DNA of 64,000 nucleotides. Origin: Gemmatimonadota bacterium (lineage in GTDB: Bacteria > Latescibacterota > UBA2968 > GCA-2709665). A program made the position numbers and the translations under genes. Below, piece by piece: positions 1-64,000 of the stretch. The notes below the pieces were generated by a model, which saw nothing but the letters and a program-made list of their open reading frames with translations, ran no database searches and had not been told where the DNA came from. The stretch covers positions 1,618-65,617 of the forward strand of contig JAPPJY010000003.1 in NCBI GenBank assembly GCA_028874335.1. Direction: 5' to 3'. The number at the start of each line of letters is the position of its first letter. Position 1 is the stretch's first letter.

Positions 1-596
1 AATTCGTCCCGGATCCGCTCGACACTGACCTCCGCGAGGTTTTCACTCGAACGCCGTATCGCGTCAAACGTGGCTGCATCGATCCGCCAGTGCAGACGGC
101 AGCCGAGCCGGACCGCTCTCATCATCCGCAGACGATCTTCCGCAAACCGGTCCCCGGCGGGGCCGATGGTCCGGATCGTCTTCTGCTTGAGATCCGTCTG
201 TCCGCCCACGTAATCCAGCAACCGTCCCGCCAGGGGGTCCCAGAACATCCCGTTCACCGTGAAGTCCCGCCGCCGGGCATCCTCGGTCTCGCCGGCGAAT
301 TCGACCGCGTCCGGACGCCGGCCGTCGCTGTAACCCAGGTCACGCCGAAAACGGGCGACTTCGAAGGCATGCCCCGCCAGGCGCACTTGCACCACGCCAA
401 AGTGCGCGCCGACGGGCCGGGCGTTCTGAAAAATGCCGGTCACCTGCTGAGGATCGGCATCGGTGGCGATGTCGTAGTCCCGCGGCTCCAGCCCCAGTTG
501 GAGATCACGCACGCATCCTCCGGCGAGCAACGCCCGGAATCCTCGCGCATCGAGCCGACGTACCACCTCAATCGCCGTATCGAGAGCAGAAGCCAT
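1..596 (-). CDS. CCA tRNA nucleotidyltransferase / poly(A) polymerase family (5' part, runs off the window)
   Basis: Manual translation from ATG at 596: MASALDTAIEVVRRLDARGFRALLAGGCVRDL...DYDIATD...FEVARFRRD...DARRRDFTVNG...EDRLRMMRAVR; GGxVRD, DxDxAT, RRDFTxN and EDxLR motifs. Not in the ORF track because it is truncated. Confidence 0.93.
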   Translation of the reverse strand, partial: MASALDTAIEVVRRLDARGFRALLAGGCVRDLQLGLEPRDYDIATDADPQQVTGIFQNARPVGAHFGVVQVRLAGHAFEVARFRRDLGYSDGRRPDAVEFAGETEDARRRDFTVNGMFWDPLAGRLLDYVGGQTDLKQKTIRTIGPAGDRFAEDRLRMMRAVRLGCRLHWRIDAATFDAIRRSSENLAEVSVERIRDE

Positions 597-601
597 TGCG
601 T

Positions 602-1894
602 TCAGCCCAGACGAACGGGTACCCGTTCGATCCGGGCGCCCAGCGTGCGAAGTCGTTCGTCGATGCGATCATAACCGCGATCGATCTGTTCGATGTTCCG
701 GATCTCGCTCCGGCCTTCCGCGCACAGGCTGGCGATCAACAACGCCATCCCCGCCCTGATGTCGGGGCTTGTAATCCGCTCCCCGTACAGCTTCGACGGA
801 CCCACGACAACGGCCCTGTGCGGGTCGCAGATGATGATTTCGGCCCCCATTTCGATCAATCGGTCCAGCCAGAAAAGCCGGCTCTCGTACATTTTCTCGA
901 AGAACAGGACGGTTCCCCGCGCCTGTGTGGCCACAACAATCGCAATGCTCATCAGGTCCGCGGGAAACCCCGGCCACGGATCGTCGAAGATCTTCGGAAT
1001 CGCGTCTCCGGCGTCCCGGACGATCTCCAGCTTCTGATCGTCCGGAACCAGAATGTCATCTCCGTCGACCGTCACCTCCACACCAAGCCGTTCAAAAACC
1101 ATCAGACTCCTTCGCATATGATGCGGCGCCGCGTTTCTGATCCGCATTTCGCCATGGGTAACCGCCGCGAGACCGATGAAGCTTCCCACCTCCATATAGT
1201 CAGGACCGATCGCATGTTCGCCGCCGTGAAGCGCATTTACGCCTTCCACGGTCAGCTCATTCGTGCCTGCACCCGAAATCCGCGCGCCCATGGCATTGAG
1301 CAGCCGGCACAACTCCTGCACGTGCGGTTCAGAGGCCGCATTGCGGATGATGGTTGTGCCTTCCGCCAGGGTGGATGCCATGATGACGTTCTCCGTTCCG
1401 GTTACGCTCCGCTCATCCAGGAAGATGTCCGCGCCGGTCAATCCGTCCGGCGCCCACATTTCATAGCCGTGGCCGGTCTCGATGCGCGCACCCAATGCCT
1501 CCAGAGCACGAAGGTGGGTGTCGAGGCGCCGGCGGCCGATTCTGTCACCGCCCGGGCTGGGCATCGTGGCGCGGCCATGGCGCGCCAGAAGCGGACCCGC
1601 GAGCAGGATGCTGCCGCGTACCCTCTTGCAGAAATCAGGATTCAGGGCGGTCTTGCTCAGGGACGCCGCGCAGGCGGTCAGTTCATCCCGTCCGGGATGC
1701 TGGACCGAAACACCCAGGTCGCGAAGGATCGCAATCTGGGTGAGCACGTCTCCTATCGGCGGGGCATTTTTCAACACCACCGTTTCGTCCGTCATGAGGG
1801 TGGCGGCGAGGAGCGTAAGCGCCGCGTTCTTGTTACCGAGCGGCTTGATGGTACCGGAGAGCGGATACCCGCCTTCGATCACGAACTGTTCCAT
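602..1894 (-). CDS. murA: UDP-N-acetylglucosamine 1-carboxyvinyltransferase
   Basis: [51 protein letters not shown] motifs. Confidence 0.97.
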
Positions 1895-1961
1895 AGAGAC
1901 CCACGTCCCGATGCGCCTCGGTCTGGTGAAACCAGATGCTGCGTCTTTCGCGGTAAGTTAC

Positions 1962-1990
1962 AATATATCATATCTTTATATAACAATCAA
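1962..1990 (-). promoter_or_regulatory. sigma70-like promoter for murA-cca
   Basis: Minus strand TTGATT-N17-TATATT in an AT-rich patch upstream of murA. Confidence 0.6.
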
Positions 1991-2050
1991 GGGAATTTTC
2001 CGCCGCGTCGCCCCGGCCATGCGCAGCCGGAGATGCAGGCCGCCGGCCAT

Positions 2051-3133
2051 TCAGCCGCCGGAAGCGGTTTCGGCCGCATCGGGTCTGATATACAGCTGCC
2101 CGCATCCCGCCGCGATATCCACGCCCCGGCTGTAACGCACCGTCGTTGTCAACCGCGCATTCCTGAGGATGCGCACAAACCGGTCTACGGCTTCCCGGGG
2201 CGGCCGTACAAATGCCGTGTCCTCGACCGGATTCCAGGGAATGACGTTGACCTTGCACGGTATGTCGCGCACCAGCGCGGCCAGACGCCCGGCGTCCTCC
2301 ACCGAGTCGTTTACCCCGTGCAGCAGCACGTATTCGAACGTCACCCGCCTGTCGATGCGCTTCCGGTACGCCCTGACGGCCGCAAGAAGCTCGGCAATCG
2401 GCCACCGCCGGTTGATCGACATGATTCGCGATCTCAGCGCATCGTCAGCCGCATTGAGCGAAACCGCCAGGCCGACTTTCAACCCCTCTCGCGCCAGCCT
2501 CAAGATACCGGGCACATAGCCGACCGTCGACAGGGTAATCCTGCGTATCCCGATTGCCAGCCCGTAGTCCAGGTTCATCAGCCGGATTGCGCGAACGACG
2601 TTCGCGTAGTTCAACAGCGGCTCTCCCATGCCCATCAGAACCACATTGGTCAGATCGTCTCCCCGCGCTCTCAGTTCGCGCCGGACAAAGACCAGCTGGT
2701 CGAGGATTTCACCGGCGGACAGGTTTCGGATCAACCCCATCCGACCGGTAGCGCAGAACGTACAATCCAGCGGGCACCCCACCTGTGACGAAACGCACAG
2801 CGTCCGCCGCCTGCCATCGCGCATCAGAACGCTTTCGACGCGCCTGCCGTCCGGCAGTTCGAACAGATACTTCACGGTTTCGCCGTCATCCGCGCCGATT
2901 CGTGCCGCCACCTCAAGATTCAAGATCGACGCGCGTTGCGAGAGCTTCGCGCGGACCCCCCTGGCGAGGTCGGTCATCCCGGCGAAGTCGGTTGAACCGC
3001 GATTGTAGATCCACGCGGCGATCTGCCTGGCCCGATAGGGCTCCAACCCGAGGGAAGTTACGAATTCCTCGAGCTCTCCGGGATAGAATCCCTTCAGCTC
3101 CACGCGGTCGCCGGACTGCGATACGTCAGCCAT
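2051..3133 (-). CDS. rlmN: 23S rRNA (A2503-C2) methyltransferase, radical SAM
   Basis: CVSSQVGCPLDCTFC, MGMGEP, FEYVLL, GCGQL; start at ATG 3133 or 3157. Confidence 0.96.
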   Translation of the reverse strand: MADVSQSGDRVELKGFYPGELEEFVTSLGLEPYRARQIAAWIYNRGSTDFAGMTDLARGVRAKLSQRASILNLEVAARIGADDGETVKYLFELPDGRRVESVLMRDGRRRTLCVSSQVGCPLDCTFCATGRMGLIRNLSAGEILDQLVFVRRELRARGDDLTNVVLMGMGEPLLNYANVVRAIRLMNLDYGLAIGIRRITLSTVGYVPGILRLAREGLKVGLAVSLNAADDALRSRIMSINRRWPIAELLAAVRAYRKRIDRRVTFEYVLLHGVNDSVEDAGRLAALVRDIPCKVNVIPWNPVEDTAFVRPPREAVDRFVRILRNARLTTTVRYSRGVDIAAGCGQLYIRPDAAETASGG

Positions 3134-3207
3134 TTGCGCATCTCCACGTTTTGACAACAGGCATGAGTTTAGGGGTGCGGCGTTAAGGACGCAAGAGAAA
3201 ATACAGG

Positions 3208-3236
3208 TTGACAGAAATTACGTTTTGACCTATTTT
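3208..3236 (+). promoter_or_regulatory. sigma70-like promoter
   Basis: TTGACA-N17-TATTTT upstream of the M23 peptidase gene. Confidence 0.6.
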
Positions 3237-3390
3237 GAGAAGCCGTTCTTCCCTGAGATTATTCCGCATTGTTGCCGTCGGGCCATCTCAATTCCCCGGA
3301 CCCCTAGCGGCATTCCAGGTAATCATCGATATGCGTAATCGCGAATGTGATCGCACGGACCGGCCTGTACGATCCGGTCGCCGGTTCAGG

Positions 3391-4692
3391 ATGACGGAGT
3401 TTGCTTTCATTATCTTGCCGGCAGTTGTACTGGCCTGGCTCGGGACCATCTGGCTGCCCGGGCCTCAAACCGCGCAGAATTCCGAAGTCGCCGAGGAGGT
3501 TTCCGCGGTTCCGGATCCGCTTCCGGCCACACCCGAGCAGTGGTTCGCAGAAATCGACGGCCGCATCCGACACAGAGAGACGTTCTGGGACGCATTGAGT
3601 CGGGAAGAAGTTGCGCGGTCACAGATCCACGAATTACTGAATGCATTAAAGGAGGGGATCCCGCGGTCGGAATTCAATCCCCGAATCGTCCGGAGTGGTG
3701 ACCATTACGCATTGGGCATAGACAGCCTGGGAACCATTCAGTCCTTTGAATTTATCAGGAAAAATGCCCTCGAGACGCGGTTTGTGGTAACGCGGACGAA
3801 CGGCGGACTGGTCGCGCGTAAAGAGCAGATACCCCTGGACCGCAGGATTGAGGTTGTGACAGGTGAAATCCGCAGTTCTCTCTGGAACGCCCTTTCTGAA
3901 TCCGGCGAGAATCAGCACGTACTGAACGTCAAAATGGCCCGTATTTTTGAATACGACATTGATTTTATGGTCGATTGCCGCACGGGCGACCGGTTCACCC
4001 TCGCGCTGGAAAAATTCTACAAGGACGGCCGGTTCCTCCGATACGGAGATATCCTTTCCGCCGAATACCAGTCGGCCCGGAAGAAACGTCAAGCCTTTTT
4101 GTTCGAGTCCGCGGACGGCCATACAGCCTATTACGATTCGAACGGAAAATCCCTGCGCGGCCTGTTTCTCAAATCTCCTCTCAATTACCGTCGAATCAGT
4201 TCCGGCTATTCCAACCGACGCTTCCACCCCATCCTGAAGAAGTACCTCCCTCACCACGGCATCGACTATGCCGCGGCATACGGCACGCGCGTCTGGGCGA
4301 CCGCCCCTGGCGTCGTCGTCTTCAGGGGTTGGAGAGGCGCCCTGGGCAACTACGTCGAAATCCGGCATCGAAACGGCTACAAGACGGGTTACGGCCACCT
4401 GAGCAGGTTCCCGCGAGGGTTGAAGGTGGGCGCAAACGTCAAACAGAAGCAAACCGTCGGTTTCGTCGGATCGACCGGCCGCTCCACTGGGCCGCACCTC
4501 CATTACAACTTCTTCGTCAGAAACGGCAAGCGCTATCGCCTCGTCAACCCGGCCGGATTCGCCAATCGCTCCAGGGCCCCACAGCTCTCCCCGGAACAGA
4601 TGGCGGACTTCCGCCAGCAACGCGACCGGTTGCTGGCGCTGTTCGACGACCCGGCGACGTTGCTCGCGACCAACCTGCAGGCCCCACCCTGA
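3391..4692 (+). CDS. M23 family peptidoglycan DD-metalloendopeptidase (MepM-like)
   Basis: N-terminal TM, RFHPI..HHGIDYAA, YGHLS, STGRSTGPHLHY; start uncertain (ORF opens at 3235). Confidence 0.92.
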   Translation: MTEFAFIILPAVVLAWLGTIWLPGPQTAQNSEVAEEVSAVPDPLPATPEQWFAEIDGRIRHRETFWDALSREEVARSQIHELLNALKEGIPRSEFNPRIVRSGDHYALGIDSLGTIQSFEFIRKNALETRFVVTRTNGGLVARKEQIPLDRRIEVVTGEIRSSLWNALSESGENQHVLNVKMARIFEYDIDFMVDCRTGDRFTLALEKFYKDGRFLRYGDILSAEYQSARKKRQAFLFESADGHTAYYDSNGKSLRGLFLKSPLNYRRISSGYSNRRFHPILKKYLPHHGIDYAAAYGTRVWATAPGVVVFRGWRGALGNYVEIRHRNGYKTGYGHLSRFPRGLKVGANVKQKQTVGFVGSTGRSTGPHLHYNFFVRNGKRYRLVNPAGFANRSRAPQLSPEQMADFRQQRDRLLALFDDPATLLATNLQAPP

Positions 4693-4770
4693 GTAGCTGC
4701 CTTAAAACAGCCGTGACAACGACAGGACCCTGTTTCCTCATCGATTGCAGACGAGGATAGAGGATACATC

Positions 4771-5934
4771 GTGAGACTGGCGTACTTCGACTGCACTGCC
4801 GGAATAAGCGGCGACATGATCCTGGGCGCGCTGGTGGATGCCGGGCTGCGCATCGAGGTGTTGCAGACAGAACTCGACAAACTCCGCCTGGACGGAATCC
4901 GCCTCAGGGCCGGGAAGGTTCAGCGCCACGGCATTGCTGCGACTAAAGTCGACGTCGTCGCCGCAGAAGGACAGCGCCACCGACGATTGAAGGACGTGCT
5001 GGGCATCATCGACGCCGCAACCATTTCAGGCAGAGCCAAACGGCAGGCCGGCGCCATCTTCCGCCGCCTCGCCGAGGCCGAAGCCGAAGTACACGACATT
5101 TCAGTCGAACGCGTCCATTTTCACGAAGTCGGGGCGGCTGACGCCATCGCGGACATCGCCGGCGCCGTCATCGGACTGGAACAACTCGGCGTGGAACGCG
5201 TCTACGCCTCGCCGCTTCGATTCGGCAGGGGAACGACGCGAAGCGCCCACGGCGTACTTCCCGTTCCGGTCCCCGCGGTTGTCGCGCTCTGCAGGGACGT
5301 CCCCGGCGAACGCACCGACATCCCGTTCGAACTGGTCACCCCGACCGGCGCTGCGGTCCTGACCACGCTGGCGCAGCAGATCGGCGCCGGCACGCCACCG
5401 TTTCGCACGCGCCGGATCGGTTACGGAGCGGGCGCCCGGGATCTGGATCAGGTACCGAACATGCTCCGCCTGGAAATCGGTGACTCCGAGTCGTCCCCGC
5501 AGACGGACGCGCTCGACCTTATAGAAACCAATATCGACGACATGTCGCCTGAAATCTACGGCTACCTGATCGACCGCCTGCTCGGTGAAGGCGCCAGGGA
5601 CGCGTATCTCACGCCGGTCATCATGAAAAAGGGACGACCCGGTGTCGTCCTCAGCGTACTCGCCGATCCGGACCGTACGCAGTCCGCCGCGGACCTGATT
5701 CTCCGTGAAACCACGACGCTTGGCGTACGGATCCGCCGCGTTGAACGTCAGGCCGTTTCCCGGCGAACGGAAGTCGTTGAAACCGCCTTCGGGGCCGTGA
5801 CCGTCAAAGTTGCCAGCTACGGCGGAAGGACGCGTTCTGCGCCCGAATTCGAAGACTGCGCCAGAATTGCAAAGGAGCAGGGGGTCCCCATTCTCGACGT
5901 GTACCGCGCCGCGGCGAGTGCCGAGGCTGGCTGA
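4771..5934 (+). CDS. larC: nickel pincer cofactor biosynthesis protein LarC
   Basis: YFDCTAGISGDMILGAL, HFHEVGA, ELVTPTGAA, ETNIDD, MKKGRPG, ETTTLGVR, PEFED. Confidence 0.95.
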   Translation: MRLAYFDCTAGISGDMILGALVDAGLRIEVLQTELDKLRLDGIRLRAGKVQRHGIAATKVDVVAAEGQRHRRLKDVLGIIDAATISGRAKRQAGAIFRRLAEAEAEVHDISVERVHFHEVGAADAIADIAGAVIGLEQLGVERVYASPLRFGRGTTRSAHGVLPVPVPAVVALCRDVPGERTDIPFELVTPTGAAVLTTLAQQIGAGTPPFRTRRIGYGAGARDLDQVPNMLRLEIGDSESSPQTDALDLIETNIDDMSPEIYGYLIDRLLGEGARDAYLTPVIMKKGRPGVVLSVLADPDRTQSAADLILRETTTLGVRIRRVERQAVSRRTEVVETAFGAVTVKVASYGGRTRSAPEFEDCARIAKEQGVPILDVYRAAASAEAG

Positions 5935-5950
5935 TCCTCCAAATACGCAC

Positions 5951-8617
5951 CTATACAGACACGAAGGCCGAGCCGCGGATGCGGCAGCTTACCGGCCCCG
6001 GAATCGAGCGCAGCGGAAAGTAATGGTGGCGCATACCTCCGCTCTCAATTGAGAATCCCGGGTCCTGCGCTGTCGCCAGCGTGACTCCGCGCGCATCGTG
6101 GATGACGCGTTCAACCTCACATCCCATCGTCGAACCATCGCCGAATCTTACGATTGCCGTTGATCCCTCAACGCCCGTGGTGTCGACGATGCCCCCGATC
6201 GCCACCAGGCCGTCAAGCGGGTCTCCGTCGGCCTTCCTGAGTACACCCGCCACCTCAAGATCATAGCTACAACCGCACGCAACCACCGTGTCTTTCCATC
6301 TCAACTCGTCCCCGCCCCAGAGCCCCGCGAACACGAGGGCGCCGTCCCGTTCCCGAGCGAAACCGAACTCGCCCTTCATGCTGAGATTTCCCACCTCCAG
6401 CGGTTCATCGTTCCATACCGGACGATGTACGATGTGGTCCGTATACCCTTCATGTCTGACCTCGATTGCGATTGTCCGATCGTCCGCGTACACCTGCCGG
6501 ACCGACTCAATGAACGGGTGCGGGTCGAAGGGCTCGTGAACCGCGGCGAACACGCTTGAATGAGGCGCCCGTCCCTGGCGCCGGGCCAGAAAAACGGGCA
6601 TCCTGAACCGGTCCAGTTCGTCTTCGTTCTCGTCCGTTCGCCGTACCGATGGCGCGTCGCCCACGAACACGTCGGCTTCTGACAGTCCCGGGAGATGGCA
6701 CCGCAATCCGGATCGTGAACCCGCCAGACCGAGACTCAGACTCACACCGTGTTCAACCCACGCGCGCGATACATTCTGGACGAATCCATAGGCTATATTC
6801 AGTCCTTCGGCGTCCCCCCGGTCCCCTTCAAATTCGGGCAGCCGTACCGCGACACCGTCCAGCAGGTGGCGTCCGGCGGGTTCCAGCGGCACGTCAAGGC
6901 TGATCCATCCGTCACGGTCCGCGCTCCCGTGCAGCGTCCAGTCGTGACGCGCGCCTCCCCGCACACGGAATATATCCAGAGCATACGAATTCCCGTCGCC
7001 GGCATTGGCCAGCATGACCATTCGCCGGTATTCCCGCGCCAGGCCCGGGTAAGCGCGCTCCCCGCTTGCTTCCATCCACTGAACCGTTCCGTTCGTCGTC
7101 TCATACGCCAGGAGTCCGCCTCGAGAGGGCCCTCGGTTTCCTCTCGTGTATTGTTCCTGCCCGTCGACGACCACCGTATTATGCGCCAGCGTGCTTACGG
7201 TCCACGGTCTGTACCGGGTATGGGTATAACCCAGGTCGGAAAGCAGCTCCTCTCCAAACGCGTGCAGCATCACGTTCAGCATGTCCGCGTGATCGTGTCC
7301 GTGGCCGCCTTCCGAGAAATGAAGGTGCACCTGCGTCTGACGCGTCTTCTCACCCAACCCGAGCCATGCATGCCCCATACCGGCGTACAGGGCCGGGCGC
7401 ATGCGTTCCGTGGGCTTCAGATCCTCAAACCTCGCCCAGGAATCGTGCACGGGTATCAGCCTGCCGTCGGGGTACCTGAAGCGGTCGAGAATCGCCATGC
7501 ATCGTTCCGCATCGGGGAATTCGCGAACCGGATCCAGATCGTCGAAGCGTCTGCCGTCGTCCGGATCCAGATAGCCCGGCGGATCGGAATATCCGGCAAG
7601 GGCTTCCATGACGCGCAGCAGGCCCGACAGTGTATACCGATGGTACGACGGGCTGCCCTGGCACCAGAATCCTTCCGCCGAGAATCGCCGGAAGAGGCCG
7701 TGTGCGCACCGAACCGCGCGGTGAACCAGAGCGGGGTCTTCCATGACGCGGCCCGCAACCGCGTATCCTTCGTAGGTCTCCGGGCTGGCATTGGTGTACA
7801 GAATTCCATGGACGGCGTCCTGCCGGATTCCTCCCCGGATAAACCCGTCCTCGATGCGGCGGCGGACATCCTCGCCTCGTTCTTTCGAGAGCCGCCTCAG
7901 TTCGCCGCTTTCCCGAATTGAATCGTACGCGTAGATCAGCTGCGTGGGAATCTCGGCGTAGCGCCACTCTCCCCACTTTCCTCCGCGTCGTGGAAAGGGC
8001 GGGTTCATACACACCCGCTTTTCTGCATTCGCCACGTCCGTCCAAACCAGAAACCCCGGATAATATCGCGCAAATGCGTCCAGAATCAACGCCGCCCGGC
8101 GGGCATATCGTTGCCGGCCGGTGACCTGATACAGTTGACCGAGATCACGCGTGCGGTTTGCAAGATAGAACCGCGCGCACCACCATGCCCTGGCGCGGAA
8201 GAAAAATCGTCTTCCGGACCCATCCTCGTAGAACGGGTATTCGACTTCGATTCCAAGTGGATTCAACAGGCGCAGGGTCCTGTTCTCCACAAACCTGCGC
8301 CCGGGATAGACCGCTGCGCAATGGCGGCACCGCACGCGGAACGGGTCCTCGATCGTCCAGTCGAGTTGCCGTTCTCTGACGCCCGTACTGCAACCGGCGC
8401 ACGCCACGTACCGGAAACCCGTACGATCCGGAACCACGGCAACCAGTTCGTCCTCCGACAACGCCATCAGCGGCGCAACGGCCCGCTGCAGTCTTTCGAG
8501 GGATTCTGCCGATTGCGACCCGCTGAAGACGGGCGGCGGGACCCCGGCGGCCGCGCACCCGCGGGGCCGGAGCCAGCAAAAGATGAGAATGCCGACCAGC
8601 ACACCGAATCCATCCAT
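5951..8617 (-). CDS. secreted heparinase II/III-family polysaccharide lyase-like protein
   Basis: Hydrophobic N-terminus; QGSPSYH, GHGHDHADMLN, DLGY, STLAHNTVVVDG; start 8617 or 8629. Confidence 0.8.
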   Translation of the reverse strand: MDGFGVLVGILIFCWLRPRGCAAAGVPPPVFSGSQSAESLERLQRAVAPLMALSEDELVAVVPDRTGFRYVACAGCSTGVRERQLDWTIEDPFRVRCRHCAAVYPGRRFVENRTLRLLNPLGIEVEYPFYEDGSGRRFFFRARAWWCARFYLANRTRDLGQLYQVTGRQRYARRAALILDAFARYYPGFLVWTDVANAEKRVCMNPPFPRRGGKWGEWRYAEIPTQLIYAYDSIRESGELRRLSKERGEDVRRRIEDGFIRGGIRQDAVHGILYTNASPETYEGYAVAGRVMEDPALVHRAVRCAHGLFRRFSAEGFWCQGSPSYHRYTLSGLLRVMEALAGYSDPPGYLDPDDGRRFDDLDPVREFPDAERCMAILDRFRYPDGRLIPVHDSWARFEDLKPTERMRPALYAGMGHAWLGLGEKTRQTQVHLHFSEGGHGHDHADMLNVMLHAFGEELLSDLGYTHTRYRPWTVSTLAHNTVVVDGQEQYTRGNRGPSRGGLLAYETTNGTVQWMEASGERAYPGLAREYRRMVMLANAGDGNSYALDIFRVRGGARHDWTLHGSADRDGWISLDVPLEPAGRHLLDGVAVRLPEFEGDRGDAEGLNIAYGFVQNVSRAWVEHGVSLSLGLAGSRSGLRCHLPGLSEADVFVGDAPSVRRTDENEDELDRFRMPVFLARRQGRAPHSSVFAAVHEPFDPHPFIESVRQVYADDRTIAIEVRHEGYTDHIVHRPVWNDEPLEVGNLSMKGEFGFARERDGALVFAGLWGGDELRWKDTVVACGCSYDLEVAGVLRKADGDPLDGLVAIGGIVDTTGVEGSTAIVRFGDGSTMGCEVERVIHDARGVTLATAQDPGFSIESGGMRHHYFPLRSIPGPVSCRIRGSAFVSV

Positions 8618-8802
8618 TGCCCAATCCAATCGCTATGGTTATCTTGCAGTGACGAACGCGGAAAGAGACCGTTCGCCAGGGTCTGGATGCCGAAACCGGA
8701 ACGCTTCACCCGGGCACCGGTCTCCCCTGACAGAATCCGGAAGTGGACACCTACGGTACGGGTTTCCGCGGCCACGGCGACGGCCGAAAAAGGAGAACCA
8801 CC

Positions 8803-9675
8803 ATGCAAGCCGACGTACGAATCGACCCGAATGAAGAGATCGGTTTCATGAACCTGGACGAAACCGACTACGGCAGCCTTTCCACGGGAGAACGGATCCG
8901 GCGCCTGGAGGTGGAGGGGTACGTCGTTCTTCCGGACGTCCTCGACGCGGAACACATGGACCGGATCAGGCGCGAAATGGCCGATGCGCCGATGCAGACG
9001 AAGGATTACAGCGACGCGCAGACCTTTTGCTTGGAGCCGCAATGGCGCAGCCGGGCCCTGGCCGAACTGATCGCGCATCCACCCATGATCGCGTTCCTGG
9101 AAACGCTGCTCGGCGACGACATCGTGTTCACCCGGGGACTCTTCACAAGGACGCTCTCCGGGTCGCCGCCCATCTCGCTGCACACCGACGGGCAGCCGTT
9201 CGGATCTTCCATCTTCGGTTACGAGGGCAGCTGTCCGCGCCTGCTGCGTGTTCTGTACTACCTTGACGATCTGACGCCGGAGCGGGCGCCGTTCCGCCTG
9301 GTTCCGCGGTCTCACCTGTCGTTTCACGCGGAAGCCAACCCGTACGTGCGTTACAAGTACCACCCGGGCGAGGTCACACTTTGCGTGAAGGCGGGTACCG
9401 CGCTGGTTATCCCCATCAACCTGTTCCACGGCACCCATCCGAACAGGTCGCGTTCCCAACGCACGCTGGTTCAACTGGGGTACCGGCCGGCGTGGGCGGG
9501 TCCCATACAACCGATGCCGGAGTGGGACCCGGAACGTGTGTCCGCCGCGCCGGCGGCAACCAGGCGTTTTCTGCAGAGCCCGAACACAACCGGACTGGAC
9601 TGGAACCAGCCCCACAAACCCAGGGGGATGAAAACCGACGCAACCGCAATCGACCCAGGGCGATGGGAGGGCTGA
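8803..9675 (+). CDS. phytanoyl-CoA dioxygenase (PhyH) family Fe/2OG dioxygenase
   Basis: LHTD (HxD), VPRSH, FHG...N...R; AGGAG RBS before ATG 8803. Confidence 0.88.
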   Translation: MQADVRIDPNEEIGFMNLDETDYGSLSTGERIRRLEVEGYVVLPDVLDAEHMDRIRREMADAPMQTKDYSDAQTFCLEPQWRSRALAELIAHPPMIAFLETLLGDDIVFTRGLFTRTLSGSPPISLHTDGQPFGSSIFGYEGSCPRLLRVLYYLDDLTPERAPFRLVPRSHLSFHAEANPYVRYKYHPGEVTLCVKAGTALVIPINLFHGTHPNRSRSQRTLVQLGYRPAWAGPIQPMPEWDPERVSAAPAATRRFLQSPNTTGLDWNQPHKPRGMKTDATAIDPGRWEG

Positions 9676-9709
9676 ACCGGGCCGAAACCGGAACTGAAAC
9701 TCCAGAACC

Positions 9710-9750
9710 GAAAAAGCCCGAAGCCATTGGTTTGGCCGGGCTTTTTCCTT
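9710..9750. terminator. bidirectional intrinsic terminator
   Basis: AAAAAGCCCG...CGGGCTTTTT hairpin between convergent PhyH genes. Confidence 0.75.
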
Positions 9751-9774
9751 TTCGAGTCCTGGATGACCTGCAGG

Positions 9775-10590
9775 TTATCTCCTGTTTGGAAGGATCCAGA
9801 CGTCCCTGAAAAACCTCTGACGCGCTTCCGCCATTCCACCGATAACGACGGGATTCATGCAGGGTTTGGGTTCGTGGAACCGGACCGTCACGTAGTTGTA
9901 AGCGATCAGCACAGCACAGCGGGGATTGTCCGGGTTCGTCCAGGCCGACCCCGTATGTCGCACCCCCTCCGAGAATACGACAAGACTTCCCGGCGGACAC
10001 CCGTAGGTCTCCCAGAGTCCCGATTCAGGGTCGTCTGCCCTTTCCGGCCAGTTCCCGTCCTGGGCCGAAACCAGATTGGCTTTGTGCGACCCGGGCACCA
10101 GGCACGTGCCGCCCTCGCCTTTCCTGACTTCGTTCAGTTCCCATACGATGCGCGTCATCCCGCTGTAGATCCGCCCGTTATGAAAGCGGTAGGAAACGGA
10201 CGGATCGAGATTCGTGCCGCCCACGTGGGGACGCCACTGATTCGCGGTCGTCTCGGCCGATCGGGCCGAAACGAAGACGCTCTCCAGACGGATGCGGTCG
10301 CGCTCGGGATGAATCACCTCCTGCAGAATCCCCATGACTCTCGGATGATCGATGAGGAATTCCGCGGGACCCGCAATGGGCGCCCTCAGGTGTTCGGCCA
10401 GCCCATCGGGATCTCTCGTATAGACGTCGACGTGCTCGCGAACGCGCTGCACTTCATCCCCTGTGAGCACTCCCGGGATGACGAGAAAGCCCTTGAGGTC
10501 GAAGAGGAATTTTTCGTATTCCGTCATGGGTTCAATCGGAGCGGATTCGACGGTTTCGCTTACGTCCGTTCGTCCGTTCGTGGTTTTCAT
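9775..10590 (-). CDS. PhyH-family dioxygenase
   Basis: FDLKGFLVIPGVL, PHVGG, VPGSHKAN, EGVRHTG..W..R. Confidence 0.85.
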   Translation of the reverse strand: MKTTNGRTDVSETVESAPIEPMTEYEKFLFDLKGFLVIPGVLTGDEVQRVREHVDVYTRDPDGLAEHLRAPIAGPAEFLIDHPRVMGILQEVIHPERDRIRLESVFVSARSAETTANQWRPHVGGTNLDPSVSYRFHNGRIYSGMTRIVWELNEVRKGEGGTCLVPGSHKANLVSAQDGNWPERADDPESGLWETYGCPPGSLVVFSEGVRHTGSAWTNPDNPRCAVLIAYNYVTVRFHEPKPCMNPVVIGGMAEARQRFFRDVWILPNRR

Positions 10591-10697
10591 TGCAAGCGCT
10601 CCTCACAGGGTCGGTCGGGTTGCGGCCGGTTCATCATACAGGTCCGGCGCGAGCCGCATTCAGGAACCGAACGGAACCGGAATATCACCCGAAGGGA

Positions 10698-11846
10698 TCA
10701 GGCGTCCCCCGTTTTCCTGAACAGAAAGATGTATTCATGTTTAAAGACATAGAAGCCGCCGGCGAGGGCGCGGTAACGCCAGAGTTCCGCCTGATTGCGC
10801 TTGGACCGGGTCTCCTCGAAGTTCTTGACAACGATACTCTTCAGTGCGAATGGTCTGCTGAGCACTTCGTTCATACAATAGAAACCCAGCGGGATCCACT
10901 CTCCCCTTGAATATTTGTCTCCGACGACCAGCGCAAGGTATCGACCGGTCTCCAGGTACCGTGTCAGGTTGTCCACGGTCTGGCCGAACATGCGGAGAAA
11001 CTCATCCGTACTCCCTGCGTTCGAGAGATCGTCACCGTCTGCCGAGAATCTGATGATGTCGTGGTAAGGGGGATGCATGATCAGGAGTTGCGCCTTCTCA
11101 ACCCCGTGCTTCATCAGGATGCCGCGGACGTCCATTTCGCGGCTGTCGCCGACTTCGATTCCCGTCGTCACATCCTCCTGATTGGGCGTTGCATCCACGA
11201 GCTTTTGCGCTTCCGCGGCGATTTCCTCATTCAGTTCCAGGCCGATGCCGTTGCGCCCGAGCCGCCTGCACTCGATCAGCGTCGTCCCGCTGCCCGCAAA
11301 CGCATCGACCACCCAGTCATGACGGCGGGTGTAGCGAAGCATCAGCTGTTGAGGAATCTGCGGAACGAAATTTCCCCAGTACCATCCGAGATGTCCGCCC
11401 GATGTGTCCCGTCGATCGATGATCCAGAGACTGTCCGTGACGACGTTCTCGTACTCCTTCCACCTGAGGAGATTGATGTCGTTGATCGCCGTCTTCCTCA
11501 CCGCCTGGACGCCTTTACGCAACCGCCTGACGTAATACCTTGCGCGTTCGACCGTCTGCGCTTCCAGGATCTGATTCAGTTCCGATACAAGCACATCCCT
11601 GCGCAGGGACACCGTATCGGCGCCCGGGCTTATCTTCGAGGCTCCGCCGGAACCGCGTTCGGGAGATTCGATAACCTTCCGGACGCGCAGCGTTTTGCTG
11701 CGCAGAGAATCCACGTCCGTCTGGCCATAGATATCGTCGATCGCCTGAACGAACTTCAGTCTGTCGAATAACGCGCTCCCGTAACCCAGCGGCGACGCCG
11801 TCAGGTCGTCGGTATACTGCGCTCCCTGCTCGCTCGTTTCCCGCAC
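10698..11846 (-). CDS. N4/N6 DNA methyltransferase (orphan; TRM11/N6_N4_Mtase-like)
   Basis: GNFVPQIP, DAFAGSGTT (SAM motif I), HPPY (motif IV), KHEYIFLF; start uncertain (ORF opens at 12038). Confidence 0.85.
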   Translation of the reverse strand: MRETSEQGAQYTDDLTASPLGYGSALFDRLKFVQAIDDIYGQTDVDSLRSKTLRVRKVIESPERGSGGASKISPGADTVSLRRDVLVSELNQILEAQTVERARYYVRRLRKGVQAVRKTAINDINLLRWKEYENVVTDSLWIIDRRDTSGGHLGWYWGNFVPQIPQQLMLRYTRRHDWVVDAFAGSGTTLIECRRLGRNGIGLELNEEIAAEAQKLVDATPNQEDVTTGIEVGDSREMDVRGILMKHGVEKAQLLIMHPPYHDIIRFSADGDDLSNAGSTDEFLRMFGQTVDNLTRYLETGRYLALVVGDKYSRGEWIPLGFYCMNEVLSRPFALKSIVVKNFEETRSKRNQAELWRYRALAGGFYVFKHEYIFLFRKTGDA

Positions 11847-12065
11847 GGGGCCTGTTCCCTGGATGTTGGTGGACACGGGTCCTTGCGGACGGCGCTGACG
11901 GTTCGCGACGCTGCCCGGACCTGCGGTATGGTACTGAATTGTGACGGCTGATGCAAGAACAACAACGAAAACACCCGGACCCGGATGTAGCGCCGCTACC
12001 GACGAACATGCAAAAGGGGCCCGTGATGGATTCATCACAGGCCCATTAATATCAGCAATTTAAAA

Positions 12066-12142
12066 TGGTGGGCGATACTGGACTCGAACCAGTGACCTCT
12101 TGCATGTCAAGCAAGCACTCTAACCACCTGAGCTAATCGCCC
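12066..12142 (-). tRNA. tRNA-Val(GAC)
   Basis: Reverse complement GGGCGATTAGCTCAG...CTTGC-TTGACAT-GCAAG...GTTCGAGTCC...ATCGCCCACCA; cloverleaf with encoded CCA. Confidence 0.97.
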
Positions 12143-12173
12143 ATCCGCTTTCAACCCTCAATTCCGGTTCGCA

Positions 12174-12202
12174 AATCTACACGAAACCGTGGGCGAAGTC
12201 AA
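12174..12202 (-). promoter_or_regulatory. sigma70 promoter of tRNA-Val
   Basis: TTGACT-N17-TAGATT; same -10 as the tRNA-Phe promoter. Confidence 0.7.
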
Positions 12203-12417
12203 GCGGAATGTGGGATTGCGACGCCCAATCGGACCACTCCGGTTTCAGTCGTTTGACCTTGACATCCCTGTTCGATGAACGAATATTAACGATCCCGCGT
12301 CCGAAGATGCATCGTCGGGTTTCCGGAGCGTCCGGCGCGGCAAAGGCCCGGGCCGTGTGCGCCCGGAATCGTCGCTCGGGGATCGGGTACACCAATTATA
12401 GAAGGATTGACAATACC

Positions 12418-13500
12418 ATGAAAACCTATCAAGCCGCTCTCGTCGGTTGCAGCAGAATGGGCGCCTTCATCGACAACGAAGTGCCGCCTTCATTCGGCGC
12501 CTATTCGCATGCCGCGGGATACGAGGCGTGCGAGCGAACGGAACTGATCGCCTGTTCGGATTTGCGCACGGAAGCGATGAGGCAGGTCGGCATCCGGTAC
12601 GGGGTCCCTGAACAAAGGCAGTACCTCGACTACAGTGAGATGATCGAACGCGAGCAACCGGATATCGTCAGCGTAGCCACGCAGCCCGAACATCGCGCCG
12701 GGATCGTTGTCTTCGCGGCCGAACGTGGAGTCCGCGCGATCTATGGCGAAAAGGCCATGGCCGCATCGCTCGACGAAGCCGACGCGATGGTGGAGGCGGT
12801 CGAGCGGGCGGGCGCGGTTTTCAATATGGGCACGAACCGGCGCTGGCATCCGGGATACGATGCGATGGCGGACGTGATCGACAGCGGACGCATAGGCCGG
12901 TTGAGATCGCTGATCGCGCATCAGACGGGCCCGCTGTTCAATGGCGCCAGCCACAGCTTCGACCTGCTGATGAGGCTCAACGGCGACAATCCCGTGGCGT
13001 GGGTCCAGGCCCATCTGCCGAACGGAGACCGGGTGATCGACGGCGAACGCCTGACCGAGGACCCGGTTGGACACGGGATCCTGCAGTTCGAAAACGGCGT
13101 CACCGCATACGCGCTCAATTCAGGGCGCGGCATGGAAGTGGAGGCCGTGGGCGACGCGGGCGTGGTCACGGGCCTGCTCAACGACAAAGAGTGGCACCTG
13201 CGCGAACACGGCGCCAGGGACCACCGCGGACGGTCCGTGCTTGTGCCGGGGAAATTTCCGCCATTCGAGCGGGCCAGTTCAACCGTTCGGCTGATCGAAG
13301 ACCTCGTGCGCTCGCTGGACACCGGAGAACCGCCGCGCGGGGGCGTCAGAACGGCGCGCGCCAATACCGAACTCATCTTCGCGTTCGTCGAGTCACACGT
13401 CCGGGGCGGGGCAAGGGTGGCGTTACCGTTGAGCGGAAGCAAATACCGTCTCCAAAGAGACAGGCCGCCGCGAGAGCCGAAATATCAGCGTCAGGAATGA
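12418..13500 (+). CDS. Gfo/Idh/MocA family oxidoreductase
   Basis: ALVGCSRMG, DIVSVAT, GEKAMA, GTNRRW, SHSFD; GAAGGA RBS. Confidence 0.88.
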   Translation: MKTYQAALVGCSRMGAFIDNEVPPSFGAYSHAAGYEACERTELIACSDLRTEAMRQVGIRYGVPEQRQYLDYSEMIEREQPDIVSVATQPEHRAGIVVFAAERGVRAIYGEKAMAASLDEADAMVEAVERAGAVFNMGTNRRWHPGYDAMADVIDSGRIGRLRSLIAHQTGPLFNGASHSFDLLMRLNGDNPVAWVQAHLPNGDRVIDGERLTEDPVGHGILQFENGVTAYALNSGRGMEVEAVGDAGVVTGLLNDKEWHLREHGARDHRGRSVLVPGKFPPFERASSTVRLIEDLVRSLDTGEPPRGGVRTARANTELIFAFVESHVRGGARVALPLSGSKYRLQRDRPPREPKYQRQE

Positions 13501-13551
13501 GCCGGCCGGGACCGGGAACCGGCGTGAGCGTCCATAAGACCGATCCCGTGG

Positions 13552-13935
13552 TTACAAAGGCTCGGATCGGTAGACGATCTGCAACAGATTGCCTTCAGGA
13601 TCCGCCACGAAGTTGAACCGGGTCCCCGCGGACGTCTCCCGGTACGGCCCCACAAACGCGGCGCCACGGTCCTCCAGCATCCTGGACGCCGAATCGAAAT
13701 CATCCACTTTCAGCGCAATGTGCCGGATGCCCGCGTCGTCGGCGGCGCAGACCGCGGGCGCCCTGTCGTTTGACGGCAGGAACTCCAGAATCCCTCCGCC
13801 CGGCAGGCGCACAAAATACGTCAGATTTTCTTCGTTTTCGAGAATCATCTCAAAACCGAGGATGTCGCAGTACCAGCGCGCGAGCGCTCCGGAGTCGGCA
13901 GCAACAATCGCGATATGCTCAATCGACTGGATCAT
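13552..13935 (-). CDS. VOC/glyoxalase family protein
   Basis: C-terminal part of ORF 13552..14397: MIQSIEHIAI, GIRHIAL, DPEGNLLQI; ATG overlaps the upstream stop. Confidence 0.85.
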   Translation of the reverse strand: MIQSIEHIAIVAADSGALARWYCDILGFEMILENEENLTYFVRLPGGGILEFLPSNDRAPAVCAADDAGIRHIALKVDDFDSASRMLEDRGAAFVGPYRETSAGTRFNFVADPEGNLLQIVYRSEPL

Positions 13936-14960
13936 ACGTCCTCCATCGTTGACATGCTGATTTCGCGGCCGTTTTTGAGCGAAGCATCGACCGCGGATGC
14001 CACACGGACGACCGCCAGCCCGTCCCGCGGCGTGATCAGCGGCTTCCACAGGTCCAGAACCGCACCCGCGAAGTGCCGTATCAGCGAGCGCGACATGCCC
14101 TCGGTCTGCCCGTGGACGTCCGGCGCGACGGATGTGTCCGGATACGCGGCGTCGCCGCCGCGGTAGACCGCAATACCGGTTTCGTACGGAAGCACCTCCA
14201 CCGCACCGGCCGTGCCGCGTATGGTGAACAACTGGTTCTGCGGCCGTCCCGCCATGGTCGGCGAACCCCATACGTTTTCGAGGACGGCAACGGCGCCGCA
14301 GTCGAAGGTCAGCACGACGACGATGAGGTCCTGCCGGCCGCACCCGCCGGACCGTGCGTAGGCCCTGACCCGGTCGACCGCGCTGCCGGTCGTCCACAGC
14401 GCCAGATCGATGTCGTGGGGCAGCAGCCAGTACGCAAGGGGAAAACGGCCGAGTACCCGATCCACCGCTCCCGGCTGCGAGGACCTGCGGCTGTAGATAT
14501 GGAGGACCTCACCGACGTCTCCGCGGGCGACGGCCTGCCGCATTTCGGCGAAACGGGGGTCGAAACGCAGGCTGTGGCATACCATGAGATGGACGCCGGC
14601 ACGGCCCGCATCATGAACCATCCGGACGGCATCTGAAGGAGACGTCGCCAGCGGCTTTTCCACCAGGACATGCTTCCCGGACGCCAGGCAGGCGCCAACC
14701 GGGTCGGCGTGCGCCCATTCGGACGTGGCAACGACGACCGCTTCGATCCGCGGATGGTCGGCGAGCATGTCGCGGTAACGGGCGCCGGTATAGAACGGCA
14801 CCCACAATTCCGTCGCGACGGCTCGGGCGGTGACCTCGCCATGACCGCATACGGCCACCAGATTCGTCAGCGCACACTGATCGAGGATCCGCGCATAAAG
14901 CCCGCCCATCCTGCCGGGGCCGATAACGGCGACACACAATGGTTCTACCGGTTTTGCCAT
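13932..14960 (-). CDS. Gfo/Idh/MocA family oxidoreductase
   Basis: VAVIGPGRMG, HVLVEKPLA, HSLRFDP, HDID. Confidence 0.9.
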   Translation of the reverse strand: MAKPVEPLCVAVIGPGRMGGLYARILDQCALTNLVAVCGHGEVTARAVATELWVPFYTGARYRDMLADHPRIEAVVVATSEWAHADPVGACLASGKHVLVEKPLATSPSDAVRMVHDAGRAGVHLMVCHSLRFDPRFAEMRQAVARGDVGEVLHIYSRRSSQPGAVDRVLGRFPLAYWLLPHDIDLALWTTGSAVDRVRAYARSGGCGRQDLIVVVLTFDCGAVAVLENVWGSPTMAGRPQNQLFTIRGTAGAVEVLPYETGIAVYRGGDAAYPDTSVAPDVHGQTEGMSRSLIRHFAGAVLDLWKPLITPRDGLAVVRVASAVDASLKNGREISMSTMEDV

Positions 14961-15039
14961 AGGATTCCCGCGAATGCGTTGGAGTCACGTCGCGAGGGAT
15001 GCTGAACGCGGTCTCTTCGACAACCTGTCAGGAGGGTTT

Positions 15040-16476
15040 ATGCTGCGCACGGCGATCGGCTTTCTGCTTTTCACCCTGTATGCAAATGGCATAATCCCGG
15101 TTGCGGCCGACGAACCGTCGACCGACGGCCGGGCACTCTACGTCCAGTACTGCGCGACCTGTCACGGACAGAACCTGGAGGGCGTCACGGCGCCCAGTCT
15201 GATCGACGGTGTCTGGATCTACGGCGGACGGGGGAACATCGCCCGCAACATCATGTTCGGCATCGTCCAGCAGGGGATGCCCGCGTTCGGAGAAGCGCTC
15301 ACGCGGAAGCAGATCAACGCCATCTCGGCATTCATCCGGGAGGCCGAAAAATCGGCGGGCGCCACAAAACCGCCCATTCCCGACACACTCGACACCTACG
15401 ACTACCGCATCCGCGTGGAACGCTGGGTTGAGGGCCTTCGGCTCCCATGGTCGATCGCGTTCCCGGACGCCGGCACCGCGCTCATCACCGAACGGCCCGG
15501 AAGGCTTCGCGTGGTTAAGAACGGCGTATTGCAACCCGATCCCGTCGCCAATACGCCACCCGTTCTGCACCAGGGACAGGGCGGCCTCATGGATGCGGCC
15601 GTCGATCCCGCCTATCGGGAAAACGGCTGGATCTACCTGTCATACAGCCACGCGCTCAGGGACACGTCCGAGAGCGAGCGACCGCCCGCAATGACGCGCC
15701 TCGTACGGGGGCGAATGAAAGACAACGCCTGGGCCGATCAGCAGGTCGTCTACGAAGCGCCGCACGAGACCTACGGCAGGACCCGCCACCATTACGGGTG
15801 CCGCATCGTCTTCGATCCTGAGGGGTATCTCTATTTCCCCGTCGGAGACCGGGGAATTCCCCGGTACGCACAGGACCTGGGACACCCCGGCGGCAAAATC
15901 CACCGTATCCACCGGGACGGCCGGATTCCCGATGACAACCCCTTTCTAAAACGGGAAGGCGCCCTTCCCAGCATTTACAGCTTCGGCCAGCGAAACCCGC
16001 AGGGCCTCGCCGTGCATCCTGTTACAAGCGCGTTATGGGAGAGCGAGCACGGGCCGATGGGCGGCGATGAGATCAACCTGATAAGGGCCGGGATCAACTA
16101 CGGCTGGCCGACGATCACCTACGGGCGAAACTACAACGGGACGCCTGTATCGGAATTCGAGAGTAAACCCGGCCTGGAGCAACCCGTTCTGTTCTGGCGG
16201 CCCTCCATCGCGGTGTGCGGCATCGACTTCTATCGCGGCGACCTTTTTCCGAAGTGGAAGAACCGCCTGCTCGTGGGCGCTCTTGCATTTGAGGAAGTCC
16301 GCCTCCTCACGATCGAGAACGACCGCGTGATCTACCAGGAAACCATCCTCAAGAATGCCGGCCGCGTGCGCGACGTGGCGAGCGGACCCGACGGGGCCAT
16401 CTACGTCGTTCTGAACAACCCCGGAACCGTACTGCGCCTGACACCGATCACACCTGAAGACCTCAACGAATTCTGA
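15040..16476 (+). CDS. cytochrome c + PQQ-dependent sugar dehydrogenase (GSDH/YliI-like) fusion
   Basis: Signal peptide, CATCH heme motif plus GMP, ITERPGRLR, GQGGL, RNPQG, EHGPMGGDE, NYGWP, RVRDV. Confidence 0.92.
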   Translation: MLRTAIGFLLFTLYANGIIPVAADEPSTDGRALYVQYCATCHGQNLEGVTAPSLIDGVWIYGGRGNIARNIMFGIVQQGMPAFGEALTRKQINAISAFIREAEKSAGATKPPIPDTLDTYDYRIRVERWVEGLRLPWSIAFPDAGTALITERPGRLRVVKNGVLQPDPVANTPPVLHQGQGGLMDAAVDPAYRENGWIYLSYSHALRDTSESERPPAMTRLVRGRMKDNAWADQQVVYEAPHETYGRTRHHYGCRIVFDPEGYLYFPVGDRGIPRYAQDLGHPGGKIHRIHRDGRIPDDNPFLKREGALPSIYSFGQRNPQGLAVHPVTSALWESEHGPMGGDEINLIRAGINYGWPTITYGRNYNGTPVSEFESKPGLEQPVLFWRPSIAVCGIDFYRGDLFPKWKNRLLVGALAFEEVRLLTIENDRVIYQETILKNAGRVRDVASGPDGAIYVVLNNPGTVLRLTPITPEDLNEF

Positions 16477-16509
16477 GCCGGACGCCGATCCCGCGAAGCG
16501 CCGGGCGCC

Positions 16510-17340
16510 TCAGCCTGCGTCAAGGCCTTCGAGAATGCCCTTCAGGTAGCCGATGCTTCTTGCCGCAATCGTCTCCGGGTCCGGTTCGAAATCGAACACT
16601 TCAACCGACACATAGCCGCTGTAGCGCAGTTCCCTGAGCTTCTTCAGTATGGGGGCGAACTGAAGCTCGCCGAATCCCGGTCCGCGCAAATTGGGGTCGT
16701 TCACGTGCACGTGCCGCATCGCACTTCCCGCCCGGTCGATGACCTCGGGATGGGACATGGCCTCAGTAGACGCCGCGCGGCAGTCCACCATGGTCTGGAA
16801 GTTCGGATGCCCGACGGCCTCGACCAGCTTCAGGGCTTCGGCCACGCCGGTCACGAAATTGGTCTCCTGGTCGGTCAGCGGCTCGATACAATAGGTAACG
16901 CCCCTTTGGGCCATCAGATCAGCGCACCCTGCGAACAGCTCCGCGGCGCGGGCAAAGCAGTCGTCGGCGTTCCATCCCTCCTGAATATTCCGCTGCTGCG
17001 GAGAGCCGTGAATCATCACGCGTCCTCCGAGGTCGCCGCAGAAATCGATCAGCGCTTTCACGTAATCCTGCGTGCGCTGCCACACCCGGCGGTCCGGATG
17101 GTTGATGTACAGCCCGGCGGGTTTTACGAGCAGCCAGTGCAGCCCCACGATCTCCACGCCCGCCGCTTCCGCCGCCTGTCTGATGTCCCGCCGCCGGACC
17201 GATGAAATGTCGTGTGCGGACTCCGCCAGGGTGAATGGCGCGATCTCCACCCCGTCGCATCCGATCCGGGCGGCATAGTCGAACACGCGCTCGATCTCCC
17301 AGCCCTCGAAAAACTCGTTGCAGACCGCAAGTTTCATCAC
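16510..17340 (-). CDS. sugar phosphate isomerase/epimerase (xylose-isomerase-like TIM barrel)
   Basis: EIAPFT, GSP..R, IEPL...ETNF, HVHVND, SVEVF. Confidence 0.88.
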   Translation of the reverse strand: MMKLAVCNEFFEGWEIERVFDYAARIGCDGVEIAPFTLAESAHDISSVRRRDIRQAAEAAGVEIVGLHWLLVKPAGLYINHPDRRVWQRTQDYVKALIDFCGDLGGRVMIHGSPQQRNIQEGWNADDCFARAAELFAGCADLMAQRGVTYCIEPLTDQETNFVTGVAEALKLVEAVGHPNFQTMVDCRAASTEAMSHPEVIDRAGSAMRHVHVNDPNLRGPGFGELQFAPILKKLRELRYSGYVSVEVFDFEPDPETIAARSIGYLKGILEGLDAG

Positions 17341-17480
17341 CGAAACCTCCAGGTGTCCCGTCCCGGAAAAATCTCACCGTCCGGCAACCTGTTACCGGGA
17401 AAGAACACACACGTTCAGGAACACAATACGGGCGCCACGACGGGGACGGATACCGCAACAGTTCGGCGCCGACAAAATCC

Positions 17481-17509
17481 TTGACAGAAGACCCGGATTT
17501 CTCTAACAT
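17481..17509 (+). promoter_or_regulatory. sigma70 promoter of the ABC ATPase gene
   Basis: TTGACA-N17-TAACAT. Confidence 0.65.
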
Positions 17510-17557
17510 AAACGGGCTGTCTACAAAATTCAAGAAAAACGTTCAGGAGATGCCGTT

Positions 17558-18346
17558 ATGGCGCAGGCGCCGGACGCCCGATCCGCAGATCAGGAAAACG
17601 AAGACCACATCATCGAGGTGCATGACGTCTGGAAAACCTACTCGATGGGAGACCAGGAAGTCCACGCGCTTCGCGGCGTCTCGTTGAACGTCATCCGGGG
17701 CGAGTACCTCTCCATCATGGGTCCCTCCGGTTCCGGCAAGACAACGCTTTTCAACATGGTTGGCGCCCTGGATCGCCCCTCCAAAGGTAATGTCGTCGTC
17801 AATGCAATCGAAATGGGATCGCTCAGCCAGGCGCAGATCGCCTATCTGCGCTGCCACAATATCGGTTACATTTTCCAGAGCTTCAACCTGATCCCCGTCA
17901 TGACCGCCCTGGAGAACGTCGCGCTCCCCATGGTTTTTTCAGGTATGAAAAAGTCGGAATACGAAGAAAAGGCCGCTCACAAACTCACTCAGGTGGGTCT
18001 GGGTGAACGCCTGAAGCACAACCCTTACGAACTCTCGGGAGGGCAACAGCAGCGCGTGGCCATCGCCCGCGCCATTGCCAATGACCCGGACCTGGTACTG
18101 GCGGATGAACCCACGGGCAACCTGGACCTCAAGACCGGTCAGGAGATCATCGAGTTGCTGCAGAGACTCCAGTCCGACAGCGGTGTCACCATCGTCACGA
18201 ACACGCACGACCACAAGATGCTGGTGGCGTCCGACCGGGTTGTGGACCTGCGGGACGGACAGGTGGAACTGGTGCGGAGGCGGGATGAGATCGACATTCA
18301 GGAAGGACGGATCGAAGGGCTGGATATCGAAGAATTGAGCAACTGA
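17558..18346 (+). CDS. ABC transporter ATP-binding protein (LolD/MacB/FtsE class)
   Basis: [42 protein letters not shown]. Confidence 0.96.
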
Positions 18347-18372
18347 GACACAGCGGGGCCCGACAAGAAACG

Positions 18373-18402
18373 AGGCGTTCGTCTGAACGACGAACGCCTT
18401 TC
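18373..18402. terminator. hairpin between convergent genes
   Basis: AGGCGTTCGTC...GACGAACGCCT followed by T/C-rich sequence. Confidence 0.55.
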
Positions 18403-18446
18403 CTGTATACCGCTTTCCGCAACGACTCGCAAAGCCGATCCGGGAG

Positions 18447-18638
18447 TCACTCCTCGGCCCGGTCGCCGGCCGGGCCGTAGAGCAGGTCGTAGTAACCGTT
18501 CTGCTCGAGACGGCGGATCATTTCGCGAATCATGGCGTCGTCTACGCGAAACATCTCGGCAATCTGTTCGGGCGTGCTGCCGTCCCGCACCAGTTCGATC
18601 AGGCGGTCGCGACTCACAATGAGTTCGGGAACGGCCAT
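18447..18638 (-). CDS. small (63 aa) HTH-like hypothetical protein downstream of tRNA-Phe
   Basis: MAVPELIVSRDRLIELVRDGSTPEQIAEMFRVDDAMIREMIRRLEQNG; GGAG RBS; the longer ORF start overlaps the tRNA and was rejected. Confidence 0.6.
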   Translation of the reverse strand: MAVPELIVSRDRLIELVRDGSTPEQIAEMFRVDDAMIREMIRRLEQNGYYDLLYGPAGDRAEE

Positions 18639-18688
18639 CGACGTGCTCCGGATCCGGGGAACTATCAGGGTGTTATTGTGGAAACAAA

Positions 18689-18764
<76 letters not shown>

Positions 18765-18812
18765 TCCATTCCTCGGGAAAATGCATTGTTCCCGTTGTAC
18801 GACAAAGGCGGG

Positions 18813-18841
18813 AATCTAACAAAACAAGGCACGGATGTCAA
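18813..18841 (-). promoter_or_regulatory. sigma70 promoter of tRNA-Phe
   Basis: TTGACA-N17-TAGATT. Confidence 0.7.
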
Positions 18842-18988
18842 GACAGTTGCGATTGTTTAAAGCGGTATGGCCGTATGGTCAGGTCTGCGAATACGGACCA
18901 CGCGCAACCGGTCCGCCCGACAGTTTGACGCGCATATCCGATCACGTCATCAGGCCGGAACGAAGCCTGCTCGAGAGAGTGCCGATCG

Positions 18989-20995
18989 ATGGCCGGCGCT
19001 GAACGAACAGCCGAAGCAATTGAACCGGACGCGGCTCCCGCCGGGTCAGCGGGCGGGGTCACTGTCCGGTCCGTGGTTTCCGGCCTGTTGCTCGTCCTCG
19101 GCCTGGATGCCCTGGCGGTCCACCTCCGGTACGTCGTACACGGCTCGCTGATGACGTACAGCCATGTGCCGATGGCCATGCTCATCGTGTTTGTGCTGAT
19201 GATCATGGCCGGCGCGCTCCTGGCGCGGATATCCGGATGGAAGCTTGCGCCGGCGGAATGGCACGTCATTCTGGCCATGGGCGTCGTCGGCGCGGCTGTT
19301 CCCGGTTTCGGTCTGAGCGGCTATCTGCTTGGGTACATCGCATCCCCGTACTATTTCGCGACCGAAGTCAACGAATGGCATATCTACCTGCATCCGTACA
19401 TCAACCCCTGGCTGATCCCTTCAGACGAAGACAAGGCCGTCACGTGGTTCTTTGAAGGCGCTCCCAAAGGCGCGCAGGTCCCGTGGGATGCCTGGGTGCT
19501 TCCACTGTTGTGGTGGACCACGTTCATCGTCGCGGCATTCGTGGTCCTCGGCTGCGTGGCCGTCATCTTTCGCAGACAATGGGTACAGAACGAACGACTG
19601 GCATTTCCGGCGATGGCGCCCCTGATTCACATGGCGGAAGAACCCGGCAGTGGAAGATTCGCACTCCCTGATTTCACGAAGAACTACCTGTTCTGGATCG
19701 GCTTCGGGCTGGCCTTCGGAATGATCGCCTGGAACTGCATCAACTATTTCCTCCCCGGCTTTCCACGGTTTCCGGTCTATCGGGGCCGTTGGCTCTGGAT
19801 CGACCGTCAGCATCCGCCCGCCTATTTCTTCATCGGTCTGTTTACCATCTTCTTCTCCTATTTCGCCAGCCTAGACGTTCTGTTCAGCATCTGGTTCTTC
19901 GACCTGCTGTTCATTTCCGAAGGCGGCTGGCTGCACCGCCGGGGGTTTACGGCCATATCGCCGTACTATTACCGCGGCGTCTATTACTGGCAGACCAAGG
20001 GCGCATTCGCCATGCTGGCCGCCTCGGTCTTCTGGGTAGGCAGACGCCACATCAGGGACGTGTTCCGCAAGGCATGGAACCGGGACCATCCGATGGACGA
20101 CCGGGACGAACCGCTCTCCAGCCGTACGGCCGTCGTCGCCATGCTCGTCGGGCTCGCGTTCATGTGGCTCTGGCTCTGGCGCATCGGCTTCGACCCGCTT
20201 CTGGCGGCCCTGCTCCTTCCGGCGGTCATCTTCACGTATGTCGGCCTGGCCAAGATTCTCGCGGAGACCGGCATGCCGTACACCAACGTGCCGGCGGGTC
20301 CGTGGGGTCTCGTATCGCCTTTCATCGGGTCATCGACCGTCAACGAAAGCACGCGGGTCGCCCTCCGGTTCGCGTCCAGGATCACCTCCCACTTCAAGGG
20401 GCTCTTCCTGCCGGCCCTTGCGCACGCCGGGCGGGTTGCGGAGGGCGTCCGGGGCGGCCGGCGGCGTCTTGCGTATGCCGTCGTCCTCGCATTTATGGTC
20501 AGTTGGATCGCGAGTGTGCTGCTCACGATCCAGCTGGGATACCGGGACGGCGCCTACAATTTCAACTCCTGGGAAATCGTGCGCGCGGGGCCCAAGCATT
20601 TCGATGGCACCGCGACTTCCGTCAAGAACTTCCTGACAAAACCCCCGGATCCGCCCGTCTACCGCGAACATCCCGACTATATGGTGTTTTTCGGCCTGGG
20701 CGGCCTGGCCACGCTCCTGCTCATTTTTATGCGTCACCGTTTCGTATGGTGGCCGTTGCATCCTGTCGGACTGGCCATTTCGGGTTCGTACCTGGCCCGG
20801 CGAACCAGCTTGACGATATTGCTGGCATGGCTGGTCAAACTGGTCATGCTAAAGATGGGCGGGCCTTCCGTATACAGGAAATCGCGCCCCCTGTTCATCG
20901 GCCTGCTCGCCGGATATATACTCGGTGTCGCCCTCTCGGCCTTTATAGACGTCCTGTGGTTCCCGGAACGGGGCCACAGCGTTCACCGCTTCTGA
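18989..20995 (+). CDS. polytopic membrane protein, DUF6785/DUF6784-like (OPT-superfamily-like putative transporter)
   Basis: Many TM segments; VPWDAWVLPL, RRQWVQNERLAFP, RFVWWPLHPVG, GGPSVYRKSRPLFIGL. Confidence 0.75.
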   Translation: MAGAERTAEAIEPDAAPAGSAGGVTVRSVVSGLLLVLGLDALAVHLRYVVHGSLMTYSHVPMAMLIVFVLMIMAGALLARISGWKLAPAEWHVILAMGVVGAAVPGFGLSGYLLGYIASPYYFATEVNEWHIYLHPYINPWLIPSDEDKAVTWFFEGAPKGAQVPWDAWVLPLLWWTTFIVAAFVVLGCVAVIFRRQWVQNERLAFPAMAPLIHMAEEPGSGRFALPDFTKNYLFWIGFGLAFGMIAWNCINYFLPGFPRFPVYRGRWLWIDRQHPPAYFFIGLFTIFFSYFASLDVLFSIWFFDLLFISEGGWLHRRGFTAISPYYYRGVYYWQTKGAFAMLAASVFWVGRRHIRDVFRKAWNRDHPMDDRDEPLSSRTAVVAMLVGLAFMWLWLWRIGFDPLLAALLLPAVIFTYVGLAKILAETGMPYTNVPAGPWGLVSPFIGSSTVNESTRVALRFASRITSHFKGLFLPALAHAGRVAEGVRGGRRRLAYAVVLAFMVSWIASVLLTIQLGYRDGAYNFNSWEIVRAGPKHFDGTATSVKNFLTKPPDPPVYREHPDYMVFFGLGGLATLLLIFMRHRFVWWPLHPVGLAISGSYLARRTSLTILLAWLVKLVMLKMGGPSVYRKSRPLFIGLLAGYILGVALSAFIDVLWFPERGHSVHRF

Positions 20996-21082
20996 TCGGC
21001 GTCCGGCGGCGAATGACCGGGGTCGGAAACCGGGTACCCGCAACCGTAGCGGCACTGCAGAAGCCTTGATCCGGATGACTCA

Positions 21083-24000
21083 ATGAAAACCCGTCCACGC
21101 ATCGGTCTTGCACTGGCGCTTCTCTTCGCCGCCGGGGCCTTCGCCGGCCTTGCGGTGGGACCGGAACGCGTCAACCCCTACCTGGCCGCAATCCTCGGAC
21201 TCCGTGCGCCCGTTGCTCCACCGTCCCCTTCCGTTCCGGAAGCGAACGCCACTTCGGTTCGCGTACTCGACACCGTATCGGACGCCGGCGTCATGTCGCA
21301 CGTTGCCGGCTTTACGGAACACCGGTCGCGAGTTCCCGGATACCCCGGACACGCCGCGGCCGCCGAGTACATCCGGCGCAGTTTCGAGAGCGCCGGTCTC
21401 CGGGACGTCCGCGCCGAGCCGTTCGACGTCACCTCGCCCGTAGACAAGGGCGGCAGCCTGAGGCTGTTGCGGGACAATGTCACGTTTCCCATCCACGCAA
21501 TCTGGCCGAACCTCGTCAAAACCTCCACGCTGCCGCGCGAAGGGGTCCGCACGCGGTTGATATACGGCGCGACCGGGGAATTTGCCGACTTCAACGGTCA
21601 TGCGCTCGAAGGCGCGGCCGTTCTCATGGAATTCAATACCCGGAACAACTGGCTGAACGCGGCCACGCTGGGGGCGGGACAAGTCATCTTCATCGAACCG
21701 GATTCGACTTTCTATACCGAAGCCGAGCAGAAATTCCTGCAGGTGCCCAACAGCGTGGAACGATTCTGGATCGACAAAGCGTCGGGGCAGGCTCTGAAGG
21801 CAATGCTCGAACAACGCGGCGAACTTGAAATCGAACTGCACGCGAGAATGGAGTGGGAGAAACACACCGCCCACAATATTCTGGGCTTCCTTCCGGGCTC
21901 GGATCCGATCCTGAAGGAACAGATCGTCGTGATCAATGCGTACTACGACGCCATGTCCGTCGTCCCGGCACTGGCGCCCGGCGCCGAGATGGCCGGCGGC
22001 GCCGTCGCCCTGATGGAACTGGTCAACTACTTCAAACGATATCCCCCGGGGCGCACCGTGCTCTTTCTGGCCACTTCGGCCCACCACCTGGGCTTTCGCG
22101 GCATCTGCGATTTCCTGGGCCGCCACGCCAGAAAGGAGAGGCATTTCGCGGCCCTGATGACCGACCCCATCGACATCCGACTCTTCATCGGCCTGGACCT
22201 GTCGAGCCAGACCGCTCAAATCGGCGTCTGGAACAGTACGCGCAACTTCTACTACAATCGGTTCTTCACACCTTTCGGAAAGAAGTTCGTCCGCATCTCG
22301 CAGGCGATCGCACCCGCCTTCGGCCTCGACCCCGATCAGGCGCTGCTGGACGGCATCAATCCCACGGGCGGAATGACCTGGGATATGTTCATCCCCGGTG
22401 CAAACCTGAAGACCGACGGCGAAGTCGTCCTCGAAGCCGGCACGCTCGCCCTGTCCCTGGTCACGCTGAACGATGCGCGTTTCCGGGTCGATACGCCCCT
22501 GGACCGGCCGGAAGGGGTAAACTTCGATAATCTCGCAAAACAGGTCCGCCTGATTACGGGTGTGCTCGACATTGCCCTGAACGACCCAACGCTCATCCCT
22601 GATTATCGACTCAATCCCGATGACAGGATGCGCGGTCTGAAGGGATTCGTACGTACCTTTCCCAGGCGCAGCATCGTACCCGACCGGCCCAAGCCGGGCG
22701 CCATCGCCGCGCTCAGGATGGGCATCGACAAATCGGTCAAGGGCGTCCGGCGCATCTATTACGACCTTGCCGACGAAAACGGTGAATTCTACATGCCGGG
22801 AATCGCCGAACGCCGCGTCTCCGTCAGCGCCTACTTTCAGGACCCGGAGACCGGTGAGATCACGTACGCACCAAATTACGGGCAGCAGGCGCGGATCTAC
22901 CGCGGCGACTTCGACATGGACTGGTGGATCTCCAAGAGAAACATCATCCTCTTTCCCTGTATCGCCACCGACTTCTACGATACCGTCGATCCGCGTTTCC
23001 TCACCAAGCTCTCCCAGATCAGCGTCTACGGTAGCGGCAACGTCACGCCACAGGAATACGGATACGCGATCGGCTTCGGCCCGACGGAACCCGTGGGCAC
23101 CCTGTTCACGCGTCCGGGCGAGAGAATCAAGGTCGCGATGAGGGCCGGCGGCGTCGCGGCGGGCTCCGGCGACATCGGCATCCGCTTCCTGTTGCTGAAT
23201 GCGACCAGCGCCGAGAGCGAGGAAATCGCAAGGGGCACGGGTTATCCCACGCTCACCCACGGATCGTTTGCGCGCACCTCCTTTCTGGCCGCGCGGGACA
23301 TGTGGACCCTGAACGAAGCCCGGAAGCAGGAGATGCAGAAATACGCCATCGAAAACCAGCGTCTGAACATGCTGCACGGCCAGGCCCGCCTCCACCTGGA
23401 CATGGCCGAAGCCGCGATGTCGCAGAGTCGCTGGGACGTCTTCATGAAGCATACCCGCGCGGCCCTCGGCATCGAATCGCGCGCCTATCCGGACGTCAAG
23501 GACACGCAGAACGACGTGGTGCGCGGCGTCGTCTTCTTCATGGCCCTGGTCATCCCATGCGCATTTTTCACAGAACGCCTCATCTTCACTGCCGTGGATA
23601 TCCGGAGGCAGATCGCGGGATTTATCGGTATTTTCGTTCTCATCTGGGTTTTCCTTTCGAACGTGCATCCGGCGTTCGAGATCTCCAATCCCCTGGTCGT
23701 GCTGCTCGCCTTCGTCATTCTCGCGCTGGCGGTGTTCGTGATTTCACTCGTTTTCAATCGGTTCAACGAAACCATGCGCCGGTTACGGGTCCCGGAAGTG
23801 CGCTTGCATGAAACCGACGTGGGTCGAATCTCCGCCTCCCTGGCGGCCTTTCAGCTCGGCATCGCAAACATGAAACGCCGCAAATTGCGCACGGCGCTTA
23901 CGTTCACCACGCTCCTGCTCCTCACGTTTACGGTACTCTCGTTTACGTCCATCACAACGGCTCTCGAATTTCGCCGGATTCCCCTGGGCACCGAGGGTCC

Positions 24001-25618
24001 GTACCCCGGAATGCTCATCCGCAGCAAGTTCTGGGGTCCGCTGGAAGACGTCGTCTACGATTATGCCGTCACGCATTTCCGGGAATCCGCGATAACGGCC
24101 CCTCGAAGCTGGTACTATACGCGGGAGAAAAAGATCATCCCCGTCGAGTCCGAAAACAGCTCCACACACGTACTCGGCGTTCTGGGAATGACGCCTGAGG
24201 AGGCGGACGTGACCGGCGTCCACAAGACACTGAAGGTCGGCAGGTGGTTCCGTCCGGGAGAATCCGCGTGCATACTGCCGGAAAAGATAGCGGAACTCCT
24301 CGGCGTGGACCCGGGCCGGCTTGAAGCGTCACACGTCCGGATATTCGGCGAGTCGTTGCCGGTGATCGGCCTGATCGACGCCGGGGCGTTCAGCGAGCTC
24401 AAGGACCTCGATGAGGAACCCCTCAGTCCCGCTGACTTCAAGCTTACCGATGAGGAAGCCATCGAACAGATGACCACCCAGGAAACGCGGGAAAAACAGG
24501 GCCTGGAACAACCTGAAGTCGAAATCATGCCCTTCGAGCACATCAACCCCGACGACATCCTGATCGTCCCGTACGCGTTCCTGCGCCAGGTGGGCAGCCC
24601 GCTCCAGTCGGTCGCCCTCCGGTTCGACGCCGGATCAGACGTGGAGAGCAACGTCAAGGAGCTTCTGTCCAGGCTCTCGGTTGTACTGTTCGCGGGTCTT
24701 CCGGAAGCGGACGGTCGCGTCAACGTCTCGATTTTCAGTTCCCTTGGCGACACGTCGAGACGCGGGATGAGCGATCTCTTTATTCCCATCCTCATCGCCT
24801 CGCTCATCGTCCTGAATACCATGATGGGTTCCGTGTACGAACGGTTTCGGGAAATCGGCGTCTATTCCGCGGTGGGCCTGGCGCCGGTCCACGTCGCTTT
24901 TCTGTTTATCGCGGAAGCCTGCGTCTACGCCGTCCTCGGCACGGTGAGCGGCTACATGCTGGGCCAGGCCGTTGCGAAGCTGCTTCTCTGGCAGGGCTGG
25001 CTCTCGGGCGTCACGGTCAACTATTCCGCCCAGTCGGCCGTTGTTTCGTCCGCCCTGGTCATGGCCGTCGTCATCCTGTCAACCCTCTATCCTGCCAGGC
25101 AGGCATCCCTGATGGCGGTGCCGGACGTATCCCGCCGCTGGAAAATCCCCGAGCCGGAAGGCGACGACTGGCGTTTCGAATTCCCGTTTACGGTTGGCGG
25201 AAACGATGTATTCGGGCTCTGTGTGTTCCTAACGGACTACTTTGATTCCCACAGCGGCGAAGCGATGGGGGCGTTCTACACGGACGGTGCCCATCTGTAC
25301 GGGAAGGGCGGCGCCGGTGAGAGCGGATACGCAATCCGCACGACCCTGTGGCTGGCGCCCTTCGATCTGGGCGTCAGCGAGGAGCTTCGCTTCGAGGCGG
25401 AACCCACCGGCCAATTCGATATCTATACCCTCACGCTCACCCTCAGGCGGCGCTCCGGAGAAGTGGCTTCATGGCGGCGGGTCAACCAGGGTTTCATGAA
25501 TACCCTGCGCAAGCAGTTTCTCATCTGGAGAACCGTGGACCCGGCCGAGAAAGCGGCGTACAGGGAAAAAGGCATGCGGATGCTCGTCTCGGACGAACCG
25601 GAGGCGAAACCGGCCTGA
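21083..25618 (+). CDS. giant membrane protein: M28-peptidase-like/PA ectodomain fused to an FtsX/MacB-like permease
   Basis: SRVPGYPG, NILGFLPG, AYYD..VPALAPGA, RTVLFLATSAHHLG (M28-like); RRKLRTALT, VLNTMMGSVYERFREIGVYSAVGL, FIAEA (FtsX). Confidence 0.85.
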   Translation: MKTRPRIGLALALLFAAGAFAGLAVGPERVNPYLAAILGLRAPVAPPSPSVPEANATSVRVLDTVSDAGVMSHVAGFTEHRSRVPGYPGHAAAAEYIRRSFESAGLRDVRAEPFDVTSPVDKGGSLRLLRDNVTFPIHAIWPNLVKTSTLPREGVRTRLIYGATGEFADFNGHALEGAAVLMEFNTRNNWLNAATLGAGQVIFIEPDSTFYTEAEQKFLQVPNSVERFWIDKASGQALKAMLEQRGELEIELHARMEWEKHTAHNILGFLPGSDPILKEQIVVINAYYDAMSVVPALAPGAEMAGGAVALMELVNYFKRYPPGRTVLFLATSAHHLGFRGICDFLGRHARKERHFAALMTDPIDIRLFIGLDLSSQTAQIGVWNSTRNFYYNRFFTPFGKKFVRISQAIAPAFGLDPDQALLDGINPTGGMTWDMFIPGANLKTDGEVVLEAGTLALSLVTLNDARFRVDTPLDRPEGVNFDNLAKQVRLITGVLDIALNDPTLIPDYRLNPDDRMRGLKGFVRTFPRRSIVPDRPKPGAIAALRMGIDKSVKGVRRIYYDLADENGEFYMPGIAERRVSVSAYFQDPETGEITYAPNYGQQARIYRGDFDMDWWISKRNIILFPCIATDFYDTVDPRFLTKLSQISVYGSGNVTPQEYGYAIGFGPTEPVGTLFTRPGERIKVAMRAGGVAAGSGDIGIRFLLLNATSAESEEIARGTGYPTLTHGSFARTSFLAARDMWTLNEARKQEMQKYAIENQRLNMLHGQARLHLDMAEAAMSQSRWDVFMKHTRAALGIESRAYPDVKDTQNDVVRGVVFFMALVIPCAFFTERLIFTAVDIRRQIAGFIGIFVLIWVFLSNVHPAFEISNPLVVLLAFVILALAVFVISLVFNRFNETMRRLRVPEVRLHETDVGRISASLAAFQLGIANMKRRKLRTALTFTTLLLLTFTVLSFTSITTALEFRRIPLGTEGPYPGMLIRSKFWGPLEDVVYDYAVTHFRESAITAPRSWYYTREKKIIPVESENSSTHVLGVLGMTPEEADVTGVHKTLKVGRWFRPGESACILPEKIAELLGVDPGRLEASHVRIFGESLPVIGLIDAGAFSELKDLDEEPLSPADFKLTDEEAIEQMTTQETREKQGLEQPEVEIMPFEHINPDDILIVPYAFLRQVGSPLQSVALRFDAGSDVESNVKELLSRLSVVLFAGLPEADGRVNVSIFSSLGDTSRRGMSDLFIPILIASLIVLNTMMGSVYERFREIGVYSAVGLAPVHVAFLFIAEACVYAVLGTVSGYMLGQAVAKLLLWQGWLSGVTVNYSAQSAVVSSALVMAVVILSTLYPARQASLMAVPDVSRRWKIPEPEGDDWRFEFPFTVGGNDVFGLCVFLTDYFDSHSGEAMGAFYTDGAHLYGKGGAGESGYAIRTTLWLAPFDLGVSEELRFEAEPTGQFDIYTLTLTLRRRSGEVASWRRVNQGFMNTLRKQFLIWRTVDPAEKAAYREKGMRMLVSDEPEAKPA

Positions 25619-25796
25619 AAGACGACCCGGCGAAGCTGAACTGATTCGTTTTCCAGACATCGCGATACGGAATTTGGCTTTGCAAAATCACTCTTTGATT
25701 GTATTTTTCAGGCCTTTACCCGTAGCGCGGCTTCGCTTTGCTCGGCCGGAACCAATCAGGTGACAGGAAACTCGCGCGGCCGTTTGATGAATCAAT

Positions 25797-25905
25797 CACT
25801 CCCCCCTTGAGGGGGAGTCGCAGAAGCCGAGCCGACCCCTGAGACGCCGCGCTGAGCTTGTCGAAGCGTTGTCGAAGGGCCGGCGACAGCTGATGCGGTG
25901 GGGGG
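25797..25905. repeat. nested palindromic REP-like element
   Basis: ACTCCCCCCTTGAGGGGGAGT hairpin...GCTGATGCGGTGGGGGG enclosing CCCTGAG[..CGCTGAGCTTGTCGAAGCG]TTGTCGAAGGG. Confidence 0.6.
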
Positions 25906-26000
25906 ATTGCAACAACATACCGAATGCAAGCAGCATGATCAGACATGTACGAAAATGCACCGTAGTCTCACTGTAAGACTTTAAAACGCATCGACCTGCC

Positions 26001-28421
26001 ATGGCCTTTCTCGATCGAATTCGCAGGCGGAAATCCAATCCGTACCAGGAAATCGAAGAGTACCGGGATCTGCTTGATGTCCCCAAGGAGTTCGAAGAGG
26101 GCTTCAACTCCAAGACCATTCTCGGTGCACTCTTCGTTTCCGTCATTATGGTTCCGGGCAACATCTACCTGGAACTCATGGTGGGACATTCCGTCGGCGC
26201 CGCCGCCCAGTGGGTGACCATCATCCTGTTTCTGGAACTGGCCAAGCGCTCGTTCACCGTGTTGAAGAAGCAGGAGCTCTACCTGCTCTATTATGTCACC
26301 AGCGCCCTGGTCGCCCGCGAAACCGGAATGTTCGAAGGCCTGCTCTGGCAGCAATACTACGTCCAGTCTCCCGCAGCGAAGCAGTTCGGCATCTCCCACC
26401 TCATCCCCCGATGGTGGGCGCCCCCGCCCGATTCACCCGCGCTGATCGATCGGACCTTTCTCCATCAGGACTGGCTGCTGCCTATCTCCCTGCTCGTTTT
26501 GGGAATGATCATGGGGCGCATCCAGTGGTTCACCGCCAGTTACGTACTCTTCCGCATCACCTCCGACTACGAGCGCCTGCCGTTTCCGTTCGCGCCGATC
26601 AACGCGCAGGGCGCTATGGCGCTTGCCGAAGAGAGCAGCGGCCAGTACAGCTGGCGTTGGCGGGTCTTCAGCATCGGCGCCGTGATCGGCGTGGTATTCG
26701 GCTCCGTCTACGTGGCTGTGCCCGCCATTACCGGCGCGTTCATGGAGAGCCCGCTTCAGCTCATCCCCATCCCATGGGTGGATTTTACCCAGTACACGGG
26801 ATATTTCCTGCCGGCCACGCCGCTGGGCTTCACACTGCACCTGGCCCCCATCTTCGCCGGGCTGCTGGCGCCCTTCTGGGCTGTCATGGGCGCATTCATC
26901 GGCGTCGCCATCCACACCGCGGCGGGCCCCATCCTTTATTCCTACGGGTACATGCCCAACTGGTACATGGGCATGGATACCATCATGACCCACTTCGTCA
27001 CGGGCATCGATTTCTGGATGAGCTTTGGGATCGGCATCACCTTCGCCATCGCAATCATTGGATTCTACCAGGTCTGGACCGGCGTCCGAACCGCGCGTGT
27101 GGAGAAAAAAGAAAAGGGAAGCTGGACGCCGCCGCCCGGCCGGGGAGACTTCCGGATCTGGATCTGCATCGTGCTCTTCTGTCTTGCGAGCCTCTATACC
27201 ATAATCCTTGCCAAGGTCCTCTTCCCTGACCTTGTAAGCACCGTTCTGCTCATCTTCTTTTTCGTCTTCGCGTTCGTCTATACACCGTTGATCTCCTTCG
27301 TCAACGCCCGGCTGGACGGGCTGGTCGGACAGAACGTCAATATCCCCTATATCAGGGAAGCCACGATCTTTCTGAGCGGGTTCAGGGGTATCGAAATCTG
27401 GTTTGTGCCCTTCCCCCTGGCCAACTGGGGCGCTCAGGCCGAGACGTTCCGTCAGATCGAACTCACGGGCTCGAAATTCACCGGAATCCTGAAGGCTGAG
27501 GTCTTCATGATCCCGCTGATCCTTCTGACCAGTTTCATGTACTGGTCCTATATCTGGAAGCTGGCGCCCATTCCCTCTTCCTCCTACCCCTACGTCCAGA
27601 TGATGTGGCCGCTACGGGCGCTCCAGAGCAGCGTCTGGTACACCGGCACCATGCAGGGTGAGGTGGAGCACGACCCGTCCTCCGGAACCGTATCGTTCCA
27701 GCCGAGCAATCTGCCCGACGGCAACTGGTGGTACTGGCGCGCCCGCGCCTCGGCCGACGCGCACATCGATGACCATGAACAACGCGCTTACGGACCGTGG
27801 TCCCGCGTTGGGTATTTCTATACGAACTTCAAGAGTCCCGAAAAGCCGCTCGTGCCGCCGCTTCCGGTGGACCGGTCGGCGCCGGACATTTCCGAAGCGT
27901 TGCGGTTGGGCCTGCCTTCGGCGCCGGCGTTGCGGAGTCCGGATGACGGAAGCCACGCGGACAACCCCAACCCCAACCTGGTTGTGCTCGCCGCGCGGGA
28001 CCCGGAGGGGCGGGATCTTGTCTATCAGTTCGAAGTGGATCAGGTGCCCTCCTTCGACGGTTCCTTTCTGCAGAGTTCGGACGACGAGCCGATCCTGTTC
28101 GAAGCCATCAAGCCGGTCGTGATCGCCATCGGACTCGTCGTCGGCCTGGTCTCGTTCGTGGTTCTGTCCGTCCTGGGCCTGCCGGTCCTGCTCATCTTCG
28201 GATACATACGGAGTCTGACGAGCATTCCCCACGTGATGATCACCGAGATCATCGGTGCGCTCCTCGCGCGGTACTATTTCTGGAAGCGTTTCGGAAGACA
28301 GCAATGGCGCCTCTACGCGGCGGTGTTGTATGTCGGATTCTCGGTGGGCATGTCCCTGGTGGGCATGGCCTCCGTCTCCATTGCAATGATACAAAAGGCC
28401 GTCTCGGTACTGTTGTTCTGA
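26001..28421 (+). CDS. OPT-like 'peptide transporter' membrane protein with an inserted extracytoplasmic Fn3-like domain
   Basis: EYRDLL..P..FEEGF, AAQWVTIILF, SDYERLPFPFAP, IPYIREA, APIPSSSYPY; hydrophilic insert near the C-terminus. Confidence 0.75.
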   Translation: MAFLDRIRRRKSNPYQEIEEYRDLLDVPKEFEEGFNSKTILGALFVSVIMVPGNIYLELMVGHSVGAAAQWVTIILFLELAKRSFTVLKKQELYLLYYVTSALVARETGMFEGLLWQQYYVQSPAAKQFGISHLIPRWWAPPPDSPALIDRTFLHQDWLLPISLLVLGMIMGRIQWFTASYVLFRITSDYERLPFPFAPINAQGAMALAEESSGQYSWRWRVFSIGAVIGVVFGSVYVAVPAITGAFMESPLQLIPIPWVDFTQYTGYFLPATPLGFTLHLAPIFAGLLAPFWAVMGAFIGVAIHTAAGPILYSYGYMPNWYMGMDTIMTHFVTGIDFWMSFGIGITFAIAIIGFYQVWTGVRTARVEKKEKGSWTPPPGRGDFRIWICIVLFCLASLYTIILAKVLFPDLVSTVLLIFFFVFAFVYTPLISFVNARLDGLVGQNVNIPYIREATIFLSGFRGIEIWFVPFPLANWGAQAETFRQIELTGSKFTGILKAEVFMIPLILLTSFMYWSYIWKLAPIPSSSYPYVQMMWPLRALQSSVWYTGTMQGEVEHDPSSGTVSFQPSNLPDGNWWYWRARASADAHIDDHEQRAYGPWSRVGYFYTNFKSPEKPLVPPLPVDRSAPDISEALRLGLPSAPALRSPDDGSHADNPNPNLVVLAARDPEGRDLVYQFEVDQVPSFDGSFLQSSDDEPILFEAIKPVVIAIGLVVGLVSFVVLSVLGLPVLLIFGYIRSLTSIPHVMITEIIGALLARYYFWKRFGRQQWRLYAAVLYVGFSVGMSLVGMASVSIAMIQKAVSVLLF

Positions 28422-28508
28422 GCAATGGCTTTGGTTCCACCCGCATCTATTATGTCGGATTGAATTGTCGCATCCGGACCGTTCGATCAAACACCCCAGG
28501 ACGGCAGC

Positions 28509-29066
28509 ATGTCAGCCGCGATCGGCATGATCGAAGTCGAAGGCGTCGCCGGGATTATTCTCGCGTCGGACGCCGCCTGCAAGGCCGCCGGCGTGGACCT
28601 TCTGGGCTGGGAGTCCATCGGCGGCTTCACCACCGTCTTTCTTGGCGGATCCATCAGCAGGGTGGCGACGGCGCTCAAGAGTGGCGAAGAAGCGGCCAGA
28701 GAGGTTGCGGGGCACGTCGTGGCGGCGCCGATGACACACCCCGAACCCGCCTGCCGGGAATACGTTTCAAATGAAATCGCAACGGAGCGGCGCACGCCGA
28801 CCGGCGCGCTGGGTCTGATCGAGACGAGAGGATACGGCGCGCACGTCACCGCCAACGACAATATGGTGAAGGCGGCCGACGTCCGGGTCTTCAACGTGCT
28901 CACCGTACACAACCGGGTGGTCTGCTCCCTTATACTTGGGGACGTGGCTTCCGTGACCGAGGCCCTGCCCGTGGGTCGCGCGAGCATCGAGACAGGAGAG
29001 AATTTCCTCGGCGCCGCCCTCATCCCCAAGCCCCTGCCCGACGTCCTGTGGGCATTCGGCCCCTGA
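28509..29066 (+). CDS. bacterial microcompartment shell protein, two BMC domains
   Basis: AIGMIEV...DAACKAA and ALGLIETRG...DNMVKAADV...GDVASV. Confidence 0.92.
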   Translation: MSAAIGMIEVEGVAGIILASDAACKAAGVDLLGWESIGGFTTVFLGGSISRVATALKSGEEAAREVAGHVVAAPMTHPEPACREYVSNEIATERRTPTGALGLIETRGYGAHVTANDNMVKAADVRVFNVLTVHNRVVCSLILGDVASVTEALPVGRASIETGENFLGAALIPKPLPDVLWAFGP

Positions 29067-30235
29067 GCGCCGTCGTGTCCGCACGAAATCATGCCCTGGG
29101 GATTCTGGAGACCCGCGGCATGACCGCGCTTGTCGCCGCCCTGGACGCCATGCTGAAAACCGTGGACGTCAGGGTCCTGGGGCGTCACGGCGTTGGATCC
29201 GGCTGGCTGACCGTCGTGATCGAAGGCGTCGTTTCGGACGTGGAGGCCGCCATTCGGATCGGGCGATCCGAGGCCGAGAACCACGGCGAGTTGATCAGCG
29301 CCGATGTGATCGCCGGCCCGGCCCCGGGCGCCCTCGCGTCCATGCCGCACATGGCGGGCGCGGGCACGTCGAAACCGGTCGGCTCGCTGGCGATGGGCAT
29401 CCTCGAAACACGCGGAATGGTACCCCTCATCCGCGGCGCCGACGCCATGATCAAGAGCGCACCCGTCCACGTCGCCGGCTGGACTTCCATTGGCGGCGCG
29501 CTGGTTCATCTCGTGGTCCGGGGCGATATTTCATCGGTCCAGACTGCCCTGCAAGCCGGAAGAGCGTGCGCGGATGAAGTCGGGGAAGTCTACGCGACCC
29601 TGGCAATTCCCAGCCCTGAAGCGGGTATCGCCCCGCTGCTTCCGGATCCGCCGAATTCAGACGGGCGCGAGGAAGACGCCGGGGCGCTCGGTATTCTTGA
29701 AACAACGGGTTACGTGTCCGCGGTCGGCGGATCGGACGCGATGGTCAAAGCGGCCGACGTCGACCTCGTGCGCCTCGTCATCGCCAGCGGAGGCCGGGTG
29801 GACGCGCTGGTGAAAGGCGATCTCGACGCGGTCCAGGCGGCCGTGGAAGCCGGTATCGATGGCGCGCAGGAGGCCGGTGAACTGAATGCATCCTGTGTCG
29901 TTTCCCGCCCGTCTTCCGAAATCATGGCCTGCTTCGGCGGGAACACCGTCAGGAATACGTCAGGCTTGCATCAGGCGATGGGACTGATCGAAACGCGCAG
30001 CACCGTGGCCCTGGTCAAAGCCGTGGATCAGATGTTGAAGTCCGCGGACGTGGAATACGAGGGCCGGTACAAAGTGGGGTACTTTCTCACGGCAAGCGTC
30101 GTCCGGGGAGACGTCGGCGCGGTACGTGCCGCCCTGAATGTCGGCGCCGGGGAAGCGGAGAGGTACGGCGAACTGGTGTCTGCACACCTTATACCCCATC
30201 CCTATCCGGCGCTGGAAGAAAGGCTGATCCACTGA
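29048..30235 (+). CDS. bacterial microcompartment shell protein, four BMC domains (possibly the frameshift continuation of the upstream ORF)
   Basis: Four repeats of (A)(L/M)G(I/L)(L/I)ET...D(A/Q)M(L/I/V)K...G(D/V)...; no convincing RBS at GTG 29048 or 29075. Confidence 0.92.
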   Translation: MGIRPLSAVVSARNHALGILETRGMTALVAALDAMLKTVDVRVLGRHGVGSGWLTVVIEGVVSDVEAAIRIGRSEAENHGELISADVIAGPAPGALASMPHMAGAGTSKPVGSLAMGILETRGMVPLIRGADAMIKSAPVHVAGWTSIGGALVHLVVRGDISSVQTALQAGRACADEVGEVYATLAIPSPEAGIAPLLPDPPNSDGREEDAGALGILETTGYVSAVGGSDAMVKAADVDLVRLVIASGGRVDALVKGDLDAVQAAVEAGIDGAQEAGELNASCVVSRPSSEIMACFGGNTVRNTSGLHQAMGLIETRSTVALVKAVDQMLKSADVEYEGRYKVGYFLTASVVRGDVGAVRAALNVGAGEAERYGELVSAHLIPHPYPALEERLIH

Positions 30236-30263
30236 TCGATCGCTGACCTCCTGGGAATGATCG

Positions 30264-31433
30264 ATGATCCGTATTGACGATGCGGTTGTTACCGAACAAT
30301 TGCTCAAGGACAGACTGGGCGCTGAGCGGGAAGTCGAAATCTGCCCGCGGGCAAAGCTGACGCCGCTGGCGCTGGACTATCTGGCGGCCAACCGGGTCCA
30401 GGTATCCAGAAGAGAGGCGGCGGCCGCCGGTCCGCGGACTTCAGCGCCGGCCGCCCGTCGGAAATCCGGCGAACGGAAAGAATTCAAGGGCATCTTCTGC
30501 CCCAATATCGTCATTTTCGACAGCAATGACCGGATCAACTACGCGGAAATGGAGCGATATGTCAACTGGCTCATCGAAGCCGGCATCCACGGGTTGTATC
30601 CCAATGGAAGTACGGGCGAATTCGTGCGACTTTCCAGCGACGAGCGCAAGGAGGTCGTGCGCCTGGTCACGAACGTCAACCGGGGGCGCGTGCCCGTTCT
30701 GGCCGGCGCGAGCGAAGCCAACCTCCGCGACGTGCTCAGAATGAGCGAATACTACGCCGGCATCGACGTCGACGCCATTTCTCTCGTACCCCCGTACTAT
30801 TACGAGATCTCGGACACCAGCCTCTTCGAGTACTTCGCTGAGATCGCGAGACAGACGCCTCTCGACGTCCTTTTATACAATATCCCCCAGTTCACGCAGG
30901 AACTCACGCTGGACATCATGGAACAGTTGCTGCCCTTCGAGCGAATCATGGGTACCAAAGATTCCAGCCGGGATATGCCGCGGCTGATCAACACCATGCA
31001 TCGGCTGCGGGCGCAGCGCCCAGACTACGTGGTCCTGGTCGGCTGCGAGGAAATCCTGTGTCCATCCATTATGATGGGCGCCAGCGGGGGCACGATCGCG
31101 ACCTCCGGCATCATTCCCGAGGTCATTGTGGATATCTATGAAAAGACGCTTGCCGGCGACCTCGAGCGTGCACGCGGCATGCAATGCCGCATCCTGGACC
31201 TCATCAACCTGATGCTGCTGGGTGTGAACTTTCCGGAGGGATTCAAAACCGGTGTGGCCGTGCGCGGATTCGACGTCGGACCTCCGCGGCAGGCCATGAG
31301 CGACGAGGAAAAGGAATATCTCCTCAAGCTCGAGTCCCAGATCAGCTGCATCCTCAAGGATATGGGTTACGACGTGAATGGTGCGCGGGCGTGTCCCGTA
31401 ACCGACCTGCCGCCAATTGTCGACCGTACCTGA
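30264..31433 (+). CDS. DapA/NAL-family aldolase/dehydratase with BMC-associated N-terminal domain
   Basis: NGSTGEF, VPPYY, LYNIP, GTKDSS (Schiff-base Lys); N-terminal VVTEQLL...KLTPLALDY module. Confidence 0.9.
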   Translation: MIRIDDAVVTEQLLKDRLGAEREVEICPRAKLTPLALDYLAANRVQVSRREAAAAGPRTSAPAARRKSGERKEFKGIFCPNIVIFDSNDRINYAEMERYVNWLIEAGIHGLYPNGSTGEFVRLSSDERKEVVRLVTNVNRGRVPVLAGASEANLRDVLRMSEYYAGIDVDAISLVPPYYYEISDTSLFEYFAEIARQTPLDVLLYNIPQFTQELTLDIMEQLLPFERIMGTKDSSRDMPRLINTMHRLRAQRPDYVVLVGCEEILCPSIMMGASGGTIATSGIIPEVIVDIYEKTLAGDLERARGMQCRILDLINLMLLGVNFPEGFKTGVAVRGFDVGPPRQAMSDEEKEYLLKLESQISCILKDMGYDVNGARACPVTDLPPIVDRT

Positions 31434-31512
31434 CGCGACGGGTTGTTCCGCGGGGGCAATACCCGGAACCCGCCATGATTACATCAACTGAAGTCCTTAA
31501 CGGAGAACCTCC

Positions 31513-32457
31513 ATGGCTGAAAACGCGCAGCGGCACAACCTCGTGGACCCGTTCAACCTGGATGCCGGCGACGGCTACGTCTGGCTGAAAGGCAACCTCC
31601 ACTCCCACACGACGAACTCCGACGGCAGGGCGTCGCCCCAGGAACGTCTGGACGGCTACGTGAGCCAGGGGTACGACTTCCTTTGTCTCTCGGACCACTA
31701 CCGGATCACCCGGATCGATTCCGTGGATTGTCCGGACGACTTCGTGCTCATTCAGGGCGCCGAACTGCATCCGGACAATCCGTTCGGCGGACAGAAACAC
31801 CATTTTCTCTGCCTGAACATCCACGAGGACCTGGACTCGGAGAACATGCCGCCCCAGCACGTGATCGACGCGGTTCAGGAACAGGGGGGCAGCACGTGGC
31901 TTGCCCACCCGTACTGGAGTTCGGTCAACATCCTGAGGGACACCGTTCCGCTCACGGGATTTGCCGGCGTGGAGGTATTCAACACAACGTGCCGACGCGC
32001 GGGCCGGGGGGAATCCGGCGTTCATTGGGACGACTGGATGGACCTGGAGAACAGGCTGTATCCCGCCCTGGCCAACGACGACTCCCACGCCCTCGAATCG
32101 GATAATCACGATACCTATGGGGGCTGGACGATGGTACGCGTGAAGGACCGGTCTCCAGCGGCCATTCTCGACGCGCTCGAACGGGGCGCGAGCTATTCGA
32201 GCACCGGCGCCCAGATTCGGAACATCACCCTGCGAAGAAGCGACGAGGAGAAACGGCCGGTCGAGGCCGCCGTCGAATGCTCCGAGGCCAGGTGTATCCT
32301 GGCCGTTTGCGATACGTTCGGAACCGAATACAGGAATTCCGGCAAATCCTTTACGAGCGCCACGTTCAACCTGCGGCCGGGCGCACGCTGGGTACGTTTC
32401 GAAGTGATCGGAACGGACGGCTCGAAAGCCTGGTCCAACCCGTTCGACCTCACCTGA
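31513..32457 (+). CDS. PHP-domain metallohydrolase (CehA/McbA-like)
   Basis: KGNLHSHTTNSDG, SDH, GAELH, AHPYW, ANDDSH, AWSNP. Confidence 0.88.
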   Translation: MAENAQRHNLVDPFNLDAGDGYVWLKGNLHSHTTNSDGRASPQERLDGYVSQGYDFLCLSDHYRITRIDSVDCPDDFVLIQGAELHPDNPFGGQKHHFLCLNIHEDLDSENMPPQHVIDAVQEQGGSTWLAHPYWSSVNILRDTVPLTGFAGVEVFNTTCRRAGRGESGVHWDDWMDLENRLYPALANDDSHALESDNHDTYGGWTMVRVKDRSPAAILDALERGASYSSTGAQIRNITLRRSDEEKRPVEAAVECSEARCILAVCDTFGTEYRNSGKSFTSATFNLRPGARWVRFEVIGTDGSKAWSNPFDLT

Positions 32458-32470
32458 GGCTGGCGTCGCG

Positions 32471-33208
32471 ATGGGACTCATCCTGACACCCAAACAGGTG
32501 GCAGCGTACCGCAAGGACGGTTACTTACTGGTACCGGATCTGCTGACGCCGCCTGAAATCGACGCCTTCCTGGAAGCGCAGGCGGAAACGGTGGCGCCGG
32601 AAATCCTGGAACTCGGCCTGCGCAGGCACACCGCGGATCCGCAATGGCGTTACCTGGCGTCGCATCCCCGTGTCTCCGGAATCGCGTCTCAGCTGCTGCA
32701 GGGTCCGGCGATGATCGTCCAGACCATGTACATGGAAAAGGCACCGCGCGGGGGCACGGGTATCGCGCTCCATCAGGACGCACACTATATCAGGAACGAA
32801 CCCGGCACGCTCATGGCGTGCTGGCTTGCGTTGAGCGATACCGACAGCAGCAACGGCGGGCTCTGCGTCGCCGCCGGCAGCCACCTGGCCCCCCTCCGGA
32901 ATACCCGTCCCCCTCGAGACAGCAGCGAACACGCCTCCTGGGTGAAAGATTACGCCATGCGAGGACCCGACGGCACGGAGTGGGCCGAAACCATGCACTC
33001 GCACGAGGTCGCCGGCGTAAGCCGCGATGAACTCACCTTCCTTACGGTTCCGCGAGGATCGGGCGTCTTCTTTACCGGCAGAACCATCCACGGCTCATTC
33101 GCGAACCGGTCCATGGGCAGGCCCCGGCTTGCATTCGCCATCCACTATGTGAGAGAGGGTACGTGGGTGTTTCGCCGGGACATCCAGGACCTCGCGCCGG
33201 CAAACTGA
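32471..33208 (+). CDS. PhyH-family dioxygenase
   Basis: LHQDAHY, WLAL...NGGL..AGSH, IHGSFAN...R. Confidence 0.9.
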   Translation: MGLILTPKQVAAYRKDGYLLVPDLLTPPEIDAFLEAQAETVAPEILELGLRRHTADPQWRYLASHPRVSGIASQLLQGPAMIVQTMYMEKAPRGGTGIALHQDAHYIRNEPGTLMACWLALSDTDSSNGGLCVAAGSHLAPLRNTRPPRDSSEHASWVKDYAMRGPDGTEWAETMHSHEVAGVSRDELTFLTVPRGSGVFFTGRTIHGSFANRSMGRPRLAFAIHYVREGTWVFRRDIQDLAPAN

Positions 33209-33221
33209 AGGGACCTCCACC

Positions 33222-34190
33222 ATGAAACGCGTTGCAAAGCCGGAAGGCGAATACAATATCGTCATCGAAGACGTCCCCGTACCTGAAGTCTCGCCCACGG
33301 AAGTGCTCATCCGGGCGGAGTGCAGTCTGATCAGCCGCGGTTCCGAGATCTGGCGGCGTTATATCCGTCCCGAAGCCATCGACCATCAAGCCATGGGCTA
33401 TTCGTTCGTGGGAGACGTTGTCGAGGTCGGCGCCCGCGTGGACGGCTTCTCCATCGGCGACCGTGTGGCGGCTCTTGCGCCGCACGCGGAGTACGTGGCC
33501 GTCGAAGTCGTGGACTCACCCCACCGGGCCCCGGTTGTGCATCTTCCGGACGCGGTCTCCTCGGAAGCCGCGACGTTCTGGCCGCTGAGCACCAGTTCCG
33601 TTCTCTGGATGCGCGAAATCGAGGCCCGCAAGGAAGACACGGTGGCTATACTGGGTCAGGGTCTCGTCGGCTCGATCTGCATGCAGGCGCTGAACGCGGA
33701 AGTGAACCCCCGGGTGATCGCTGTCGACGCGCTTCCCCTCCGGTGCGAACTGGCCGCAAGCCTGGGGGCGGACCACGTGGTGGACGCATCGCGCGAGGAT
33801 CCCGTAAGGGCCGTCAAAGATCTGACGGGCGGCGCAGGCGTGGAGATCGCGGTGGAGGCGGTGGGCGGCCGCGCCGGGGCGGCCGCGTTCGCGCAGGCGC
33901 AGGATATGGTGAAACGAAAAGGCCTGATCCAGGTGATCGGCCTGTATGAGGACGAGCCCCTGCCGCTCGACTCCGGAAAGATCCAGGGCCGGCGGATTGT
34001 CGGCGGGTACTCGGACGGCGGCAGACGTCCTTCGGGCTCCGACCGCGCCCTGCAGCTTCTCGCCCAGAATAAGATCCGCGCCGAAGCAATGATTTCCCAC
34101 CGATTCCCCTACCAGGAAGCGGCAGAGGCCTTCGACCTGCTGTATACGCGCCTGGGCGAAACGATGGGCGTCGTACTTGTATGGAAGTGA
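33222..34190 (+). CDS. medium-chain dehydrogenase/reductase (Zn-ADH fold)
   Basis: SLISRGSE, GYSFVG, LGQGLVG; lacks the canonical GHE zinc ligand. Confidence 0.87.
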   Translation: MKRVAKPEGEYNIVIEDVPVPEVSPTEVLIRAECSLISRGSEIWRRYIRPEAIDHQAMGYSFVGDVVEVGARVDGFSIGDRVAALAPHAEYVAVEVVDSPHRAPVVHLPDAVSSEAATFWPLSTSSVLWMREIEARKEDTVAILGQGLVGSICMQALNAEVNPRVIAVDALPLRCELAASLGADHVVDASREDPVRAVKDLTGGAGVEIAVEAVGGRAGAAAFAQAQDMVKRKGLIQVIGLYEDEPLPLDSGKIQGRRIVGGYSDGGRRPSGSDRALQLLAQNKIRAEAMISHRFPYQEAAEAFDLLYTRLGETMGVVLVWK

Positions 34191-34271
34191 CTGCAGGTGA
34201 CGCCGGGCCGGGAAAATGCCGGCTTCCGACCCCGATCGGCCAGCCCATGCATGTCGTAATCCGGAGGTTTT

Positions 34272-35168
34272 GTGAAAAACGGCTTCTATAAGGGCCACGG
34301 TCTGGGCAACGACTACATCGTCATGGACCCGGCGGAACTGGAATTTGAACTCACGCCCGGCAATATCCGCAACATCTGCGATCGCAACCGCGGTATCGGC
34401 GGCGATGGCATCCTCACCCTGGAACCCGGGAATGGCGCCGACTTCGGCCTGCGCATCCTGAATCCCGACGGCAGCGAGGCCGAAAAGTCGGGCAACGGCC
34501 TGCGCATCTTCGCCAGGTTCCTCCACGCCACCGGTCGGACGCGAAAACGCGACTTCACGGTGGACACGATCGGCGGCCGCGTGGAGATCCGGGTGCACCT
34601 GGACCATCACGGCGATGCCAGCCTCGCGACCGTCGAGATGGGACAGGCCGACTTCGATCCCGTCGCGCTGCCGTGTACGTTGACGGGGGGCGAGCTCATC
34701 GAACGGTCGATCACCGCCGCCGGCCGCGAACTGAGATTCACGGGCGTCAGCGTGGGGAATCCCCACTGCGTCATCTTCAAAGCCGCGCACGAGTCCTGGA
34801 CCCGCGACGACCTGCTCGAACTCGGCCCCGCCCTGGAGAATCACGAACTCTTTCCCAATCGCATCAACGTGCAACTGGCCGTACCCACGGGTCCGAAGGA
34901 AATCTTCATCCTCATCTGGGAACGCGGCGCCGGCGAGACGCAGGCATCCGGTTCCTCGTCCTGCGCGGCGGCGAGCGCGGCCGTCCGGCTGGGTCTGGCG
35001 GCATCTCCTGTAACCGTAAACGCGCCGGGCGGCGCCCTCCACGTCGCCGTCGACCCCCGGTTCCACCTGACCATGAAAGGGCCGGTCGCGGAGGTCGCCC
35101 TGGGGGCCCTGAGTCCGGCGTTCGTCAGGGAACTTCAGGACGACAACCGGGTTGACGCCTCCGGGTAA
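34272..35168 (+). CDS. dapF: diaminopimelate epimerase (Ser/Ser variant)
   Basis: KGHGLGNDY, GIGGDG, NPDGSEAEKSGNGLR, GNPHCV, FPNRINV, WERGAGET. Confidence 0.9.
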   Translation: MKNGFYKGHGLGNDYIVMDPAELEFELTPGNIRNICDRNRGIGGDGILTLEPGNGADFGLRILNPDGSEAEKSGNGLRIFARFLHATGRTRKRDFTVDTIGGRVEIRVHLDHHGDASLATVEMGQADFDPVALPCTLTGGELIERSITAAGRELRFTGVSVGNPHCVIFKAAHESWTRDDLLELGPALENHELFPNRINVQLAVPTGPKEIFILIWERGAGETQASGSSSCAAASAAVRLGLAASPVTVNAPGGALHVAVDPRFHLTMKGPVAEVALGALSPAFVRELQDDNRVDASG

Positions 35169-35179
35169 GGCGAAATTTC

Positions 35180-36292
35180 CTATGCCACCCGGTATTTCTC
35201 CAGGGTCTTCTCGTTGATGGTCACACCAAGACCGGGGCCCTCCGGCACAGCCACGTGTCCGTCGACGACTTCGAAGCGTTCGCGCGTCAGTTCGTGGCGC
35301 AGCGGCGATTCCGACATGCAATACTCGAACATCTCCCCGCCGGGCACCGCAGCGAGCGCGTGAAGCGACGCGGCGATCGTAATCCCGCTCTTGAAACTGT
35401 GGTTCACGACCCTTGCATGGCAGCGAGCCGCCATCCTTCCCACCTCCACCATGGTCGAAATCCCGCACCGCCCCGGGTCGGGCTGTACCCAGTCCAGCCC
35501 GCCTTCCGCTACCAGACGCTCGAATGCGTCGAGCCGCGCTTCCGCTTCACCCGCCGCGATGGGAACGGGACTTTCCTCAGACAACCTCGCGTATCCGCGC
35601 AGGTCGGACGGGTGCAGCGGCTCTTCGAGCCAGAACGGACGGAACTCCTCGAACCGGCGCGCCCGCTTCAGGCCCGTCTTCCAGTCCCATACCTGCCCCG
35701 CGTCGATCAACACGTCCACCCCGTCTCCGACGCCCCGGCGGGCCTCCCTGACCAGGGCGATATCGGTCTCCTCGTCCTCCCCCATCGGCCCCCAGCCGAA
35801 CTTGACCGCGGTAAAGCCCTCCCCCGCAAACCTCCGACCGAGTTCTGCAGTCTGCGCGGGCGAATCGCCGAACAGAATCGAACAATACGCCCGGAAGCGC
35901 TTTTTGTAGGGCCCGCCCAGAAGCCGGTAGACCGGCACGTCGCATGCCCTGCCTGCAATATCCCAGAGCGCCTGATTGACACCCGCCATGGCGTGCCGCC
36001 CCACGCCATCGCCGCCGTAGTAGTTCGTCGCGTCCGTCATTCGTTGCATACACGCTTCCACCGCCAGCGGGTCCTCAAGGTAAAGCGCATTTGCCAGGCC
36101 GTTGCAGATCTGGTGCGACAGGGGCGCATCCACGACGGCCTTGACCGCGGTCGGACAGGAATCCACCTCTCCCCAGCCCGTGAGTCCGGCATCGGTTTCA
36201 ACCTTGATCAAACAGGTATCCTGCGTACCGTCGCAGGTATCCGTGACGTGAGGGAGCCGCAACACCATCGCGGTAACGCGAGTGATCTTCAT
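35180..36292 (-). CDS. mandelate racemase/muconate lactonizing enzyme family
   Basis: GWGEVD, ALWDIAG, KFGWG, IDAG, WLEEP, AGE, QPD. Confidence 0.92.
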   Translation of the reverse strand: MKITRVTAMVLRLPHVTDTCDGTQDTCLIKVETDAGLTGWGEVDSCPTAVKAVVDAPLSHQICNGLANALYLEDPLAVEACMQRMTDATNYYGGDGVGRHAMAGVNQALWDIAGRACDVPVYRLLGGPYKKRFRAYCSILFGDSPAQTAELGRRFAGEGFTAVKFGWGPMGEDEETDIALVREARRGVGDGVDVLIDAGQVWDWKTGLKRARRFEEFRPFWLEEPLHPSDLRGYARLSEESPVPIAAGEAEARLDAFERLVAEGGLDWVQPDPGRCGISTMVEVGRMAARCHARVVNHSFKSGITIAASLHALAAVPGGEMFEYCMSESPLRHELTRERFEVVDGHVAVPEGPGLGVTINEKTLEKYRVA

Positions 36293-36510
36293 TTCATTCC
36301 TCCGGATTTCGAAATCGGTCCGCGCCACGGCGCCAATGCCGAGCGCAATCCCGGGTGTACAGCAGGTTCCGACTGCGCATGATACCCACCCCGCTTCGGC
36401 CTGTCAATCCCCATGCCGGGATTGTGCGCGGGTACCAGAAACGGGTTGCACCGGCACGCCGTTCACCGTAGATTGTCCGCGACCTGCACCGCATCTGGGG
36501 AGATGTTGCT

Positions 36511-37272
36511 ATGCCTGCCATTGGAAACCTTAGCGAAACCTACGATGCCGATGGCGTGCTGCCTCGAATCGACGTCTTCTCCGAATCCGAGATCGGCGCA
36601 TTCAGGGCACAGTTCGACGAACTCGAAGCCAGGGAAGGCAGAGACGTCTGCCAGGTGGGCCTCCAGTCCCGGCACTTCGATGAGGAGTTCATATGGCGGC
36701 TGGCCACGGACGCGCGAATTCTGGACGTCATGGAACAGGCCATGGGTGAAGACATCCTGCTGCTGGCAACGCACTTTTTTTGCAAGTACCCCGCCGGGGC
36801 CGAAAAGTACTTTGTCGCGTGGCACCAGGATGTCACGTACTGGGGCCTGAAGCCGCCGCTGGCGCATACGGCCTGGATCGCCATCGACGACAGCGACGCG
36901 GAAAACGGGTGCATGCGCGTCATCCCGGGGTCGCACAAGAGCGGGATCGTCACCCACGGCACGTCGGAACGCGCGGGAAACCTGCTGAGCATCAACCAGG
37001 AAATCCCGGACGAACTCGTCGACACCAGCCGCGCGATCGACCTGGAACTCAGCGCAGGCCAGATTTCGGTCCACAGCGGCCAGCTCTTCCACGCAAGCAT
37101 GCCCAATACCTCGAACCGGCGGCGTTGCGGCCTTACCGTCCGCTTTATCCCGCCCGAAGCCAGGCAGGTCGCATCCAACTCGATCAGTCAGGACTGGCGG
37201 CCCATCCTGCTGCGCGGCGCGAACCGCTACACGCACCACACCCTCTTCCCCGCGCCCTTTCCATTCCCATAA
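36511..37272 (+). CDS. PhyH-family dioxygenase
   Basis: WHQD, WIAIDD...NGCM..IPGSH, HAS..N.S.RRR. Confidence 0.92.
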   Translation: MPAIGNLSETYDADGVLPRIDVFSESEIGAFRAQFDELEAREGRDVCQVGLQSRHFDEEFIWRLATDARILDVMEQAMGEDILLLATHFFCKYPAGAEKYFVAWHQDVTYWGLKPPLAHTAWIAIDDSDAENGCMRVIPGSHKSGIVTHGTSERAGNLLSINQEIPDELVDTSRAIDLELSAGQISVHSGQLFHASMPNTSNRRRCGLTVRFIPPEARQVASNSISQDWRPILLRGANRYTHHTLFPAPFPFP

Positions 37273-37283
37273 AGAGACTTGCG

Positions 37284-38153
37284 ATGGCGAAACGCAGGGT
37301 AGTCGTCACCGGCGCGGCCGGGTATATCGCGGGACGGAGTCTGCCGGTCCTCAGAGAGCGCTATGACCTCGGCCTGCTGGACGTGCGAAAGACGGACAGA
37401 AACGGCAACGAGGTGAAGGGTATTGTTCAGACCGACCTTTTGAACCGGGACCGGCATGCGTATCGGGAGCATTTCACGGACACGGACGCGGTGATACACT
37501 GCGGTTTCACCCGTGCCAACGCGCCCGAAGACCAGTTCCGGGCTGAATCCGACAACATCGCCATGGCCTATAACGTCTACCAGACCTGTCTGGAAGCAAA
37601 CGTCCGCAGGGTGGTCGTCATCAGCTCCAACCACGCCACCGACTTCTACGAGAGGCTAATCTGGTCCGGCCGCATGGAATTCGTGACACCGGACATGCGC
37701 CCGCTTTCCGACAACTTCTACGGCTGGGCGAAGGCCTCGTACGAACTGCTGGGGTTCGCGTTTGCGGCGGGCAAGGTCGGAAACGGCAGGAAGCTTCAGA
37801 ACATCCAGCTGCGGATCGGCGGTCCCCGGGAGACCGTGGCCGATAATCTCAGGACGGACAACCTGAAAGGCATGCACCGCAGCCTCGGGGCTTACCTGAG
37901 CGCACGCGACCAGACCCAGCTTCTGATCAAGAGCATCGAGACGGAGAACATCGAAGACGAGAACGGCATCCCCTTTCAGATTTTCTACGGCATCAGCGGA
38001 AACAGCCACAATTTCTGGAGTATCGCCAACGCCCGCAAGCTCATCGGCTACGAACCGGAAGACAACAGCCTGATCCGGTTTGCCGACAGGATCGCACCCG
38101 TTCTTGCTGACGCGAAGCGGGACAGGGAAAGGGGCGTAAACGCCGACCAGTGA
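37284..38153 (+). CDS. NAD-dependent epimerase/dehydratase (uronate dehydrogenase-like SDR)
   Basis: VVVTGAAGYIA, SSNHA, YGWAK, LRIG, YGISGN; true start at ATG 37284. Confidence 0.87.
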   Translation: MAKRRVVVTGAAGYIAGRSLPVLRERYDLGLLDVRKTDRNGNEVKGIVQTDLLNRDRHAYREHFTDTDAVIHCGFTRANAPEDQFRAESDNIAMAYNVYQTCLEANVRRVVVISSNHATDFYERLIWSGRMEFVTPDMRPLSDNFYGWAKASYELLGFAFAAGKVGNGRKLQNIQLRIGGPRETVADNLRTDNLKGMHRSLGAYLSARDQTQLLIKSIETENIEDENGIPFQIFYGISGNSHNFWSIANARKLIGYEPEDNSLIRFADRIAPVLADAKRDRERGVNADQ

Positions 38154-38285
38154 GCCGCTCGGGTCTCCGTGTCGATCCGCGTGACAGGGAAGACCCCCGC
38201 GCATGGCCCGGAAACCGATCCGGACTTCCGGACTTCCGGAAACCCGGAAACGCGGGGTCGACGGGTTCCCTGAAAGGTCAATCTC

Positions 38286-39410
38286 ATGAAGATCACCCGC
38301 CTTGAAACCATCCCTGTTGCACAACGGTTCCTCGTTCTGAAAATGCACACCGACGAGGGCGTCGTCGGCTATGGCGAACCCCTGGACTATACGCACTGGC
38401 GAATCGTCGCGCGGGCTGTTGACGACCTTGCCGAATACCTCATCGGCAAGGACCCGCTCCAGATCGAAGACCACTGGCAGACCTTCTTTCGCTCCACGTA
38501 CAGCCGCAGCATGCCGATCATCATTGGCGCGCTCAGCGGCGTGGACATGGCCATGTGGGACATCATGGGCAAGGTCCTGGACGTTCCCGTCTGGAGACTT
38601 CTCGGGGGCTCGGTCCGGGACCGGGTCCGGGTCTATGCCCACGCCGGGGGGAACACGCCGGAATCCTGCGCGGAACAAGCACGCAAGCGGGTCGACGACG
38701 GGTTCACGGCCATCAAGATGGGCGGCGCCGTCAGGCCCGTCCGTTTCGTGGATACGGCACGAGCGGTCGACGAGATGGTCGCCCGGGTGGCCGCCGTCCG
38801 CGAAGCCGTTGGCGACGACGTGGACATTGCGGTCGATTTGCACCGCCGCCTGAGCCCGCAGATGGCCGTTATCACCGTCAAGGCGCTCGAACCCTATCAC
38901 CTGCTCTTTGCGGAAGAACCCTGCCATCCCGAAAACAACGAAGCCCTGCTGACCCTCTCCCGATCGACGCCCACACCCATCGCAACCGGCGAACGCCACC
39001 TCACCCGATGGAGTTTCTGGGACATCGTGGAAAAGCAGGCCTGCGCGGTTCTGCAGCCTGATATCCGGCACGTTGGCGGCATCTCGGAGTTGAAGAAGAT
39101 CGCCACCCTGGCGGAAATCAGGGACATTGCCATTGCGCCGCACAACGCCGCCGGACCCATCGGCGTGGCCGCGTCCATCCATACCATGGCCACGGTCCCC
39201 AATTTTCTCGTCTGCGAGGGCGGCACGACCCGGGGCGAAGGTCTTCTGACGCCGCCGCTCACGTTCAACGATGGCTATATCGAGCTTCCCGCGGGGCCGG
39301 GTCTCGGATTCGAGATTGACGAAGACGCCCTCGATGCCATGCGGGACGAACGCTTTCGCTTCCGCGGCATGTGGCGCTCGGAAGAAGATGGGTCCTTCGC
39401 GGACTTCTAG
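38286..39410 (+). CDS. galactonate dehydratase-like enolase-superfamily enzyme
   Basis: GYGEP, AMWDIMGK, VDLHRR, EEP, ATGER, QPD, APHN; DgoD-like. Confidence 0.85.
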   Translation: MKITRLETIPVAQRFLVLKMHTDEGVVGYGEPLDYTHWRIVARAVDDLAEYLIGKDPLQIEDHWQTFFRSTYSRSMPIIIGALSGVDMAMWDIMGKVLDVPVWRLLGGSVRDRVRVYAHAGGNTPESCAEQARKRVDDGFTAIKMGGAVRPVRFVDTARAVDEMVARVAAVREAVGDDVDIAVDLHRRLSPQMAVITVKALEPYHLLFAEEPCHPENNEALLTLSRSTPTPIATGERHLTRWSFWDIVEKQACAVLQPDIRHVGGISELKKIATLAEIRDIAIAPHNAAGPIGVAASIHTMATVPNFLVCEGGTTRGEGLLTPPLTFNDGYIELPAGPGLGFEIDEDALDAMRDERFRFRGMWRSEEDGSFADF

Positions 39411-39451
39411 CAGTTTGCACAACTGTGAAGACGCGTCAATCAACTCCGGAC

Positions 39452-40714
39452 ATGCCAGAGACAACCCACAGGTACAGATCGCGAAACCGATGGCTCGCCG
39501 TGCTTGCACTGTCCGTTTCGTCTTTGCTGGCGGCTGACGTTTCGGGCACCGCGGATAGCCGGGCTGCCGCGACCGCGCCGAACCCGCTTTCGATCCGTCA
39601 GGAGTTCAACGCGGTCTCGGCGCAGATCGACAGTCTGATCCGTGTGATGAGCGCCGAAGACCCGGGAGCCATCGACAGGAAACGCCTGCCCGGAAACGCA
39701 GACGTCCTGCGTCTCCCGAAAGGGACCTCCGTGGTCTGCATCTTCTGGGCCGATGACGAGGCACGCGTGTGGCTCAATGACTTTCCCGTGGGCGAAACCC
39801 GCCTCACGCCCGTGGAAGTCGAGGTCCCGCACCTCTACCTGAGGAGCAGGAATCGGATCCGCGCCCGGTGCTGGGACACCGACCACGTGGAAAGCGGATT
39901 CCTCTTCGGTCTCTATCTGAAGCAGTCAAACGGCGCGCTGCACCCGATTCTGGTTTCCGACGAAAGCTGGCAGACCGAAAGAGGCCCGGCCGTTGAAATC
40001 ACCTATGCGCATCCCGTTCCCGACATCCCGTCTGCCCGTGTCATCTGGCATTCCATGATCTTCGGCCGGGCGGAATTCTCGAAGGGATTCACCCGGAGGG
40101 AAATCGAAAACGCCCTGTCGAAACCGTCGCGTGCGCATGCGCCACGGACCCGGCAGAAACGCATGGACTACCACGGTTTTCTGCAGAATCTGGTTTCCCT
40201 GCAGGCAACACGCGCCAGACTCAAGCGCCAGCTTTCGGATACCACGGATCCCGACATTCAGACCGCTTATACAGGCCATCGGAATCCTGAAGTCAGCTTC
40301 ACCCTGGGCAAGGCGGGACCGCTCAAGGAAGAGACGTCGCTCACCTTCGCGAAGAAAGTCGAGTTGTGGGCGCAGAAGCTGGCCGAGACGGAAAAGCGGC
40401 TCGTCTACCCCGAACGGCGGACGCTGAAGGGAGAAGACGCCGCCATCGAGGCCTCGAGACCATCGGCGCTCGGTACCAGGAGTGGCGACCGGCGGGACGC
40501 CTATCGCCCGCCCGATGAACGGTCGCCCGGTGAAGAGACGGTTTCTGCAAGACGCGGGAGGGAAGGCAAATCCGCCGCTGCCGAAACCGGTGAAGGCGGA
40601 TTCGGAGGGAGCGGCGGGCGCGGGTCGCGTGCGGGGCTGCTGTTTCCCAGCATCATCCTCGCTGCCTATATCTGGTACGTCGTCTCGAAAGGCACGGATG
40701 GATTGCGAATCTGA
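39452..40714 (+). CDS. exported hypothetical protein with a beta-sandwich-like domain and C-terminal TM anchor
   Basis: Signal peptide WLAVLALSVSSLLA; WADDEARVWLND jelly-roll-like motif; Gly-rich linker; terminal hydrophobic helix. Confidence 0.65.
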   Translation: MPETTHRYRSRNRWLAVLALSVSSLLAADVSGTADSRAAATAPNPLSIRQEFNAVSAQIDSLIRVMSAEDPGAIDRKRLPGNADVLRLPKGTSVVCIFWADDEARVWLNDFPVGETRLTPVEVEVPHLYLRSRNRIRARCWDTDHVESGFLFGLYLKQSNGALHPILVSDESWQTERGPAVEITYAHPVPDIPSARVIWHSMIFGRAEFSKGFTRREIENALSKPSRAHAPRTRQKRMDYHGFLQNLVSLQATRARLKRQLSDTTDPDIQTAYTGHRNPEVSFTLGKAGPLKEETSLTFAKKVELWAQKLAETEKRLVYPERRTLKGEDAAIEASRPSALGTRSGDRRDAYRPPDERSPGEETVSARRGREGKSAAAETGEGGFGGSGGRGSRAGLLFPSIILAAYIWYVVSKGTDGLRI

Positions 40715-40738
40715 TCAACTCCAAAGTGAGGACAGGTC

Positions 40739-41536
40739 GTGACGCATTTGGTCTGGTATGAGATTCTGATTGTGGTTGTCTTCGCCTCCGGGTGCGCGAT
40801 GGCAGGCGCGCTTACGTTGATCCAGAAGGTCGTCTTAATCTGCCGGGAAGAGTTTCGGTACGGGCTGCCGGAAAACCGGGCCAGACTGACGAGTGGGGTT
40901 CTGGGCGGCCTTGCGGGGTTCGGCGTCGCCGCGCTGGGTATCTACTACTACCTTTATGTCGCCCTGCCGGAGAGCTGGATCGAGTGGGTGGGCCGATCTG
41001 CGTACGCGCTCATCCTGGCCGCCTCGACCGCGCACCTTTCCGTCATTGTCCACCTCTGGAGGCGGATTTGCGTCGAAGAGGAAGCCCTCCGTTCGATACC
41101 ATCCGCCTCAGGTGCGCCCACCCTGCTTGCGCGCCGGCAGGCCGGCCTGCGAGACCTCAGGACCGAAACGGAGGCATTCACGGATCTGAAAGCCAGGGAC
41201 GACGAGCTGATCACAGACCTGATCGGGGTGATCGGCGAGCGGCTGCTGTCCGGGCATCGCGCTCTGAGCCGCATCCCCTTCTACGGCTATCTGGGCACGG
41301 TATGCGGTATCCTGCTCATGGCGCAGGAACTGGGCCGGCTGGACGAAGCCACCGAGACGTTCAAGGTGCTCCGCGATATGGCCGACGGATTGACCCTGGC
41401 CTTCAAGACCACCCTGATCGCCCTGCTGGCCTACCTTCCGCTGAGAAAGTGCATCGACATTCTGATGGGGCGGGTCGGCGCCCTCGAACGGGCCTGGCTG
41501 GCGATGAGAGACGACCCGGGGAGCGAAGCAAATTGA
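40739..41536 (+). CDS. MotA/TolQ/ExbB proton channel family protein
   Basis: IPFYGYLGTVCGI and GLTLAFKTTLIAL signature TMs. Confidence 0.8.
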   Translation: MTHLVWYEILIVVVFASGCAMAGALTLIQKVVLICREEFRYGLPENRARLTSGVLGGLAGFGVAALGIYYYLYVALPESWIEWVGRSAYALILAASTAHLSVIVHLWRRICVEEEALRSIPSASGAPTLLARRQAGLRDLRTETEAFTDLKARDDELITDLIGVIGERLLSGHRALSRIPFYGYLGTVCGILLMAQELGRLDEATETFKVLRDMADGLTLAFKTTLIALLAYLPLRKCIDILMGRVGALERAWLAMRDDPGSEAN

Positions 41537-41955
41537 GAAGCCGATTTCTGCAGCGCGCCGCCGCGCAGGCGGAAGAACACGACGTCAGCAAGGAACTGTT
41601 CCTCGGCATCATGATGCTCATGCTCACCCTGGGCATCATGATCCTGAACGTCGCGCAACCGGTCTGGCGGGTGCATCACCACGACCCACGGACCGAGGAC
41701 CTGGTCCTCATCTACACGGCAAAGGGTGCCGGGCTCTCGAACGACGGAAAATCCGTCGAACGGCTGCTCCGGCCCGGGGAGTTCGAGCGCCTCACGGCCG
41801 GGCTCATCGCCCAGCCCGACCGCAACCTCCACCTCTTCCTTCGCGGCGGCAGCCGGGACTTCATGGTTAGACACGCCGCCTACGCAGATTCTCTCCTCTC
41901 CACGGCACCGACGGGCAAGAAAGTAAGGCCCGCGGTTTTCGTTCATATGTGGTAG
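41533..41955 (+). CDS. ExbD/TolR-like single-pass partner (140 aa)
   Basis: TTG overlapping the upstream TGA; one TM (ELFLGIMMLMLTLGIMIL) then a small periplasmic domain. Confidence 0.6.
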   Translation: MRSRFLQRAAAQAEEHDVSKELFLGIMMLMLTLGIMILNVAQPVWRVHHHDPRTEDLVLIYTAKGAGLSNDGKSVERLLRPGEFERLTAGLIAQPDRNLHLFLRGGSRDFMVRHAAYADSLLSTAPTGKKVRPAVFVHMW

Positions 41956-41970
41956 GCTGCTGAATCGAGA

Positions 41971-42071
41971 CCCCTCCCCCGGCCCCTCCCCGGCGCGGGC
42001 AGACAGGAATGTCCGCCCCACCTTCACACACGCTTCCTCACAATGCGGGCGCCCACAAGGGACGCCCCTAC
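41971..42071. repeat. cluster of REP-like palindromes
   Basis: Minus strand GTAGGGGCGTCCCTTGTGGGCGCCC (42047-42071) and GTGGGGCGGACATTCCTGTCTGCCC (41997-42021), plus CCCTCCCCCGGCCCCTCCCC. Confidence 0.65.
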
Positions 42072-42164
42072 ACGGGCAACGGGGCGTGATGCGGTAACGC
42101 GAATTGGCAATTCGCGGCACGGCGCCGAAGCCTGCACAGCGGCGACATTGGAGGATTCGAGCAC

Positions 42165-42198
42165 AAAAAAAACCGGCCGTGTCGATGGACGGCCGGTT
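42165..42198 (-). terminator. intrinsic terminator
   Basis: AACCGGCCGT...ACGGCCGGTT hairpin followed by a U-tract on the minus strand. Confidence 0.8.
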
Positions 42199-42222
42199 CG
42201 AAACGTCCTCCGAGATCGCCGG

Positions 42223-43089
42223 TTATTCTTTTTTCAGAACCGCCAACACGCGCTGGCCCATCAGCGTCGAGTCCCAGAATGTGACCATGGTCTGCCCCTC
42301 GGGCCCTTTGCTGGCGCGATATTCCTTTCGTTTGCTCAACTTGCCGTGCCGGTCGCACAGCGCCGCCAGTTCGCCCGGAACCGCGATGGTCTCGCCAACC
42401 GGCACCCTCTTGATCGAATCCAGGTACCGTTCATCCGTAACGTCCGGAAAGCCGACGAGTTTGTAGTTCTTCCTGATCGTTATCCCCCGTGACGTGTTCA
42501 GATACCCTGCCTCTTTCAGTTCGGCTTCGGTCCCAACGTACACCAGCACGGAGGTTGCGGTTTCCTGCATGGTCTGCGCCTGTTCGACGGCCTCCTTCAG
42601 GCTGGATTCCAATCTGATCAGGCGCGTTGTCTTGTCGTGCAGCAGCTTGTTCAGCGTGTCGACCTCGATCTTCAACGTCCTGACGGCCGCGGTCGCCTGG
42701 TCCTTCTCGCCTCTCAATTGTTTGAGTTCCGCAACCAGCCTTTCGTTCATCGCCTGTTGTTTCCTGTACAGCGCCTGATACTCCCTCATCTCGCCCGTTA
42801 CCTTGTGCAGCGATGTCAGGAGCTTCCGGTTGGACACTCTCGCGCTGTCTACATGGGCGCGCATGGCATCGATACGCGAGTCCATTTCATCCACCAGCGC
42901 GTTCAACGAATCGATCTGGCCCGTATAGAGCTCGATATCGCTCTCCAGTTGCGCGACCTGCGGGTCGACTTCAGGAACGGTATCGGGCTTCCAGACCGTC
43001 AACAACAGAATAACCAGCAATGCAGCCAGAAAGCCGACGACGATAACGATACGTTTCCTGTCGCCGGATGGATCGGGTCCTTTGTTCAC
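42223..43089 (-). CDS. membrane-anchored coiled-coil hypothetical protein
   Basis: N-terminal TM, long heptad region, C-terminal YVGTEAELKEAG domain; GGAGG RBS. Confidence 0.8.
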   Translation of the reverse strand: MNKGPDPSGDRKRIVIVVGFLAALLVILLLTVWKPDTVPEVDPQVAQLESDIELYTGQIDSLNALVDEMDSRIDAMRAHVDSARVSNRKLLTSLHKVTGEMREYQALYRKQQAMNERLVAELKQLRGEKDQATAAVRTLKIEVDTLNKLLHDKTTRLIRLESSLKEAVEQAQTMQETATSVLVYVGTEAELKEAGYLNTSRGITIRKNYKLVGFPDVTDERYLDSIKRVPVGETIAVPGELAALCDRHGKLSKRKEYRASKGPEGQTMVTFWDSTLMGQRVLAVLKKE

Positions 43090-43399
43090 GAGCCACCTCC
43101 GAATGAAACGGATTCACGCCGGGTGAACCGCGGTTAACCTTGATTCGTCGTTTTTCGAGGACGTTAATTCGAATATGTGTCGGTTAAAAAGGCGATTAGA
43201 CTGCTGATTACCAGGATGCACCAGGACACTGTACGTGTACTGAAAAAATGTCCTTCATGACGACCATTTCGGCCTGTTTCGAAGGGTTTCGTCGCGGTGC
43301 CGCGTTGCGGCCTTTGCGGAATTGAGGTGAAATGTCAGGCTGGATATTGCATCAGGTACCTGAACACCCGGAACGGGGTGATTCCTGCCCGCGTTCAGG

Positions 43400-44185
43400 C
43401 TACGGCTTCCGGGGTCGTTTCATCACTTTGCCGTAGATGGAGTCCACGGCGGACTGCAGGGTGTCAGCCGCCCTGCCCTGCCTGATCATCGCGTCGATGA
43501 GTTCATTCTGCGCCGTAGCCGCGTTCTTCAGCGCCAGCCGAGCGCGCTGCTCCGCGCGTTGCACGGTCGCGCGCAGCAGGGCTATCTCTTCCTTCTGCCG
43601 ACCGGCGCGCGCCTCCACGCCCGCGAGATTCTCGCGCGTACGGGCGAGACTTTCGAGGGTCTTCTTATGGCGGGCCTCCTCCAGTGCGAGGCGCGTCTGC
43701 AAATCCCGTCCCAGCGCGCGTTCCGTATTCAGACTGTCCGAATAGGCGCCGCGGGCGTTCTCTTCTTCCTTCAGCTCGGCCTGCGTCTGCCCAAGCCGGG
43801 CGCGCATTTGCTTGAGATCGGCTTTTGTGCGCGCATGGCGCGACCGCTCGTCCTGCAGGTCTGCCCGCACTTCCCATTCCGACTTGGTCAGGTCCACCTT
43901 TTCCAGCGTCCGGTCCAGCAGTTTCGCGCCTTGCTCGTCCAGCTTCTCACGAAAGGTATCCACCGTCCGGTCCAGCCGTTCGCGCGTGTCTTTCATTGCC
44001 GCGTCCTGCTGCTGGAGGGCCGTCTGAATCACAAGGAAGACCATCAGACCCGACACGACGCTCACGTAGCCGCCAAAGCCCAGCAGGTGCTTCCGCGACA
44101 GCGGTTTCACCCAATGGATGAGCGCGAAGACCCCGCCCCATATCAAGATCAGGGCGCCAAGAATCGCAAAGAATACGATCGGCAC
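43400..44185 (-). CDS. two-TM coiled-coil hypothetical protein
   Basis: Two N-terminal TMs then about 200 aa of coiled coil; the upstream ORF extension runs through the MITE and is spurious. Confidence 0.72.
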   Translation of the reverse strand: MPIVFFAILGALILIWGGVFALIHWVKPLSRKHLLGFGGYVSVVSGLMVFLVIQTALQQQDAAMKDTRERLDRTVDTFREKLDEQGAKLLDRTLEKVDLTKSEWEVRADLQDERSRHARTKADLKQMRARLGQTQAELKEEENARGAYSDSLNTERALGRDLQTRLALEEARHKKTLESLARTRENLAGVEARAGRQKEEIALLRATVQRAEQRARLALKNAATAQNELIDAMIRQGRAADTLQSAVDSIYGKVMKRPRKP

Positions 44186-44214
44186 GGGCAGACGGCCTCG
44201 AGAAACCGGATTAA

Positions 44215-44403
44215 GAAGCTGTTTTAAAATTCCTGGTGAGTCCCGAGCGCGCGCGAAAATGTGTCGGTCAAGGCGGGCAAAGGCGCCCATATACTGATGT
44301 ATCGTGGCTGCGCGCCCCTCACCACTCTTGGGTGGATTTGACCAACGCAGACCGACGCTTTTGCAGCCGCCCGAAGACCGCTGGGGGGTTTTAAGACAGA
44401 TTC
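44215..44403. mobile_element. MITE copy 1 (189 bp)
   Basis: Terminal inverted repeats GAAGCTGTTTTAAAA / TTTTAAGACAGATTC flanked by TAA direct repeats; homologous to 59256-59417. Confidence 0.85.
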
Positions 44404-44607
44404 TAAGGGGTACGAACGAATATAAGTTGAAGCATTTGCTCGATTTCGTCAAGAGCAAACGTCCGGAAATCCGCGGAGCCGGACCAAACGAACGGTATTT
44501 CAGTGCAATCGTCCGCAGCAAAAAAGACGGGACACGGCGATGCCGCGACCCGTCTCAATGCACATTGGTTCCAGTTGTCTTTTTCCGGGGGCTTCCTCGA
44601 TGCCACG

Positions 44608-45462
44608 CTACAGATACACCTCCAGACGCTTCCGTACCGACGGCTGCCTCAGCCTTCCGAAGGCGTCCTCCTTCAATTGCCTCACCCGTTCCCGGCTGAT
44701 ACCCAGCCGGCGTCCGATCTCCTGATAGGTCGTGGGTTCCTCCCCGTGCATGCCGAAATAGAGCGTAATGACCTTTCTGTGACGTTCCGAAAGCGCTTCC
44801 AGCGTCTCCATTACGGCGCGGGTCCGGCATTCCTCGACGATCGTCTCTTCCGCCGACACGACGTGCCGGTCCGAAAGCGTCTCCTCGAGACTGAGGCCGT
44901 CGTCCGTACCAACGGTATCGAGTGACACGGCGCTTGCGCCACCGTCAAGGCAGCGGTCGAGCCTCTTGACGGGCAAACCGGAACAGGCGGCGATTTCCTC
45001 CGGCGCGGGGCTTCGATCCAGGCGCTGCATCAGACGATCTTCGGTCTTTCGCATTCGGCCGATGTCGTTCAATACGCTGGCGGGCACACGGACGGTTCGG
45101 GTCTGGACGTCCAGCGCCTTCAGAATGTGCTGCCGGATCCACCAGACCGCGTATGTGATGAACCTGCATCCCCTGCTCCGGTCGAATTTCCTTGCAGCGC
45201 TAAACAGCCCGCAATTGCCCTCGTTGATGAGGTCTCCCAGCGGCAGGCCCTGGTTCTGGTATCCTCTGGCGATGTGAATGACAAAACGAAGATTCGCATT
45301 CACGAGCGCCGTAATTGCGGATTCATCCCCCGCTTCCGCCCTGGCCGCGAGGGCCCGTTCTTCAGCCGGATCGATCCGCGGATGTCGATCGACCTCCTTG
45401 TAGTAGTATTTCAGCGATCTGTCTTCAAACGTGGCACGACCTTCATGCATTCCGGCAATCAT
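44608..45462 (-). CDS. RNA polymerase sigma70-family factor (RpoD/SigA-like, lacking region 1.1)
   Basis: ANLRFV, DLINEGN, FITYAVWWIRQ, EIGRRLGISRERVRQ. Confidence 0.94.
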   Translation of the reverse strand: MIAGMHEGRATFEDRSLKYYYKEVDRHPRIDPAEERALAARAEAGDESAITALVNANLRFVIHIARGYQNQGLPLGDLINEGNCGLFSAARKFDRSRGCRFITYAVWWIRQHILKALDVQTRTVRVPASVLNDIGRMRKTEDRLMQRLDRSPAPEEIAACSGLPVKRLDRCLDGGASAVSLDTVGTDDGLSLEETLSDRHVVSAEETIVEECRTRAVMETLEALSERHRKVITLYFGMHGEEPTTYQEIGRRLGISRERVRQLKEDAFGRLRQPSVRKRLEVYL

Positions 45463-45549
45463 CGCTCAACCTCCGTGAACTGAAGGTACCCGACCGATTG
45501 AGAATTGTTGACGCACCCTGGAAAATTGCAGTGTCCTCCAGTACACGAA

Positions 45550-45578
45550 AATATACTGAACATATGTTCAGCATTCAA
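45550..45578 (-). promoter_or_regulatory. sigma70 promoter with palindromic operator (LexA/Cheo-box-like) in the spacer
   Basis: TTGAAT-N17-TATATT; the spacer contains the perfect palindrome CTGAACATATGTTCAG (GAAC-N4-GTTC). Confidence 0.7.
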
Positions 45579-45695
45579 GTAGAAACTTCTTGTCCCGGTG
45601 AATTTTTTTTCATACTTTTCGCCCTCGGAACCGCCTGAGAGTCCCTGCATACCCGGCAGAGTGTCTTTGTGCCGGTTTTATTCGGGAGAATTGCG

Positions 45696-46715
45696 ATGAA
45701 GAAAATACGAGTCGGACTGGTCCGCTGCGACATGCATGGCATGTATTACGGCGCGCTGATGGCCGAACACGCGCCACTGCGGCTGCAGAGTCCCATGGAA
45801 GACTGCGCCGGCGCGCCCTACTCCTGGATGAGCGGCGGGGCCCACTTTTATTTTTATACGTTCTACAGCGACCCCACCCGGATGACCGTTCCGTGTCTGC
45901 ACGAATTCGAAATCGCCCGCGTCTGGGACGAACATCCCGGTGTCGGCGACGTCTTCGCGCGGGTCTTCACCTCCAGACCGCGGGTTTGCGATCAATTCCA
46001 CGAAGTCTCTGACGACGTGGACCTGGTTCTGGTGGCGGACTGCAATTACGACGGCGCCGACCATCTCGAGCTGGCCAGGCCCGGCCTGGAAAAAGGGGTA
46101 CCCACCTTCATCGACAAGCCGCTTGCGAACAATCTGGACAATGCGAACGCCATCGTCAGCCTGGCCAGGAATCACAATGCCCCCCTGCTTTCGCGTTCAA
46201 TCCTGAATACGCTCCCTCAGGCCAGGCAATTCGCCGCCCGCTTTCCGGAAGTCGGCAACCTGGAGTTCGTCTCCATCCGCGGGGGAGGCCCCTCCCTGGC
46301 GGGCCAGATCCATGCCATCTGTCTGGCGCAGAACTTCTTCGGGTCCGGCGTGCGCGCCGTGGAATCCATGGGAGAGAATACAGGCGGCTTCATGCGCCTG
46401 GTCTACCCGGACGAACCCCGCTTTCCCCGATGCGGCGCCATGCTCAGCTGCGACACCGGCGAAACCTATCACTGCGCGTTTTACGCCAGCGCGTACGGGA
46501 ACATGGGCGACATTCATTCGGCGCCCCTTGGCGACTACGTTTTCCCCTACGGCGCGTACGAGAACATCAAACTGATGAAAACGATGGTCGAATCCCGCCA
46601 GCCCCCGATTCCCTATCCTGAAATACTGGAAAGCGTCGCAGTTTCCACCGCTGCTGCCAAAGCGCACAATACCGGAAAGCGGGTCTCGCTGCGGGACGTC
46701 GGATACGAACCCTGA
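45696..46715 (+). CDS. Gfo/Idh/MocA-like oxidoreductase
   Basis: IRVGLV, VDLVLVAD, PTFIDKPLA. Confidence 0.75.
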   Translation: MKKIRVGLVRCDMHGMYYGALMAEHAPLRLQSPMEDCAGAPYSWMSGGAHFYFYTFYSDPTRMTVPCLHEFEIARVWDEHPGVGDVFARVFTSRPRVCDQFHEVSDDVDLVLVADCNYDGADHLELARPGLEKGVPTFIDKPLANNLDNANAIVSLARNHNAPLLSRSILNTLPQARQFAARFPEVGNLEFVSIRGGGPSLAGQIHAICLAQNFFGSGVRAVESMGENTGGFMRLVYPDEPRFPRCGAMLSCDTGETYHCAFYASAYGNMGDIHSAPLGDYVFPYGAYENIKLMKTMVESRQPPIPYPEILESVAVSTAAAKAHNTGKRVSLRDVGYEP

Positions 46716-46758
46716 AAAAAAACACGAGGGACGCAACTCTCGTTGCGTCCCTCGTGTG
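46716..46758. terminator. intrinsic terminator between convergent genes
   Basis: A-tract plus ACACGAGGGACGCAAC...GTTGCGTCCCTCGTGT hairpin. Confidence 0.8.
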
Positions 46759-46784
46759 CGGACCGCGTCCCGGCTGCCCGCCGC

Positions 46785-47558
46785 TCAGATTTTCACGATA
46801 AAGCGGGTCAGATCCTTTGCCCGATCCGAAAGAGAATCGTACATGGACCGGGGCAGGGGGTGTTCCTTCCTGAGCCACACGAACCACGGCGCCGAATAAC
46901 CCACGCTCGTCATCGCGCGAATCTCATCCGACCGGTTGGCCGTGCCCCCGTGCCAGCAACGGATGTCGCGAATAACCGCCCCGCCGGCAGGTCCGCATAC
47001 GATCGACCGCTTCATCCAGTCCGGCTCCTCCTCCAGCCCGGGCGCCGGGTCCCGATTGCGGTGGGTGCCGGGCACAAAACGTGTCGCGCCATTGATCTCC
47101 GTAAATTCCACCATGGGGAAATTCACCACGATGACCGGGGTCGGCAGGTCGAATACATTCACCCGCCCCTGGGGGTCAAGGAGCATATCCGTGATATCCG
47201 CGTGCAGCTTCTGGATCCTTGCGCCGGGTAGCGAATAATCTCCTCCGGCGCCCCAGCAATGGAAGTCACGGCTCGTCCAGATCGCTTCCAGGACCGGTAG
47301 AACCGTTTGCAAATCAATCAGTTGGGCCCACTCCGGGTGGTGTATCTGCTGTCCGAAGGAATAGCGCGCGTACCCGCGATTTGCATCCTCCAATGGAATG
47401 GCGGCCGTCTGCTGCGCGACCACGCGGTCCGCCCCCTTCCGTGCATAAGCAAGCTGCTCTGCTGTCAATGCATTTTGCATCACGACAAGCCCGTCCCGAT
47501 GGAATATTCGCGCCGCCTTCTCCACTTCCGACGGTTCCACAAACTCGACGTCCAGCAT
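46785..47558 (-). CDS. PhyH-family dioxygenase
   Basis: QKLHAD, NGATRFVPGTH, WHGGTAN...R. Confidence 0.9.
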   Translation of the reverse strand: MLDVEFVEPSEVEKAARIFHRDGLVVMQNALTAEQLAYARKGADRVVAQQTAAIPLEDANRGYARYSFGQQIHHPEWAQLIDLQTVLPVLEAIWTSRDFHCWGAGGDYSLPGARIQKLHADITDMLLDPQGRVNVFDLPTPVIVVNFPMVEFTEINGATRFVPGTHRNRDPAPGLEEEPDWMKRSIVCGPAGGAVIRDIRCWHGGTANRSDEIRAMTSVGYSAPWFVWLRKEHPLPRSMYDSLSDRAKDLTRFIVKI

Positions 47559-47587
47559 CTGTTCGCCCCTTCGATTGGTTTGGGGAT

Positions 47588-47725
47588 AAAAAAAGCGCCT
47601 AACCTACCAGGCGCCGAAAATTATTGACGAAGTTCCACAGTAACCTGTGGAATAACTTCCGGTTGGGTCACCCTTATGTAGATTCAAGGCACTTTTAGAG
47701 GTTGGATCCGCAGGATACAGCCTCC
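47588..47725 (-). ncRNA. candidate structured sRNA or attenuator leader (~138 nt)
   Basis: Bounded by TTGCGT-N17-TATATT (47760-47732) and a GCGCCT...AGGCGC-U7 terminator; three internal hairpins; no ORF. Confidence 0.55.
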
Positions 47726-47916
47726 ACGTAAAATATAAGCATTCCGGATTGAAAACGCAAGCGGAACTCTGAACATCGCCCGTGCTGGCTTGACTTCCGC
47801 CCGTCGCCTGCATACATTCCAGCCACGAAAGGCCCATCTCAGGCTCATTTCGGCCGTGCGACGGCGGACCACGTCACGCAGTCAATACACCTTGCAGAAC
47901 AGAGAAAGGAACGCCG

Positions 47917-48687
47917 ATGGCAGAGCCTTCTCTCCAGGATCTTCTGGCCTTCAGCACCCACGCGGCCTGGCAGGCCGGGCGCATTACCCTTCGCTACTTT
48001 CAGACCGGCGTCCAGGTTGACAGGAAATCGGACGACAGCCCCGTTACCGAAGCCGACCGGGCCGCGGAGCGCAGGATCGCCGGACTGATACAGGACCGTT
48101 TTCCGGATGATGCCATCGTCGGAGAGGAATTCGGCGACCGGGACGGCCGGACCGGCCGCCGCTGGATTATCGACCCGATCGACGGAACGAAGTCCTTCGT
48201 CCACGGCGTGCCGCTTTTCGGCGTGATGATCTGCGTGGAAATCGACGGCGTCCCGTCCGTTGGCGTGGTCCACCTACCCGCTTTGAATGAGATGGTCTGC
48301 GCCGCCAGGGGATCGGGCTGCACGTGGAACGGCCGCCCGGCGGGCGTCTCCACGGTCTCGCGCCTGGAAGACGCGCTCCTCTGCGCGACCGACTTCGAGA
48401 CGTTCGCCGAGTTTGGAAGGGATGGCGCGTACAGAAACCTGGCGGGCAGGGTCGCTTACTGCCGCGGATGGGGGGACTGTTACGGGCACATCCTCGTCGC
48501 CACGGGCCGTGCGGAAATCATGCTGGACCCCATCATGGCCGTGTGGGACTGCGCGGCGCTGCAGCCGATACTGGAAGAAGCGGGCGGCACGTTTACGGAC
48601 TGGAGCGGAAACCCGTCCATCCGGGGCGACGAGGCGATTTCCACCAACGGGGTCCTGTTCGACGAGGTGATGCGGAGCGTCGCATAG
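47917..48687 (+). CDS. hisN: histidinol-phosphatase, inositol monophosphatase family
   Basis: KSDDSPVTEAD, GEEFG, WIIDPIDGTKSF, GWGDCYG, WDCAA; upstream TTGACT-N17-TACATT. Confidence 0.85.
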   Translation: MAEPSLQDLLAFSTHAAWQAGRITLRYFQTGVQVDRKSDDSPVTEADRAAERRIAGLIQDRFPDDAIVGEEFGDRDGRTGRRWIIDPIDGTKSFVHGVPLFGVMICVEIDGVPSVGVVHLPALNEMVCAARGSGCTWNGRPAGVSTVSRLEDALLCATDFETFAEFGRDGAYRNLAGRVAYCRGWGDCYGHILVATGRAEIMLDPIMAVWDCAALQPILEEAGGTFTDWSGNPSIRGDEAISTNGVLFDEVMRSVA

Positions 48688-48753
48688 TTCCGCGTGCAAT
48701 TCATCCAGGTCTACGCCTGGAAGGCCTCCCGGAAAAACGGGATTCCGGCTTTC

Positions 48754-50250
48754 TCAATAGTAATACCCGAGCATGATGCACATCTCGTCGTTCTCGGCCG
48801 TAAATCCGAATCGGATGGTAAAGTCCTTGTCGTCGTTTTCGTGGGTGCATTCGAATCGCAGGGTTTGTCCAGCCCTCACTTCGAGTGCAGGATTGTACAG
48901 ATTTGTAACCGGTTCGTCCCACTCATCGCTACGATAGATCCTTTCATCATCCAGGAAGATATCGAATCGCCGGCCGTGGCGATGCATGTGCGATGACAGC
49001 ATGACGAGGTTGACGTCTCGTCGCAGCGTCCAGTCGCGGCCGGCGGTCACAGTTTGACCCGGCGGAACCTGGATGGGGAAGAAGCTCTCAAAGATGGGTT
49101 TTGCGGCCTCCCTGACGCTGTCGGCGGGCATTGAGTGCAGATTGACGTACACCTCGCCGATGAGCGTGTTCTCCCCCGACGTGTTCACAAAATGGGAGTT
49201 CAATTCGTAGACCGCATCGGCAGGCATCGGGATCGCGATGCCCTCCGGGAAATCGAAAACCGCCTCTGGCGACTGGCTGCCCACGACAAACCTTTTCCGG
49301 AAGATACCGAGCGCCTCGACCGGATCCAGATCGCGAATTCCCGGAGGGGGCGGGTTATCGTTGGTCGACTGATAGAGGATGAAGTGATGGCTGCCTTCCG
49401 GTTGGAACACTTCGATTTTGTTCACCATCAGGTCTTTCGCGACCCTCAGCCGCGTCGTCGAGAAAATCTCCCGTTCCGACCGTGGAGGGATCGCAAAGGG
49501 TTTCAGGTGAAGCTGTGTGCCCCGCGCGGGCGGCGCCGGCGGCTGAAAATAAAACTCCGTATTGTGCAGGATCCGATCCAGGTCGGGCGCATCCGGCACG
49601 ACGCTGTCGCGGGGCGCCCCGGCCGCGATCCACGCCCGGATCGCATCGATCGCGACACCGCTCAAGCTGGAATATGACCTGGGCATCCGATCGCCGTACC
49701 CCACACCGGAACCGGTCAGCTTCGTCATCAGAAAACTCTTGTCGGGCTCACCTGCCCTGACCAGCAGCATCCCCTCTTCCCGCGCCTTCGCGTTCTGCGG
49801 CACCCGCCCCACGAGCTGCTCGTATGCCACGTCGGGTTCGAGCGAAAGCCCGGCGGCGGCCCAAGCAGAGCTGTGGCAGGAACTGCTGATGCAGCTCTCG
49901 TTGAAGATATGGTCCTGTATCGCCTCGAACGTGGAGCGGACGCCGTCGACGCCGGTCTCTCCCTCTTCGTGGGTGACCTTGCCGAAGTCCCCGGCAAACT
50001 GCAGGAAGTCCTCGAAGTCCACCTGCCCGTCGTCGTTCAGATCGAACCGGACGTTCGTGGATCCGTACGCTTCGGCGAACAGCAGGAAATCCGAAAATCC
50101 AACCTGCCCGTCTCCGTCGAAATCCGACCCGATACTGTGGGACAGGACCGCAACAGGAATCAGCAGGAAAACCGTTGCGGCCAGGGTGATGCGACGACGC
50201 AAATCCAGTCGCCGTCGAACAATCTGCTTATGATGTGCTCTCCGAATCAT
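48754..50250 (-). CDS. secreted EF-hand/dockerin + cytochrome c-like + copper type II monooxygenase-like protein
   Basis: DFDGDGQVGFSDF and DLNDDGQVDFEDF; CISSSCH...RMP; GSHHFILY, NSHFVN, SHMH, DEMC. Confidence 0.8.
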   Translation of the reverse strand: MIRRAHHKQIVRRRLDLRRRITLAATVFLLIPVAVLSHSIGSDFDGDGQVGFSDFLLFAEAYGSTNVRFDLNDDGQVDFEDFLQFAGDFGKVTHEEGETGVDGVRSTFEAIQDHIFNESCISSSCHSSAWAAAGLSLEPDVAYEQLVGRVPQNAKAREEGMLLVRAGEPDKSFLMTKLTGSGVGYGDRMPRSYSSLSGVAIDAIRAWIAAGAPRDSVVPDAPDLDRILHNTEFYFQPPAPPARGTQLHLKPFAIPPRSEREIFSTTRLRVAKDLMVNKIEVFQPEGSHHFILYQSTNDNPPPPGIRDLDPVEALGIFRKRFVVGSQSPEAVFDFPEGIAIPMPADAVYELNSHFVNTSGENTLIGEVYVNLHSMPADSVREAAKPIFESFFPIQVPPGQTVTAGRDWTLRRDVNLVMLSSHMHRHGRRFDIFLDDERIYRSDEWDEPVTNLYNPALEVRAGQTLRFECTHENDDKDFTIRFGFTAENDEMCIMLGYYY

Positions 50251-50283
50251 GTATATCGCCCGTGTCGAGCCTGTCGAAGCCAC

Positions 50284-51027
50284 TCAGTTTTCCGTCGATC
50301 CGTATTCTCGCCTCGCCCGCTCCAGGGTCTCGGGATTTCCGATATCGATCGCCGTTCCGCGAAGCCTGTGCGCATACACGGGTTCCACGTGACAGAGCCA
50401 TTCCACGAAGTGGCCGGGCGCATCCGGCGTCCGGCCGCTCTCGATGTATTCGTCGAACCGCTTCAACGTGGATGCCGGGTAGACGTAAAAAGCGGCCGAA
50501 CCCCATGACGACGCCGGGATTTCGGGCTTTTCGTCGAACTGTAACACCCGGTTCTCCGCATCCAGAACTGCGATGCCGCGCCGGCGGCGGTCCTCCGGGT
50601 CGTCCACGTGACAGACGCAGATGTGGGCTACAGGATTGGCGCTGAAGTCCGCCACCAGGTCCGCAAGGCGAAACTGAAACAGATTGTCAGAACCACATAC
50701 GAGGACATCATCGGATATGTTCCGCGTCTGAATGGCGAACCGGATGTCCCCCACCGCACCCAGGCGGTTTTCGTTGGACGTGGTCCCGTCGTCGATCACG
50801 TCGACGTCCAGGCGGCCGTTCCGTCCGGCCGCCCACCGCTCGAAATGGCCGGCGAACCGGTTGTTGGTTACCAGATATACCCCATCAACGTCCGGAACGG
50901 TCTCGATCTGGTCCATCAGATAGTCCACGATCGCGCGCCCGCCCACCTCGAGCAGCCCCTTCGGAAAATTCAGGGTGAGTGGATACAGTCGGGTGGCGTA
51001 ACCCGCCGCAATGACGATCGCTTTCAT
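50284..51027 (-). CDS. sugar-phosphate nucleotidyltransferase family protein
   Basis: AAGYATRLYPLT..PK, DNLF, DEKP, DIG. Confidence 0.9.
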   Translation of the reverse strand: MKAIVIAAGYATRLYPLTLNFPKGLLEVGGRAIVDYLMDQIETVPDVDGVYLVTNNRFAGHFERWAAGRNGRLDVDVIDDGTTSNENRLGAVGDIRFAIQTRNISDDVLVCGSDNLFQFRLADLVADFSANPVAHICVCHVDDPEDRRRRGIAVLDAENRVLQFDEKPEIPASSWGSAAFYVYPASTLKRFDEYIESGRTPDAPGHFVEWLCHVEPVYAHRLRGTAIDIGNPETLERARREYGSTEN

Positions 51028-51424
51028 CTACCTCTCCGTGCCGGAGCTAGTGTCCTGTCCCGAAAATTCCTCACCATTCGGCCGCCGATTCATCCCGTCT
51101 CGCTGCGTTCCCCACGCTCGCCGACCATACGCAGGTCGCCTGCGCTCAGGCGCCTTGCGAGACGGGCGACTCAGCGGCCGAATTCAGGCAACTTATTTCC
51201 GGGACAGAACACTGGACGATACAACGAACGGATCTAAGACGATACGCTGACGCAATCGCGCCGTCACCCCTCCTGTTTCTTTACCGGCCTGGCCGAAATC
51301 TGCTGACATTCAGGACCGGGTTAATTATATATAGGAAAGATTGCAGGGGCAAGGGATTATCCGGAAAAACGCCCGTGCCGGTCATATCCTGAATGCGCGA
51401 TTCGCCCCATCCAGGAGACGTGCG

Positions 51425-52258
51425 ATGACGCCTTCCGAACTGACGGACCGCTTGAAGCCGGCCTGCCCCGCACTGGACGTTCACGTGCATCCGCTGGACT
51501 GTTTCGGTCTCTACAGGATCGCCGACGCCAGGGAAGACGCACGCCTCATTATCGACTCCGCCGCGCGCGCGGGGGTGGAAAAGATGTGCCTGTTCTCACT
51601 TTACACCACCTGCCCGAGAAAGCCGTCGGTTGAAGCGTTCAGGCAGGCAAACGACTACGCACTCTCCATGCGGGACCTGGCGCCGGATATCTTCATCCCC
51701 TTCTGCTACGTGAATCCGATGTACCCCGCGGAGTCCGTTGCGGAAATCGACCGCTGCATCGAAAGCGAGCGTATGGGCGGAATCAAGCTGTGGGTCGCGC
51801 GCCGCGCCACCGATCCGGGCCTGGACCCCATTCTGGAACGCGCGGTTCAATTCGGCGTTCCGGTGCTTCAGCACGCGTGGATCAAGACGGACGGCAATCT
51901 TGTGGGCGAGTCCTTTCCGGCTGACGTGGCTCACCTGGCGCGGCGTCACCCGGAGGCCAATATCATCATGGCTCATATGAATGGATGCGGGCTTGCGGGC
52001 ATGGAAGACGTGGCGGACTGTCCGAATATCTACGTCGATACCTCGGGAGGAGACCCGGACAGCGGCATCGTGGAAGCGGCTGCGTCAACCATCGGACCCG
52101 AGCGCATCGTCTACGGGTCCGACGCTCCCATCCGGCATTTCGGCGTGCAGCTCGGCAAGACGCTCGGAACCGATCTTCCGGATGCGGTCAAGAAAGAGAT
52201 CCTCTGGAATAACACCGCCCGACTTCTGCCGGCGTGGTCCGGCGTCCGGACCCTCTGA
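51425..52258 (+). CDS. amidohydrolase_2 family protein
   Basis: DVHVH, GGIKL, LQH, MAHM, YGSDAP; AGGAG RBS. Confidence 0.88.
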   Translation: MTPSELTDRLKPACPALDVHVHPLDCFGLYRIADAREDARLIIDSAARAGVEKMCLFSLYTTCPRKPSVEAFRQANDYALSMRDLAPDIFIPFCYVNPMYPAESVAEIDRCIESERMGGIKLWVARRATDPGLDPILERAVQFGVPVLQHAWIKTDGNLVGESFPADVAHLARRHPEANIIMAHMNGCGLAGMEDVADCPNIYVDTSGGDPDSGIVEAAASTIGPERIVYGSDAPIRHFGVQLGKTLGTDLPDAVKKEILWNNTARLLPAWSGVRTL

Positions 52259-52332
52259 CCGGTCGTCGCGGGCGGCCCGTAGCGACGGGGCTAATTTGCG
52301 CGTAACGAACGAATCGTGCCGGAGAGAACGAC

Positions 52333-53085
52333 ATGATCATTGACATCAACGCCTATGCCGGACACTGGCCCTCCCATCCCGTGGAGGGCGCGCTTGACTC
52401 CGTTCGCGCCTCCCTCAGGGAATACGGCGTGGAACGCATGTGCGTTTCGCCTCTCGACGCCGCGTGGTGCCGCAATCCGCATCGATTCAACGACGATCTC
52501 TACGCTGCAGCGAACGCGACCGGCGACGTCTGGCCCGTTCCCGTTCTGGATCCGACCATCGCCACCTGGCGCGACGAACTCGAGCGGGCCAGGGAGCAAG
52601 CCAGGGTCCGCCTGGTCAAACTCCTTCCCGCCTATTGCGGATACGATCTGGACTTCGCGTCCGGCTTGTTCGCGGCCCTCGCACGCGCCGGACTCGGCGT
52701 CATCGTGCAGACGCGGCTCGAAGACCCGCGAAGGCAGCATCCACTCGCCCAGGTACCCGACGTACCCGCGGCCGAAATCGCGGACGCCGCAAAGCGCCAC
52801 CCCGGCCTTCTCACCATCATCGGAGGGCCGCGCACGGCCGAAATCAGGGGACTTCGAGACAGGATTCTGGGTCTCCCCAACCTCTACGCGGACGTCTCCC
52901 AGTCGGACGGTATGGACGCGGTAAAGGTGCTGGTGGAAGACGGGCTGAGAGACAAACTGCTGTTCGGCTCTCATGCGCCGCTCTTCATCCCCTATTCAGC
53001 GATTTCGCGGGTCGTCACCGATCTCTCAGACGACGACGCGGCCGCCATCCTCGGAGGGAACGCCGGTCGAATCGTCAACTGGTAA
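52333..53085 (+). CDS. amidohydrolase-fold protein (degenerate metal site)
   Basis: IIDINAYAGHWP, LLFGSHAP, ILGGNA. Confidence 0.82.
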   Translation: MIIDINAYAGHWPSHPVEGALDSVRASLREYGVERMCVSPLDAAWCRNPHRFNDDLYAAANATGDVWPVPVLDPTIATWRDELERAREQARVRLVKLLPAYCGYDLDFASGLFAALARAGLGVIVQTRLEDPRRQHPLAQVPDVPAAEIADAAKRHPGLLTIIGGPRTAEIRGLRDRILGLPNLYADVSQSDGMDAVKVLVEDGLRDKLLFGSHAPLFIPYSAISRVVTDLSDDDAAAILGGNAGRIVNW

Positions 53086-53110
53086 CCGGGCGTTAGACGA
53101 AAGGCCCAAC

Positions 53111-53833
53111 GTGCCGAAGAAAGAAATCCTCATCACAGGCGCGGCCGGAAGAATCGGACGGGTCCTGCGAGAGGGATTGAAGGAAGACTACCGCCTCAGA
53201 CTGCTCTATCACAACACCGTTCTCCCGGCACGTCCCGGCGAAGAGGTGCATATCTCAAGCATTACCGATATGGATCGGGTCATCGCGGCGGTGAAGGGCG
53301 TGGACGCCGTGGTCCACATGGCCGGGAATCCCAACGGGAGCGCCTCCTTCGAAGAAATCCTCGAAGCGAATATCCGCGGTACCTACACCGTTTACGAAGC
53401 CGCCCGAAGGACAGACGTCGGCCGCGTCGTGTTCGCCAGCAGCAACCACGTTACCGGGTATTACGAAAAGAACGGCATCGGTACCACGACCGAGGTGAAC
53501 GCGCGGCCGGACAGCTTCTACGGGGCCAGCAAGGCGTACGGCGAGGACCTGGGGCGGTACTACGCGGACGCATTCGGGCTATCGGTGATCTGCCTGCGGA
53601 TCGGATCCTTTCAGCCCGCCGACTCGGTCATCAACCGCACGAGCGACCGGATCCTCGCGTCCTGGCTCAGCCACCGCGATACCGTTCAACTCGTGCGTTG
53701 CAGCATCGAGACCGGCGTCCGTTTCGGCATCTATTACGGCATTTCGAACAATACGCGCGCGTACTGGGACCTCCGAAACGCCCGCGAGGAACTCGGGTAC
53801 GCCCCTGAAGACGACGCGGAGACCTACGCCTGA
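53111..53833 (+). CDS. NAD-dependent epimerase / uronate dehydrogenase-like SDR
   Basis: ITGAAGRIG, FASSNHV, PDSFYGASK, LRIGS, YGISNN. Confidence 0.88.
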   Translation: MPKKEILITGAAGRIGRVLREGLKEDYRLRLLYHNTVLPARPGEEVHISSITDMDRVIAAVKGVDAVVHMAGNPNGSASFEEILEANIRGTYTVYEAARRTDVGRVVFASSNHVTGYYEKNGIGTTTEVNARPDSFYGASKAYGEDLGRYYADAFGLSVICLRIGSFQPADSVINRTSDRILASWLSHRDTVQLVRCSIETGVRFGIYYGISNNTRAYWDLRNAREELGYAPEDDAETYA

Positions 53834-53880
53834 AGGATGGAACAATAACGGGGACCCGGGTTGCCCGGCCGCCGCCGGTT

Positions 53881-54585
53881 TCAGAAATGCCGCTTCGCTT
53901 CCGACAGCCCGCCCAGAATGAAATCGGCCTCGTCGTGCCGCTGGCGCGCGGTGAAGAAATTGGGCACCGCGAACACGGTCATCCCCGCGGCCTTGCCGGC
54001 TTTCACGCCCGCCTCGCTGTCTTCGATTACCGCACACCGGTCCGGTTCGACGTTCATTTTTCCTGCAGCCATCAGGTAGATGTCCGGCGCCGGTTTCAGC
54101 CGTTCCACGTCGCTGCCTGACAGCATCACGTCGAACACCTCGCCCAGGTCATGCACGCCATCCATTCTGGACAGCATGCCGCTGTTCAGCGTCTTCATCA
54201 TCCGGTCCCGCTGTGTGGACGACGCCAGCGCCAGCGGGTAACCGCGGTTCCCGACGTGCGCCAGAAGCTCCAAAATTTCCGGTATCAGCAACACCCGGTC
54301 GGGATTTGAGATCGCTTTCTCGAATCGATCCATCCAGATCTGGCGGAATACATCGGGCGCCACGTCCAACCCGTATCGTTCCACGGCGTACGCGCTGTTT
54401 TCCTCGACGGGATGGCCCACGCAGACCGCATAGTCCTCCCGGCTCATCCCTGCGCCGTAATCTCCCAGCGTCGCGTTGAACGTCTCGCAGTAAACCGCTT
54501 CCGAGTCCACGATCACGCCATCGACATCGAAGATTACGGCATCGTAGGTTCGATCTGTCACGCGGTAGCCCTTGATGGATGCCAT
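53881..54585 (-). CDS. HAD-family phosphatase (beta-PGM/CbbY-like)
   Basis: FDVDGVIVDSE, ASS, KPAPDIY, IEDS..G. Confidence 0.92.
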   Translation of the reverse strand: MASIKGYRVTDRTYDAVIFDVDGVIVDSEAVYCETFNATLGDYGAGMSREDYAVCVGHPVEENSAYAVERYGLDVAPDVFRQIWMDRFEKAISNPDRVLLIPEILELLAHVGNRGYPLALASSTQRDRMMKTLNSGMLSRMDGVHDLGEVFDVMLSGSDVERLKPAPDIYLMAAGKMNVEPDRCAVIEDSEAGVKAGKAAGMTVFAVPNFFTARQRHDEADFILGGLSEAKRHF

Positions 54586-54809
54586 CGCCCGCCCGTGGGA
54601 ACGCCGGTGGACCGCACGATTGTCCAAAATCAAAAAACGGAGCGTTCCGCTGTGGATGCCCCGAACGGTCGTCAATATTTGAGCGGCGGTGGACGAAGTC
54701 AAGGATTTTCCTTGTCTCATGTCCCGGTTTTCCATTATTTCAAATGTGCTCGACACAATCCCGTTACGCCCGACGCCCGGAGCCCGTCTTGTCCCCCAGA
54801 GACCCCGAA

Positions 54810-55442
54810 ATGCTGGAAGGCATCCCGCACGCGCACGCCAACCGGATGCCGCTCTGGCGCGAAGACGGCCGGACCCTGCAGGTGAACGAGATCTTCTACT
54901 CCATCGAAGGTGAAGGCCTGCGCGTCGGGCAGCCAACCACTTTCGTGCGCCTCGCCAGATGCAATCTGCGCTGCTTCTTCTGTGACACCGAATTCGATAC
55001 GTACACTGAACTCGATATCGGCGAAATCCTGGCTGAAGTCGGCCGCTACTCCGCCTCCTGGGTCTGCCTGACCGGTGGAGAACCCCTGGGTCAGAACATC
55101 GGACCGCTCTGCCGGGAACTCCGGTCCGGAGATTACCGTATTCACATCGAGACCAACGGCGCGATCGATCCGGATCCGGATCTCTACAACCTCATCGAAC
55201 ACTGGACCGTCTCTCCCAAGAGAAAGTCCATTGCCGCTGGTCTACGTTACATTACGGAGCTTAAATACGTGGTCGGAAGACACTTCGAGGAGGGCATGGT
55301 CGCAGAAGACCGTGCCGAGTATGTCTACCTTCAACCCGAGTCGAGCAAGCCTGAATACATCAGGAAGGCCCTCGACATCCTCAAACGGCGCCCCGCATGG
55401 CGGCTTTCCTGCAGGATCCACAAAATGCTCGACCTCCCGTAA
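54810..55442 (+). CDS. queE: 7-carboxy-7-deazaguanine synthase, radical SAM
   Basis: NEIFYSIEGEG, CNLRCFFCDT, TGGEP, IETNG, TVSPK, LQP, HK. Confidence 0.92.
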   Translation: MLEGIPHAHANRMPLWREDGRTLQVNEIFYSIEGEGLRVGQPTTFVRLARCNLRCFFCDTEFDTYTELDIGEILAEVGRYSASWVCLTGGEPLGQNIGPLCRELRSGDYRIHIETNGAIDPDPDLYNLIEHWTVSPKRKSIAAGLRYITELKYVVGRHFEEGMVAEDRAEYVYLQPESSKPEYIRKALDILKRRPAWRLSCRIHKMLDLP

Positions 55443-55572
55443 CAACAGCGCAGGCAGCGCGAAAGGAGCGGCGCGGAGGCGCACGAGCCGTTGACCGAAA
55501 CGCCGGTCCCGGCGGGCTGTTCACGTGCGACGAAATCACATTGAATCGCGCTGCGGAAACAGGAGTTTTCGC

Positions 55573-55601
55573 TTGACAATGCTTTCAGGATAGTATAAAT
55601 T
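55573..55601 (+). promoter_or_regulatory. sigma70 promoter of the thrS operon
   Basis: TTGACA-N17-TAAATT. Confidence 0.6.
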
Positions 55602-55822
55602 CATCTGATGTTCTAAGTATATGCACATCAACCTACTTGCGGAGGAGTGTCAACGGAAGGGGTCGTTTGTCGCCAGGTGCTTTGCCGAATGCCACGCGCA
55701 AGTAGAAGGGTCGCGCGTTTTTTTATTATACGGAAGCGAGGTTCGGCGTCCTCGATGCGCCCGCGCCGCTCCTTTCCGGAAAGCCGCCCGTTTGTTGTGA
55801 TTGACGTCTCCACAGCATCTTC

Positions 55823-57772
55823 ATGTCAGAACCGATGCCCCGAACAGGCAACATAACCGTCACCCTGCCGGACGGCTCTCGAAAGGACTTCCGGGAGGGC
55901 GTCACCATCCTGCAGGTGGCCGAATCCATCGGCTCCGGCCTTGCGCGCGCTGCGCTGGCCGGCAAGGTCAACGGCCGGGCCGTGGATCTCAGCAGTACGC
56001 TTCATGACGACGCCGAACTGGAGATCCTCACCTTCTCCAGCGATGCAGGCAAGGAAGTGTACTGGCACAGCACCGCCCATATTATGGCGCAGGCGGTGCA
56101 GGACCTGTTTCCGGACGTCAAAGTCACGCTGGGGCCGCCCATCGAGAATGGCTTCTATTACGACTTCGATCGGGAACAGCCGTTCACGCCGGACGAATTG
56201 CGCAAAATCGAAGCCAGAATGCGGGAACTCATCGCGGAGGCCCAGACCTTCGAGCGCCAGGAAGTCACCCGCGAGGCCGCGATCGATTTGTTCCGGGAAC
56301 GAGGCGAGACCTATAAGCTGGAAATTCTGGAGGAGATCGAACCCGGCGAAATCATCAGCATCTACAGGAATGCCGACAGGTGGCTGGACCTGTGCCGGGG
56401 GCCGCATGTTCCCGACACCGGCCGCATAAAGGCCGTAAGACTGCTGAGTTCTTCGGGCGCATACTGGCGGGGCGACGAAAACAACGTGATGCTCCAGCGC
56501 ATCTACGGCATTTCCTTTCCGGGACAGAAGGACCTCAACGCCTACCTCGAGTACCTGGAAGAAGCAAGGAACCGGGACCACAGGACCCTCGGCCGGCAAC
56601 TCGATCTCTTCTCTATCAACGATACTGCCGGCCCCGGTCTGGTTCTCTGGCACCCCAACGGGGCGCGCATCAGGAACCAGATTGAAGATTTCTGGCGCGA
56701 AGCGCATTACGGCGGCGGCTATGACCTGGTGGGTTCGCCCCACATCGGCAGGTCCCGTCTCTGGGAAACCAGCGGACACCTGGATTTCTTTCGCGAAAAC
56801 ATGTACCCCCCAATGGACATCGACGGCCAGGCGTATTTCGCCAAACCGATGAATTGTCCATTCCACAGCCTCATCTACAAATCCCGCAGGCGCAGCTACA
56901 GAGAGCTTCCCTTCCGCTGGGCCGAACTGGGTACTGTCTACCGCTACGAAATGGTCGGCACGCTGCATGGCCTGTTACGGGTGCGCGGATTCACCCAGGA
57001 CGACGCGCACATCTTCTGTCGTCCGGATCAGGTGGAGGACGAAGTCTCGCGGGTTATCGACTTTACGCTGTTCATCCTCAAGTCGTTCGGTTTCGAAGAC
57101 TTTAACGTCTACATCTCAACCCGCCCCGAGAAAGCGGTTGGAGATCCGGCCGACTGGCAACGAGCCACCGACGCGCTCAAGCGCGCCGTCGATACCCGGA
57201 AGCTGCCGTACCGGATCGACGAAGGCGCCGGCGCGTTCTACGGTCCGAAGATCGACGTGACGATCAACGATGCCCTGAACAGGGAATGGCAGTGCACGAC
57301 CATACAGTTCGACTTCAACCTTCCGGAACGTTTCGACCTCAGCTATGTCGGGTCAGACGGGAAGTTCCACCGGCCGTACATGGTTCATCGCGCCCTTCTG
57401 GGGGCCATGGAACGGTTCTTCGGCCTGCTGATCGAACACTATGCGGGAAACTTCCCGCTCTGGCTGGCTCCGGTGCAGGCCGTCGTACTTCCAATATCCG
57501 ATCCGTTTGCCAACTACGCCGGCGAGGTTGCCAGCCAGCTCAACAGCGCAGGTCTCCGCGCCGAAGTGGACACGCAAGATGCCAGGCTGGGTTTCAAGAT
57601 CCGCGAGGCTGAAGTCCGGAAAATCCCTTATATGGTCATTGTGGGGAAGCAGGAATTCGATGCGCGGTCCATCTCGGTCCGCAGGCATGGCGCCGGTGAC
57701 CTGGGAAGCATGTCCACGCTCGACCTCATTGCCAGGATGCACAAGGAAGTCCAGACGAAAAGCGCGGAGTAA
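55823..57772 (+). CDS. thrS: threonine--tRNA ligase
   Basis: HSTAHIMAQAV, DLCRGPH, RDHR, KPMNCPFH, RVRGFTQDDAH, FYGPKID. Confidence 0.98.
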   Translation: MSEPMPRTGNITVTLPDGSRKDFREGVTILQVAESIGSGLARAALAGKVNGRAVDLSSTLHDDAELEILTFSSDAGKEVYWHSTAHIMAQAVQDLFPDVKVTLGPPIENGFYYDFDREQPFTPDELRKIEARMRELIAEAQTFERQEVTREAAIDLFRERGETYKLEILEEIEPGEIISIYRNADRWLDLCRGPHVPDTGRIKAVRLLSSSGAYWRGDENNVMLQRIYGISFPGQKDLNAYLEYLEEARNRDHRTLGRQLDLFSINDTAGPGLVLWHPNGARIRNQIEDFWREAHYGGGYDLVGSPHIGRSRLWETSGHLDFFRENMYPPMDIDGQAYFAKPMNCPFHSLIYKSRRRSYRELPFRWAELGTVYRYEMVGTLHGLLRVRGFTQDDAHIFCRPDQVEDEVSRVIDFTLFILKSFGFEDFNVYISTRPEKAVGDPADWQRATDALKRAVDTRKLPYRIDEGAGAFYGPKIDVTINDALNREWQCTTIQFDFNLPERFDLSYVGSDGKFHRPYMVHRALLGAMERFFGLLIEHYAGNFPLWLAPVQAVVLPISDPFANYAGEVASQLNSAGLRAEVDTQDARLGFKIREAEVRKIPYMVIVGKQEFDARSISVRRHGAGDLGSMSTLDLIARMHKEVQTKSAE

Positions 57773-57832
57773 TCCCCTCTATTCTCCAATCAGGCCCGAC
57801 CGCGGCCCGGATCAAATTCGGAGGTGATCGGT

Positions 57833-58369
57833 ATCAACAGAGGTCCAAGAGTTTTCAGAGATCGAAAGCAGGAACGAGCGCCCCGCGTCAACGAACAGAT
57901 TCGAATACCCCAGATCCGGCTTGTCGACAAGGATGGCGAGCAGGTCGGCATCGTGGAAACCAGGAAGGCGATGGAAATGGCAATGGAGGCCGACCTCGAC
58001 CTGGTCGAAGTCGCTCCTAACGCCCGTCCGCCGGTCTGCCGGATCATGAACTACGGCAAGTACCGGTATGAACAGAGCAAGAAGCAAAAGAAAGGCAAGA
58101 AGACCGGATCGCAGCTGAAAGAGATCCGCCTCGGTCCCAGAATCAGCGATCACGATTACGAATTCAAGATACGCCACGCCGAAAACTTCCTGAAACACCG
58201 ACACAAGGTCAGAATCACCGTGGAATTTCGCGGCCGTCAGAATATGTACCGAATGCAGGGCAGAGAGCTGCTGGAACGGGCTGAAGAGGACCTTCGTGAG
58301 ATCGGCGCGGCCGAAATGCCCATCAGGGACGAGGGCCGAAACATCGTCGTCATTCTTGCGCCGAAGTAA
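57833..58369 (+). CDS. infC: translation initiation factor IF-3
   Basis: RVNEQI, DLVEVAPNARPPVCRIMNYGK, FRGR; probable ATC start 8 nt after GGAGG. Confidence 0.96.
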   Translation: MNRGPRVFRDRKQERAPRVNEQIRIPQIRLVDKDGEQVGIVETRKAMEMAMEADLDLVEVAPNARPPVCRIMNYGKYRYEQSKKQKKGKKTGSQLKEIRLGPRISDHDYEFKIRHAENFLKHRHKVRITVEFRGRQNMYRMQGRELLERAEEDLREIGAAEMPIRDEGRNIVVILAPK

Positions 58370-58444
58370 CGTCCGCCGAGCGGCCCGGCTGCCGGTTTCC
58401 AAACTCCGTGCGCCACAAAAACGAGTCTTTCCAAGGAGTTGAAC

Positions 58445-58639
58445 GTGCCCAAGATGAAAACCCACCGAGGAGCGGCGAAACGGTTCAAACGCCGGAAATC
58501 CGGCGTTATCGGCCGCGGTAAGTCAACGGTCACGCATAATCTGACAAGCAAGAGCAGCAAACGCAAAATGCATCTGCGCAAACCCACCGTAGTGCATAAA
58601 TCCGATCAGGACCGGGTTCAGCGCCTGCTTCCCAAGTAA
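58445..58639 (+). CDS. rpmI: 50S ribosomal protein L35
   Basis: (M)[14 protein letters not shown]; AAGGAG RBS before GTG. Confidence 0.96.
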
Positions 58640-58768
58640 CGGACCGAACCGATTTCGAGTTGGAAGCGCCGCTTCCGCCAACCTGCAGTGGCCGGCGAAT
58701 TCAGGTCGCATATTACCGGAAACAGACACGTCCCGCACACTGCCAGGCGCCACCAGGAGACCATCGAC

Positions 58769-59122
58769 ATGCCAAGAACGACGAACAGCGTCGCTTCGCG
58801 ACGCCGGCGAAAGAAAGTACTGAAGGCCGCTCGCGGGTACCGGGGAGGGCGAAGCAAACTGTATCGCACCGCGGACGACGCCGTCAACCGCGCCCTTTCC
58901 TATGCATACAGGGACCGTCGTCAGAAAAAGAGAAATTTCAGATCTTTGTGGATCGTTCGAATCAATGCCGCCGCACGGCTGAACGGGCTATCGTACAGCA
59001 GCCTGATCAGCGGCCTGAAAAAGGCCGATATTTCCGTCGACAGAAAGGTCCTGGCCAACCTCGCCGTCACAGATCCGGCGGCGTTCTCCGCGTTGGCCCA
59101 ACAAGCCCGCCAACACGTGTAA
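58769..59122 (+). CDS. rplT: 50S ribosomal protein L20
   Basis: MPR...[35 protein letters not shown]. Confidence 0.97.
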
Positions 59123-59217
59123 TCTGCCCGCCAGGGCCGACGGAACCCATCGCTGCATCGCCCCCTCGAATCGCTTCCGAATTCGTTCCTGCCCCCCTTG
59201 CGTACGGTATCCCGTCC

Positions 59218-59246
59218 TTGACTTTACGCCATGGACGTGTTACATT
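59218..59246 (+). promoter_or_regulatory. sigma70 promoter of the zapB-like/zapA operon
   Basis: TTGACT-N17-TACATT immediately before MITE copy 2. Confidence 0.6.
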
Positions 59247-59255
59247 GCGTAGTAA

Positions 59256-59417
59256 GAAGCTGTTTTAAAATTACCGGTGAGTTCCCGAGCGCGAGCGAAA
59301 AAGCGGCGGTCAAGGCGGGAAAATTCGCCCATATTTGTCTATACGGGTGGATTTGACCAACGCTGACCGGCACTTTTGCAGCCGTGCGAAGACCGCTGGG
59401 AATTTAAAGACAGCTTC
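59256..59417. mobile_element. MITE copy 2 (162 bp)
   Basis: GAAGCTGTTTTAAAATT...AATTTAAAGACAGCTTC inverted ends, TAA target duplication. Confidence 0.85.
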
Positions 59418-59495
59418 TAAGGCTGCTCGGACGCTGTATTGTCGCCTCAATGCACGACTTTCTGAGAACTGTGTCTGCAAGGAAAGGTTGAGAAT

Positions 59496-60059
59496 ATGGA
59501 AGCGCAAGATCCGGTAAACAAACAATCGGATTCGGAAGCCAGTGACGCCGCACCTTTCGTATCTGTCAATGAACCGGAGGAGCCGTTGGAATCGGATGGC
59601 CCGGAAGAAGGTCAGCTCGATCTGCAGGATCAGCAGAGCGGTTCCATTGAATCCCCCGGCGCAACAGACGAACCGCAGGAACCGGATGGCCGGGAAGATC
59701 CACAGATCGAACTTGACGACCGGGTAGACGGAGAACCGGGAGCCGATGACGTGGAAGACGACCGGCTGGAGTCGGAAAACCTCGTTTCCGATCAGCTGGA
59801 TCTGCTTTTTGGCGAGATCGATCGCGCAGTCGGCGTTATCGGACAGTTACGTGAGGAAATCGCCGAACTCGAGCGGAGAAACGGGGAACTCCAACAGCGG
59901 CTGGAAGCGCAGGATCAGGTTATCAACGGGTTGCAGGCCGAACGGGAACGTCTCCGGTCCATTTACGAAAGAAATGCTTCACTGATTGAGAACAGGGAGG
60001 AGATCCAACGCAAAATCGAAACCATGATCTCGCGTCTGGATTCAGTGAACACAGCGTAA
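59496..60059 (+). CDS. ZapB-like coiled-coil protein with acidic N-terminal extension
   Basis: C-terminal coiled coil ending REEIQRKIETMISRL; position upstream of zapA. Confidence 0.7.
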   Translation: MEAQDPVNKQSDSEASDAAPFVSVNEPEEPLESDGPEEGQLDLQDQQSGSIESPGATDEPQEPDGREDPQIELDDRVDGEPGADDVEDDRLESENLVSDQLDLLFGEIDRAVGVIGQLREEIAELERRNGELQQRLEAQDQVINGLQAERERLRSIYERNASLIENREEIQRKIETMISRLDSVNTA

Positions 60060-60126
60060 AACAGCAACGTCGACATCCACACGGAACCACATCGTTTCGC
60101 ATCGCCTCCGGATGTCTAGAGGACTC

Positions 60127-60411
60127 ATGTCTGAACAACCGGCAATACGCGTCCAGATCTTCGGCACCGAATACAACATCCACGCTGAAGGCGACCCGGC
60201 CCATGCCCGGGCCGTCGCTCGATGCGTGGACCGGAAAATGCGTGATGTCGCAAACTTCATTTCACTTCGTTCGGTTGCCAAAATCGCAGTCGTTGCGGCC
60301 GTGAATCTTGCGCACGAACTGCTCAGAGAGGAAGAAGCCAGTCGGAAGATGGGAAAGACCCTGACCGAACAGACCCGGAATCTGGCGACTTTCACAAACC
60401 GGATCGCGTAG
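60127..60411 (+). CDS. zapA: cell division protein ZapA
   Basis: VQIFGTEYNI, VDRKM, AVVAAVNLAHEL. Confidence 0.9.
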   Translation: MSEQPAIRVQIFGTEYNIHAEGDPAHARAVARCVDRKMRDVANFISLRSVAKIAVVAAVNLAHELLREEEASRKMGKTLTEQTRNLATFTNRIA

Positions 60412-60482
60412 AGACGACCTCAAACAAAAAGGGCGTGCCGGCGGTCGCGGGCGCCCCTGCCGGATAATCGATTCCGGTGTTG

Positions 60483-60572
60483 CCTGCTGCGTTCATCTGT
60501 AACCATCCGGAGCGGACACTCCAGCCCGGTCGGGATGTACGGAACCGGATGAATGCAAGCGGGTTTTTTTTT
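60483..60572 (+). ncRNA. rod-like hairpin in the ssrS (6S RNA) position, atypically short; or a terminator
   Basis: CCTGCTGCGTTCATCTG pairs with CGGATGAATGCAAGCGGG, internal bubble, CATCC/GGATG stem, U9 tail; lies between zapA and rny. Confidence 0.4.
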
Positions 60573-60604
60573 GCGCGTGGTACCTATAATGCGGGGAGAC
60601 CAGA

Positions 60605-62191
60605 ATGAACCTGCCGATAGACACGACCATGGAAGTCGTGACCGTTCTCATGCTGTCGGCCGGCCTGCTCATATTGGGATTTATCCTGGGATGGCTGATC
60701 AGCGGCAAGATCGGGCAAAGCAAGATCCATCGCGCCGAACTATCCGCGGAAAAGATCCTCGAAGATGCCCAGACCGAGGCGGACGCGATGAAGCGGACCG
60801 CAGTCCTCGAAGCCAAAGACAGGATACAGCAGGAGCAGCTCCGGTTCGAACAGCAACTAAAAGAAAAACGCGATCGGTCCGCGCGTGAGGAAATGAAGCT
60901 GAGCAGTCTCAGAAGGCAGCTTGACAAACGTGCGGACCTGTTGAACGACAAGGAGAAACTGGCAACCGAGAAAAACGAGCAGCTCCTGCAGCTGGAGGAG
61001 CAACTCGCCGGTCGGGAACGGGACCTCGAACAGAGCCGGCTGGTGCAGAACAGGCGTCTGGAACAAATCGCGGGTCTCACGAAGGACGAGGCAAAACGCG
61101 TCCTGATGACCAATATGGAAGAGGAGGCGGAACGCGATGCGGAATGGCGTCTCAAGGAAATCCGCGACGACGCGCTCGTCCGCGCCAACGACGAGGCCCG
61201 GGAGATTATAGCCGGCGCGATTCAGCGATTGGCCGCCGACCACACGATCGAATCCACCGTTGCGGTCGTACGGCTTCCTTCCGACGAGATGAAGGGTCGA
61301 ATCATCGGCCGTGAGGGGCGGAACATCCGCGCCTTTGAAATGGCGACCGGAGTGGATGTCACGATCGACGACACCCCGGAAGCAGTCATCCTGTCGGGGT
61401 TCGATCCCATACGCCGCGCCATCGCCCAGATCGCCATGGAGCAACTCATTCTGGACGGTCGCATCCACCCGGGCCGGATCGAGGAAATCGTCCAGAAATC
61501 GCGGGAGTCCATTCAGGAAGTGATGCACGATGCGGGCGTCCAGGCGGCATTCGACGCCGGCGTACCGGGCCTGCACGATCGCCTCGTTGCCTGCCTGGGC
61601 CGCCTCAAATACCGGACGAGCTACGGCCAGAACGTGCTGAATCACAGTAAGGAGGTGGCCTACCTTACCGGCATGATGGCCACCTCGCTCGGCCTCGACG
61701 CCCAATTGGCCAAACGCGCGGGACTGCTTCACGATATCGGAAAGGGGCTGGCGCACGAAGCCGAGGGCACGTACGGAGAAAATGGCGCTGACCTGGCTCG
61801 CAAATACGGCGAAGACGCAATCGTTATCAACGCGATCGAAGCCCATCATGGAGATTCGGACCCCGTTTCACCGGTCGCCGTACTGGTGGACGCCGCCGAT
61901 TCCATATCCCGGTCCCGGCCGGGCGCCCAGCGTGAACAGATCGAGAATTACGTCCGGCGGCTGGAACGCCTGGAGTCCATCGCCAAGATGGTACAGGGCG
62001 TGGAATCGGTCTTCGCCATCAAGGCGGGACAGGAGGTCCGCGTGGTTGCGGATTCCGATATGATGAGCGACGCAGACACCGAACGCCTGGCGACGCAGAT
62101 CGTATCGCGCCTCACGGAGGACGCCACCTGCCCGGGTCCGGTCAAGGTCACCGTCATCAGAGAAACGCGCTCGGTGGATTTCGCGCGCTGA
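60605..62191 (+). CDS. rny: ribonuclease Y
   Basis: N-terminal TM, coiled coil, KH domain (KGRIIGREGRNIR), HD domain (LLHDIGK). Confidence 0.97.
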   Translation: MNLPIDTTMEVVTVLMLSAGLLILGFILGWLISGKIGQSKIHRAELSAEKILEDAQTEADAMKRTAVLEAKDRIQQEQLRFEQQLKEKRDRSAREEMKLSSLRRQLDKRADLLNDKEKLATEKNEQLLQLEEQLAGRERDLEQSRLVQNRRLEQIAGLTKDEAKRVLMTNMEEEAERDAEWRLKEIRDDALVRANDEAREIIAGAIQRLAADHTIESTVAVVRLPSDEMKGRIIGREGRNIRAFEMATGVDVTIDDTPEAVILSGFDPIRRAIAQIAMEQLILDGRIHPGRIEEIVQKSRESIQEVMHDAGVQAAFDAGVPGLHDRLVACLGRLKYRTSYGQNVLNHSKEVAYLTGMMATSLGLDAQLAKRAGLLHDIGKGLAHEAEGTYGENGADLARKYGEDAIVINAIEAHHGDSDPVSPVAVLVDAADSISRSRPGAQREQIENYVRRLERLESIAKMVQGVESVFAIKAGQEVRVVADSDMMSDADTERLATQIVSRLTEDATCPGPVKVTVIRETRSVDFAR

Positions 62192-62355
62192 ACCGGCCGG
62201 CGCGACTCCGGTCGCATTCCGGGTGCTCTTTCCCGCGGCATCCGCAACCCGGGCGTCCGCACGGCCCGTTCCGGAGTTGCCTCGGGGCGACAGACAACTT
62301 GCCGGCTTTCGTTTTGCGCACCGTCAATCGTCGATTGCACTTTGTGGGTTTCCTT

Positions 62356-63144
62356 TTGAATATCCTGTTTGTTGGCGATATCTACGGCAGGCCCGGCAGA
62401 AAGGCGGCCGCGGACCTGATTCCCCGGCTCAGGGAGAGTCACCGGATCGATTTTTGCATTGCCAACGGCGAAAACGCCGCAGGCGGTTTCGGCATCACCG
62501 AGAATATCGCCAAGAAACTCTTCGCCTACGGGGCGGATGTAATCACCACGGGAAACCATGTCTGGGACCGCAAAGACGCCATACCATACATCTTTGGCGC
62601 CGACCGCGTACTGCGCCCCGCTAATTTTCCGGATAGCGTCGGCGGCGCCGGCTACGGCGTCTTCAACGCCTCGAACGGCGCCCCGGTCGGCGTCGTCTGC
62701 ATGCAGGGACGGGTAAATATGCTCGACCTGGACTGCCCCTTCCGCGTCGGAAGGGATATCGTGGACTGCCTGAGACAACGGACCACGGCGATCGTCGTCG
62801 ATTTTCACGCAGAAGCGAGTTCCGAAAAAATCGCGTACGGATGGTTTATGGACGGCCGCGCCAGCGCCGTACTTGGCACGCATACCCACGTGCAGACCGC
62901 CGATGAGCGTATTCTGCCGGGCGGTACGGCCTACGTGTCCGACGCCGGCATGACCGGCCCTCACGACTCCGTGATCGGCGCCCGGAAGGAGGCCGTCATC
63001 CAGCGGTTTCTGGACCGGACGCCTGTGCGGTTCGAACCGGCTGAAAACGACATCAAGCTATGCGGCGTCGTCGTGGAAGTCGAAGAAGAAACCGGGAAAG
63101 CGACACGCATAGAAAGATTGCGCGTCGACTGGCAGGAGGCCTGA
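62356..63144 (+). CDS. TIGR00282/YmdB-family metallophosphoesterase
   Basis: ILFVGDIYGRPG, NGENAAGG, TGNHVWD, DFHAEA.SEK, GTHTHVQTADE. Confidence 0.94.
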   Translation: MNILFVGDIYGRPGRKAAADLIPRLRESHRIDFCIANGENAAGGFGITENIAKKLFAYGADVITTGNHVWDRKDAIPYIFGADRVLRPANFPDSVGGAGYGVFNASNGAPVGVVCMQGRVNMLDLDCPFRVGRDIVDCLRQRTTAIVVDFHAEASSEKIAYGWFMDGRASAVLGTHTHVQTADERILPGGTAYVSDAGMTGPHDSVIGARKEAVIQRFLDRTPVRFEPAENDIKLCGVVVEVEEETGKATRIERLRVDWQEA

Positions 63145-63146
63145 AC

Positions 63147-64000
63147 GTGGCGGAGCGCCCATACACCGTTACCGAGATAACGCAGGCCATTCGACAGAAT
63201 CTGGAAGCGGAGTTCCCCGTCCTCTGGATCGTCGGTGAAATCTCGCAATACAACCAGGCGGCTTCCGGCCACCGTTATTTCACCATCATAGATCAGAACT
63301 GCCAGCTTCGCTGTGTGATGTGGCGGTCAGCCACGCCGGCCTTCAGGCCCGAAACCGGCGTAAAGGTGCTCGCCCGGGGACGGATCACGGTCTACGAACG
63401 CAGCGGCGAGTACCAGTTGAACGTCAGCCAGCTCTTCCCGGCCGGCAGCGGTCAGCAGCAACTCGCCCTGGAAGCGCTGAAACTCAAACTTCGGGAGGAA
63501 GGTCTGTTCGACCAGGCGCGGAAACGCCCGCTGCCGGCGTTTCCGCTTTCTGTCGGCGTGGTCACCTCGCGCACGGGGGCGGCGATCCGGGACATTCTGC
63601 ACGTGCTGGAAAGGAGGTTCCGCGGGGTCAACATCGTCGTCCGGCCCACCCTGGTTCAGGGCGCCGGAGCCCCCGAAGACATCGCGCTGGCCATCCACGA
63701 ACTGAACGCCTACGGCAAGGTCGACGTGCTGATCGTGGGGCGCGGCGGGGGTTCCGCGGAAGACCTGGCCGCGTTCAACACCGAAATCGTCGTCCGGGCC
63801 ATCCGCGGTTCCGGAATCCCGGTGATTTCCGCCGTAGGCCATGAAATCGACGTCACCCTTGCGGACCTTGCCGCGGACTGCAGGGCGCCCACGCCATCCG
63901 CGGCGGCCGAACTTGCCGTTCGCGACGCAGGCGAGTTACGCGCCCGGATCCAGAACCTCGCGGGGAGGTCGTACGCCGCCCTCAATCGCTACCTGAAGGA
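63147..64000 (+). CDS. xseA: exodeoxyribonuclease VII large subunit (runs off the window)
   Basis: Manual translation: YTVTEI, GEIS, SGHRYF, GVVTSRTGAAIRD, GRGGGSAEDL, SAVGHEID, APTPSAAAE. Confidence 0.96.
   Translation, partial: MAERPYTVTEITQAIRQNLEAEFPVLWIVGEISQYNQAASGHRYFTIIDQNCQLRCVMWRSATPAFRPETGVKVLARGRITVYERSGEYQLNVSQLFPAGSGQQQLALEALKLKLREEGLFDQARKRPLPAFPLSVGVVTSRTGAAIRDILHVLERRFRGVNIVVRPTLVQGAGAPEDIALAIHELNAYGKVDVLIVGRGGGSAEDLAAFNTEIVVRAIRGSGIPVISAVGHEIDVTLADLAADCRAPTPSAAAELAVRDAGELRARIQNLAGRSYAALNRYLK

What the first reader, a model, noticed from the sequence alone, without database searches (positions are those of the whole stretch)
17558..28421. Uncharacterised multi-component membrane system: MacB-type ATPase + two OPT-like carriers + receptor::FtsX fusion
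Seen: a LolD/MacB-class ATPase, a 668-aa and an 806-aa polytopic protein sharing an ERL(A/P)FP motif (apparently distant paralogues of an OPT-like fold), and a 1511-aa protein with a large ectodomain fused to a type VII ABC (FtsX/MacB) permease. No solute-binding protein is present. Established: type VII ABC systems work by mechanotransmission on an extracytoplasmic partner, and OPT-family proteins are normally secondary carriers. Inference: an ATP-driven FtsX module loads or gates a heteromeric OPT-like translocator, a transporter architecture I do not know to be characterised. It sits immediately upstream of the BMC locus on the same strand.
Basis: partly seen in the sequence, partly recalled or inferred. 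Interest (0 to 1): 0.8.

Follow-up and report, generated by a model that had tools for sequence, protein, structure and literature searches.

The report
FtsX-pseudopeptidase permease with OPT-like partners
A giant membrane protein that joins a disabled peptidase-like outer domain to an ABC-type (FtsX/MacB) permease is encoded next to distant relatives of oligopeptide (OPT) carriers throughout this sponge-associated bacterial phylum, pointing to an undescribed membrane machine, while the ATPase gene beside it is only loosely tied to it.

Summary
All four ORFs are real. They are a MacB/FtsE-class ATPase, a DUF6785+DUF6784 protein (668 aa), a 1511-aa fusion ("FtsXfus") and an 806-aa protein without a Pfam family ("P806").

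FtsXfus has a PA/M28-like ectodomain whose zinc ligands are replaced, three extra TM helices, a MacB-type permease module and a C-terminal cytosolic domain.

Deep profile comparison places P806 in the OPT superfamily. It scores 98% probability against both canonical OPT and DUF6785; shuffled and reversed controls score 0.3% or less.

The FtsXfus–P806 link is very strong. All 11 P806-family genes in five complete genomes, and 2 of 2 in this genome, lie just downstream of an FtsXfus gene. So do 52 of 78 genome loci and 49 of 64 metagenome loci (GC 0.30–0.68).

DUF6785 is an optional neighbour. This genome has 22 paralogues, and 18 of them stand alone among catabolic genes.

The window's ATPase is a separate unit, with a hairpin and an opposite-strand tRNA-Phe gene between it and the cluster. 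It is a lineage-restricted paralogue. In other lineages a short FtsX, an FtsE-like ATPase and an unknown 310–330-aa protein ("c8") follow P806 in one operon.

No structure or complex prediction could be run.

The parts
17481..17509 (+). sigma-70-like promoter match (10 of 12) upstream of the ATPase gene
   Evidence: It is a consensus match only: 2 were found in the region against 3.1 expected.
17558..18346 (+). MacB/FtsE-class ABC ATPase, 'type A'. It is an orphan paralogue of the FtsE-like ATPase encoded with a short FtsX on contig C32 (62% identity).
18373..18399 (.). GC-rich hairpin (11-bp stem) directly after the ATPase stop. It is scored as a terminator for the minus-strand tRNA transcript.
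18689..18764 (-). tRNA-Phe(GAA) gene, with a promoter-like site at 18841-18813. It separates the ATPase from the three-gene cluster.
18989..20995 (+). DUF6785+DUF6784 polytopic protein (668 aa), a member of the OPT superfamily. It is one of 22 paralogues in the genome. The ERLAFP motif lies at nt 19592-19609.
21083..25618 (+). FtsXfus (1511 aa), about 8 TM helices by hydropathy
21257..22138 (+). FtsXfus residues ~59-352: PA + M28-like ectodomain with non-canonical metal-ligand positions (pseudo-peptidase)
   Evidence: Pfam M28 hits appear in paralogues and homologues.
22139..23515 (+). FtsXfus residues ~353-811: rest of the ectodomain, no recognisable family
23516..23761 (+). FtsXfus residues 812-893: three extra TM helices. 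This is the most conserved stretch of the protein and includes the invariant FFxERL.
   Evidence: A test of it as a degenerate first FtsX repeat was negative.
23762..25099 (+). FtsXfus residues 894-1339: cytoplasmic linker, MacB-type TM1, periplasmic core domain and TM2-4 (FtsX domain)
25100..25615 (+). FtsXfus residues 1340-1511: conserved C-terminal domain of unknown family, predicted cytoplasmic
25619..26000 (.). 382-nt spacer between FtsXfus and P806, with a CTCCCCCC..GGGGGGAG hairpin near 25799. Close relatives have about 130 nt here.
26001..28421 (+). P806 (806 aa): divergent OPT-superfamily polytopic protein, found next to FtsXfus genes in every genome checked. The ERLPFP motif lies at nt 26571-26588.
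27663..28100 (+). P806 residues ~555-700: non-membrane insert, present in the ~800-aa forms and absent from the ~660-aa forms of the family

Best explanation
Window 18989-28421 encodes the core of a conserved, undescribed envelope system built on a type VII (MacB/FtsX-type) ABC permease.

**Shown**
- FtsXfus has a signal-anchor helix and a ~780-aa ectodomain that starts with a PA/M28 aminopeptidase-like domain. Both zinc-binding His residues and the Glu-Glu pair of that domain are replaced in all 21 family members examined.
- After the ectodomain come three very conserved extra TM helices, a complete MacB-type module (TM1, periplasmic core domain, TM2-4 with a conserved coupling loop) and a conserved 170-aa C-terminal domain.
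- P806 is a remote OPT-superfamily protein. Its gene lies directly downstream of an FtsXfus gene wherever it could be checked.
- DUF6785 carriers are frequent but optional neighbours. Elsewhere they stand alone in catabolic gene clusters.
- In several lineages the same operon continues with c8 (a soluble-looking protein of unknown family, 294-330 aa in the loci and 361 aa in this genome), a short FtsX and an FtsE-like ATPase.
- In this genome those three genes are dispersed: c8 on C11, and the short FtsX with its ATPase on C32.
- FtsXfus, P806, c8, the short FtsX and its ATPase were not found in family f10 of the phylum, in 13 sampled genomes or the 5 checked in detail. They are present in the other 13 families.

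**Inferred**
- An FtsE-type ATPase dimer drives FtsXfus, possibly as a LolCDE-like heterodimer with the short FtsX.
- The conformational change is passed to the pseudo-peptidase ectodomain, which captures or hands over a peptide-like ligand.
- P806, and a DUF6785 carrier where present, is the membrane conduit. The direction of transport is unknown.
- The window's own ATPase (type A) is a lineage-specific duplicate of that FtsE-like ATPase. It probably serves the same FtsX-type permeases, but it is not a conserved part of the module.
For: **FtsXfus architecture**
- Domain and TM layout.
- Altered M28 ligand positions in 21 of 21 sequences.
- The conserved coupling loop (ERFxEIG..SxVGLAPxH invariant) and the conserved 790-965 region.

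**OPT relationship**
- A 123-sequence P806 alignment against canonical OPT gives hhalign probability 98.2%, E 2.7e-14 over 546 columns.
- Against DUF6785 it gives 98.4-98.5%, E about 1e-15 over about 580 columns.
- ERLPFP aligns with the OPT LPYPEG motif.
- Column-shuffled and reversed controls give 0.1-0.3%.
- 2 of 44 P806-family members and 1 of 42 DUF6785 members individually hit PF03169.

**Linkage of P806 to FtsXfus**
- Own genome: 2 of 2 P806-type genes are adjacent to FtsXfus.
- Five complete genomes: 11 of 11 are adjacent.
- 80 genome loci: P806 is directly downstream in 52 of 78. An OPT-like gene is adjacent in 62 of 72 with both flanks, and within a few kb in 8 of the other 10.
- 79 metagenome loci with GC 0.30-0.68: P806 is directly downstream in 49 of 64. 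All 35 loci with both flanks carry an OPT-like gene.

**Phyletic profile (151 genomes)**
- FtsXfus 138, P806 137, c8 132; all 0 of 13 in f10.
- Five f10 genomes also lack the short FtsX, and their best ATPase match is 44-50% identical.

**Extended operon**
- FtsXfus-P806-c8-(127 aa)-short FtsX-ATPase is tightly packed in L197. The same order recurs in L137, L169, L198, L202, L205 and L206. L164 is divergent; L079 and L087 are similar.
- c8 follows P806 in many f3 and f13 genomes (coordinates).
- c8 precedes the ATPase by about 1.2 kb in G010, G016, G021, G036 and G040.

**Type A ATPase**
- It groups with these operon ATPases and apart from the genome's other MacB-type ATPases.
Against: - No physical interaction, structure or expression data could be obtained.
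- The window's ATPase has its own promoter-like site and hairpin, and an opposite-strand tRNA gene follows it.
- Its orthologues drift from 2.6 kb to more than 800 kb away from FtsXfus.
- No type A row (71% identity or more) appears for family f3 among the 150 listed rows.
- The short FtsX + ATPase pair may simply be the organism's cell-division FtsEX. In this genome it sits after an S41 peptidase gene, and in L087 an FtsY gene precedes FtsXfus.
- Only 8 of 79 metagenome loci and 2 of 80 genome loci carry that pair next to FtsXfus.
- The phyletic profile amounts to one presence/absence split (f10 against the rest), so it is weak statistically.
- The direct DUF6785-OPT profile comparison stays non-significant at 1-5%.
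- The genome holds many other orphan FtsX-type (ADOP-like) permeases that could use the ATPase.
Confidence: 0.45

Rival explanations
1. Shared pathway without a complex. FtsXfus is a membrane-anchored peptide-binding or weakly active peptidase-like protein. P806 and DUF6785 are ordinary, self-sufficient secondary OPT-type carriers. The genes stay together only because they serve the same nutrient-scavenging (peptide-like) pathway, and the FtsX module works on its own or is a mere anchor.
For: - 18 of 22 DUF6785 paralogues work without any FtsX gene nearby, among amidohydrolase, aminotransferase, PhyH, GFO/IDH/MocA, sulfatase and heparinase genes.
- OPT family members are known as carriers that need no ABC partner (recalled; the structure paper PMC9691689 was seen only as a search listing).
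- The window cluster is followed by amino-acid-type catabolic genes: DHDPS-like, PhyH, DAP-epimerase-like and MR/MLE.
Against: - P806-family genes were adjacent to an FtsXfus gene in every case checked: 13 of 13 genes in six genomes.
- The adjacency survives across GC 0.30-0.68. That is more than a shared pathway usually gives.
- The FtsX coupling loop is invariant.
- Neighbours of the module outside the window's genus are mostly housekeeping genes, not catabolic ones.
Confidence: 0.25
2. Envelope-remodelling regulator, a fused analogue of FtsEX-EnvC. ATP-driven movement of the FtsX module switches the catalytically dead M28-like domain, which then activates or recruits a periplasmic hydrolase. 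P806 takes up or exports the released peptide fragments.
For: - FtsEX acts through EnvC, whose M23 LytM domain 'lacks catalytic residues' yet activates amidases (PMC7668044, passages read).
- FtsXfus likewise carries a peptidase fold with replaced ligands.
- A short FtsX + FtsE-like pair, an S41 peptidase and FtsY appear as neighbours.
- The system is near-universal in the phylum, with single-copy c8.
Against: - No peptidoglycan hydrolase or amidase is a conserved neighbour in 160 loci.
- There are three to five FtsXfus paralogues per genome, which is unusual for a division factor.
- M28 is an exopeptidase fold with no known role as an activator (recalled).
Confidence: 0.15
3. The window's ATPase powers FtsXfus, which loads or gates a heteromer of the 668-aa and 806-aa carriers.
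For: - All four genes lie within 11 kb on one strand.
- The same order holds in 14 of 14 genomes of the genus and in a few others.
- The ATPase belongs to the clade of operon-encoded FtsE-like ATPases.
Against: - The ATPase is a separate unit. It is unlinked in many genomes and no type A row is listed for family f3.
- Only 35 of 72 loci have both carriers.
- Adjacent DUF6785 genes arose or were lost at least 7 times on the tree.
Confidence: 0.1
4. The window's ATPase belongs to other permeases. It would be a shared energiser of the many orphan ADOP-like duplicated FtsX permeases, or a spare FtsE, and lies near FtsXfus by inherited synteny only.
For: - The genome has 54 FtsX-domain matches, many in ~800-aa orphan permeases without an adjacent ATPase.
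- Across genomes the ATPase keeps a divergent xylose-isomerase-like TIM-barrel gene as neighbour, not a permease.
- Its distance to FtsXfus grows stepwise with divergence.
Against: - Its closest relatives are the ATPases encoded inside FtsXfus operons.
- In g1, g3, G023 and G080 it lies on the same strand 2.6-4 kb upstream of FtsXfus, in front of the three-gene cluster.
Confidence: 0.3

Closest known systems
Type VII ABC systems (MacB, LolCDE, FtsEX; mechanotransmission)
   Same: - FtsX-type 4-TM module with a periplasmic domain between TM1 and TM2.
- MacB_PCD and FtsX Pfam domains in homologues.
- Conserved coupling loop.
- Separate FtsE/LolD-like ATPase.
- Reviews PMC5985334 and PMC11491553 were seen as listings or abstracts only.
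   Different: - One chain also carries a ~780-aa PA/M28-like ectodomain in front, three extra TM helices and a 170-aa C-terminal domain.
- The conserved partner is an OPT-superfamily membrane protein, not an adaptor (MacA), chaperone (LolA) or hydrolase activator (EnvC).
- No such combination was found in the paper library.
FtsEX-EnvC (E. coli)
   Same: An ABC module of the FtsX type is coupled to a metallopeptidase fold that has lost catalytic residues (PMC7668044, passages read).
   Different: - Here the dead peptidase fold is M28/PA, not M23/LytM.
- It is fused to the permease rather than bound through a coiled coil.
- No amidase partner is evident.
OPT/YSL transporters (PF03169; solved example HvYS1, PDB 7wsr)
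   Same: - Full-length collinear profile match of the P806 family to canonical OPT (98.2%, E 2.7e-14).
- Shared L-P-[FY]-P motif region.
- Canonical OPT proteins of the same phylum match 7wsr at 2.2e-22.
   Different: - The window's P806 and its DUF6785 protein do not reach the Pfam OPT threshold.
- Their profiles do not hit 7wsr by sequence.
- P806 was found next to an FtsX-type gene in every genome checked, and it carries a ~145-aa insert.
PA-M28 aminopeptidases (Aneurinibacillus AP 2ek8, B. subtilis YwaD 6hc6) and non-peptidase M28 homologues (transferrin receptor, nicalin)
   Same: Collinear match over the PA insert and the M28 core, 59-352. The transferrin receptor and nicalin also appear in the hit list.
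   Different: - The aligned ligand positions read Y/F, E (D in 2), H-[HFY], D and D instead of H, D, E-E, D and H in 21 of 21 sequences.
- The ligand roles are recalled from M28 literature, not from a call.
ADOP-type orphan duplicated FtsX permeases
   Same: FtsX-type permeases encoded without an adjacent ATPase. They are abundant in the same genome.
   Different: - FtsXfus has one recognisable FtsX domain, not two.
- A test of the extra TM helices as a degenerate first repeat was negative (hhalign 0.3%).
- Its ectodomain and partners also differ.

Membership tests
ABC transporter ATPase, MacB/LolD/FtsE subgroup | ABC_tran domain (PF00005) above the gathering score | tested here: met
   112.3 bits against a cut-off of 25
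ABC transporter ATPase, MacB/LolD/FtsE subgroup | Reaches an NCBIfam equivalog cut-off (LolD, FtsE, MacB, YbbA) | tested here: not met
   LolD 231.9 against 307.75; FtsE 214.4 against 264.85. All others are below cut-off too.
ABC transporter ATPase, MacB/LolD/FtsE subgroup | Encoded with its FtsX-type permease | tested here: inconclusive
   The ATPase is adjacent to FtsXfus only in close relatives. Its paralogue clade is operonic with a short FtsX and FtsXfus in other lineages.
Type VII ABC permease (FtsX/MacB type) | FtsX domain (PF02687) and MacB-type periplasmic core domain (PF12704) | tested here: met
   FtsX 48.9 bits against 25.5. PF12704 is precomputed in many homologues at 54-68% identity, but was not detected in the window protein itself. 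MacB, YtrF, LolC and LolF structures match 1157-1345.
Type VII ABC permease (FtsX/MacB type) | Four-TM topology with a large loop between TM1 and TM2 and a cytoplasmic N-terminal helix | tested here: met
   The hydropathy map gives TM1 937-960, a loop 961-1229 and TM2-4 1230-1338, preceded by a basic linker. Hydropathy only; no structure.
Type VII ABC permease (FtsX/MacB type) | Dimer of FtsX-type subunits bound to two ATPase subunits | not testable with these tools
Peptidase family M28 | M28 fold or sequence similarity | tested here: met
   A profile of 16 family members hits 2ek8 at 1.6e-15 and 6hc6 at 5.7e-12. PF04389 is found in paralogues but not in the window protein at E<=0.01.
Peptidase family M28 | Co-catalytic zinc ligands (His, Asp, Glu, Asp, His) and the catalytic Glu | tested here: not met
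   The aligned positions are Y/F, E/D, H-[HFY], D and D in 21 of 21 sequences. The canonical ligand set is recalled.
OPT oligopeptide transporter family (PF03169) | Pfam gathering score | tested here: not met
   No OPT hit for either window protein, even at E<=10. 2 of 44 P806-family and 1 of 42 DUF6785 members hit at E<=0.01.
OPT superfamily (remote homology) | Significant full-length profile-profile match to canonical OPT | tested here: met
   - P806 family: 98.2%, E 2.7e-14, 546 columns; controls 0.1-0.3%.
- DUF6785 links through P806: 98.5%, E 1.4e-15.
- The direct DUF6785-OPT comparison is not significant at 1-5%.
OPT superfamily (remote homology) | OPT fold as in 7wsr | not testable with these tools
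DUF6785/DUF6784 (Pfam) | Both Pfam models above cut-off, in this order | tested here: met
   329.9 and 77.9 bits. 42 of 42 aligned relatives carry both.

The most novel reading that the evidence does not exclude
P806 is not an autonomous carrier. It is the membrane conduit of a six-part type VII ABC machine: FtsXfus, a short FtsX, an FtsE-like ATPase dimer, c8, a ~130-aa protein and P806. ATP-driven mechanotransmission through a dead M28 peptidase domain would load or gate the OPT-fold channel. That would be a hybrid of a primary (ABC) and a secondary-carrier (OPT) architecture with no described precedent. It would occur in nearly all Latescibacterota sampled, with relatives labelled Armatimonadota, Omnitrophota, Planctomycetota and Thermodesulfobacteriota.
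Probability: 0.25. Interest if true: 0.85.

Novelty: new variant of a known kind. Interest (0 to 1): 0.66.

Why it matters
- **A new kind of partner.** Known type VII ABC systems do mechanical work on periplasmic partners: adaptors, chaperones or hydrolase activators. This system would add an integral OPT-fold membrane protein as the partner.
- **A second dead-peptidase case.** It would also be a second case, after EnvC, of a catalytically dead metallopeptidase fold used as the moving part.
- **First context for three uncharacterised families.** These are DUF6785/DUF6784 (22 copies in this genome), the P806 family (1212 representative clusters) and c8.
- **Possible general role for DUF6785.** DUF6785 proteins may be a major class of uptake carriers in these sponge-associated bacteria.
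- **Testability.** The obligate FtsXfus-P806 pairing makes the question directly testable by co-expression.

Tried and rejected

**Early sequence comparisons that gave little**
- BLASTP of the 668-aa against the 806-aa protein: not significant.
- Shallow profile comparisons were weak: A3-A2 33%, A3-A4 5%, A2-A4 1.8%.
- Medium alignments gave 56%, 17% and 5%, and A5-A6 gave 62%. Only the 123-sequence alignment resolved the relationship.
- HMM cross-searches between the three families found no shared hits.
- hmmscan found no OPT hit for L125:2323-4380, although the six-frame genome search had scored it at 35 bits. This is unexplained.

**Ideas tested and not supported**
- The three extra TM helices as a degenerate first FtsX repeat: hhalign 0.3%.
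- The FtsXfus-adjacent DUF6785 genes as one clade: at least 7 changes among 42 rows.

**Searches without useful hits**
- PDB sequence searches of FtsXfus 500-810 and 1345-1511, and of the P806, DUF6785 and c8 profiles: nothing significant.
- The protein atlas gave only unnamed clusters.
- Shorter homologues of the C-terminal half are mostly contig-end fragments. P0275 starts at the equivalent of residue 792, so no clear unfused form was shown.
- Papers: 0 with DUF6785 or DUF6784. None was relevant for Latescibacter+sponge+OPT or for FtsX+M28+OPT family. Supplementary files were not seen.

- One search used a mistaken threshold (1e-200) and is uninformative. It was repeated properly.
- One search was an empty script.

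Full report
**Observation**

- **262-aa protein:** an ABC ATPase (PF00005, 3.4e-32). Its best curated matches are LolD, YbbA, DarD, FtsE and MacB, all below the equivalog cut-offs.
- **668-aa protein:** PF20581 (DUF6785, 3e-98) followed by PF20580 (DUF6784, 7.5e-22).
- **1511-aa protein (FtsXfus below):** one FtsX domain at residues 1233-1342.
- **806-aa protein (P806):** no Pfam or NCBIfam match, even at E<=10.

The shared ERLxFP motif is real and conserved in both families. No solute-binding protein is among the called genes between 12208 and 46715. BMC shell genes follow directly at 28509.

- A tRNA-Phe gene lies on the opposite strand at 18689-18764.
- An 11-bp-stem hairpin lies at 18373-18399, just after the ATPase stop.
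- Promoter-like sites precede the ATPase and the tRNA gene.

Together these make the ATPase a unit of its own.

**Organism**

Near-identical homologues are labelled Candidatus Latescibacterota. The DNA is held by sponge and marine metagenome runs, with no RNA holder listed.

**Anatomy of FtsXfus**

A profile of 16 family members matches PA-domain M28 aminopeptidases over positions 59-352 (2ek8 1.6e-15; YwaD 5.7e-12; the transferrin receptor and nicalin more weakly). It matches MacB, YtrF, LolC and LolF over 1157-1345. Homologues carry precomputed PF04389, PF12704 and PF02687.

Hydropathy gives this layout:

| Residues | Feature |
|---|---|
| 5-28 | N-terminal anchor helix |
| ~29-811 | Ectodomain |
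| 812-893 | Three extra TM helices |
| 894-936 | Basic linker |
| 937-960 | MacB-type TM1 |
| 961-1229 | Periplasmic loop |
| 1230-1338 | TM2-4 |
| 1340-1511 | C-terminal domain |

The stretch 790-965 and the TM2-TM3 coupling loop are the most conserved parts.

In all 21 family sequences examined, the positions that align with the M28 zinc ligands and catalytic Glu read Y/F, E (D in two), H-[H/F/Y], D and D. The canonical set is recalled. The domain is therefore best read as a pseudo-peptidase.

The middle of the ectodomain and the C-terminal domain match nothing solved. The idea that the three extra helices are a decayed first FtsX repeat was not supported.

**Are the polytopic proteins OPT-like?**

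Early tests were weak:
- Pairwise BLASTP and shallow profile comparisons gave little.
- The genome itself has no canonical OPT gene.

Evidence then accumulated:
- One DUF6785+DUF6784 protein of a related genome hits PF03169 above its cut-off, collinearly (33.3 bits).
- 1 of 42 DUF6785 members and 2 of 44 P806-family members hit OPT individually.
- One NCBI record of the P806 family is named OPT/YSL.

The decisive test used a 123-sequence P806 alignment: 44 members plus 79 full-length representatives from the 1.84-billion-protein library.
- It aligns over its whole length with canonical OPT proteins of the phylum (98.2%, E 2.7e-14, 546 columns).
- It aligns with DUF6785 (98.4-98.5%, about 580 columns).
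- ERLPFP lies on the OPT LPYPEG motif.
- Shuffled and reversed controls gave 0.1-0.3%.
- Only 1 of the 123 sequences hits the OPT HMM and none hits the DUF6785 HMM, so the alignment is not a mixture.

The direct DUF6785-OPT profile comparison remains non-significant, so that link is transitive.

**Within the genome**

There are 22 DUF6785 paralogues, four FtsXfus paralogues and two P806-type genes. The four FtsXfus loci read:
- C88 (window): DUF6785-FtsXfus-P806
- C2: DUF6785-FtsXfus
- C22: FtsXfus-P806-like
- C75: DUF6785-FtsXfus-DUF6785

The other 18 DUF6785 genes stand alone among amidohydrolase, aminotransferase, PhyH dioxygenase, GFO/IDH/MocA, sulfatase, heparinase and S-methyltransferase genes. 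That is what is expected of self-sufficient uptake carriers. Only the window copy has a MacB-class ATPase within 15 kb.

**Across genomes**

Genome loci:
- A scan of one genome per species found 576 relatives. The best 80 loci are all Latescibacterota or MAGs so labelled.
- P806 lies directly downstream of FtsXfus in 52 of 78 loci with enough flank.
- DUF6785 lies directly upstream in 49 of 72.
- Of 72 loci with both flanks, 62 have at least one adjacent OPT-like gene and 35 have both. Eight of the other ten have DUF6785 a few kb upstream.

Five complete genomes:
- All 11 P806-family genes lie just downstream of one of the 14 FtsXfus genes. Ten are within 0.5 kb and one is at 1.1 kb.

Metagenome loci:
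- A scan seeded with distant relatives gave 79 usable loci with GC 0.30-0.68.
- 62 have a full-length FtsXfus ORF that includes the M28-like part.
- P806 is directly downstream in 49 of 64, and DUF6785 in 8 more.
- All 35 loci with both flanks hold an OPT-like gene.

Adjacent DUF6785 genes are scattered over the family tree, with at least 7 changes. These loci are related to one another, so the counts are not independent. But the pairing survives across at least five old FtsXfus paralogue groups and a very wide GC range.

**The ATPase question**

The window ATPase (type A) has clear orthologues in five complete relatives (77-82% identity). These lie 10 kb, 45 kb, 137-900 kb, 200 kb and 826 kb from FtsXfus. 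None is beside a permease gene.

In the phylum sample, the distance from type A to FtsXfus varies:

| Distance to FtsXfus | Genomes |
|---|---|
| 2.6-4 kb | 14 of 14 genomes of the genus; also G078, G138, G023, G080 |
| 7-10 kb | Five genomes |
| 16-57 kb | Six genomes |
| Unlinked | Others |

Among the 150 rows listed (35 more were not listed), type A rows of 71% identity or more come only from families f1, f2, f4, f6, f11 and f13. Family f3 has FtsXfus in 64 of 64 genomes. Its 60 genomes with any match each have a single hit, and the listed ones are about 60% identical.

That second lineage (type B) is the ATPase encoded after a short FtsX on contig C32 of this genome, downstream of an S41 peptidase gene.

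Type B with its short FtsX lies directly after FtsXfus-P806 in L079 and L087. It does so in eight metagenome loci too (seven in the same order, L164 divergent), usually after a further conserved gene, c8.
- c8 has no known family. It is 294-330 aa in the loci and 361 aa in this genome.
- In L197 the six genes FtsXfus, P806, c8, a 127-aa ORF, the short FtsX and the ATPase are separated by 43, 19, -4, -4 and 19 nt.

c8 directly follows P806 in 15 of 80 genome loci and 15 of 80 metagenome loci, and in many f3 and f13 genomes (coordinates). It lies about 1.2 kb before the type B ATPase in G010, G016, G021, G036 and G040.

c8 is single-copy in 132 of 151 genomes. It has no Pfam-bearing atlas cluster and no PDB relative.

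Phyletic profile:
- FtsXfus (138 of 151), P806 (137 of 151) and c8 (132 of 151) were all not found in any of the 13 f10 genomes.
- Five nearly complete f10 genomes also lack a short-FtsX orthologue, and their best ATPase match is 44-50% identical.
- This is in effect one evolutionary split, so it is consistent with one system but not strong on its own.

In a tree, type A forms a clade (89/96) inside an unresolved group with the type B and operon ATPases, far from the genome's other MacB-type ATPases.

**Reading**

Shown:
- The real, conserved unit is FtsXfus plus P806, with DUF6785 carriers as frequent but dispensable neighbours.
- In some lineages c8, a short FtsX and an FtsE-like ATPase sit in the same operon.

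Inferred: the most likely mechanism is that of type VII ABC systems.
- An FtsE-type ATPase dimer drives the FtsX-type module, perhaps FtsXfus paired with the short FtsX as in LolCDE.
- The movement is passed to the pseudo-peptidase ectodomain.
- P806 serves as the membrane conduit for a peptide-like ligand.

The FtsEX-EnvC precedent shows that such a module can work through a peptidase fold that lacks catalytic residues (PMC7668044, passages read).

The window's ATPase is best seen as a lineage-specific duplicate of the system's ATPase. Its link to the cluster is plausible but unproven, and the genome's many orphan ADOP-like permeases are alternative clients.

The downstream BMC and amino-acid-type catabolic genes are kept only in close relatives. 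They do not define the module's substrate.

**Novelty**

- No paper in the library mentions DUF6785 or DUF6784.
- None describes an FtsX-M28-OPT combination. Supplements were not available.
- The parts belong to known families. The architecture, and the pairing of a type VII ABC permease with an OPT-fold partner, appear undescribed.
- I file it as a new variant of a known kind, with moderate-to-high interest.

The main gaps are the missing structure and complex predictions and the lack of any expression data.

Noticed in passing
own genome, 22 places (e.g. L015:7812-11897, L017:6050-15397, L026:118-10197): The DUF6785+DUF6784 family is expanded to 22 paralogues. Copies are often in tandem and sit beside PhyH dioxygenase, amidohydrolase, aminotransferase, homocysteine S-methyltransferase, sulfatase and heparinase II/III genes. 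This looks like a main class of substrate-uptake carriers in this sponge-associated lineage.
   Followed up: partly
own genome contig C26:81519-128728 (minus strand): A long tandem array of about 14 ADOP-like ~800-aa duplicated FtsX permease genes, with a single MacB-type ATPase gene at C26:84036-84704.
   Followed up: no
window 28509-39410: A BMC locus with unusual cargo candidates: two BMC shell genes, a DHDPS-family protein, an unknown 314-aa protein, a PhyH dioxygenase, a Zn-dependent dehydrogenase, a DAP-epimerase-like protein and two MR/MLE enolase-superfamily proteins. This suggests catabolism of an amino-acid derivative.
   Followed up: partly
window 25619-26000: The FtsXfus-P806 spacer is 382 nt here, against about 130 nt in several relatives that are 86-98% identical (L030, L032-L034, L053). 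L031 also has about 390 nt. The spacer contains a C6/G6-rich hairpin near 25799-25822, so it may hold an inserted small element.
   Followed up: no
L197:5305-7309 and L137:11167-13175 (metagenome loci): A conserved small ORF of 127-132 aa lies between c8 and the short FtsX gene, overlapping both by 4 nt in L197. Its family is unknown.
   Followed up: no
L125:2323-4380: The six-frame genome search scored this P806-family gene at 35.1 bits (E 7e-9) against Pfam OPT. hmmscan of the translated protein reported no family at E<=0.01. The discrepancy between the tools is unexplained.
   Followed up: partly
window 14974-16476: A glucose/sorbosone dehydrogenase (GSDH) domain fused to an N-terminal cytochrome c domain.
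   Followed up: no
genus g16 genomes, c8 matches (e.g. G139:C1:2018956-2019891): Many c8 matches in one genus are reported with one or two in-frame TGA codons near query positions 28-45. These are probably upstream sequence beyond the true start, but this was not checked.
   Followed up: no
own genome C22 (L019:14420-16572) and L079:8308-9830; C2 (L014:15162-16172); L055:6735-7793; L069:1372-7219: TPR-repeat proteins recur next to FtsXfus clusters of several paralogue groups, together with a Laminin_G_3 lectin-like protein in C22 and L079. They do not occur next to the window's copy.
   Followed up: no

Follow-up and report, generated by a model that had tools for sequence, protein, structure and literature searches.

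Adjacent genes for a two-domain and a four-domain BMC shell protein in a Gemmatimonadota bacterium: probable partners in a six-domain pseudohexamer tile

Two adjacent genes of a Gemmatimonadota bacterium encode BMC shell proteins with two and four domains; the genes are separate but probably coupled, and we think it fairly probable that one chain of each forms a six-domain pseudohexamer tile belonging to a module with the aldolase encoded next to them. The genes lie in a stretch of 64,000 nucleotides, here called the window (assembly GCA_028874335.1, contig JAPPJY010000003.1, positions 1,618 to 65,617), with the following features:

28509..29066, + strand: ORF1, two-domain BMC shell protein, 185 aa (D1 and D2 of the proposed tile)
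28518..28748, + strand: BMC domain D1, ORF1 aa about 4-80 (PF00936; own clade, SH-aLRT 100)
28806..29042, + strand: BMC domain D2, ORF1 aa about 100-178 (PF00936; SH-aLRT 99)
29060..29066, + strand: CCCC run (29060-29063) and TGA stop of ORF1, earlier proposed as a slip site
29075..30235, + strand: ORF2, four-domain BMC shell protein (D3-D6), 386 aa from a conserved GTG
29084..29326, + strand: BMC domain D3 (PF00936, AF2 model; SH-aLRT 90)
29384..29623, + strand: BMC domain D4 (PF00936, AF2 model; SH-aLRT 99)
29678..29923, + strand: BMC domain D5 (PF00936, AF2 model and structural superposition; SH-aLRT 97)
29969..30217, + strand: BMC domain D6 (PF00936, AF2 model and structural superposition; SH-aLRT 100)
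30264..31433, + strand: class I aldolase of the DHDPS/N-acetylneuraminate-lyase family, 389 aa (PF00701, E 1.3e-55)

In the proposed mechanism, ORF1 would supply a two-domain chain and ORF2 a four-domain chain from one operon without recoding, and one chain of each would assemble side by side into a six-domain pseudohexamer as large as an ordinary BMC-H hexamer and with the same six edges for tiling; having six different positions, such a tile would lack rotational symmetry and would enclose one uniquely lined central pore.

ORF1 runs from an ATG at 28509 to a TGA at 29064-29066 (185 aa) and ends in a C-terminal tail of 12 aa, the final residues being AFGP. Pfam profile searches find two stretches of PF00936 in ORF1 (E 2.2e-32, 111.3 bits) and four in ORF2 (E 7e-78, 257 bits), both proteins passing the curated cut-off of 24.5, which bears out the count of 2 + 4 domains made earlier from the sequence; four BMC domains in one chain cannot close a six-fold ring alone. 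The details from which the original prediction had started are also present: ORF1 ends GGC CCC TGA within the run of four C, and ORF2, which stops at TGA 30233-30235, lies in the -1 frame relative to ORF1 (offset +2) and is open across this site, its stop-to-stop frame spanning 486 codons. The lack of a clear ribosome-binding site for ORF2 was confirmed on inspection of the window sequence, there being no Shine-Dalgarno-like purine run immediately 5' of either candidate start. GTG 29075, 8 nt past the ORF1 stop, is most likely the start, rather than GTG 29048, which overlaps ORF1, because it is conserved in same-genus relatives and because the closest database homologues are called at 386 aa, covering 100% of the reading from GTG 29075. 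The organism's own genome contains eight PF00936 matches, namely these six and two single-domain genes on another contig (C32).

The junction between the two genes was surveyed at 37 loci, comprising 17 with the window included and 20 more that belong to a second family of the phylum. ORF1 is followed by a stop at 17 of the 17 and 20 of the 20, with all three types of stop codon in use, and the ORF2 start overlaps this stop or lies at most 12 nt away at 36 loci, the exception being L051, where the spacer is about 180 nt. The junctions are of the types TGATG, ATGA, GTGA, and GTG 5-11 nt ahead of the stop with GGAGG-like runs, and classic overlapping stops and starts with GGAGG-like sites occur in many lineages. 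The frame offset of ORF2 from ORF1 is -1 at 24 loci, 0 at six and +1 at seven. The combination of a stop and start that overlap or nearly so, a shared strand and a fixed order, seen at 36 of 37 loci, is what is expected of a coupled pair, and ORF2 is probably translated in coupling with ORF1, an arrangement that would help to keep the two proteins at equal levels; in the window, coupling is deduced from the spacing because no Shine-Dalgarno site precedes ORF2.

One of the two readings first offered for these ORFs was a single gene, in which programmed slippage by -1 at the CCC before the TGA, or restoration of a C lost in assembly, would give a six-domain chain of ~575 aa. The window has much that suits it: a slip from CCC into the -1 frame just ahead of the stop lands on CCC again, the ORF2 frame has no stop across the site, the ORF1 tail and the ORF2 head sum to one linker length, and C4-type sequence recurs in part of the same-genus loci (GGCCCCTGA in six of the 11 that share the window's frame, with the C4 run also kept in L019). 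However, four of these 11 loci lack the C4 run (GGCTCC, GGACCC and, twice, GGTCCC), so that the CCCCTGA looked for in relatives is not conserved, and it has no bearing on the other lineages; two marks of programmed -1 frameshifting, a conserved slippery site and a conserved -1 relation of the ORFs, are thus both absent. The stop at 37 of 37 loci, the coexistence of -1, 0 and +1 offsets and the overlapping stops and starts with GGAGG-like sites elsewhere likewise speak against a slip, as do the gene callers' products of 386 aa from the conserved GTG. Loss of a C in assembly fares no better: contigs of two other studies span 29060-29063 gap-free (X2 record 4, covering 28995-29711 with 0 differences; X3 records 8 and 9), and no inserted or deleted letter appears there in these independent assemblies, compared at the level of assembled contigs. 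A search for fused proteins with six PF00936 domains returned no such chain among the best 120 homologues of ORF2 (366-424 aa, in a search spanning 212-676 aa) or among 1.84 billion protein representatives (22 matches at E<=1e-30, the longest 387 aa). As for the matching linkers, the secondary structure of the model broadly agrees with lengths of ~20-25 aa, but the junction linker exists only as two halves, the 12-aa tail of ORF1 and the first ~5 aa of ORF2. Judged by these sequence comparisons, ORF1 and ORF2 are two real, separate genes; the single-chain reading is largely refuted and keeps almost no chance of being correct. Occasional read-through of the stop might still produce a minor fused six-domain chain in lineages where the ORFs are in frame, as they are at six of the 37 loci with one stop and 1-4 codons between them (L020-L023, L037, L048), and a proxy for such a chain folds in prediction with a pTM of 0.79. 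Yet most loci, the window among them, are not in frame, TGA, TAA and TAG all serve as stops, no conserved read-through context is found and nothing demands one; we regard read-through as very unlikely.

Of 168 genomes from the phylum, 82 carry an ORF2 orthologue and 84 an ORF1 orthologue: both genes occur in 82 genomes, ORF2 alone in none, and ORF1 alone in two (fragmented MAGs that are 85% and 77% complete). Every one of the 82 has a single copy of ORF2, and in 80 of them the genes are adjacent on the same strand with ORF1 first and 15-48 nt between the aligned ends, except for one case of 188 nt. Further homologues come from metagenomes, with source names that are partly Gemmatimonadota and Latescibacterota. 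The original prediction had named, as the outcome that would speak against it, homologues that are always separate genes with their own RBS and do not co-occur; separate they always are, yet they always co-occur, so that this check is split half and half. The orthologues are 46-66% identical across the two sampled families, with many invariant residues. The resemblance of the ORF1 tail to half a linker could suggest that the pair is what is left of a fused gene, decaying and without function, but this conservation, the intact state of both ORFs at all 37 loci and the constant single copy make the idea essentially untenable.

The six domains are individually conserved. In a domain tree with 19 rows per position, each of D1-D6 forms one clade (SH-aLRT 90-100), and identity is 61-72% within a position versus 24-40% between positions. 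The pore loop, too, has a conserved motif particular to each position; D2 is the most divergent and carries a conserved N-V-L-T-V-H-N-R-V-V-C loop in place of the pore loop of the other domains. All six domains retain a D-x-x-x-K edge motif, with conservation that is complete or no lower than 90% (121-row alignments). In BMC shell proteins the lysine of this motif serves in contacts between tiles; PduA K26 is named an 'edge' residue in PDB titles. The identities between positions (D1-D4 37.0%, D2-D5 33.2%, D2-D6 35.6%, D3-D6 40.2%, D3-D4 40.4%) follow no clear pattern, and we make no claim of an internal 3+3 duplication pairing D1 with D4, D2 with D5 and D3 with D6, in which the join of D2 and D5 was weak and flagged as long-branch.

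The AF2 model of ORF2 alone has a pLDDT of 91.4 and a pTM of 0.89. Single predicted domains match PduA, EutM and CutN with Z of 17-18 and rmsd of 0.8-1.1 Å over 86-90 residues, as is consistent with the BMC alpha/beta fold, and D5-D6 superpose on a chain of the engineered tandem BMC-H protein 6NER with Z 27.9 and rmsd 1.3 Å over 177 residues (Foldseek TM of the ORF2 model 0.89-0.92, normalised to the 6NER chain); in the model, the arrangement of D5-D6 is the neighbour geometry of a hexamer. The six-domain fold was modelled through an artificial read-through sequence from in-frame relatives, with an alignment of only six rows, all full-length and in frame; this proxy chain reached a pLDDT of 81.1 and a pTM of 0.79, and the other four models had pLDDT of 78.1, 75.5, 66.6 and 65.3. 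A combined alignment that included the separate ORF1 and ORF2 homologues was dropped, its ORF2 rows being misplaced: in it the window's ORF2 had 50% identity to the first row, versus 81-82% when tblastn compared this ORF2 with the genome supplying that row. Prediction of the ORF2 and ORF1 complex gave a median score of 0.49 (runs 0.75, 0.48 and 0.49; best of three controls 0.00), graded 'weak support' against a mark that 58 of 80 solved complexes and 2 of 110 mismatched pairs reach, scores of 0.60 or under belonging to just 7 of those 80 solved complexes plus both passing mismatches. The runs share at least 92% of contacts, with a partner pLDDT of at least 84. Since many BMC hexamer structures have been solved, this pass may stem from a resemblance to known interfaces between BMC domains and not from the pairing of ORF2 with ORF1 as such. 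The modelling is consistent with a 1:1 pair and weakly supports it, and the proxy chain is consistent with a six-domain fold. Together with co-occurrence, adjacency, coupling and the six position-specific clades, these results support the other reading first offered, an obligate 2+4 heterodimer; as a whole, the original prediction is partly supported.

The two proteins might instead build different tiles, ORF1 forming a BMC-T-like homotrimer and ORF2 closing its ring in some other way, for example with two single-domain BMC-H protomers from the main locus or as three chains over two rings. The domain count of ORF1 is that of a standard BMC-T, and two-domain chains are known to trimerise (Sutter 2021, PMC8217296); the weak support of the 1:1 pair by complex prediction also leaves room for this arrangement. 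However, 82 genomes have both genes versus none with ORF2 alone, and genes that keep one order, lie side by side and meet at a tight stop/start junction are better explained by partners in equal number than by tiles independent of each other. D1 and D2, moreover, are as individual as D3-D6 and have the same distribution as the family, four domains do not complete a six-fold ring alone, and a solution with three chains is irregular. We consider separate tiles unlikely, and the 2+4 pair is the preferred reading.

A gene of the pyruvate-aldolase family follows immediately 3' of the pair at 18 of 18 loci in one set and at 17 of 20 in the other; at the remaining three of the 20 (L036, L043, L047) it was not found in the flank examined. 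The aldolase of the window scores under every NCBIfam equivalog cut-off, the best being N-acetylneuraminate lyase (164 bits versus 281); by its profile matches it is a member of the DHDPS/NAL superfamily with a specificity not assignable to a named equivalog. It consists of a conserved N-terminal add-on of ~48 aa, which aligns from residue 1 among relatives, a variable linker rich in Pro, Ala, Ser and Thr, and a catalytic domain from aa 74. This N-terminal part looks like a targeting domain plus a flexible linker, and we propose that the aldolase is a cargo or partner enzyme of the module. No Pfam match to the add-on was obtained even at E<=10, and tblastn found no paralogue of it in the organism's own genome. 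A feature search of a protein atlas with the add-on gave sub-threshold matches, the best at 0.81, and at rank 3 (0.77) a cluster with PF15953 PDU_like in 12% of its members, which serves as a lead only.

The main microcompartment locus is on contig C32 and encodes PduL, an aldehyde dehydrogenase, a class II aldolase, an acetate kinase, two BMC-H and three BMC-P proteins (L032; PF00596, PF00171, PF06130 and PF00871, with three matches to PF03319 and two to PF00936). The class II aldolase, AldDh, PTAC (PduL), BMC-P triplet and few BMC-H are those of a PVM or PVM-like locus, an assignment made by Pfam content. Since the BMC-P genes and core enzymes are there, the locus of the pair is a satellite. 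The three-gene module of ORF1, ORF2 and aldolase may add a second aldehyde-producing enzyme, and a special tile to match it, to this PVM-like compartment.

Set beside known systems, the pair as proposed would fall outside the described tile types. In the current catalogue, all shell tiles are homo-oligomers of one- or two-domain chains and fall into six types (Sutter 2021, PMC8217296). Tiles of the BMC-T(s) type (PduT, CcmO) resemble the pair in having several non-permuted PF00936 domains per chain, joined by linkers, in a hexagon-shaped pseudohexamer, and ORF1 has exactly their domain count; a BMC-T, however, is a three-fold homotrimer of one two-domain chain, whereas the pair would fill six positions with a two-domain and a four-domain chain, and with four domains in ORF2 it is not, as a whole, a BMC-T. 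CcmO is the best named NCBIfam match for both ORFs, below its cut-off (86 and 243 bits versus 270), and two-domain PduT chains fit the ORF2 model poorly (Foldseek TM 0.42-0.46 normalised to the PDB chain, rmsd ~15-16 Å). The best structural match to the ORF2 model is the synthetic tandem BMC-H of the Haliangium ochraceum shell (PDB 6NER), whose entry title indicates that covalently linked neighbouring BMC-H-type domains still tile a shell. That protein is an engineered homotrimer with two identical domains per chain, unlike the pair, which is natural and has six diverged domains split 2+4. CcmK3 and CcmK4 of the beta-carboxysome form mixed hexamers; they are single-domain chains combined in variable ratios, whereas a covalent 2+4 layout would fix both composition and order. 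Their genes, like the pair, lie in a satellite locus off the main locus, where they are thought to tune shell permeability (Sutter 2021, PMC8217296). EUT modules (EutABC with an EutL-type tile) are likewise read as satellite loci through which a main BMC takes on another substrate (Sutter 2021, PMC8217296); their logic of a signature enzyme plus a special tile is that of the ORF1, ORF2 and aldolase trio, although the enzyme family (here a DHDPS/NAL class I aldolase) and the tile type differ. Literature searches returned nothing on BMC proteins with three, four, six or multiple domains, nor on Gemmatimonadota shell proteins, and the literature on pseudohexamers and heterodimers, judged by title and abstract start, holds no such pair. 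No description of the pair in print was found, and the supplementary tables of Sutter 2021 and Axen 2014 may list the proteins under another label.

If the 2+4 pair is real, it represents a class of tile whose composition, order and pore lining are set by gene structure and not by symmetry, and it bears on how shells acquire selective or one-off pores and how cargo locates a particular tile; it would also be a natural template for engineering asymmetric, singly addressable tiles. Present in 82 of the 168 genomes of the phylum, the pair is common and not a curiosity, and such pairs should not be 'repaired' in annotation as frameshifted genes. Tentatively, and with considerable doubt, we suggest that it is the first natural rotationally asymmetric tile, that it docks the N-terminal domain of the aldolase, and that a rule by which domains sum to six extends to 3+3 chains; the satellite module would then install an enzyme together with a private gate in a PVM-like compartment.

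Databases also contain BMC proteins with three PF00936 stretches each (P0249, P0252, P0260, P0261 and P0276; 286-330 aa), which resemble ORF2 in having more than two such domains per chain, and two chains of which would sum to six. At the one locus inspected, the three-domain gene (L053:3004-3900) stands alone, and because no second BMC gene lies within 3 kb, its product is likely a homodimer. In a scan of related loci with a three-domain protein, most matches were runs of single-domain genes; L053 and L054 alone looked truly three-domain.

Analysis of the window, which corresponds to contig C88:1618-65617 of its own genome (G000), places six BMC domains in two adjacent reading frames:

28509 (ATG) to 29064-29066 (TGA), + strand: ORF1, 185 aa, with two PF00936 (BMC) stretches by Pfam
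ending at 30235, + strand: ORF2 frame, offset by -1 from ORF1 and open across the ORF1 stop, with four PF00936 stretches by Pfam

The Pfam stretches bear out the 2+4 arrangement of the original prediction, and its reading of the ORF1 end (GGC CCC TGA, with CCCC at 29060-29063) and of the open -1 frame is found in the window. ORF1 and ORF2 are two genes; neither an assembly indel nor a conserved recoding signal lies between them. A GTG aligned with window position 29075, the most likely ORF2 start, is kept within the genus, and the closest database proteins, called as 386 aa, cover 100% of the reading from that GTG.

The original prediction also offered a single six-domain gene, produced by programmed -1 frameshifting at the C4 run or obscured by a C lost in assembly. 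The junctions in relatives speak against it. Among 41 genomes searched for the four-domain gene (the window's own included), 13 of the 14 other same-genus genomes carry it with a two-domain gene immediately upstream, as do two genomes from another genus in the family, one of them fragmented, and two from another family of the order. A stop follows ORF1 in all 17 loci of this set in which the junction was read, window counted. The window's -1 offset is common to eleven same-genus loci, and six of these, the window among them, carry GGCCCCTGA; another same-genus locus with this offset, L019, keeps the C4 run, but its stop lies 9 nt further on, where it overlaps the ORF2 start as GTGA, and four of the eleven lack the run (GGCTCC, GGACCC and, twice, GGTCCC). 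In three further same-genus genomes (L020-L022) the ORFs share one frame, separated by TGA, three codons and GTG; elsewhere in the set the junction is an in-frame TAA followed by GTG (L023), an ATGA overlap preceded by AAGGAGG (L024) or a GTGA overlap preceded by GGAGGGGGG (L025). A further 20 loci, taken from another family within the phylum, all have a stop after ORF1, and their junctions include TGATG, ATG or GTG 4-12 nt past the stop, and starts ahead of the stop, either ATG by 10 nt or, behind GGAGG-like runs, GTG by 5-11 nt; one locus (L051, G097:C3:1152430-1156790) has a spacer of ~180 nt between the shell genes, versus 0-12 nt elsewhere. Taken together, 24 of the 37 loci have an offset of -1, six of 0 and seven of +1, and TGA, TAG and TAA are all used as ORF1 stops.

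A programmed frameshift is thus contradicted by the variable offset and by the absence of the C4 run from four of the loci that share the window's frame. The lost C fares no better: assembled contigs (not raw reads) from other public runs cross 29060-29063 with no gap in the bridging records (record 4 of set X2, 0 differences; records 8 and 9 of set X3) and no inserted or deleted base listed. The search for fused proteins with six PF00936 domains that had been proposed as a check returned none among the best 120 ORF2 homologues (366-424 aa, lengths up to 676 aa searched) or among the 22 matches at E<=1e-30, none longer than 387 aa, from a search of 1.84 billion representatives run without filters. 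P0291, the sole long match examined among 150 listed, is 569 aa long and contains two BMC stretches. The single six-domain gene, by frameshift or by assembly indel, is therefore rejected.

That the shell genes are two separate, conserved, co-occurring genes is nearly certain. At thresholds of E<=1e-60 for ORF2 and E<=1e-35 for ORF1, ORF2 orthologues occur in 82 of 168 genomes of the phylum, one copy each, and ORF1 orthologues in 84; both genes are present in 82 genomes, ORF2 without ORF1 in none, and ORF1 without ORF2 in two, both of them fragmented MAGs with completeness of 85% and 77%. Where both genes occur, ORF1 precedes ORF2 on the same strand in 80 of the 82 genomes, with aligned ends 15-48 nt apart (188 nt in one genome); in the two remaining genomes, MAGs in 690 and 820 contigs, they are found on separate contigs. 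This co-occurrence and adjacency argue for the obligate 2+4 pair that the original prediction had given as its other reading, a partnership that comparative genomics strongly backs and modelling modestly so.

The six domains are individually distinct. In a quick tree of 19 family members cut into six domains, to which both BMC-H genes from C32 were added, each position from D1 to D6 forms a single clade (SH-aLRT 90-100). Domains at one position share 61-72% identity, those at different positions 24-40%. At the site of the BMC pore loop, every position carries a conserved loop of its own, for example the stretch N-V-L-T-V-H-N-R-V-V-C in D2 and Y-K-V-G-Y-F-L-T-A in D6. The D-x-x-x-K motif, the lysine of which we take to have a role in tiling in PduA, is present in all six domains, invariant or at least 90% conserved. 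This PduA lysine is called an edge residue in PDB entry titles. Six distinct, individually conserved positions with tiling edges are what a fixed-order six-domain tile would predict.

ORF2 alone is confidently predicted to fold into four BMC domains (pLDDT 91.4, pTM 0.89). Its D5-D6 part superimposes on one chain of 6NER, the synthetic tandem BMC-H shell (Z 27.9, rmsd 1.3 A over 177 residues), which suggests that neighbouring domains are placed like neighbouring hexamer protomers; a row of four domains arranged this way would leave space for two more. Whereas this synthetic tandem fits the two-domain body of the ORF2 model well (Foldseek TM-score 0.89-0.92, normalised to the PDB chain), natural PduT-type tandem chains fit it poorly (TM 0.42-0.46, rmsd ~15-16 A), and the two types of tandem may be connected differently around the ring. 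Prediction of the ORF2 + ORF1 complex gave a median score of 0.49 (runs 0.75, 0.48 and 0.49) against 0.00 for the best of three controls, with at least 92% contact agreement between runs and partner pLDDT of at least 84. Of 80 solved complexes, 58 reach the mark for this score, as do 2 of 110 mismatches, and scores of 0.60 or below include only 7 of the 80 solved complexes as well as both passing mismatches; because BMC hexamers have been solved many times, the pass may reflect likeness to known interfaces, and the prediction weakly supports the complex. A 575-aa chain used as a proxy for the complete tile, taken from in-frame relatives read through their single stop and folded on six alignment rows, gave a best model with pLDDT 81.1 and pTM 0.79 (other four models, pLDDT 78.1 to 65.3), which is consistent with one compact body and is no proof of a closed ring.

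The shell catalogue described in Sutter 2021 (PMC8217296) comprises six types with one or two domains per chain, all homo-oligomeric. ORF1 alone would pass as BMC-T, whereas ORF2 falls outside the two-domain definition, so the pair would be a PF00936 tile, yet a heteromeric one, split 2+4 and without symmetry. Literature searches turned up no mention of three-, four- or six-domain BMC chains or of a heterodimeric pseudohexamer. Three PF00936 domains are present in five of ten database proteins checked (P0249, P0252, P0260, P0261 and P0276; 286-330 aa). One lone three-domain gene (L053:3004-3900), in an AT-rich genome, has no second BMC-like ORF of at least 80 aa within 3 kb. Two three-domain chains would total six domains; these chains, of which no literature description was found, suggest that a total of six is also reached in other ways.

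Beyond the six domains of ORF1 and ORF2, the genome has only two PF00936 matches, both in single-domain genes on contig C32, which holds the main microcompartment locus. This locus and the neighbours of the pair are as follows:

G000:C32:96000-115000: main locus L032, with PduL, an unknown 474-aa protein, BMC-H, BMC-P, aldehyde dehydrogenase (AldDh), two BMC-P, class II aldolase, acetate kinase and a second BMC-H
window 18989-28421, + strand: three large membrane proteins upstream of the pair (DUF6785/DUF6784, 668 aa; FtsX-like domain, 1511 aa; 806 aa without Pfam family)
window 30264-31433, + strand: class I aldolase of the DHDPS/N-acetylneuraminate-lyase family (PF00701, E 1.3e-55)
window 30264-30490, + strand: N-terminal part of this aldolase, a conserved ~48-aa domain and a variable-length Pro/Ala/Ser/Thr-rich linker, before the catalytic domain
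window 31513-35168, + strand: CehA/McbA-family metallohydrolase (PHP-like), PhyH-family dioxygenase, zinc-type dehydrogenase and diaminopimelate epimerase (DapF)

L032 has no tandem-domain tile of its own, and its make-up is that of the PVM/PVM-like loci described in Axen 2014 and Sutter 2021 (PMC8217296). In the latter, satellite loci that pair a special tile with a signature enzyme are treated as extending the function of a main BMC, an idea that ORF1, ORF2 and the aldolase fit. In 18 of 18 loci of one set and 17 of 20 of another, the aldolase gene comes directly after the pair. It is more strongly conserved than the shell genes (67-77% identity in distant loci) and scores below every NCBIfam equivalog cut-off. 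Its N-terminal domain (M-[IV]-R-I-D-D..., ...L-T-P-[LS]-A-x-D-[YF]-L...) has no Pfam match and no paralogue in the genome; a protein-atlas search gave a sub-threshold lead to clusters with PF15953 PDU_like in 12% of their members. This may be a targeting or docking domain that would direct the enzyme to the shell or to the 2+4 tile, and the aldolase product would be an aldehyde processed by the main compartment. Taken whole, a reading with two separate coupled genes, a 1:1 asymmetric six-domain tile and a satellite module that includes the aldolase-family gene seems to us fairly probable.

The tail of the 806-aa gene adjoining the pair is kept within the genus and not in distant loci. Of the four downstream genes, same-genus loci show only the metallohydrolase in their short flanks; DapF is over its NCBIfam cut-off. 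Clusters in wider databases number at least 385 for ORF2-like and at least 260 for ORF1-like proteins, some source-named as Gemmatimonadota or Latescibacterota MAGs. One genome, G096, has two ORF1-like matches (contigs C304 and C118), with the ORF2 match adjoining the C118 copy only, which may reflect a strain mixture or a second copy. All or part of the stretch 28400-30300 occurs in 20 listed public runs, with no RNA run among them; 15 are labelled as sponge or marine metagenomes and five have coded organism names.
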